Shown here: positions 1 through 64,000 of the stretch, piece after piece
How positions within the stretch are numbered: position 1 is the stretch's first letter
Layout of the letters: every line of letters begins with the position of its first letter
Source of the DNA: Oculina patagonica
Lineage: Eukaryota
Assembly: GCF_052425735.1 (NCBI RefSeq)
Contig: NC_135771.1
Location: 124,001 to 188,000 of the forward strand
Reading direction: 5' to 3'
DNA: 64,000 nt
Notes under the pieces: model-generated
Database searches by the model: none
Told to the model about the DNA's origin: nothing
Seen by the model: only the letters and a program-made list of their open reading frames with translations
Program-made: the position numbers and the translations under genes

Positions 1-1029
1 TTGGAACCAATCAGCTGTGTAACTAAAGGCTTTAAGTGGAAATTGGTTTTGATGCTAAGTTTATTATTATTTGCTGCTTTGTTTAGTATAAGGAAAACTG
101 AAGCATAACTGGTGAAAGTTGTCCCTTACTTCTAATTTTTTGCTTTTAAACCCAGGCTGTCTTTACCGTCTTGAATGGGTTACCCTGGATGTAGGCTGTT
201 ACCCTATCTCCTTGTAAATAGGGCCTTAAAACAATGAGACTTACAGTTTAAAGAATTTTTGGTACTGCAAAAATATTTAATATATATATTATAACTTTTT
301 CTTTTCCTGAAGTCAAATTATTTATTTATAAAATCTGATAATTTTCTGAACAGGTACCTGCTAGCTCAATACATTTAGTTTAGGGTCTGTAAAATATTAT
401 TCAAAATATGCTTGCACAGTTGTTTTAAAGAGTCATGTGCTGTAAGCTACGAAGTGAGGTACATACTATTCTTGTGCTGCACCTGATTTTTATTTCATTT
501 GAGAGGAAGTTGACACTATAATATGATAATGTTTTCAAGGTAATTTTATTTTAGGCAGCCGACATGCATGGTATATAGTTAATAGGGGTTTACCTTGTAA
601 GAAATAGTGTATCTTACAAGTATAGATAGAGTTTTGTAGCTCAATAGTTTTTGAAGGCTCATAGTTAATGGCAGAAATACCTCTAGTTTGCACAAGTTCC
701 AAAATGTAACTATTGCATAACACCAATTTTTTTTAACATTTTTGACTTAATAATTCTAAATTAGGAATTCTCTTAAACATTATTTTATTTGCTCAGGATT
801 GATACTGGAAAAATTAAGACCAGAACAAATATCACAAAAGTGCAAACTTCTTGAAATTATGAAGTGAACAGTTCTAGAGAGAAATGACTGGGAAATATTG
901 TTAGTATTATAATTATTTATTCACCAGTTGAAAGCTTTTTCCTTCTAATGACCTTCTTACTATTCCAAAAAATTAACAATAAATTATATATTGTACATAC
1001 GATCCTGCTGTATTGAAAATCGTTATTAA

Positions 1030-2652
1030 AGGAGAAGTTCACTCCAGAATGGCCATTTATTTTCTTTACGCCATTAAAAAGTTTATACAAAAATATGTTA
1101 TTCACCAAAATTTCAGCTTCCAACGAGCGCTAAAACCCTACGAAATCTTTCTCTAAAGTAGCCCAAAATTCGACAACTGAATGCCGCCATCTTGGAGCTA
1201 GTAATGTATGTGTGACGTCAAAGAGCTCAGCCTGAAGTTTCAATACTCAAAACTCCTTGTTTTTTTTGTCAAAATGCCTGTTTGTGCAGCTCCATGTTTC
1301 TCAAACAGAGCTCCAAGACATACCAAATACCTTTCACCGTCTTTCAATATCTAAAAGAAAAAATGCTTACGAATGGATTATAAGAATGGGCAGAAACGAA
1401 AAATTCCTGCCAAAGCGGACATAAATATTTGTGTGTTCCGAAAACTATACGGAAGCCTGCTTCGAAGAAGATCACATATACAGTCTCCTGAGTGACAATA
1501 CCCACAAAAAAAGAAAAAGGCAAACGCAATACCAGCCAATGTTACGATTATGCTATTTCACTTTTTACTTTATTTCCAGGAGGAATTTTAATCAACCAGA
1601 GAAACTCTCTGTTATTGTTGTTGACTTCGTCGTATTTTCCTGATTAAACGCGGGTCCCCGATTAAACGCCGGCTTGGTATAAACGCCGGGTCAAAACTGC
1701 TAACTTTTAAATAAACACTGGGGGCGTTTGATCGAGGTCCTGGCGATTATTTGTGGTCAAGCAAACAAGTAAATATATTCTTTTCAGTAGCACTGCTACG
1801 ACAAACTGGTACGGTCTGCTACTTTGGTAATTTTTTATAATGTTCAAGGAAACGTCCGGCGTAAAATAACTAGGATGGATGCTGTAAACAAAACGAAACA
1901 GCAATGTTCGTGTTCATGTCGTCATGACTGACGCGAACAGTGGAGGAGGACGTTTATTACCGCGAAGGACATTGGCGACATTGCCGTTTATGGACTTATC
2001 GGTTGTTTATGTTCTGTTTGTCACAAATCTTGATTGCAACATGCACGTACCGTATGCAATACTGCAACATTGGTAACATAATCATCCTTGGAGACTCAGA
2101 GACAGATTGTCGAGCGGGACGACGAGAAAAATCGACGGTCTCGAAGGAATGTTCAAGGAAACGTCCGGCGTAAAATAACTAGGATGGATGCTGTAAACAA
2201 AACGAAACAGCAACTGAAAAAATTGCAGAAAATTGCACTTCGATAATGAACTCGATCGGACCCCGATTTAACGCCGGAACACACAAATATTTGTGTGCGC
2301 TTTTGAGCAATTGTTCTTTAAATATTGAAAGACGGTGAAAACGGAAATACCTTTTTTTGTATTTCTTGGAGCTCTGTTTAAGCAAAATGGAGCTGCACAA
2401 ACAGGCATTTTGACAAACAAAAGCCACTACAAAGAAACAAGGAGTTTGAGGCTGAGCTCTTTGACGTCACGCATACATTAACAGCTCCAAGATGGCGGCG
2501 TTCAGTTGTCGAGTTTTGGGCTACTTCAGAAAAGGATTTCGTAGGGTTTAAGCGCTCGTTAGAAGCTGAAATTTTGGTGAATAACATATCTTTGCATAAA
2601 CTTTTTATTGGCGTAAAAAAAATTAATGGCCATTCTGGAGTGAACTTCTCCT
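1030..2652. mobile_element. Non-autonomous Kolobok-type (TTAA/AGGRR) foldback DNA transposon with THAP remnants, in an OSBPL9 intron
   Basis: TTAA at 1026-1029 and 2653-2656 flank AGGAGAAGTTCACTCCAGAATGGCCATT and its reverse complement. Inverted arms are ~400 bp (1030-1440, 2275-2652). Each arm carries a decayed THAP start (MPVCAAP(F)C..FHRL..). Internal ~64-bp direct repeat at ~1841 and ~2150. Confidence 0.8.
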
Positions 2653-2750
2653 TTAAGATATAATCAGCAGTTTATATTTACACAAAAACTAACCAAGTAA
2701 CTTGTCTTCAAATGTCTTGTGATAAAACTGAATTCTCTTAATTAAAACAG

Positions 2751-5700
2751 AAAATGCTGGAGTCTATGAACCATTGCTTGAAGCAGATGTACATTATGAA
2801 GGTAACTGATAGCACATTGATATTACCACTGCTGCAGTGCATTATCTGACTGAATTTTCCTCCATTTACTTTTGTGATTTAACCAGCTTTATATATTTTC
2901 AATTTGAAAATAGTCGAATTAATGGCCAACCTTCTCTTACTTCATACATTCTTTCTGGCTGCCTTTTTACAGGGGATGGGGGGGAGGGGGGGGGGTTAAT
3001 TTCAAATTTTCTGGTTCTATGGAGGCTTGTTTCAGAAGTGCTACTTATTGAGGTTGGGCACTCAATTAAAGAAATATGTTTTGAATGTATGTAAGTATGT
3101 ACGTAACCTGATTAGTCAAACAACCATTTAATATCCTTTCAACTGCAAATATTGCTTATTGGACTTCTATAACACATGTTGGCAAATAGTTTACATGCAA
3201 AACAACTTACTATTACCGGTAAGTCAATAAATTTAAGCTTAAAATTCGAAATTGCAAGCTTGTGTCGGCCATGTCTGTGGACATTGATAGCTGTACATAC
3301 ATCAGAGTCAAATGTAAGATAAACAACTCTGAATTTTTATTCCAGGAAGAGTGTGAGAAGGCACCTGAGAGTTCTTGTGATCCACCAATGCTGCCATTAG
3401 TCAATGATCACTACTCTGCCAAACTTTCAAACCTTGCTGTTGAACAAATTGGCAGCAGTTCAGGTGATAACAATGACAAGCAAGGTACAGAACCTGTCTT
3501 AGAAAAAAGAACTCTGAAGTCAAGTAAGAGTGATTCCTCACTCAATGTGAGGGAGAAAACAACTTCAGTTTCCAGTGATGAAGGATATGATCTAGAACCT
3601 TCCAAAGCAATGTCAAAATCCAACCACGAACTCTCAACGGCTGTGAGGAATATTCCATCACACTTACCATTAGAAATATCCAGCCTACATGGGCCACAAG
3701 TTGGTTATTCAGTGTCGCCCAGCCGTGATGGACATGTGGTGCCATTCACTTCATACTCAAGCAGTGAAGATGAAGATGATATGGAATTCTTTGATGCAGA
3801 TGAGTTTCATGATTCAGAATCTGCTCCATCAAGGTTAGTATGAAACCTTTGCTTGCAGGGCTGTAGCCAGACTTTTGCTTTTAGCACACACCTTAAATAC
3901 AGAATACTATGGGTCTTGGGCATTATACCCCAAGAAAATTCGTAGAAGCCCCGAAAACGCGTTTTTCAACATTTTTCTTAAGTTTTTTCTTGTCAATCTT
4001 GTCCAACTGGAAGTTATTTTTCAACCAAGAGTATTCTGTTTAAAATTTTGCGATGAAATCTAGAAGTGGCATGTGCCTTCTCTTGCCTCATGCTAGTTAC
4101 AGCCCTGGCTTGTTTAATGCACAATTATAATTTAATAAGTGCAGGATGCCATGCTAACATGAACTACACAGAATGGCATTGCCACTTGATCTGACTGAGC
4201 TTTACTGACTGAATTAGCTTCACCTTTACCATGCTTCTGCATGAGTCTTTCCTGTAGTTTAACAGTATGTGGTTATTTTTTTCTTTGTAGTTCACCTCCC
4301 CAAAGTAACCCATTCTCAGCATCCAAGCATTGGATGGATCGTGGTAAGTATTTTTTTTTTCTAGCCTAGGACTAGTGGTTACTGTATGACCCTGTACCAC
4401 ACCTTTACAGAAATACTCGAAAATGGTGCCTGTAGCCGTTTTTTTTCTCTTTTCTTTTCTTGTCGTTAGTATTTTGTAAGTATAGTGTATGTAGGAAAGT
4501 ACTGTGAGTAAATATATAAAAAAAAATAAGAAAAAAAGAAATACTCAAGGTGATTAACTTTACTTTACTAACTATTCTTTAGCTGTTAGTTTTCGTGTCT
4601 ACTTTTTTTATAAATCGGGATTGTTGATTCATTGCATCTTGAACTTTCAAGTTGTTTGAGGCAGCGGATTTTTGCAGCAAATGACTGAAATAAAAATCAG
4701 AAAAAACGAGCTTGAGATAACAAGGTCCCATAGACGTATTTTGTTTACCGACCACTATACAAATAACTATAAGCAATCTTGGGAGTACACCACCAAAACC
4801 TAAGATTTCATGCCCATTTAAATAGTCCAGGTAAAGAGGTCTGTGTTTAAGTCAAGTTCCTAACTTTTTTTTTTTAGATGAGTATGAAATAGAGGACGAG
4901 GACAAGACAGGAGGAGAGCGTAAGTCCAACATCATTTCATTTTAATAAATTAATAGGTCATGGCAACTAAAACTACTGGTTGTAATCGCTTTTGTTTTTA
5001 TTGGCTGTGCGTTACTTGGAAACGTACCCTAAGAGGTATCAGAAAATAATGTATGAAGCAACTGTGGAAAATTGAATAAACACGGTGTGAAAAGCATCTC
5101 TGTCCTTACCATATAAGGAGTCCGCTCTGTGACATCACTCTTACGATGTTAATGGGGCAAAGGACCTTCAAATCTCCTTCTCCCCAACCCCCCACGCTTT
5201 ATTGAAAGCGCGAATAACTTTTTGCGGAGGAGAGAGCAGTACAGGGTATAACATCGTGTTTTGTGTGCTTATCACACGGCGTGTCATATGTTTTCTTGTC
5301 TAGTGCAAGGCACCTTAACACGACGAAAAAGAGAAAAAAAGGATAAATGATTCATGTAACGGGGGGGGTAAGATAGAGACTTAAGCAATGCGCATATAAA
5401 TACTAGATAAACTCCCCATGCATATGCAGCATGCCGAGTAGGAGAGATTGCGTGACGAGCACAAAGAGCTTCTGCCTGGGAAGCTACTCAGAGTCAGAGC
5501 CAGTAAAACTTATTTTCATTTTTTAACTTGTGCCAACGATCAAAACTTTATCCTACACCATTGACATTCCATAACTTTCCGTTTGGATTTCTGCGATTTT
5601 TTTCCGATCTATTATCGCGAGGGAAAGTTAGATGGTGATATTAGACGAGAATAGTTTAAGATGTTATTTTGCCATTTGTGCAGTTAACTCGCTACTATGT

Positions 5701-8700
5701 GCTGCTCACTTAATATACATCATGAACACGAAATACAGTTACAGGAAGGAAATTCATATGAATAATGACAATCTTTATTGGAGAATTTTACCTTGAATAG
5801 CTCTAAAAGTTGGTGACGATAAACCGACAGGACAAATACCCAACATTTACTAAAAAGCGAGTAAACAAATATGTTAATTTATTGTCTCATAACTAAGATT
5901 GGCTTTGGAAAGGATTGATCATTGAAATGAAGTTGAATGCACCCAGAGGTCAAGAAGCAAATTTGAGAACTGTTTTTATTTTACTGAGGCGTAATCCCGG
6001 AGGTGTAATAATCGTTATGTAAGATATAAGTTTTGTGGCAAAGTCAACGAAAATGGATAGTTGTTTTCGTGAGCTTAGCCAGTGATCGAGAAGTTTCTGT
6101 CTAAAAATACAGTGTAAATACGACACCGATGGTCGGGCAAATATCAAAGTGCTAACTCAAACTTGCCACAACAATCCACGATATCAACACGTAAAGGATT
6201 CACTCTTTTCTGACCAGCTTTCGAAAAAAACTCAAAAGTCGATATTAAAAGGAAATGTCAAAGGAGTCTGTCGCAATGATTTTTTGTCTTGGTCTTCTCT
6301 TCAGATAGGTTTGCCCAAAATCTCACTAGCTACATTTGCGTCCAAAAGTAAACGATCATTTAGCCTTTAAAGGTGGAACTGTCTTTGTAAATGACTCTTT
6401 TTCTCTGATTAATCAAGGAAAACCTGCTAGTTATTGAGATGCCCTTAATTTTTATCACACTGATAATTGGCCTGCCTTGCATGCCGCGGTTTGGCTCCAA
6501 AACTGAAAACTGACAGATATACAGTACACTAGCGTATCCGAAAAGTGATGATCATTTACTTCTTTTTAAACCAGAGTTGTTTGAAAAACGATTAGTGGTT
6601 AATAAAGGTTAGATGCTAGAATAGAGTCGTTAAAAATAACCTTACCATTATACATGTCCGTCATTTGGCTCATTTGATCTTCATAACTTGTGCATGTGAC
6701 GTCAGAGCCGGAACTTGTTGGCCACGCCAAGGCGGCAAATGTAACGCATTTTTTTGCTCAAATACGAAATTGTAAGTTAACCAAAACAATCCATCACGAA
6801 TTTGCTGTAGATATGGCGAAAACAAATCATGGTAAGGTTAATTTGCAATAATACGGAGAAAATAGAAAGGTACATGTAAAAATAATGATTATTTGAAACG
6901 CGGCGCGCATATTTAAGATGTTGCATTACCACCGGCATATTTCGCGATACAATTTCAAGCTTTTGTTTAGAGAAGCAAATTTGTACAGCAGTGGAATTCA
7001 GGGGACTTTCATTTACTGTAATAATGATACCGTATATTACTGACTAGCACTTTGTTATTATTGTAAATTACAGTTGATGCAATCGATAAACACAGCAGTG
7101 TCATAACACATCTGTTATCTCAAGTGCGGCTTGGAATGGACTTAACTAAGGTAACGTAATCTCAGTATAATCAGTTATTGGGCTGGAAGCAGAAAGCCGC
7201 GGATCTTGCATCGACTAAAAATTATATATTTTTTCTATTATATTGTCTCTTAGGGTTGAGGTTCAACTCACACCAGTCTTTTCTCATGTGTAGGTTGTTT
7301 TACCAACGTTTATACTTGAGAGACGATCTTTGCTGGAAATGTATGCAGATTTCTTTGCACATCCTGATCTGTTTGTCGAGTAAGTCGTAACACATTTGCT
7401 ATTAAGAATTATTTTATATTATTTGTTGCCATTTATAACACAGAAATATCGGTTCTTTAATTATAATCATAGCTGTGCCTTGTGGTGTTATTGTGCTAGT
7501 TGTGGCAAGTTATTAGTTTGTATCGCCCACTTCGCAATTGTTACACGTCCAAGGAAGTCTCAGTAACGTTTGTTTTGTAGTATTTTATGACTTCATTATA
7601 TTCTCTGTGCTCATTTGTGTTTGCAGTATTGTGAATTATTCGGATCCTAAAGATCGTATGGTAGCAGTGGTAAGATGGTACTTATCTGCATTCCATGCTG
7701 GTCGTAAGGTATGTTGTTTACATTATGTTCAGTTACTCTTGATAATCACTGCATCTGGGAGCGAAGTTTGTTTTGGTAAATCCTCCTTTAGTCACTTGAA
7801 CAGTTTCCAGTTCTGATCATCCAATCAGAGAACAGCACGGGGACTCGTCAGAATAAGTCATTAGTTTTCATCATCATTATTATTTATTTGCCACTTTAGA
7901 AGAATTATTTAAAACAAATTAAACAGTAAGGTGGGGCGAGGAGACCTCCAGGAAACCACCAGGCTAATGCTAAGCAATGTCAACACGCGCTTCCCCTGAA
8001 TCGCGGTTCATTTAAATCTCGGAGACGAGATTACGTTTAAAACAGGTTTCAGATTTTGTAGAAGGCTTGTATTGCTTTGTATTATCTCTTGTCAAAACAG
8101 TATTCCTCGTTGACTTATTTGTGATTTTGAATGAATTATCGTGACAGGGTTCAGTAGCAAAGAAGCCGTACAATCCTATCTTGGGAGAGACTTTCCGTTG
8201 TTTTTGGGTTTTGCCCAAATGTGAGACATCAAGAACAGAGGTGAGTGATATCATAGTTACTTTTTTTAAAAAAAAGTAGCGTCCCAGAAAGCCGGTAGAT
8301 TTTGGAACGAGAGAAAAAAAGGCTAACTGTATTTTTTATAACTCATTTTTACAACTTAGAAATTACAGGTTCAAGTCAAACCTCAAAACAATATTTACAC
8401 AACATGCCATAAAGGAACCTGTATGGTTAATTAATTAGTTTTGTGTTATTTTGTAGAAATGCCAAGCAGATGGTCCCGTGCCATGGGCCTCTGAAGATGA
8501 CGTCACTTTTCTTGCTGAGCAAGTGTCCCATCATCCTCCAAGTGAGTGATGTTTAAACTAAATCAAATGTCACGTGTGTACCACTTGGCATAAGCACTTT
8601 TTCACCCGTACCACACTGCATTTAATCGAATTTAGTGACATAATAACTTGCTGTTGTTTTTCTCTTTCTAGTCTCTGCATTCTACGCAGAAAACTTCAGT

Positions 8701-11312
8701 AAACAGATTTCATTTAACGCCCATATCTGGACCAAGTCAAAGTTCTTAGGATTATCAGTAGGAGTTGAGAATATTGGACAAGGTAACGTAAACAAGTGTT
8801 TTCTTTCATGTTTTCTTAAAGGTGAACCTTTTTTGCGAATACCTTAGACACACGATTTATTAAATGTTTCGTGATTTGTATGCAGTATTGTGTTCTTCAG
8901 TTTACAGTGTCTTCAAATATGTTCTTTTGTTATTGCAGGATGCGTTTCTGTTTTGCCATATGACGAGGACTATGTATTAACATTCCCTAATGGTTATGGC
9001 AGGTAAACTTTAAACAGTTTTATACTCTCAGCAAGTGTGATACTGATCCTGACATTAACAGAAGGCAGTGCTTGTTCTGTTTGGAGGCAGCATGGCCCAG
9101 TGTTTTGAAATTCGAAGGTCCTGTGCTAAAGATCTCATGCACCCTGCCACTAACTGGACTTGTTCTCGGTCGCCCCGAGTTCAACACCTCCATCGCACTT
9201 TGTAAATAGCCAGCTGGTCTTGTTTCCTGTGTTTGAGTGGCATGTATCCCATGGAGACAACCTAAGCCAAGAGCATGACCTCTTTACACATATATTTACT
9301 TTTTTTTTTTGAGCGCGCACTAGCCAGAGTGTGTACGATCAGTGAGGTCCTCTGTATTCTTTGAAGGCACATCAGATTTTGCTTGTTTTTTTTTCTTTTC
9401 TTTACTTAAGTTATTATTTCTTCAAACTACTTGTTCCGTACATTTAACATGTTAAACAGAACTGGTATTTCACTGTTGCAGATCCATTTTAACGGTGCCT
9501 TGGATAGAGATTGGTGGAAAAACTAACATAACTTGCGCCAAAACTGGTTACCAGGCCACTGTACAGTTCCACTGTCGGGTAGGATCACCGTCAGTCACTG
9601 TGTTTCCATGAAATGTTTCCGCTCAGATTGATTTCTTTCAATTTTTGCCTCCAAGTGGTTAAATGTGTATTTTTTTAAATTCTGTTAATTTTATGGCAAA
9701 CTTGTTCAATTTCAGCCGTTTTACGGTGGAAAGAAACATCGGATCACTTGTGAAATAATGTGAGTATGATATAAAGTGAATTAAACATAAATCTGCTTTA
9801 CTTTGTAAGTAATGTTTTCAATTGGATTGTCGATTTGTAGAGCCTTAATGTGCTGCCCTTCATGGCGTGAATTATGATGCATTGTTTTATTTTCTCTTTA
9901 GCTCACCGGAAGACAAAAAGACCTTTCTAACTGTCACGGGGGAATGGAACGGACAAATGTTTGCCAAATATTCTGACCGAGAGGTAACTGCCATTGCTTT
10001 ATTTTAGACTTTTATTTTATTTCATAAAATTTTAATGTTTTTCTTAGTTTATAATTAGTGTCATCAATTAGTGTGTGAAACGCTGGAACTATTGACACTT
10101 AAATAAAGTTTACTACTACCACTACTACTTCCCGTGATTACAAGTTACAAAGATGTCAAGTTATTCGCAGGACTTAAGAAAGTGTTCATGCATTCAGAGG
10201 GATTCTTACAGTGAGTTGTCGAGGTTTTTTTTTTTTTTTCTGACCAGTAGCTGTACTTTGGCTTTAGGAACCTGAACTATTTATTGATACGACAGCCATG
10301 CCAACGGTGATGAAATTGGTCAAGAAGGTTTCCAAACAAGAAGAAACTGAATCCAGACGGTAAGCAAGGCAATGGTTTGGTTTGTTATGCGGTTATTTTT
10401 CCTTTAAAACGTGTTCATTGTTTACAATACTAACTGCTTTTTCCCTCAGATTATGGAAAGATGTTACAGCAAGCTTAAAAATCGACGATGTAGAAAATGC
10501 AACCGCCTCCAAACATAAGGTATTGGACTATCCTTATAATTGGTGTACAAAGTGAAGAAACTGCTTTTTAACCTGTATTTCGCGCGTAGAATTGGATAAC
10601 TTAACAAAAAGTCTCGTTTTCCTAATACGATTGATTGGCAACAAGCAACTTTCAAAGATTGCTGCTTTGGCAAGCTAAGGAATTAGACCATTAAACAATA
10701 CGTGCACTATCAAAGGCATTAACCTTATCTCTTCAGTGATATATCCTGACTCAATCCTGGTTCGCATGTTGTGGTTACGCTCCGGGGGTTACGTAGCCTG
10801 AAAAATCGTCGGACTAGCAACCCATACAAGTGGCTTCCTGCTGTAGACACCAGTCTTCCACACCATCAGTTCCACTAATCAATCCCCCGACCCCCAACCC
10901 CAGTGCAAATTAAGGGGTCATCCACAATTTTGTCTTTCATATATAGAAATAAAAGTAGTTACGACCAAAACTAGCTACTAAAACCAATAATTATTTTAGA
11001 GGAATACAACACATTTGTTTTATTTTAGTTAGAGGAACGTCAGCGAGCTGAAGCAAGAGAAAGAAAGGAGAAAGGACTTTCTTGGGAAACTAAGGTGAGC
11101 TGTCAGCTTGTCTTTAGTGTAATCCTACACAAATAAAGAAACAGCTCTCCAGCCAGTCTGGGTGTAATTGGTTTTGTTTTATTTCGGTTGAGTTAATCGC
11201 GTCATTTTATTATGATTTTTACTAGTTATTCCATGAAGTTGGAGAAAACTGGGTTTATGACAAACCGCTTATAAAGAGACAAGCCAATCCGAGTCGTCGT
11301 AAATCCAAATGA
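2751..11312 (+). CDS. OSBPL9: Oxysterol-binding protein-related protein 9 (3' part; PH-domain exons lie upstream of the window)
   Basis: In-phase GT-AG exons: 2751-2801, 3346-3833, 4291-4343, 4878-4919, 7074-7150, 7294-7379, 7627-7708, 8148-8240, 8457-8541, 8672-8782, 8939-9002, 9482-9578, 9716-9759, 9902-9983, 10268-10359, 10450-10519, 11029-11094, 11226-11312 (TGA). Motifs: [65 protein letters not shown] and the ORD signature EQVSHHPP. Confidence 0.93.
3856..4107. mobile_element. hAT-like MITE with 5-bp TSD
   Basis: Termini CAGGGCTGTAGCCAG...CTAGTTACAGCCCTG, flanked by GCTTG on both sides (3851-3855, 4108-4112). Confidence 0.7.
9083..9250 (+). mobile_element. Degenerate tRNA-derived SINE fragment
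   Basis: GGAGGCAGCATGGCCCAGTG head followed by a GTTCTCGGTCGCCCCGAGTTCAAC...TGTAAATAGCCAGCTGG body of SINE type; boundaries approximate. Confidence 0.45.
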
Positions 11313-12483
11313 GTCCCAGATGTCGCAGGAGCAGCCTGGTGTGTCACATGTCAAACTCGCGCGAATCACGTGACAAGCATGCGTTTAATGAGTTCCAGTC
11401 CAAACTGAGGCGCCGACAAATGGACTATGATTAAGAATAATAAAAGTAATGTTACATATTTATCTTTTAAACTAAAAATTCAATTTCGCCTCAAGTACAC
11501 AGCTGCTCGACGGACACCACCTTGGTGTTTTGAAGGATAAATGGTTTTTAAGTAGACAAGTATCTTGTTTCGGCGTCAAAAGACTATATTTTTTAGACAA
11601 TGTTGTAGGTAGGACAGAAAAATAAGGAACTCATTCTTTTCTGTGTCATCATCACAAACCGGATATTTTACATGCTCAATCTGCCTGTAGATTTGATGAC
11701 ATGTTTTGGTCTATGTAAAATAATGGCTGTCAAAATAATAACCGCAATGTATAGAAAGACTACAACTTTCATGGTTACGTCAGTAAAAACTTACGATACT
11801 GAACTGATTTTAGTTTTCATGTTGATATCCGGCTGAAGATATAAATAAATTTACCCTCCGGCAAAAGATGTATATTTAAATTACGGGAATTGGGATATTT
11901 CCATTTCGCCCTCAATAAGGGTACAGGAAATGTTAAGAAAATTGTTGACAATTATTAAAGTAGCTAGGTAGATCTTTGAAAATGGTTTTGTAAAATAAGG
12001 GCATCTGAAATAAAAGTGATTATTTTAAGTTTGTCTTGTTTGTTATTTTGTTTTAAATTAGCTGGTAAGAGGTCTAAGGCTTTTCTTTTAGTCTGTTTTA
12101 CTGTGTAAGTTGTGTTTATTTATACAGATGTAACTTCTTGAACCTTTCCCAAGAGTGTTTGTGTTTTTACATTCTGGGTAGTTTGTAGAAGTAGAATTTA
12201 TTTCGAAATGCAAACAATTTTTCTCTGTGATATATATAACGTTCTTTTTAAAATGACCACCACCAACAACAACAACAACTTTTTTCGTACCCAAATTAAA
12301 ATTAGATATGCATCTATATTAAGACATAGTATTCAGAATTTCTAGATCAAAACAACGATAAAGACAAAGTTTACGCGATCAAGTTTGTATAGTCCGGTTT
12401 GAAGTAGAACCTCTGAGATTCTGTTTGTTTTTTCTTACTGGCGTACTTTTCTTGTAAAGTAATGTGATATTTTCGTTTTAATT

Positions 12484-12529
12484 TTACGTCAATCATAAGA
12501 GGCCCCGTGGGACTTATTTATGTATAAAA
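12484..12529 (+). promoter_or_regulatory. Putative core promoter of the DNase gene (CRE-like TTACGTCA and TATAAAA); retained in every unit
   Basis: TATAAAA at 12523-12529, ~60 bp before ATG 12584; TTACGTCA at 12484-12491. Confidence 0.45.
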
Positions 12530-12583
12530 CGCGTTTGGTTCGTTAGGACAGCTTTGTTCATGTGGGTTGTTGGTGAGGGTAAA

Positions 12584-15500
12584 ATGGATTTAAGCCTGGT
12601 CCTGGTATTTTGTGCTGCGACATTGTCTCTGGTGCACACCAACCATGTCTTGGACTCAGTGCAGCGCAATACACTGCATGCAGACAGTATTATCCAGACA
12701 TCCTTTGGCTTTCGTGACGAACACGGTGAGCAGACGAAAAGAAGCGAGACAAGTTCGATTGTGTCAAGCCCTCAGAAAAAGCGACGAAGTGTGAGCTCTG
12801 ATCCATCCAACCTTAAGCTTGCAGCTTTCAACGTACGAACATTTGGTACCAAGAAAATGGCAACACCAGGTGTGCCAGATATTCTTGTCAAGGTTGGTAT
12901 GTTGTCCTTGCATTTTGTCGATGTTTCAAAAATCTTGGAGAGTGCATCTTACTACAATATAACACTAGCAACACTGGTGGCTCTTGTTTTTTTTTTTTTT
13001 TTTTTTTTTTCGTTTTGATTTTTGTTGTGTGTGTATGGACTCTATCGTTGAATCTCGGAAAGCTTTGTCGCGAGTATCTATACAGTGACGTCACGTGACG
13101 TCTGTTGTAAAAGTAAAATTTGTATCGCTCGCTTGTGAGAAAAAATTCATGTTACTCAAGCCAAAAAGTTGCCTTTTGTTTAGTGATTTTACTGTAACAA
13201 TCGCCTTTCCACGATTTAAATGTAAACACAAAAGTGAAAATATAGCCAATCGAACTTGCAGAGATGTATCTGGAACTGAAGATCCAGAAATTAGAAGTTT
13301 TGCCTTTATGTAGTAGGTTGCATTTCTGGCCTTGGGTTGTGAAAGCGGCAAAAATCGACACGTAAATATAGAAGTAAATAAATGCGTGACATAATTTTAC
13401 GATTTACTATTTTTACTGCTGTAAAGCATCATTTAACTGCTTGCAGTGTCGATTTTTCTGCCAAAACCGAAGTGAACTTGAAATTACTGTCATGCCGCAT
13501 GAACAAGGACCAACAAGCGGTGAGTTCTTAATGGCGGTGACGACAATACATCCCGAATGCCGCGCGGCATTCGGAATTCGTTCGTACCGCTCGCGGTTTC
13601 TGTAGAATGATAAAGACTGCTGGTAGTATATGTTTTTAAGTATTCTTGTCCCATGTGAACTCTTTTTTGACTGCCGTGATATTTGCAGATTATTCTTCGT
13701 TATGATGTCATTCTCATTCAGGAGATCAGAGACGCGTCTGGAAAAGCGATTCAACAGCTGCTGTCCTTGGTAAACAAGTCAGTATACACCAAGTCAAGAT
13801 TAATGTTGTATTTCAATTGCGCGTCAGTTTTTGTGCATGTTAGTGTATTTTTTTTATTCTCCGAATGAATCCTGTAGGTATTCCACCAAAGGTCTGTACA
13901 AGATCACCATGAGCCCGCGACTTGGAAGAACCTCCAGTAAAGAACAATACGCATTCTTGTACAGGTCAGTCCCTGATAGTGCGGGTGATTTGAGTTACAA
14001 TAGCCGACAGGAAAGCAAAGATTTTCCTTCTCCTTGTGTTTATACCTATTCCTAGTGAGGACAGCATAAGGAGAATGAGTGTGTCCGTTTTTCTTATGCA
14101 CTTCTTTTGCTTGTGTTTTTGTTTCCGGGTTAGGGTTGTTTCGATTTGCTTTCTGAATGCTGGGTATCATCTACATTATCAACAAGAGAAGACCTATGCG
14201 TTCTAAGTTCTTATCCTTCAGCGTGTACGTGTTGCGTTCTTCATTAGGTACTGGGTGCAGTAACTAGACATGATCAGGCTTACAACTAAGTATGTCTCAC
14301 TAGCCCGACGAGAGTGGTGACGGATTGTAGTATACGTTTAATGTGTTATGTGGCTTTGATTACTTTAGGAAGGACGTTTTATCTGTTAAACACACCTATG
14401 TTTACGATGACGGGAAAGAAGAGCTAAAAACAGACACATTTGAAAGAGAACCGTACATTGTGCACTTTACTTCCACTCGAACTAGTAAGTAAATATCTCG
14501 CATTTCTGTCTTGAAGGAATCCTTAGAAAAGATAGAAAATACCATGTTATTAGCCGTTTAAGTGCGAGTATGTATCGAAAAGACTGCGCCTTGATGTCAT
14601 TGTAGAATAACAATTTTCATTTGCGATCTTAACTTGTGGTAAATAATACAACTTTCACTAGGAAGATAACTTATAACTGACTCCAAAGCGTTCGAGGTTT
14701 TCTCCCTTAAAAGTTAAGTTTTAACCTTTTAAGCCGTGTTTTTAATTAAAAATGGCTGAACTGTAACTGGGTTAATTTGTGCGGTGGTTACAAAATAATC
14801 CTTGCTTTTCGTGTCTTTATCTTCAGATCTAACCGATTTCGTACTCGTCGCTATCCATACATCTCCGTCCAAAGCTAATCAAGAAATCCACGAGCTTGCC
14901 GCTGTGTATGATGACGTCACCAAGAAGCTTGCCATCACAAATGTGATCATTCTCGGTGACTTAAACGCCGCCTGCAGTTATATGAGTGACAGTGATTGGA
15001 AGACCAACCGTTTGGCTAATGACAATCGATTTCATTGGCTCATTTCTGACTGTGTTGACACCACTGTGACTGGAGGGCACTGTGCATATGATCGGCAAGT
15101 AATTTAGGTTTTTGTTGGATGACAGCTAAGTTTTTTCGTGAGAGCGGAGTTCATGCAGCGCCGGTAAAAATAATCCAGTCTCAGAGTAGGGGTGTGGGTG
15201 GGAGGTGTAGTATAAAGCGCTCGTGATGATGACCCACTTCACTCCTCAAATTCATTGGATTAGAAAAGACTATTTTACGCTGTGACAACGAATTTTACTT
15301 AGGGGTGTTCTAGTCCTATTAACTTGTAATTGTTTTGTGATAAAGACGAGTTAGAATCCATTTCTTGTACTGTCATAATGTCTTAATCTTCATCAACGTC
15401 GACTCGTTTCATTTTATCTGTTATTTTTAGATTCGTAGTTGCTGGAGACGCCATATTAGATGCAGTCAGCGAATCAAGTCCAGGAAGCTATAAATATGAT

Positions 15501-16585
15501 GAAGATTTGAACATCAACAAAACTATGGTAAAGACCCTGTAATCTACCGAGTGGCCATTTTTATTCTGTTAACGCGTTTTATATCAAGACTGGCTTTTTT
15601 TTGCTTTTGCTTCAATGTCGGAGTACAATATCCTTTGTTGCAGGGGAACCATCAAAATGGATTTGGAAATAATTTTTAGTAACAAGCCTTAGTAAGGGGA
15701 GTGAAAAGCGGACATTTTTTTATAACGAGCTTTTCTCGTACGATAAAATTAAAGGAAAGAATTGGACGTTGGTACGAGTCTGTCTTGTGTATAGTAACAA
15801 AATGTGATTTTGAGGCGTCTATACACTCTATTTAGAGATCCATTATCTAATAAATTACCGAATGTTGATTAATTTCAGGCATTACTTGTAAGCGATCACT
15901 ATCCCGTTGAAATGCAACTTTACTCAAAAGGTAAGTCTCAGTTCATTTTAGGTTTTTGAATAAACTGATCAATTTCTGTATGTGATATTTGATTCTATTT
16001 GATAGCTTCTTTTTTCCTTACATGGTCAACACGACTAACTTGTGAGGTAAATATCTAGCGCAGATTACTGTTAAAAGTTCACCAAAGACAGACAGGTGAC
16101 GAAAAAATGGAAAGCAAGCCACTTGAGGAAATTATTTTGATTTACCACAACTAACATTATAAAAATGTATGGCAGTAAGTTTGGAATTTGTTTTTTCTTT
16201 TCTGACAGAGTTAGCTAAAGCAATGGCTCAAATATCCAAGGCGGTTGAATACACTTATAAAATGAAGCAGCATCCAAGCTTGAGACGATCTACTGTTTAT
16301 GGAATGAGGAAGAAGAAGGCAATCAAAGATGCAGGATTCAAAGTGGAAACAACATACAGTGTGACGTTCAGCAAAGACTTTAAGAGCTTAAAAGAAGCTA
16401 TGAATGCTATTCGTGTCATAAAAGATAATATGATAAAGGTTAATATGATCTCTTTTGATCAGACTCAAAATGCAGAGTTCCACTTGAATGAAGTATGGGT
16501 AAAGGAAAAGCAAACCGGAACTGTCAAGATTGTTTGTAAAACGTCTCCCCAAACAACTTGCTGGATTGCTCTGTTACAAGACTGA
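12584..16585 (+). CDS. Secreted deoxyribonuclease I-family protein, copy 1 (464 aa predicted)
   Basis: Exons 12584-12892, 13689-13777, 13878-13964, 14369-14484, 14827-15094 (GC donor), 15431-15527, 15879-15930, 16209-16585. DNase I motifs [59 protein letters not shown]. Hydrophobic N-terminal signal peptide. Confidence 0.93.
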
Positions 16586-17173
16586 TGACAAATCGACAGA
16601 ATCATGAACGGATTGTTTTTTAAGTTCTAAGCGATTATTTCCTGCTCTTATTTCGTGGTTCAATTAAAATAAGACTTCTCCGCACTGGCTGACATTACAT
16701 CTTTTTGTAGTATGATATCATAGTTATTATTCCAACTCCCCTTCCTGAAGTCCTTCACCCTACCGATCCCCCCTCGCACTTTGCACCCCTCGCTTATTGC
16801 ACCTCTCACCCCCCCCCCCCCTCCTTCCTCTTCTATCACGTTCATTAAAGAGGCAGCTGATCCTTCCCCTCCCCTCCGTTACGCTTCCCTGAGAGCAGAT
16901 AGAGGTAGGTTAGCACTCATCCCCATACGTCAAACTGACATTCCTCTTTCACATGTTCAGTGATGGCTGCCACTGTCCTTACCGTCCAGTCAACCACTGT
17001 GATGTGGCTGTGCGCATGCGTAAGGTACCAAATTAAGAAATCATCTAAATGCACAAACAAAATGACAATAGAAACTAACCTTTTTTAACAAAAAAAAATA
17101 TCTAAAAATAACACGCAAACTGCGGTGATAAACATTACGGACAAACGCATTGTTAGAAAAAAATAGACCTTTT

Positions 17174-17213
17174 ACTTGACGTTTCGTATGCTTCAACATG
17201 CATCTTCAGAAGC
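17174..17213 (-). ncRNA. Minimal hammerhead ribozyme-like motif of Penelope type (one per unit; copy 2 core at 23965-23996)
   Basis: Minus strand reads gcuu-CUGAAGA-U-GCAUG-uugaag-CAUAC-GAAAC-GUC-aagu. It has the conserved core, a stem II with one mismatch and a 4-bp stem I. Confidence 0.55.
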
Positions 17214-17524
17214 TAGAAGAAACCGTTAAAATGAAAGTACAACTAAATTTAAATTCGAAAAATAACAGGATTGACAGATGACGAAAAACAGATGATGAAA
17301 GAGAAAAATAATAATAAATAAAATACAATGAAATAACGATTTGCACAAAACAAATTGTGCAAACTAGTAAAGATAAAAAATATAACACAAACAGCGGTAA
17401 TGGTTAAAAACATTAACGCTGTTTGTGTTATATTTTTAATCAAGTTAGACAAGTTACGATGGCCTAAAACCGAGAGTCTATATAGTAAAGATACTGAGAT
17501 TTTCGCTGACACATTATCATTCAC

Positions 17525-19024
17525 CAGGCGCGTAGCTGACGTCAATATTTCAAACTCGATGGAGTGTAAAATAACAGGTATTTTTAGTCATAACAACAAT
17601 ATTTCCGGAGTTTTGTTAACTTGATACATTTACATACCGGCTTAGTACACTAAACGTTTTACAAAAGCTTGACGTGTGCTGCAAAGGCATCTCAGGGTAA
17701 AAGCTTAAGCCCCCCACCCCTCGGTTCCACCGTCAATGTACTAAAAGCAGCGTCAAAGCGTCTATATGCACTAAATACACGTATCACCTGGGTCCCCCGA
17801 AATTTTATTCCCCGCCTTTCGTCTATTGATACTCCATTTATCAAATCCCGAACGCCTGTCAAGGAAATATTTTTCAACGATGGGATTATTTTTTGCGGGC
17901 CCAAGAGAGGCCCGCAACCCTAATCTTGACAGTGACCAGCGGATTGCGTTTTACGCGTGCGCGCCACGTTAATAAAAAGCGAACAGAAAACGGAAGTTGA
18001 AAATTTTGTTCTTCCACTAAGAACGATCGGAATGCGAAAAATGTGTCAATCACGACAGTTTGTCGTAACACCGGAAGAGAAAATCTGTTCTCCAAGAACA
18101 ATTGTCATTCTGTCACATGAAAGATTGCAAACATTACAATTTGCAGACGTGTTTTACGGGTGTTGCTTTTGCGAAAATTTGCTCTGATTGTATCACGCAT
18201 AAACCACGGCAAAGCAGATGATTCCAAAAACGGTTTTTCTCGAGAAATTCGTTATAACACTGACAACATAGCGAGTTTATCAACCGAGGAAAATCACATC
18301 TCAATTCACACCGCGTGTCCGACTACAGTTCACTAAACTGTCAATCCGACAAAAGACAACTCTGACTGGTTCGCGGCCGGTTAGCGGCAATTAAGCGTGA
18401 TTTATCATTAATCGCGCCACGTTAATAAAAGGCGAGCACAACATAGCGAGTTTACCGATTGAGAAAAATCACATCTCAATTCACACCGCGTGCTCGATTA
18501 CACTTCCCAAAACGATAAAAACACGCATTCCTTGCGTGACGCGTTACTCGGGATAATTGTCTTTTGTCCATTTAATCATTTATTTATCGACACTGCCATC
18601 TAAAATTACTCACTCTCGTACCAGTACCTTTTCTAAGTGCGTCAAGGCCCGCACTTTCTAACCTGTGGTTACCACTAGTACTACATATAATACTAGGTCA
18701 CTAGGATATATTGAGGCCACTTACTAACTAATTCACTACAGGACTATTCGTAAAGCAAACTTGACAATTGCATCATCCTCGGGTGAAGGCCTTGAAATAG
18801 ATTGATAATTTCGTCCAGATCGACAGGCATACTGATACTTGATATGCATGAGAGCCAGTGAGGAGAGCCCATTCTCCTTACAATTTAATACTTTCCCGAT
18901 ACTTTTAGCGTTTTCTTGCAGGGTAATGTAAACGCTGCGACACTGCGACGTTTCCCATTCCCCCACTATTTGCTAAAGGCTGAAAATCAACAGTTTGTGT
19001 TTTCAGTCCTCCATTATTGACCTC
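17525..19024 (-). mobile_element. hAT-derived non-autonomous element truncated by the array junction (also 24312-25811, 31097-32596, 37884-39383)
   Basis: Starts CAGGCGCGTAG and lacks the opposite terminus. Contains a transposase C-terminal remnant at ~18745-18880. Confidence 0.75.
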
Positions 19025-19383
19025 TCTGTGATATATTTAACGTTCTTTTTAAAATGACCACCACCACCACCAACAACAACTTTTTTCGTACCCAAATTAA
19101 AATTAGATATGCATCTATATTAAGACATAGTATTCAGAATTTCTAGATCAAAACAACGATAAAGACAAAGTTTACGCGATCAAGTTTGTATAGTCCCGTC
19201 TGAAGTAGAACCTCTGAGATTCTGTTTGTTTTTCTTACTGGCGTACTTTTCTTGAAAAGTAATGTGATATTTTCGTTTTAATTTTACGTCAATCATAAGA
19301 GGCCCCGTGGGACTTATTTATGTATAAAACGCGTTTGGTTCGTTAGGACAGCTTTGTTCATGTGGGTTGTTGGTGAGGGTAAA

Positions 19384-22300
19384 ATGGATTTAAGCCTGGT
19401 CCTGGTATTTTGTGCTGCGACATTGTCTCTGGTGCACACCAACCATGTCTTGGACTCAGTGCAGCGCAATACACTGCATGCAGACAGTATTATCCAGACA
19501 TCCTTTGGCTTTCGTGACGAACACGGTGAGCAGACGAAAAGAAGCGAGACAAGTTCGATTGTGTCAAGCCCTCAGAAAAAGCGACGAAGTGTGAGCTCTG
19601 ATCCATCCAACCTTAAGCTTGCAGCTTTCAACGTACGAACATTTGGTACCAAGAAAATGGCAACACCAGGTGTGCCAGATATTCTTGTCAAGGTTGGTAT
19701 GTTGTCCTTGCATTTTGTCGATGTTTCAAAAATCTTGGAGAGTGCATCTTACTACAATATAACACTAGCAACACTGGTGGCTCTTGTTTTTTTTGTTTTT
19801 TTCGTTTTGATTTTTGTTGTGTGTGTATGGACTCTATCGTTGAATCTCGGAAAGCTTTGTCGCGAGTATCTATACAGTGACGTCACGTGACGTCTGTTGT
19901 AAAAGTAAAATTTGTATCGCTCGCTTGTGAGAAAAAATTCATGTTACTCAAGCCAAAAAGTTGCCTTTTGTTTAGTGTTTTTACTGTAACAATCGCCTTT
20001 CCACGATTTAAATGTAAACACAAAAGTGAAAATATAGCCAATCGAACTTGCAGAGATGTATCTGGAACTGAAGATCCAGAAATTAGAAGTTTTGCCTTTA
20101 TGTAGTAGGTTGCATTTCTGGCCTTGGGTTGTGAAAGCGGCAAAAATCGACACGTAAATATATAAGTAAATAAATGCGTGACATAATTTTACGATTTACT
20201 ATTTTTACTGCTGTAAAGCATCATTTAACTGCTTGCAGTGTCGATTTTTCTGCCAAAACCGAAGTGAACTTGAAATTACTGTCATGCCGCATGAACAAGG
20301 ACCAACAAGCGGTGAGTTCTTAATGGCGGTGACGACAATACTTCCCGAATGCCGCGCGGCATTCGGAATTCGTTCGTACCGCTCGCGGTTTCTGTAGAAT
20401 GATAAAGACTGCTGGTAGTATATATTTTTAAGTATTCTTGTCCCATGTGAACTCTTTTTTGACTGCCGTGATATTTGCAGATTATTCTTCGTTATGATGT
20501 CATTCTCATTCAGGAGATCAGAGACGCGTCTGGAAAAGCGATTCAACAGCTGCTGTCCTTGGTAAACAAGTCAGTATACACCAAGTCAAGATTAATGTTG
20601 TATTTCAATTGCGCGTCAGTTTTTGTGCATGTTAGTGTATTTTTTTTATTCTCCGAATGAATCCTGTAGGTATTCCACCAAAGGTCTGTACAAGATCACC
20701 ATCAGCCCGCGACTTGGAAGAACCTCCAGTAAAGAACAATACGCATTCTTGTATAGGTCAGTCCCTGATAGTGCGGGTGATTTGAGTTACAATAGCCGAC
20801 AGGAAAGCAAAGATTTTCCTTCTCCTTGTATACCTATTCCTAGTGAGGACAGCATAAGGAGAATGAGTGTGTCCGTTTTTCTTATGCACTTCTTTTGCTT
20901 GTGTTTTTGTTTCCGGGTTAGGGTTGTTTCGATTTGCTTTCTGAATGCTGGGTATCATCTACATTATCAACAAGAGAAGACCTATGCGTTCTAAGTTCTT
21001 ATCCTTCAGCGTGTACGTGTTGCGTTCTTCATTAGGTACTGGGTGCAGTAACTAGACATGATCAGGCTTACAACTAAGTATGTCTCACTAGCCCGACGAG
21101 AGTGGTGACGGGTTGTAGTATACGTTTAATGTGTTATGTGGCTTTGATTACTTTAGGAAGGACGTTTTATCTGTTAAACACACCTATGTTTACGATGACG
21201 GGAAAGAAGAACTAAAAACAGACACATTTGAAAGAGAACCGTACATTGTGCACTTTACTTCCACTCGAACTAGTAAGTAAATATCTCGCATTTCTGTCTT
21301 GAAGGAATCCTTAGAAAAGATAGAAAATACCATGTTATTAGCCGTTTAAGTACGAGTATGTAGCGAAAAGACTACGCCTTGATGTCATTGTAGAATAACA
21401 ATTTTCATTTGCAATCTTAACTTGTGGTAAATAATACAACTTTCACTCGGACGATAACTTATAACTGACTCCAAACCGTTCGAGGTTTTCTCCCTTAAAA
21501 GTTAAGTTTTAACCTTTTAAGCCGTGTTTTTAATTAAAAATGGCTGAACTGTAACTGGGTTAATTTGTGCGGTGGTTACAAAATAATCCTTGCTTTTCGT
21601 GTCTTTATCTTCAGATCTAACCGATTTCGTACTCGTCGCTATCCATACATCTCCGTCCAAAGCTAATCAAGAAATTCACGAGCTTGCCGCTGTGTATGAT
21701 GACGTCACCAAGAAGCTTGCCATCACAAATGTGATCATTCTCGGTGACTTAAACGCCGCCTGCAGTTATATGAGTGACAGTGATTGGAAGACCAACCGTT
21801 TGGCTAATGACAATCGATTTCATTGGCTCATTTCTGACTGTGTTGACACCACTGTGACTGGAGGGCACTGTGCATATGATCGGCAAGTAATTTAGGTTTT
21901 TGTTGGATGACAGCTTAGTTTTTTCGTGAGAGCGGTGTTCATGCAGCGCCGGTAAAAATAATTCAGTCTCAGAGTAGGGGGGTGGGTGGGAGGTGTAGTA
22001 TAAAGCGCTCGTGATGATGACGCACTTCACTCCTCAAATTCATTGTATTAGAAAAGACTATTTTACGCTGTGACAACGAATTTTACTTAGGGGTGTTCTA
22101 GTCCTATTAACTTGTAATTGTTTTGTGATAAAGACGAGTTAGAATCCATTTCTTGTACTGTCATAATGTCTTAATCTTTATCAACGTCGACTCGTTTCAT
22201 TTTATCTGTTATTTTTAGATTCGTAGTTGCTGGAGACGCCATATTAGATGCAGTCAGCGAATCAAGTCCAGGAAGCTATAAATATGATGAAGATTTGAAC

Positions 22301-23373
22301 ATCAACAAAACTATGGTAAAGACCCTGTAATCTACCGAGTGGTCATTTTTATTCTGTTAACGCGTTTCATATCAAGACTGGCTTTTTTTTGCTTTTGCTT
22401 CAATGTCGGAGTACAATATCCTTTGTTGCAGGGGAACCATCAAAATGGATTTGGAAATAATTTTTAGTAACAAGCCTTAGTAAGGGGAGTGAAAAGCGGA
22501 CATTTTTTTATAACGAGCTTTTCTCGTACGATAAAATTAAAGGAAAGAATTGGACGTTGGTACGAGTCTGTCTTGTGTATAGTAACAAAATGTGATTTTG
22601 AGGCGTCTATACACTCTATTTAGAGATCCATTTTCTAATAAATTACCGAATGTTGATTAATTTCAGGCATTACTTGTAAGCGATCACTATCCCGTAGAAA
22701 TGCAACTTTACTCAAAAGGTAAGTCTCAGTTCATTTTAGGTTTTTGAATAAACTGATCAATTTCTGTATGTGATATTTGATTCTATTTGATAGCTTCTTT
22801 TTTCCTTACATGGTCAACACGACTAACTTGTGAGGTAAATATCTAGCGCAGATTACTGTTAAAAGTTCACCAAAGACAGACAGGTGACGAAAAAATGGAA
22901 AGCAAGCCACTTGAGGAAATTATTTTGATTTACCACAACTAACATTATACAAATGTATGGCAGTAAGTTTGGAATTTGTTTTTTCTTTTCTGACAGAGTT
23001 AGCTAAAGCAATGGCTCAAATATCCAAGGCGGTTGAATACACTTATAAAATGAAGCAGCATCCAAGCTTGAGACGATCTACTGTTTATGGAATGAGGAAG
23101 AAGAAGGCAATCAAAGATGCAGGATTCAAAGTGGAAACAACATACAGTGTGACGTTCAGCAAAGACTTTAAGAGCTTAAAAGAAGCTATGAATGCTATTC
23201 GTGTCATAAAAGATAATATGATAAAGGTTAATATGATCTCTTTTGATCAGACTCAAAATGCAGAGTTCCACCTGAATGAAGTATGGGTAAAGGAAAAGCA
23301 AACCGGAACTGTCAAGATTGTTTGTAAAACGTCTCCCCAAACAACTTGCTGGATTGCTCTGTTACAAGACTGA
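19384..23373 (+). CDS. Secreted DNase I-family protein, copy 2
   Basis: Same exon structure as copy 1, with reading frame intact. One amino-acid change seen (KITMSP to KITISP). Confidence 0.92.
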
Positions 23374-26170
23374 TGACAAATCGACAGAATCATGAACGGA
23401 TTGTTTTTTAAGTTCTAAGCGATTATTTCCTGCTCTTATTTCGTGGTTCAATTAAAATAAGACTTCTCCGCACTGGCTGACATTACATTTTTTTGTAGTA
23501 TGATATCATAGTTATTATTCCAACTCCCCTTCCTGAAGTCCTTCACCCTACCGATCCCCCCCTCGCACTTTGCACCCCTCGCTTATTGCACCTCTCACCC
23601 CCCCCCCTCCTTCCTCTTCTATCACGTTCATTAAAGAGGCAGCTGATCCTTCCCCTCCCCTCCGTTACGCTTCCCTGAGAGCAGATAGAGGTAGGTTAGC
23701 ACTCATCCCCATACGTCAAACTGACATTCCTCTTTCACATGTTCAGTGATGGCTGCCACTGTCCTTACCGTCCAGTCAACCACTGTGATGTGGCTGTGCG
23801 CATGCGTAAGGTACCAAATTAAGAAATCATCTAAATGCACAAACAAAATGACAATAGAAACTAACCTTTTTTAACAAAAAAAAAATATCTAAAAATAACA
23901 CGCAAACTGCGGTGATAAACATTACGGACAAACGCATTGTTAGAAAAAAATAGACCTTTTACTTGACGTTTCGTATGCTTCAACATGCATCTTCAGAAGC
24001 TAGAAGAAACCGTTAAAATGAAAGTACAACTAAATTTAAATTCGAAAAATAACAGGATTGACAGATGACGAAAAACAGATGATGAAAGAGAAAAATAATA
24101 ATAAATAAAATACAATGAAATAACGATTTGCACAAAACAAATTGTGCAAACTAGTAAAGATAAAAAATATAACACAAACAGCGGTAATGGTAAAAAACAT
24201 TACCGCTGTTTGTGTTATATTTTTAATCAAGTTAGACAAGTTACGATGGCCTAAAACCGAGAGTCTATATAGTAAAGATACTGAGATTTTCGCTGACACA
24301 TTATCATTCACCAGGCGCGTAGCTGACGTCAATATTTCAAACTCGATGGAGTGTAAAATAACAGGTATTTTTAGTCATAACAACAATATTTCCGGAGTTT
24401 TGTTAACTTGATACATTTACATACCGGCTTAGTACACTAAACGTTTTACAAAAGCTTGACGTGTGCTGCAAAGGCATCTCAGGGTAAAAGCTTAAGCCCC
24501 CCACCCCTCGGTTCCACCGTCAATGTACTAAAAGCAGCGTCAAAGCGTCTATATGCACTAAATACACGTATCACCTGGGTCCCCCGAAATTTTATTCCCC
24601 GCCTTTCGTCTATTGATACTCCATTTATCAAATCCCGAACGCCTGTCAAGGAAATATTTTTCAACGATGGGATTATTTTTTGCGGGCCCAAGAGAGGCCC
24701 GCAACCCTAATCTTGACAGTGACCAGCGGATTGCGTTTTACGCGTGCGCGCCACGTTAATAAAAAGCGAACAGAAAACGGAAGTTGAAAATTTTGTTCTT
24801 CCACTAAGAACGATCGGAATGCGAAAAATGTGTCAATCACGACAGTTTGTCGTAACACCGGAAGAGAAAATCTGTTCTCCAAGAACAATTGTCATTCTGT
24901 CACATGAAAGATTGCAAACATTACAATTTGCAGACGTGTTTTACGGGTGTTGCTTTTGCGAAAATTTGCTCTGATTGTATCACGCATAAACCACGGCAAA
25001 GCAGATGATTCCAAAAACGGTTTTTCTCGAGAAATTCGTTATAACACTGACAACATAGCGAGTTTATCAACCGAGGAAAATCACATCTCAATTCACACCG
25101 CGTGTCCGACTACAGTTCACTAAACTGTCAATCCGACAAAAGACAACTCTGACTGGTTCGCGGCCGGTTAGCGGCAATTAAGCGTGATTTATCATTAATC
25201 GCGCCACGTTAATAAAAGGCGAGCACAACATAGCGAGTTTACCGATTGAGAAAAATCACATCTCAATTCACACCGCGTGCTCGATTACACTTCCCAAAAC
25301 GATAAAAACACGCATTCCTTGCGTGACGCGTTACTCGGGATAATTGTCTTTTGTCCATTTAATCATTTATTTATCGACACTGCCATCTAAAATTACTCAC
25401 TCTCGTACCAGTACCTTTTCTAAGTGCGTCAAGGCCCGCACTTTCTAACCTGTGGTTACCACTAGTACTACATATAATACTAGGTCACTAGGATATATTG
25501 AGGCCACTTACTAACTAATTCACTACAGGACTATTCGTAAAGCAAACTTGACAATTGCATCATCCTCGGGTGAAGGCCTTGAAATAGATTGATAATTTCG
25601 TCCAGATCGACAGGCATACTGATACTTGATATGCATGAGAGCCAGTGAGGAGAGCCCATTCTCCTTACAATTTAATACTTTCCCGATACTTTTAGCGTTT
25701 TCTTGCAGGGTAATGTAAACGCTGCGACACTGCGACGTTTCCCATTCCCCCACTATTTGCTAAAGGCTGAAAATCAACAGTTTGTGTTTTCAGTCCTCCA
25801 TTATTGACCTCTCTGTGATATATTTAACGTTCTTTTTAAAATGACCACCACCACCACCAACAACAACTTTTTTCGTACCCAAATTAAAATTAGATATGCA
25901 TCTATATTAAGACATAGTATTCAGAATTTCTAGATCAAAACAACGATAAAGACAAAGTTTACGCGATCAAGTTTGTATAGTCCCGTCTGAAGTAGAACCT
26001 CTGAGATTCTGTTTGTTTTTCTTACTGGCGTACTTTTCTTGAAAAGTAATGTGATATTTTCGTTTTAATTTTACGTCAATCATAAGAGGCCCCGTGGGAC
26101 TTATTTATGTATAAAACGCGTTTGGTTCGTTAGGACAGCTTTGTTCATGTGGGTTGTTGGTGAGGGTAAA

Positions 26171-29100
26171 ATGGATTTAAGCCTGGTCCTGGTATTTTGT
26201 GCTGCGACATTGTCTCTGGTGCACACCAACCATGTCTTGGACTCAGTGCAGCGCAATACACTGCATGCAGACAGTATTATCCAGACATCCTTTGGCTTTC
26301 GTGACGAACACGGTGAGCAGACGAAAAGAAGCGAGACAAGTTCGATTGTGTCAAGCCCTCAGAAAAAGCGACGAAGTGTGAGCTCTGATCCATCCAACCT
26401 TAAGCTTGCAGCTTTCAACGTACGAACATTTGGTACCAAGAAAATGGCAACACCAGGTGTGCCAGATATTCTTGTCAAGGTTGGTATGTTGTCCTTGCAT
26501 TTTGTCGATGTTTCAAAAATCTTGGAGAGTGCATCTTACTACAATATAACACTAGCAACACTGGTGGCTCTTGTTTTTTTTGTTTTTTTCGTTTTGATTT
26601 TTGTTGTGTGTGTATGGACTCTATCGTTGAATCTCGGAAAGCTTTGTCGCGAGTATCTATACAGTGACGTCACGTGACGTCTGTTGTAAAAGTAAAATTT
26701 GTATCGCTCGCTTGTGAGAAAAAATTCATGTTACTCAAGCCAAAAAGTTGCCTTTTGTTTAGTGTTTTTACTGTAACAATCGCCTTTCCACGATTTAAAT
26801 GTAAACACAAAAGTGAAAATATAGCCAATCGAACTTGCAGAGATGTATCTGGAACTGAAGATCCAGAAATTAGAAGTTTTGCCTTTATGTAGTAGGTTGC
26901 ATTTCTGGCCTTGGGTTGTGAAAGCGGCAAAAATCGACACGTAAATATATAAGTAAATAAATGCGTGACATAATTTTACGATTTACTATTTTTACTGCTG
27001 TAAAGCATCATTTAACTGCTTGCAGTGTCGATTTTTCTGCCAAAACCGAAGTGAACTTGAAATTACTGTCATGCCGCATGAACAAGGACCAACAAGCGGT
27101 GAGTTCTTAATGGCGGTGACGACAATACTTCCCGAATGCCGCGCGGCATTCGGAATTCGTTCGTACCGCTCGCGGTTTCTGTAGAATGATAAAGACTGCT
27201 GGTAGTATATATTTTTAAGTATTCTTGTCCCATGTGAACTCTTTTTTGACTGCCGTGATATTTGCAGATTATTCTTCGTTATGATGTCATTCTCATTCAG
27301 GAGATCAGAGACGCGTCTGGAAAAGCGATTCAACAGCTGCTGTCCTTGGTAAACAAGTCAGTATACACCAAGTCAAGATTAATGTTGTATTTCAATTGCG
27401 CGTCAGTTTTTGTGCATGTTAGTGTATTTTTTTTATTCTCCGAATGAATCCTGTAGGTATTCCACCAAAGGTCTGTACAAGATCACCATCAGCCCGCGAC
27501 TTGGAAGAACCTCCAGTAAAGAACAATACGCATTCTTGTATAGGTCAGTCCCTGATAGTGCGGGTGATTTGAGTTACAATAGCCGACAGGAAAGCAAAGA
27601 TTTTCCTTCTCCTTGTATACCTATTCCTAGTGAGGACAGCATAAGGAGAATGAGTGTGTCCGTTTTTCTTATGCACTTCTTTTGCTTGTGTTTTTGTTTC
27701 CGGGTTAGGGTTGTTTCGATTTGCTTTCTGAATGCTGGGTATCATCTACATTATCAACAAGAGAAGACCTATGCGTTCTAAGTTCTTATCCTTCAGCGTG
27801 TACGTGTTGCGTTCTTCATTAGGTACTGGGTGCAGTAACTAGACATGATCAGGCTTACAACTAAGTATGTCTCACTAGCCCGACGAGAGTGGTGACGGGT
27901 TGTAGTATACGTTTAATGTGTTATGTGGCTTTGATTACTTTAGGAAGGACGTTTTATCTGTTAAACACACCTATGTTTACGATGACGGGAAAGAAGAACT
28001 AAAAACAGACACATTTGAAAGAGAACCGTACATTGTGCACTTTACTTCCACTCGAACTAGTAAGTAAATATCTCGCATTTCTGTCTTGAAGGAATCCTTA
28101 GAAAAGATAGAAAATACCATGTTATTAGCCGTTTAAGTACGAGTATGTAGCGAAAAGACTACGCCTTGATGTCATTGTAGAATAACAATTTTCATTTGCA
28201 ATCTTAACTTGTGGTAAATAATACAACTTTCACTCGGACGATAACTTATAACTGACTCCAAACCGTTCGAGGTTTTCTCCCTTAAAAGTTAAGTTTTAAC
28301 CTTTTAAGCCGTGTTTTTAATTAAAAATGGCTGAACTGTAACTGGGTTAATTTGTGCGGTGGTTACAAAATAATCCTTGCTTTTCGTGTCTTTATCTTCA
28401 GATCTAACCGATTTCGTACTCGTCGCTATCCATACATCTCCGTCCAAAGCTAATCAAGAAATTCACGAGCTTGCCGCTGTGTATGATGACGTCACCAAGA
28501 AGCTTGCCATCACAAATGTGATCATTCTCGGTGACTTAAACGCCGCCTGCAGTTATATGAGTGACAGTGATTGGAAGACCAACCGTTTGGCTAATGACAA
28601 TCGATTTCATTGGCTCATTTCTGACTGTGTTGACACCACTGTGACTGGAGGGCACTGTGCATATGATCGGCAAGTAATTTAGGTTTTTGTTGGATGACAG
28701 CTTAGTTTTTTCGTGAGAGCGGTGTTCATGCAGCGCCGGTAAAAATAATTCAGTCTCAGAGTAGGGGGGTGGGTGGGAGGTGTAGTATAAAGCGCTCGTG
28801 ATGATGACGCACTTCACTCCTCAAATTCATTGTATTAGAAAAGACTATTTTACGCTGTGACAACGAATTTTACTTAGGGGTGTTCTAGTCCTATTAACTT
28901 GTAATTGTTTTGTGATAAAGACGAGTTAGAATCCATTTCTTGTACTGTCATAATGTCTTAATCTTTATCAACGTCGACTCGTTTCATTTTATCTGTTATT
29001 TTTAGATTCGTAGTTGCTGGAGACGCCATATTAGATGCAGTCAGCGAATCAAGTCCAGGAAGCTATAAATATGATGAAGATTTGAACATCAACAAAACTA

Positions 29101-30160
29101 TGGTAAAGACCCTGTAATCTACCGAGTGGTCATTTTTATTCTGTTAACGCGTTTCATATCAAGACTGGCTTTTTTTTGCTTTTGCTTCAATGTCGGAGTA
29201 CAATATCCTTTGTTGCAGGGGAACCATCAAAATGGATTTGGAAATAATTTTTAGTAACAAGCCTTAGTAAGGGGAGTGAAAAGCGGACATTTTTTTATAA
29301 CGAGCTTTTCTCGTACGATAAAATTAAAGGAAAGAATTGGACGTTGGTACGAGTCTGTCTTGTGTATAGTAACAAAATGTGATTTTGAGGCGTCTATACA
29401 CTCTATTTAGAGATCCATTTTCTAATAAATTACCGAATGTTGATTAATTTCAGGCATTACTTGTAAGCGATCACTATCCCGTAGAAATGCAACTTTACTC
29501 AAAAGGTAAGTCTCAGTTCATTTTAGGTTTTTGAATAAACTGATCAATTTCTGTATGTGATATTTGATTCTATTTGATAGCTTCTTTTTTCCTTACATGG
29601 TCAACACGACTAACTTGTGAGGTAAATATCTAGCGCAGATTACTGTTAAAAGTTCACCAAAGACAGACAGGTGACGAAAAAATGGAAAGCAAGCCACTTG
29701 AGGAAATTATTTTGATTTACCACAACTAACATTATACAAATGTATGGCAGTAAGTTTGGAATTTGTTTTTTCTTTTCTGACAGAGTTAGCTAAAGCAATG
29801 GCTCAAATATCCAAGGCGGTTGAATACACTTATAAAATGAAGCAGCATCCAAGCTTGAGACGATCTACTGTTTATGGAATGAGGAAGAAGAAGGCAATCA
29901 AAGATGCAGGATTCAAAGTGGAAACAACATACAGTGTGACGTTCAGCAAAGACTTTAAGAGCTTAAAAGAAGCTATGAATGCTATTCGTGTCATAAAAGA
30001 TAATATGATAAAGGTTAATATGATCTCTTTTGATCAGACTCAAAATGCAGAGTTCCACCTGAATGAAGTATGGGTAAAGGAAAAGCAAACCGGAACTGTC
30101 AAGATTGTTTGTAAAACGTCTCCCCAAACAACTTGCTGGATTGCTCTGTTACAAGACTGA
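26171..30160 (+). CDS. Secreted DNase I-family protein, copy 3
   Basis: Exon translations appear identical to copy 2. Confidence 0.92.
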
Positions 30161-32955
30161 TGACAAATCGACAGAATCATGAACGGATTGTTTTTTAAGT
30201 TCTAAGCGATTATTTCCTGCTCTTATTTCGTGGTTCAATTAAAATAAGACTTCTCCGCACTGGCTGACATTACATTTTTTTGTAGTATGATATCATAGTT
30301 ATTATTCCAACTCCCCTTCCTGAAGTCCTTCACCCTACCGATCCCCCCTCGCACTTTGCACCCCTCGCTTATTGCACCTCTCACCCCCCCCCTCCTTCCT
30401 CTTCTATCACGTTCATTAAAGAGGCAGCTGATCCTTCCCCTCCCCTCCGTTACGCTTCCCTGAGAGCAGATAGAGGTAGGTTAGCACTCATCCCCATACG
30501 TCAAACTGACATTCCTCTTTCACATGTTCAGTGATGGCTGCCACTGTCCTTACCGTCCAGTCAACCACTGTGATGTGGCTGTGCGCATGCGTAAGGTACC
30601 AAATTAAGAAATCATCTAAATGCACAAACAAAATGACAATAGAAACTAACCTTTTTTAACAAAAAAAAAATATCTAAAAATAACACGCAAACTGCGGTGA
30701 TAAACATTACGGACAAACGCATTGTTAGAAAAAAATAGACCTTTTACTTGACGTTTCGTATGCTTCAACATGCATCTTCAGAAGCTAGAAGAAACCGTTA
30801 AAATGAAAGTACAACTAAATTTAAATTCGAAAAATAACAGGATTGACAGATGACGAAAAACAGATGATGAAAGAGAAAAATAATAATAAATAAAATACAA
30901 TGAAATAACGATTTGCACAAAACAAATTGTGCAAACTAGTAAAGATAAAAAATATAACACAAACAGCGGTAATGGTAAAAAACATTACCGCTGTTTGTGT
31001 TATATTTTTAATCAAGTTAGACAAGTTACGATGGCCTAAAACCGAGAGTCTATATAGTAAAGATACTGAGATTTTCGCTGACACATTATCATTCACCAGG
31101 CGCGTAGCTGACGTCAATATTTCAAACTCGATGGAGTGTAAAATAACAGGTATTTTTAGTCATAACAACAATATTTCCGGAGTTTTGTTAACTTGATACA
31201 TTTACATACCGGCTTAGTACACTAAACGTTTTACAAAAGCTTGACGTGTGCTGCAAAGGCATCTCAGGGTAAAAGCTTAAGCCCCCCACCCCTCGGTTCC
31301 ACCGTCAATGTACTAAAAGCAGCGTCAAAGCGTCTATATGCACTAAATACACGTATCACCTGGGTCCCCCGAAATTTTATTCCCCGCCTTTCGTCTATTG
31401 ATACTCCATTTATCAAATCCCGAACGCCTGTCAAGGAAATATTTTTCAACGATGGGATTATTTTTTGCGGGCCCAAGAGAGGCCCGCAACCCTAATCTTG
31501 ACAGTGACCAGCGGATTGCGTTTTACGCGTGCGCGCCACGTTAATAAAAAGCGAACAGAAAACGGAAGTTGAAAATTTTGTTCTTCCACTAAGAACGATC
31601 GGAATGCGAAAAATGTGTCAATCACGACAGTTTGTCGTAACACCGGAAGAGAAAATCTGTTCTCCAAGAACAATTGTCATTCTGTCACATGAAAGATTGC
31701 AAACATTACAATTTGCAGACGTGTTTTACGGGTGTTGCTTTTGCGAAAATTTGCTCTGATTGTATCACGCATAAACCACGGCAAAGCAGATGATTCCAAA
31801 AACGGTTTTTCTCGAGAAATTCGTTATAACACTGACAACATAGCGAGTTTATCAACCGAGGAAAATCACATCTCAATTCACACCGCGTGTCCGACTACAG
31901 TTCACTAAACTGTCAATCCGACAAAAGACAACTCTGACTGGTTCGCGGCCGGTTAGCGGCAATTAAGCGTGATTTATCATTAATCGCGCCACGTTAATAA
32001 AAGGCGAGCACAACATAGCGAGTTTACCGATTGAGAAAAATCACATCTCAATTCACACCGCGTGCTCGATTACACTTCCCAAAACGATAAAAACACGCAT
32101 TCCTTGCGTGACGCGTTACTCGGGATAATTGTCTTTTGTCCATTTAATCATTTATTTATCGACACTGCCATCTAAAATTACTCACTCTCGTACCAGTACC
32201 TTTTCTAAGTGCGTCAAGGCCCGCACTTTCTAACCTGTGGTTACCACTAGTACTACATATAATACTAGGTCACTAGGATATATTGAGGCCACTTACTAAC
32301 TAATTCACTACAGGACTATTCGTAAAGCAAACTTGACAATTGCATCATCCTCGGGTGAAGGCCTTGAAATAGATTGATAATTTCGTCCAGATCGACAGGC
32401 ATACTGATACTTGATATGCATGAGAGCCAGTGAGGAGAGCCCATTCTCCTTACAATTTAATACTTTCCCGATACTTTTAGCGTTTTCTTGCAGGGTAATG
32501 TAAACGCTGCGACACTGCGACGTTTCCCATTCCCCCACTATTTGCTAAAGGCTGAAAATCAACAGTTTGTGTTTTCAGTCCTCCATTATTGACCTCTCTG
32601 TGATATATTTAACGTTCTTTTTAAAATGACCACCACCACCACCAACAACAACTTTTTTCGTACCCAAATTAAAATTAGATATGCATCTATATTAAGACAT
32701 AGTATTCAGAATTTCTAGATCAAAACAACGATAAAGACAAAGTTTACGCGATCAAGTTTGTATAGTCCCGTCTGAAGTAGAACCTCTGAGATTCTGTTTG
32801 TTTTTCTTACTGGCGTACTTTTCTTGAAAAGTAATGTGATATTTTCGTTTTAATTTTACGTCAATCATAAGAGGCCCCGTGGGACTTATTTATGTATAAA
32901 ACGCGTTTGGTTCGTTAGGACAGCTTTGTTCATGTGGGTTGTTGGTGAGGGTAAA

Positions 32956-35900
32956 ATGGATTTAAGCCTGGTCCTGGTATTTTGTGCTGCGACATTGTCT
33001 CTGGTGCACACCAACCATGTCTTGGACTCAGTGCAGCGCAATACACTGCATGCAGACAGTATTATCCAGACATCCTTTGGCTTTCGTGACGAACACGGTG
33101 AGCAGACGAAAAGAAGCGAGACAAGTTCGATTGTGTCAAGCCCTCAGAAAAAGCGACGAAGTGTGAGCTCTGATCCATCCAACCTTAAGCTTGCAGCTTT
33201 CAACGTACGAACATTTGGTACCAAGAAAATGGCAACACCAGGTGTGCCAGATATTCTTGTCAAGGTTGGTATGTTGTCCTTGCATTTTGTCGATGTTTCA
33301 AAAATCTTGGAGAGTGCATCTTACTACAATATAACACTAGCAACACTGGTGGCTCTTGTTTTTTTTGTTTTTTTCGTTTTGATTTTTGTTGTGTGTGTAT
33401 GGACTCTATCGTTGAATCTCGGAAAGCTTTGTCGCGAGTATCTATACAGTGACGTCACGTGACGTCTGTTGTAAAAGTAAAATTTGTATCGCTCGCTTGT
33501 GAGAAAAAATTCATGTTACTCAAGCCAAAAAGTTGCCTTTTGTTTAGTGTTTTTACTGTAACAATCGCCTTTCCACGATTTAAATGTAAACACAAAAGTG
33601 AAAATATAGCCAATCGAACTTGCAGAGATGTATCTGGAACTGAAGATCCAGAAATTAGAAGTTTTGCCTTTATGTAGTAGGTTGCATTTCTGGCCTTGGG
33701 TTGTGAAAGCGGCAAAAATCGACACGTAAATATATAAGTAAATAAATGCGTGACATAATTTTACGATTTACTATTTTTACTGCTGTAAAGCATCATTTAA
33801 CTGCTTGCAGTGTCGATTTTTCTGCCAAAACCGAAGTGAACTTGAAATTACTGTCATGCCGCATGAACAAGGACCAACAAGCGGTGAGTTCTTAATGGCG
33901 GTGACGACAATACTTCCCGAATGCCGCGCGGCATTCGGAATTCGTTCGTACCGCTCGCGGTTTCTGTAGAATGATAAAGACTGCTGGTAGTATATATTTT
34001 TAAGTATTCTTGTCCCATGTGAACTCTTTTTTGACTGCCGTGATATTTGCAGATTATTCTTCGTTATGATGTCATTCTCATTCAGGAGATCAGAGACGCG
34101 TCTGGAAAAGCGATTCAACAGCTGCTGTCCTTGGTAAACAAGTCAGTATACACCAAGTCAAGATTAATGTTGTATTTCAATTGCGCGTCAGTTTTTGTGC
34201 ATGTTAGTGTATTTTTTTTATTCTCCGAATGAATCCTGTAGGTATTCCACCAAAGGTCTGTACAAGATCACCATCAGCCCGCGACTTGGAAGAACCTCCA
34301 GTAAAGAACAATACGCATTCTTGTATAGGTCAGTCCCTGATAGTGCGGGTGATTTGAGTTACAATAGCCGACAGGAAAGCAAAGATTTTCCTTCTCCTTG
34401 TATACCTATTCCTAGTGAGGACAGCATAAGGAGAATGAGTGTGTCCGTTTTTCTTATGCACTTCTTTTGCTTGTGTTTTTGTTTCCGGGTTAGGGTTGTT
34501 TCGATTTGCTTTCTGAATGCTGGGTATCATCTACATTATCAACAAGAGAAGACCTATGCGTTCTAAGTTCTTATCCTTCAGCGTGTACGTGTTGCGTTCT
34601 TCATTAGGTACTGGGTGCAGTAACTAGACATGATCAGGCTTACAACTAAGTATGTCTCACTAGCCCGACGAGAGTGGTGACGGGTTGTAGTATACGTTTA
34701 ATGTGTTATGTGGCTTTGATTACTTTAGGAAGGACGTTTTATCTGTTAAACACACCTATGTTTACGATGACGGGAAAGAAGAACTAAAAACAGACACATT
34801 TGAAAGAGAACCGTACATTGTGCACTTTACTTCCACTCGAACTAGTAAGTAAATATCTCGCATTTCTGTCTTGAAGGAATCCTTAGAAAAGATAGAAAAT
34901 ACCATGTTATTAGCCGTTTAAGTACGAGTATGTAGCGAAAAGACTACGCCTTGATGTCATTGTAGAATAACAATTTTCATTTGCAATCTTAACTTGTGGT
35001 AAATAATACAACTTTCACTCGGACGATAACTTATAACTGACTCCAAACCGTTCGAGGTTTTCTCCCTTAAAAGTTAAGTTTTAACCTTTTAAGCCGTGTT
35101 TTTAATTAAAAATGGCTGAACTGTAACTGGGTTAATTTGTGCGGTGGTTACAAAATAATCCTTGCTTTTCGTGTCTTTATCTTCAGATCTAACCGATTTC
35201 GTACTCGTCGCTATCCATACATCTCCGTCCAAAGCTAATCAAGAAATTCACGAGCTTGCCGCTGTGTATGATGACGTCACCAAGAAGCTTGCCATCACAA
35301 ATGTGATCATTCTCGGTGACTTAAACGCCGCCTGCAGTTATATGAGTGACAGTGATTGGAAGACCAACCGTTTGGCTAATGACAATCGATTTCATTGGCT
35401 CATTTCTGACTGTGTTGACACCACTGTGACTGGAGGGCACTGTGCATATGATCGGCAAGTAATTTAGGTTTTTGTTGGATGACAGCTTAGTTTTTTCGTG
35501 AGAGCGGTGTTCATGCAGCGCCGGTAAAAATAATTCAGTCTCAGAGTAGGGGGGTGGGTGGGAGGTGTAGTATAAAGCGCTCGTGATGATGACGCACTTC
35601 ACTCCTCAAATTCATTGTATTAGAAAAGACTATTTTACGCTGTGACAACGAATTTTACTTAGGGGTGTTCTAGTCCTATTAACTTGTAATTGTTTTGTGA
35701 TAAAGACGAGTTAGAATCCATTTCTTGTACTGTCATAATGTCTTAATCTTTATCAACGTCGACTCGTTTCATTTTATCTGTTATTTTTAGATTCGTAGTT
35801 GCTGGAGACGCCATATTAGATGCAGTCAGCGAATCAAGTCCAGGAAGCTATAAATATGATGAAGATTTGAACATCAACAAAACTATGGTAAAGACCCTGT

Positions 35901-36945
35901 AATCTACCGAGTGGTCATTTTTATTCTGTTAACGCGTTTCATATCAAGACTGGCTTTTTTTTGCTTTTGCTTCAATGTCGGAGTACAATATCCTTTGTTG
36001 CAGGGGAACCATCAAAATGGATTTGGAAATAATTTTTAGTAACAAGCCTTAGTAAGGGGAGTGAAAAGCGGACATTTTTTTATAACGAGCTTTTCTCGTA
36101 CGATAAAATTAAAGGAAAGAATTGGACGTTGGTACGAGTCTGTCTTGTGTATAGTAACAAAATGTGATTTTGAGGCGTCTATACACTCTATTTAGAGATC
36201 CATTTTCTAATAAATTACCGAATGTTGATTAATTTCAGGCATTACTTGTAAGCGATCACTATCCCGTAGAAATGCAACTTTACTCAAAAGGTAAGTCTCA
36301 GTTCATTTTAGGTTTTTGAATAAACTGATCAATTTCTGTATGTGATATTTGATTCTATTTGATAGCTTCTTTTTTCCTTACATGGTCAACACGACTAACT
36401 TGTGAGGTAAATATCTAGCGCAGATTACTGTTAAAAGTTCACCAAAGACAGACAGGTGACGAAAAAATGGAAAGCAAGCCACTTGAGGAAATTATTTTGA
36501 TTTACCACAACTAACATTATACAAATGTATGGCAGTAAGTTTGGAATTTGTTTTTTCTTTTCTGACAGAGTTAGCTAAAGCAATGGCTCAAATATCCAAG
36601 GCGGTTGAATACACTTATAAAATGAAGCAGCATCCAAGCTTGAGACGATCTACTGTTTATGGAATGAGGAAGAAGAAGGCAATCAAAGATGCAGGATTCA
36701 AAGTGGAAACAACATACAGTGTGACGTTCAGCAAAGACTTTAAGAGCTTAAAAGAAGCTATGAATGCTATTCGTGTCATAAAAGATAATATGATAAAGGT
36801 TAATATGATCTCTTTTGATCAGACTCAAAATGCAGAGTTCCACCTGAATGAAGTATGGGTAAAGGAAAAGCAAACCGGAACTGTCAAGATTGTTTGTAAA
36901 ACGTCTCCCCAAACAACTTGCTGGATTGCTCTGTTACAAGACTGA
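32956..36945 (+). CDS. Secreted DNase I-family protein, copy 4
   Basis: Exon translations appear identical to copy 2. Confidence 0.92.
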
Positions 36946-49600: not shown

Positions 49601-52338
49601 CCCACTTGTACCAAAACACTTGTTGGCAGTCTTCAAGAAGACAGTCGGTAAATAAACTTTGTTATGTTAACAAATCCACCACCCTCCAACTAAAAAACTA
49701 TTCTCCATCACCTTACAGTTAACTGTTAGACATCCTACATCTCACTAAATTCACCACCGACATGTTATACTACGCACCCTCCCCTCCCATCATCATAAAC
49801 ACTGACGCTTGGTTTGATTCATTTCTTAGACTTCTTGTTCAAGTGTAAGCTGACAGCCATGCGTTCTCTGCAGTACTGCTGTTTGTTGATTCCAGTAAAG
49901 AACAGAGAGTTGTTGCAAATGCTTTTGAAATTTATGGTTCGGCTGATGGATAATCACGTGATCACCTTAAGTGATGAATTGCCAACCAAAGAAATGGTGA
50001 GAGAATTAATTGTATTGCTAGAAAGGCACCAATTAAAAATTTCCAAGTTTGAGTTCGATTTGGCTTATTTCATTTTCGAGATACTTGAAAGACCAGTTAT
50101 TTTTATGCGAAAAAAGATGAGAGACTAACAGGAAAGCTGATTGGCACAGGGGGCGCTTATAAGAAAGGAAGTGCTTATTGGAAAGAGAACCATTGCGTAG
50201 GATGCGATCGGGCGTTCTTTTTTTATCGCGTGTCACGAAAAACAAATAAAATGCCTGATCAGATGGCAGATTATTCCAAGTTTGAAACTTTTGATCACCT
50301 TTCGTTACTGTTTTTCGAGTCTTCCATAAAATTTTTCCTTTTTTTCGTTTCATGATGATGATGATGATGATGACAGCTTATCCAGTCGTTTAGTCGCGCC
50401 ATATTTGGTGTAACTGCAGACATGGATGCCATTAGGCTTGTATACTTTATGATGGAAACGTTTCCTGAATTTTTCAAGGTAAGGACGTGGTTTTATAATG
50501 CATGAATTTCATTTAGACAAATGGGCTTTAAACCATGACTAGGTGCAGGCTAAACTGCATTATATATAACCGGAAAGTTCCGAAGGTAGCGATAAACTAT
50601 CACGGTTGTTTGCAAATCCGAAAGTAACGAGTTATGGGGTAACTTGACTTCTCAGTATTAAGAAACAATGAAATATCAAATCTAACATGTTGTAATACAT
50701 TTATGCGTATCGATGTTTGACTGTTCACAGCCCTCTATTTTTTCGATCGATGAGCGCGGGGAAAGAACGGCGAGAGAACTCCACGCCAGCCCAAAACGTC
50801 CCTCGCGCTTCGCGCTCACGCTCGCTTCGCTCGCCGGCCTCGCCGATTCTCTCGCTTTTTTGTGTTGAAAAATAGAGAGGCTGTGGACAGTCTATATCGA
50901 TGTGAGACAAATTGATATATGTATATTATAAGGCTAAAAGAAAACGGTAAAAATATCATAAAAGTCGACCTTACGTTTTCGACTTATTTTCGTCACTCTA
51001 CATTACCGTCTTTATCCAGCGTGCTGTTGACTGATGTGCAGATGTGCAGTCAGTTTTTGAATTGCCGTACTTCAAAGACTTCGTTAGTACGACGATTGCT
51101 CAGTAAAACAAAATAACACAGGTTCTCTGCAGCAAGAGAGGCAACCCGGGGTGTTACGCGAGGAAAGTGCTTGCTTATGCACTCTAAAACGGCAGTATTT
51201 TTTTGTCATGACTTTTTTTGGGAGAAAAACACAAAGCTGTATTTCCTGTAGCAAATCGTCTGATTGCATTTATTTTTGTTTGCCTGTATTACTATTGCAA
51301 TTGCAGAATCCTGAGGGACTTGAGTTTCAAGTAGAACAGCGCCTCTTATTCCTAAAGAATTGCCGAGAAAACAAGGTTCGTCGATGCACTATAATCATTG
51401 TATAATGTGCACGAGTTCGACAAAAAGTCAAAAACAAAAAAACTATACTTATGAATCAAAACGTAAAAAGGATGACCAAAAATGCAACAAATTCCCTGTG
51501 ATGGTTCCTTTGTAATTGTGTGACACTCACCTCATGTCAAGTAGAGAACGTCAACAAAAGTTGCCAAAAATACTTGTGTCGCTTTGACATGATGTTTTGT
51601 TTTTTAGTTCTCTGTGCCATCGGAAGGACCCGTTGTGTCCTTTTGTGAACGGGTCACGCCACAAGAGTACAAGGAACAATCTTTAATGACATCACAACGT
51701 TCCTTGAAGGACCTTCTCAACAGAATCGTTGAAGATGAGAGTTTAAACGCAAAGGACAGAAAAAAGCAACTGAAACAGGTACGGTTTCTTTTCTCAGGCT
51801 CAGATACAGATAACCGTTTTAAAAAAGCTGTTCTACTGAAAAGTTTCAATACCACCCTCTTCAAGGCCAATACGTGCTAAGAGGCGCTTTTATTAGCTGA
51901 TCGCCGCTAATGTTATTGTAGCTCTCGGTAAGAAAAAAAAATATTTCCATGCCATTCTTGGTTGGGTTATCACACTTTCCCATAATTGAGCGCCGTAAGG
52001 CTGATTTAACAAATAGCCAGCAGTGAACGTACTATACACCAACAAAGTGGACTTCAAGTGCGGATCCTTGTGACGGGGCTGGGCGCGGTCTGGCTGAACC
52101 TGTGCACGGTTCTAAGCTTTGAATAGAGGCTTTATATCGCTTTTATAGCTTAGTCAGAGATAAATGATGTCTGATTACTGCGTTTTGTTTTGTTTGTTAG
52201 TTTGAGAAGTCGTATCCTGACATTTACCAAGCAAAGTTCCCTGGAGACAACCTATCAACTTGTTCACAGAGGTCGCAGAGGTCAGAGAAACTAAGACAAG
52301 TTATGAAGCCGCTGGCAATGCTCAAGAACTTGCGGTAA
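46622..52338 (+). CDS. DEPDC1: DEP domain-containing protein 1-like (DEP plus RhoGAP-like domain)
   Basis: Exons 46622-46684, 46858-47606, 48425-48534, 49335-49388, 49498-49647, 49830-49996, 50377-50478, 51307-51375, 51608-51778, 52201-52338. Motifs GPFSATKLWNEV, FVASEALDWL, LPQWLISAMKCLIHWP, YTGFERDVFK, LQYCCLLIP, SFCERV, KKQLKQFEKSYPDIY. Confidence 0.9.
48631..48804. mobile_element. hAT-like MITE with 5-bp TSD
   Basis: CAGTGGCAGATC...GAACCGCCACTG flanked by TTATT on both sides. Confidence 0.7.
49045..49136 (+). mobile_element. 92-bp insertion carrying a minimal hammerhead ribozyme motif, with 10-bp flanking duplication
   Basis: CACTAAGAAT at 49035-49044 and 49137-49146. Inside: aga-CTGAAGA-A-GGGG-ttt-CCCC-GAAAC-GTC-tct (49060-49092), then hairpin CTTATTTGT/ACAAATAAG. 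Confidence 0.7.
50719..50892. mobile_element. Short MITE
   Basis: Inverted ends GACTGTTCACAGCCCTCTATTTT / AAAATAGAGAGGCTGTGGACAGTC. Confidence 0.6.
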
Positions 52339-52447
52339 CAACGTGATAACAGGAATCGGTCTGATAACACTCAAGTCACACAAACCTGACTAGAACTGAT
52401 ACTCCAACGCCTGCTCCAAAACTAAATGTCCGAGGAAAGATTAGACC

Positions 52448-52543
52448 CTAGTAGCAGACGTTCTTTTAGCTCGTCACGCAATCACGTTCGTTGGGGAGGA
52501 AAGATTGCGTGACGAGTCAAAAGAACATCTGCGTAGGAGGCTA
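52448..52543. repeat. Short palindromic MITE-like repeat downstream of the DEPDC1 stop
   Basis: GCAGACGTTCTTTTAGCTCGTCACGCAATC / GATTGCGTGACGAGTCAAAAGAACATCTGC inverted pair; a related half copy lies at ~5445-5487. Confidence 0.55.
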
Positions 52544-53349
52544 AATAAGTATTTTAGTGCGCGTAGGTAACCTACATAATTATTCTTTTGGAGTTTTTAT
52601 TCTAGTCACTTCTATCACTTTTATTCCAGTCCTTTTATCTACATAGATATTTTTGTACAAGAATTTTTCCTTTTGGCCGCTTGGCCCCTTTTTAAAAAAG
52701 TTATAATTTTCCTCAAGCAAAATGAAAAGGCCTTAATCTGGCCTTTGCGATGTTTGAAATCATCCATTTTTTTTTAAATTTCATATAAAGAGATTGTTTT
52801 ATTTTTATTATATAACGTAAAATTCCGCTTATAAGCGCTAGGCTTGTACAGCTTCTTAAGGGGTTCTCGATTATGTATCATAATTTGGGAACAATGTTCT
52901 TATCGTCATAAATATTAACAATTCTGTCAACACATTCTTTTTTCAAGAAGACAAGTTCTGAGCGATAATTTCTAAGAATTGTTTTATCACCTCATTTTAA
53001 TTTTCGGTTCTGCAATTAGAACAGATATATATCACGTACTCATCATCATTTATAACAATATATGCTATTTTGGTAAGAAAATAAATTGGGAATCAAAACA
53101 CTTGGTTTGTCTTCTCTGCGATTCTTCCTTGTTCAATATTTCAAAACTCATCGTCAAAATTTATCATTATACTCCACAGCTAAAGAGCATCCTCTCTTGT
53201 GTGCATCACACTTTGTTATTCCATTTGTTTTAAATTCCCTCTTTCCCATTTAAAATTTATCATACACCCTAAGAAATTGACGATTTCTCTGTCATCTTCA
53301 CAGTCATCCATTGTTCTATTCATCAAAGCGGGTCATCATGGCCTGAGTT

Positions 53350-54777
53350 CTAAGCGCCAGTATTGTGTTCAACCTTGCATGATCCAGTTTGTATACAGTC
53401 TGCAATATTTTCCGCTTGATAAACTCCTGTTAAGTATCCACCATGAACGTAACCATTATACAACTCGTCAGTTGCTTCGCCGGAGAAAAACACGCGCCCG
53501 ACTGCCTTCCGAAGACTGACGTAATCGTCGCTGGATATTCCGATTGGTAGGTTTGCCCATGATCCGAAGAAATACTTATTGAGCCCCCATCTTGGATAGT
53601 AAATGTCTATTGGGTCGGGAATGCTTGAATCATAAATGCCTCTTAATACTTCCATGATTTCCTTGAGGGTTTGTTCGTCAGTCTGGTATGCTAGTCTCTC
53701 TGACTCCTCTCCAGTCACTGTGATCAGAAGCATATTGGTTCCCTTTGGTAGACGAGAATCAGCTTCCATATTCTGCATCATAGAATAGTAACCTCTTCTT
53801 TTAGAAGCGTAAAGAATATACTCCTCGTCATCCCAGAATTTCGAGGGAAACTTGACAAAAATCTTAGTATATACAACCATATTTAGCTTGAAGATCGCCT
53901 CTAATTTCCAGTTAGGCAGTTTAGGTGTGAACTGAACCAGTCCGCTTTTCAGTACACCGATACTGAACGTCACAAGAGCGTAATCTGCAGTGTACACATC
54001 ACCATTGTCGGTAGTGACGTAAACACCGTCATCGTTCCATTTGACTTCTTTCACTGTTGTATTCAACTGCAACCGCGAATCCCCGGGTTCCAGAAACATG
54101 TCAGCTAAACAATTCACAATATGAACGTACCCCCTGGAGTCAGTAACAAAGAACTGTTCGCCCCCAACTGAGTGAATGCTCCCATTATCGGCTATCCACG
54201 TCCTCAGTGATACGTATTTGGGTGGAACTGCATATTCAAAGTCGTATTCAAAATATTCTGTAGCCATTTCTTCTGGACAGGAAGGAACCCAGTTAGCAAG
54301 TCGAAGACCGACTCTAGCGGAGATATCCTCTTTTTTCAACTTCCGGCGGGTGTCTTGCATCTGGTCCATAATGTCCTCATCATGTTTCAAAAGGCTCATT
54401 TTTCCTTTCTCAGTTGTATTAAATCCAGTTTCGTTTCTAATCACAAATGATCTGTTTTCGAGCTTTCCTTCCAATCCACATTGTAGCGCTAATTTTTCGA
54501 TGGGATTTCCCTTGATCCCTTGAATCCAGTTTGCTCCAAGTTCAATTGTGGTGTTGTGAAATGTCATCTTTCTTATCCTTCCACCAATCCTGTCTGTTCC
54601 TTCCAAGATAATGAAATCTTTGATTCCCTTATCGCTCAGTGTTTTTGCTGCGGCAATTCCTGATATTCCACCACCAAGAACCAAGACGGTTGCATTTCTT
54701 TCTTTTGCTGTAACATGGTTTATGATGGTAGCAAAGGCCAGGAAGGAGAGCAAATATACCGAATAAGCGCTGGCCAT
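53350..54777 (-). CDS. Secreted FAD-dependent polyamine oxidase of the maize PAO1 type, single exon, 475 aa
   Basis: Likely start MASAYSVYLLSFLAFATIINHVTA (signal peptide; ATG at 54777). Motifs GGGISG FAD site, ILEGTDRIGGR, ELGANWIQG, YDFEYAVPP, VYTKIFVKFP, LYASKRRGYY, GEATDELYNGYVHGGYLTG. Confidence 0.92.
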   Translation of the reverse strand: MASAYSVYLLSFLAFATIINHVTAKERNATVLVLGGGISGIAAAKTLSDKGIKDFIILEGTDRIGGRIRKMTFHNTTIELGANWIQGIKGNPIEKLALQCGLEGKLENRSFVIRNETGFNTTEKGKMSLLKHDEDIMDQMQDTRRKLKKEDISARVGLRLANWVPSCPEEMATEYFEYDFEYAVPPKYVSLRTWIADNGSIHSVGGEQFFVTDSRGYVHIVNCLADMFLEPGDSRLQLNTTVKEVKWNDDGVYVTTDNGDVYTADYALVTFSIGVLKSGLVQFTPKLPNWKLEAIFKLNMVVYTKIFVKFPSKFWDDEEYILYASKRRGYYSMMQNMEADSRLPKGTNMLLITVTGEESERLAYQTDEQTLKEIMEVLRGIYDSSIPDPIDIYYPRWGLNKYFFGSWANLPIGISSDDYVSLRKAVGRVFFSGEATDELYNGYVHGGYLTGVYQAENIADCIQTGSCKVEHNTGA

Positions 54778-63509
<8,732 letters not shown>

Positions 63510-63658
63510 AGATCTAACCAGGTGCATTCTTGTTCATAATACTTCACAAATATCCATTAACAACAAATTCCCTCTCATATTTACAAATAAAGACAACACA
63601 ACACTGGCAGTAAATGGGACTATGGACACTGGGTGCTCCCTGGGATAGCAACAAGCGA

Positions 63659-63868
63659 GGGTGGTAGCAACACACCCTGATAAGCGTAATTGGGTGGTTA
63701 GCGAACAGCACCCTGCAAACTAAGTGGGGCGGTTAGCGGACACAAACCCCAAAGCACAAACTTGGGCGGTTAGCGGACACACCCAGATAAAGTGAATGGC
63801 GACAGCAACCCTTGGGCGGTTCGCGGGCACGCCCAGTGAATGAATGGGGTGGTTAGCGAACTCATCCA
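63659..63868. repeat. Array of six ~19-25 bp hairpin repeats (GGGYGGTTAGCGRACACACCC) with unique spacers
   Basis: Copies at 63659, 63692, 63726, 63763, 63813 and 63845. Confidence 0.7.
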
Positions 63869-64000
63869 GAGAATGAAGCCCCCCGACCCAGTTAGGTAGC
63901 TAAAGATAAGGTGGGCTAAGGGACCCACCCAACCTGCCACGGGCGATGGCTAAGTGGAAGGTGTGCACCCAGGCCAGTAGTCCAAGTTTATTGTAAAGGG

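What the first reader, a model, noticed from the sequence alone, without database searches (positions are those of the whole stretch)
12584..12811. DNase I with a ~50-aa propeptide ending in dibasic sites (pro-DNase)
Seen: after the signal peptide (~aa 1-19) come ~57 residues containing EQTKR (52-53) and KKRR (65-68; 12776-12787). The mature-type start LKLAAFN follows at aa 77. Known: in vertebrate DNase I, LKIAAFN follows the signal peptide directly; many cnidarian nematocyst proteins and toxins are made with KR-terminated propeptides. Inference: a convertase-processed, possibly granule- or nematocyst-sorted nuclease.
Basis: partly seen in the sequence, partly recalled or inferred. Interest (0 to 1): 0.7.

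Follow-up and report, generated by a model that had tools for sequence, protein, structure and literature searches.

The report
Coral DNase I with a spacer
A stony coral (Oculina patagonica) carries five tandem copies of a secreted DNase I-like gene whose protein has a floppy 57-residue spacer with paired basic residues between the export signal and the enzyme; this looks like a clip-off pro-segment, but cleavage and the cell type that makes it are untested.

Summary
Window 12584-12811 encodes aa 1-76 of an intact 8-exon gene. The spliced product of tandem copies 2-5 is identical to NCBI 'deoxyribonuclease-1-like [Oculina patagonica]' (464 aa); the flagged copy 1 differs by one residue.

- **Layout:** a hydrophobic leader (about aa 1-19) and a 57-aa spacer with KR at 52-53 and KKRR at 65-68. 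The DNase I domain starts at aa 77, which aligns with residue 1 of mature bovine DNase I. All catalytic and metal residues and the essential disulfide are present.
- **Spacer:** it is predicted disordered and evolves fast, at 10-32% identity between coral genera against 71-81% for the enzyme.
- **Basic pair:** 7 of 9 anthozoan lineages keep one 8-24 residues before the domain. Porites lutea and Nematostella lack it. In Oculina alone a dibasic is no more than chance (65% of shuffles), but a run of four basics is rare (0.9%).

Convertase processing is therefore plausible (about 0.5) but unproven. Nematocyst sorting has no direct support. No folded inhibitory prodomain is predicted.

Also found: a five-copy tandem array (12222-46179) and a conserved C-terminal domain of about 125 aa with no Pfam or PDB match.

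Verdict: a new variant of a known kind, of moderate interest.

The parts
12584..16585 (+). Copy 1 of the DNase I-like gene. Eight exons: 12584-12892, 13689-13777, 13878-13964, 14369-14484, 14827-15094, 15431-15527, 15879-15930, 16209-16585 (stop included). The product is 464 aa.
   Evidence: Splice model built from the sequence. It matches NCBI protein P0152 except for M144I. It is colinear with an orthologous transcript contig across all seven junctions.
12584..12640 (+). Predicted signal peptide, aa 1-19 (h-region aa 3-17).
   Evidence: Hydropathy and the -3/-1 rule. No SignalP was available, so the cleavage point is inferred.
12641..12811 (+). 57-aa spacer or putative pro-segment, aa 20-76. 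It is Ser-rich (12 of 57) with net charge +1.
   Evidence: AlphaFold pLDDT is below 50 for aa 32-73. It has no counterpart in vertebrate DNase I. Identity between coral genera is 10-32%.
12737..12742 (+). First dibasic site, K52-R53 (context EQTKR|S).
   Evidence: Read from the sequence. In the L-INS-i alignment it lines up with the KRR and RMRR sites of Pocillopora and Stylophora.
12776..12787 (+). Second basic cluster, K65-K66-R67-R68, 8 residues before the DNase domain.
   Evidence: Read from the sequence. A run of four or more basics occurs in 0.9% of shuffles. It aligns with the RR/KR sites of Porites lobata, Acropora and Montipora.
12812..15926 (+). DNase I (EEP) catalytic domain, aa 77-338, spread over exons 1-7.
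   Evidence: PF03372, E = 3.4e-20. Bovine DNase I residues 1-259 align with aa 77-336, E = 3e-68. Foldseek TM 0.95-0.97 to DNase I structures.
15095..15430 (+). Intron 5, with a GC-AG boundary (donor GCAAGT).
   Evidence: The same donor is present in all five copies. The junction is spanned without a break by the orthologous transcript.
16209..16585 (+). Exon 8: an unnamed conserved C-terminal domain (aa 340-464) plus the stop codon.
   Evidence: No Pfam family. A local profile finds it on 57 invertebrate DNase I-like proteins. AlphaFold pLDDT 91.8. No PDB fold match at E < 0.001.
12523..12529 (+). TATAAAA, 61 nt upstream of the ATG at 12584. A likely core promoter element.
   Evidence: Pattern search. 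It is identical in all five copies. Its function is inferred.
12222..46179 (+). Tandem array of five whole units (6785-6800 bp each), each carrying one intact gene copy. The unit boundaries are at 19023, 25810, 32595 and 39382.
   Evidence: Units are 99.1-100% identical. Only one amino-acid difference exists among the copies (M144I, copy 1).
19384..19692 (+). Exon 1 of copy 2 (leader, spacer and start of the domain), identical to copy 1.
26171..26479 (+). Exon 1 of copy 3, identical to copy 1.
32956..33264 (+). Exon 1 of copy 4, identical to copy 1.
39743..40051 (+). Exon 1 of copy 5, identical to copy 1.

Best explanation
The gene encodes a secreted DNase I-family endonuclease made as a prepro-type precursor.

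**Shown**
- A complete, catalytically competent DNase I domain.
- A hydrophobic leader.
- A disordered, fast-evolving 57-aa spacer carrying KR53 and KKRR68.
- A conserved extra C-terminal domain.
- Five intact tandem copies.

**Inferred**
- After the signal peptide is removed, a subtilisin-like proprotein convertase in the late secretory pathway clips the spacer at KKRR68|S69, and possibly also at KR53|S54.
- This would release an enzyme that starts 8 residues before the canonical DNase I N-terminus.
- The spacer is not a folded inhibitory prodomain. It more likely acts as a processing or sorting spacer for a regulated secretory compartment, in a gland cell or a cnidocyte. Which of the two is open.
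- The five-fold amplification suggests demand for high output, as for a digestive or defensive secreted enzyme.
For: **Enzyme identity**
- Domain identity.
- Catalytic and metal residues N83, E115, E155, H211, D245, N247, D289 and H329, and the C250-C286 pair, align with their bovine counterparts. They are invariant or nearly so among 48 homologues.

**The spacer is real**
- It is absent from vertebrate DNase I.
- It is disordered.
- It is encoded in the same exon as the leader and the start of the domain, in Oculina and Pocillopora.
- It is present in NCBI models and in orthologous transcript contigs.

**The basic pair is retained**
- Oculina, Pocillopora (KRR), Stylophora (RMRR, a canonical R-x-R-R), an unnamed coral (RR), Porites lobata (RR), Montipora (KR) and Acropora (KR) all keep one.
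- The surrounding spacer is only 10-32% identical.
- A KKRR-like run occurs in 0.9% of shuffles.

**Precedent**
[quoted passage not shown] The pro-part of Cnidoin is 90 aa and is removed in vivo (PMC4321713).
- Actinoporin pro-parts end in KR, with consensus EDQKEQ/HKR (PMC6025637). Oculina reads DEHGEQTKR.
Against: - There is no direct evidence of cleavage.
- A dibasic anywhere in a spacer of this composition is expected in 65% of shuffles.
- The position of the basic pair shifts between alignments.
- P. lutea, Nematostella P0170 and transcript variant P0271 lack it.
- KKRR has Lys, not Arg, at P4, so it is not an ideal furin site.
- The spacer is not acidic, unlike the classical nematocyst pro-parts.
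- DNase I needs no zymogen latency in the DNA-free secretory lumen, so a functional need for a propeptide is not obvious.
- The cross-lineage statistic ignores shared ancestry.
Confidence: 0.5

Rival explanations
1. Unprocessed N-terminal tail. The spacer stays on the mature secreted enzyme as a disordered, Ser-rich (possibly O-glycosylated) extension. The basic residues are incidental, or help bind DNA or other polyanions, much as the basic tail of DNase1L3 helps it act on complexed DNA.
For: - A dibasic is expected by chance in 65% of shuffles.
- Some orthologues and one transcript variant lack it.
- 10 of the 23 residues around KKRR are Ser or Thr.
- No structure or contacts are predicted for the spacer.
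- DNase1L3 is a close structural relative.
Against: - Orthologues keep only a pair of basics (KR or RR). That is too little for a polyanion-binding patch or an NLS-like motif, but enough for a convertase.
- The pair persists while everything around it changes.
- The DNase1L3 tail is C-terminal, and the C-terminus here is occupied by a folded domain.
Confidence: 0.33
2. Nematocyst venom DNase. The pro-segment directs the enzyme into the nematocyst vesicle of cnidocytes, and the nuclease is discharged with the venom.
For: - DNase activity has been reported in nematocyst venom of Physalia and Chrysaora (table in PMC7600780) and of Velella. The Velella nematocyst proteome lists an 'Endonuclease/exonuclease/phosphatase family protein' (PMC11509761).
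- The architecture of a KR-terminated pro-part is typical of nematocyst proteins (PMC4321713).
- Tandem amplification is common for venom genes (general knowledge).
Against: - I found no expression or proteome data for this gene or its orthologues.
- The hydrozoan (Hydractinia P0045) and octocoral (P0182) homologues have no spacer.
- The Physalia and Chrysaora enzymes were 75 and 110 kDa, not about 45-50 kDa.
- The Velella protein was not shown to belong to the DNase I family.
- Dibasic processing is equally typical of gland-cell and neuropeptide precursors.
Confidence: 0.15
3. Gene-model artefact. The true mRNA starts or splices downstream, so the spacer is not translated with the enzyme.
For: - NCBI and GenBank models disagree about the start. 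Copy 1 is 472 aa from the in-frame ATG at 12560, and the GenBank models are 441 aa.
- I could not inspect any Oculina RNA reads.
Against: - The leader, the spacer and the first 27 residues of the domain are one uninterrupted exon.
- Without this exon the protein would lack both its leader and beta-strand 1 with N83.
- Orthologous transcript contigs of 1.5-1.9 kb from Porites, Pocillopora, Montipora and Acropora clusters encode the leader, spacer and domain in one ORF.
- A TATAAAA box lies 61 nt upstream, and the ATG at 12584 has A at -3 and G at +4.
Confidence: 0.03

Closest known systems
Vertebrate DNase I (bovine and human; PDB 1DNK, 4AWN, 9FJU)
   Same: - The EEP fold aligns end to end (aa 77-336 with residues 1-259, E = 3e-68, 43-44% identity, TM 0.95-0.97).
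- All catalytic and metal residues and the C173-C209 equivalent disulfide are present.
- It has a secretory leader.
   Different: - There are 57 extra residues between the leader and the first residue of the domain.
- The C101-C104 loop disulfide is absent.
- There is an extra folded C-terminal domain of about 125 aa.
- The gene is present as five tandem copies.
DNase1L3 / DNase gamma (PDB 7KIU)
   Same: It is a DNase I paralogue with an appended basic segment outside the catalytic domain, and a close sequence and structure match (E = 3.7e-63).
   Different: The basic segment of DNase1L3 is a short C-terminal tail kept on the mature enzyme. Here the basic cluster is N-terminal, sits in a disordered spacer, and is reduced to a bare KR or RR in orthologues.
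Prepro-architecture of cnidarian nematocyst proteins and toxins (Cnidoin, minicollagens, actinoporins)
   Same: Each has a signal peptide, then a polar pro-part ending in a basic pair, then the mature protein. Pro-part length is variable (15-90 aa) and poorly conserved (PMC4321713, PMC6025637).
   Different: - The cargo is a 45-kDa enzyme.
- The pro-part is not acidic overall.
- The last basic site lies 8-19 residues before the conserved start of the domain.
- Neither cleavage nor cnidocyte expression has been shown.
Other invertebrate DNase-1-like proteins with the same C-terminal domain (Nematostella P0015 and P0170, Hydractinia P0045, Ptychodera, Branchiostoma, Haliotis, Lingula)
   Same: They share the two-domain architecture of DNase I plus the unnamed C-terminal domain with two conserved Cys.
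   Different: Most start the DNase domain 1-10 residues after the leader. The long spacer with a basic pair is a feature of one scleractinian orthologue group.
Nematocyst venom endonucleases of Physalia physalis, Chrysaora quinquecirrha and Velella velella
   Same: They show DNase activity associated with cnidarian nematocyst contents (PMC7600780, PMC11509761).
   Different: They are defined only biochemically (75 and 110 kDa) or by a generic EEP-family proteome hit. No sequence link to this gene was established.

Membership tests
DNase I family (EEP superfamily, PF03372) | Full-length EEP/DNase I domain | tested here: met
   PF03372 covers aa 81-329, E = 3.4e-20. Bovine DNase I residues 1-259 align with aa 77-336, E = 3e-68. 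Foldseek TM 0.95-0.97, rmsd 1.3-1.8 A.
DNase I family (EEP superfamily, PF03372) | Catalytic His pair, acidic residues and metal ligands (bovine N7, E39, E78, H134, D168, N170, D212, H252) | tested here: met
   N83, E115, E155, H211, D245, N247, D289 and H329 occupy the aligned columns. They are invariant or at least 90% conserved in 18 and 48 homologues. The residue roles come from established knowledge of bovine DNase I.
DNase I family (EEP superfamily, PF03372) | Essential disulfide (bovine C173-C209) | tested here: met
   C250 and C286 align with these residues and are nearly invariant. The C101-C104 pair is absent.
DNase I family (EEP superfamily, PF03372) | Mature enzyme begins directly after the signal peptide | tested here: not met
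   57 residues lie between the predicted leader and the residue that aligns with bovine Leu1.
DNase I family (EEP superfamily, PF03372) | Divalent-cation-dependent endonuclease activity on DNA | not testable with these tools
   Inferred only from conserved residues.
Convertase-processed prepro-proteins (cnidarian nematocyst type) | N-terminal signal peptide | tested here: inconclusive
   A 15-residue hydrophobic core at aa 3-17 and a plausible V-H-T|N cleavage site. No dedicated predictor was available.
Convertase-processed prepro-proteins (cnidarian nematocyst type) | Pro-part ends in an accessible Lys-Arg or Arg-Arg site | tested here: met
   KR 52-53 and KKRR 65-68 lie in a segment with pLDDT below 50. 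A basic pair is present in 7 of 9 lineages.
Convertase-processed prepro-proteins (cnidarian nematocyst type) | Acidic or polar pro-part composition | tested here: inconclusive
   The spacer is polar but has net charge +1 (K+R 8, D+E 7). Only the local stretch DEHGEQTKR resembles the actinoporin consensus quoted in PMC6025637.
Convertase-processed prepro-proteins (cnidarian nematocyst type) | The pro-part is actually removed in vivo | not testable with these tools
   I found no proteomic data.
Convertase-processed prepro-proteins (cnidarian nematocyst type) | Expression in cnidocytes, or presence in nematocysts | not testable with these tools
   No expression data could be retrieved.
Zymogens with a folded inhibitory prodomain | The prodomain has a defined fold packing on the enzyme | tested here: not met
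   AlphaFold gives pLDDT below 50 for aa 32-73. Only a low-confidence helix continues from the leader.
DNase1L3-type basic tail / NLS-bearing DNases | Conserved extended basic segment retained on the mature enzyme | tested here: not met
   A four-residue basic run occurs only in Oculina. Orthologues have a bare KR, RR or KRR, or none.

The most novel reading that the evidence does not exclude
One scleractinian lineage of DNase I has acquired a cleavable sorting pro-segment. Together with the unnamed C-terminal domain, this makes it a regulated-secretion or nematocyst-delivered 'weaponised' nuclease, and in Oculina patagonica it has recently been amplified five-fold. It would be the first gene-level identification of the long-known cnidarian venom or defensive DNase activity, and the first DNase I made as a pro-enzyme.
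Probability: 0.15. Interest if true: 0.65.

Novelty: new variant of a known kind. Interest (0 to 1): 0.4.

Why it matters
- **A pro-segment on DNase I:** DNase I is a textbook enzyme with no known pro-form. A conserved convertase-type site in a coral lineage would show that secreted nucleases can be routed and matured like cnidarian toxins and peptide precursors.
- **A gene for an old activity:** it would give a candidate gene for the nematocyst or mucus DNase activities described biochemically since 1980.
- **Two further features worth follow-up:** the near-identical five-copy array suggests recent selection for dosage, or array homogenisation. The conserved, structurally unmatched C-terminal domain is found on DNase I-like proteins across cnidarians, hemichordates, amphioxus, molluscs, brachiopods and nemerteans.
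- **If the spacer is not cleaved:** the finding reduces to an ordinary lineage-specific disordered extension.

Tried and rejected
- **Per-exon Pfam scans:** only exon 5 reached the cut-off. This was superseded once the whole protein id P0152 was recovered.
- **Getting the whole protein:** the spliced protein could not be passed by reference. I searched the representative library with exon 5 alone, then used a full-length relative to retrieve the window's own protein.
- **Single-sequence search with the spacer:** no relative was found outside Oculina, so the spacer has no detectable family.
- **NLS or DNA-binding reading of KKRR:** rejected as the main reading, because orthologues keep only two basics.
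- **Folded inhibitory prodomain:** rejected.
- **Gene-model artefact:** largely rejected.
- **Fold search for the C-terminal domain:** nothing significant.
- **Literature:** I looked for a pro-DNase I, for coral DNase expression, and for accession numbers of the orthologues. Nothing relevant came back beyond nematocyst DNase activity and KR pro-parts.
- **Stylophora cell-atlas supplements held as text:** no mention of the gene.
Full report
**What is there**

The flagged stretch, 12584-12811, is the first 228 nt of exon 1 of an 8-exon gene on the + strand. The exons are 12584-12892, 13689-13777, 13878-13964, 14369-14484, 14827-15094, 15431-15527, 15879-15930 and 16209-16585. Seven introns follow the usual rules and intron 5 has a GC-AG boundary.

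The joined exons give a 464-aa protein:
- a hydrophobic leader (aa 1-19; core aa 3-17);
- a 57-residue spacer (aa 20-76) with K52-R53 and K65-K66-R67-R68;
- LKLAAFN from aa 77 onward.

**Identity of the gene and organism**

A search of the representative library with exon 5, followed by a search with a full-length relative, returned P0152, 'deoxyribonuclease-1-like [Oculina patagonica]'. It is 464 aa and lies on a 25.6-Mb chromosome. It is 100% identical to my spliced model for four of the copies in the window and one residue different (M144I) for the flagged copy. So the window is from this stony coral, and NCBI's gene models include the spacer (accessions).

NCBI starts copy 1 at an in-frame ATG eight codons upstream (12560), giving 472 aa. 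That ATG has a poor initiation context, whereas 12584 has A at -3 and G at +4. A TATAAAA box lies at 12523. Either start leaves the leader and spacer intact.

**It is a complete DNase I**

- Pfam PF03372 covers aa 81-329.
- Bovine DNase I residues 1-259 align with aa 77-336 (E = 3e-68), and residue 22 of the human precursor aligns with aa 76.
- The AlphaFold model of the domain superposes on DNase I crystal structures with TM 0.95-0.97.
- The counterparts of the bovine catalytic and metal-binding residues (N83, E115, E155, H211, D245, N247, D289, H329) and the essential disulfide (C250-C286) are all present. They are invariant or nearly so among homologues.
- The small C101-C104 loop disulfide of the bovine enzyme is absent.

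**The spacer**

Relative to vertebrate DNase I, the 57 residues are an insertion between the leader and the first residue of the mature enzyme. In most of the homologues examined, the domain begins at residue 20-33. AlphaFold gives the spacer pLDDT below 50 for aa 32-73, so there is no sign of a folded prodomain. It is Ser-rich (12 of 57) and close to neutral.

The leader, the spacer and the first 27 residues of the domain, including beta-strand 1 and the metal ligand N83, lie in one exon. This holds in Oculina and in Pocillopora verrucosa.

Transcript-sized contigs of 1.5-1.9 kb encode the leader, spacer and domain in one open frame. They belong to the Porites, Pocillopora, Montipora and Acropora clusters. 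The Porites-cluster contig is colinear with my spliced CDS across all seven junctions.

**Is the dibasic signal more than chance?**

In Oculina alone, mostly not:
- a basic pair somewhere in a spacer of this composition appears in 65% of shuffles;
- two separate clusters appear in 19% of shuffles;
- only the run of four basics is unusual, at 0.9%.

The comparative evidence is stronger. Orthology is supported by synteny: an oxysterol-binding-protein gene, the DNase, a DEP-domain gene and an amine oxidase lie in that order in Porites lutea, and the last three match the Oculina window. Between coral genera the spacer is only 10-32% identical, against 71-81% for the enzyme and 27-45% for the C-terminal domain.

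| Lineage | Basic site 8-24 residues before the domain |
|---|---|
| Oculina | KKRR |
| Pocillopora (three species) | KRR |
| Stylophora | RMRR, a canonical R-x-R-R; one sequenced variant has RMGR |
| Unnamed coral | RR |
| Porites lobata | RR |
| Montipora | KR |
| Acropora (five species) | KR |
| Porites lutea | none |
| Nematostella 441-aa homologue | none |
| Transcript variant P0271 of the unnamed coral | none (lacks the 13 residues that contain the site) |

Seven of nine lineages against about 0.2 expected for each gives P of about 3e-4 under independence. This overstates the case, because the lineages share ancestry and I chose the window after seeing the data.

Alignment in this region is also ambiguous. 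One method lines the pocilloporid site up with the Oculina KKRR, and another with the Oculina KR53.

**How it most likely works**

Shown: this is a secreted-type, catalytically complete DNase I with a disordered spacer bearing accessible basic sites.

Inferred (confidence about 0.5): after the leader is removed, a subtilisin-like convertase cuts after R68, and perhaps after R53. The enzyme would then begin with eight extra residues before the canonical start.

The architecture matches what is documented for cnidarian nematocyst proteins and toxins. These have a signal peptide, a variable pro-part ending in Lys-Arg, then the mature protein. In Cnidoin the 90-aa pro-part is removed in vivo (PMC4321713). 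Actinoporin pro-parts have the consensus EDQKEQ/HKR (PMC6025637), and Oculina reads DEHGEQTKR before its first site. That likeness is a lead, not a test.

The spacer is unstructured. From my own knowledge of the fold, the N-terminus of DNase I lies at the far end of strand 1 from the active site. I therefore do not think the spacer acts as an inhibitory zymogen plug. A role in processing or sorting is more likely.

**Rivals**

1. *The spacer is simply retained (about 0.33).* It would be a Ser-rich, possibly glycosylated tail whose basics are incidental or help bind polyanions, as in DNase1L3. Against this, orthologues conserve only a bare pair of basics.
2. *Nematocyst venom DNase (about 0.15).* This is a special case of the main reading.
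   - For: DNase activity is known from Physalia, Chrysaora and Velella nematocyst preparations, and an EEP-family protein is listed in the Velella nematocyst proteome (PMC7600780, PMC11509761).
   - Against: no sequence link exists, and the older enzymes were 75-110 kDa. The hydrozoan and octocoral homologues lack the spacer. I found no expression data.
3. *Gene-model artefact (about 0.03).*

**Comparison with known families**

It is a member of the DNase I family on every sequence and structure criterion I could test, except that the mature enzyme does not follow the leader directly. It resembles the cnidarian prepro-architecture, but membership cannot be claimed because cleavage and cell type are untested. 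I found no paper describing a DNase I with a propeptide. Absence from this library is weak evidence.

**Other things found**

- **Tandem array.** The gene sits in exactly five tandem units (12222-46179) of 6785-6800 bp.
  - Units are 99.1-100% identical. The three inner copies differ at only 2 positions, and the outer copies are more diverged.
  - All five coding sequences are intact.
  - Six exonic sites vary between copy 1 and the others, and only one changes an amino acid.
  - Pocillopora verrucosa has one copy. Porites lutea has one full copy plus partial duplicates of exons 1-2.
- **C-terminal domain.** Exon 8 encodes a domain of about 125 aa with no Pfam family.
  - It is confidently modelled (pLDDT 91.8) as an alpha/beta fold with two conserved Cys.
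  - It has no PDB match at E < 0.001.
  - A local profile finds it on 57 of the retrieved DNase I-like proteins. These come from cnidarians, hemichordates, amphioxus, molluscs, a brachiopod and nemerteans.

**Verdict**

This is a new variant of a known kind. The gene itself is already annotated, but the pro-segment idea is plausible, conserved enough to be worth testing, and unproven. Interest: 0.4.

All comparisons rest on the PDB hits.

Noticed in passing
window 12222-46179: Exactly five tandem units of about 6.79 kb, each with an intact copy of the gene. Units are 99.1-100% identical. The inner copies 2-4 differ at only 2 positions, and copies 1 and 5 are more diverged. The junctions are clean (...GACCTC|TCTGTGATATAT...). 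This is either a very recent amplification, ongoing homogenisation, or assembly expansion.
   Followed up: partly
window 16209-16585 (and exon 8 of the other four copies: 22997-23373, 29784-30160, 36569-36945, 43357-43733): An unnamed C-terminal domain of about 125 aa fused to DNase I. It has no Pfam family, a confident AlphaFold model (pLDDT 91.8) and no PDB fold match. It has two conserved Cys and occurs on DNase I-like proteins of many invertebrate phyla.
   Followed up: partly
window 15095-15430 and the equivalent intron in the other copies: A GC-AG intron (donor GCAAGT) after exon 5, conserved in all five copies.
   Followed up: yes
window 12560-12583: An in-frame upstream ATG eight codons before the ATG at 12584. 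NCBI uses it for copy 1 (472 aa) but not for copies 2-5 (464 aa). Its initiation context is poor, and it lies only about 37 nt after the TATA box.
   Followed up: partly
window 46819-47610 (+), 53350-54969 (-), 56653-57042 (+): The flanking genes are a DEP-domain exon, an apparently intronless 539-aa flavin amine oxidase ORF, and a membralin-like exon. The order DNase, DEP, amine oxidase is syntenic with Porites lutea (L003).
   Followed up: partly
proteins P0271 versus P0267 (unnamed coral, JGI transcripts); P0287 versus P0288 (Porites): One transcript variant lacks the 13 residues that hold the basic pair. Porites lutea has lost the pair that Porites lobata keeps. The site is therefore dispensable in at least some lineages or isoforms.
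   Followed up: no
L003:10001-34199 (Porites lutea): The annotated DNase gene spans 24 kb. It contains two exon-1-like and two exon-2-like segments ahead of one complete copy, that is, partial tandem duplicates merged into a single gene model.
   Followed up: partly
window 1026-1367 and 2306-2656: A pair of inverted repeats of about 350 bp at 85% identity, upstream of the array. Possibly the ends of a transposable element.
   Followed up: no
window 16770-16870 (repeated in each unit) and 46190-46230: C-rich and CT-rich low-complexity tracts lie downstream of each gene copy and at the right edge of the array.
   Followed up: no
proteins P0124 (tardigrade Hypsibius), P0102 (marine eukaryote transcript), P0103 (nemertean Tubulanus): Other invertebrate DNase I-like proteins also carry N-terminal extensions. 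One has RVRR after the leader. One has a Cys-containing extra segment ending in KR three residues before the domain. One has a 55-aa spacer with no basic pair. N-terminal add-ons to DNase I have arisen several times.
   Followed up: no
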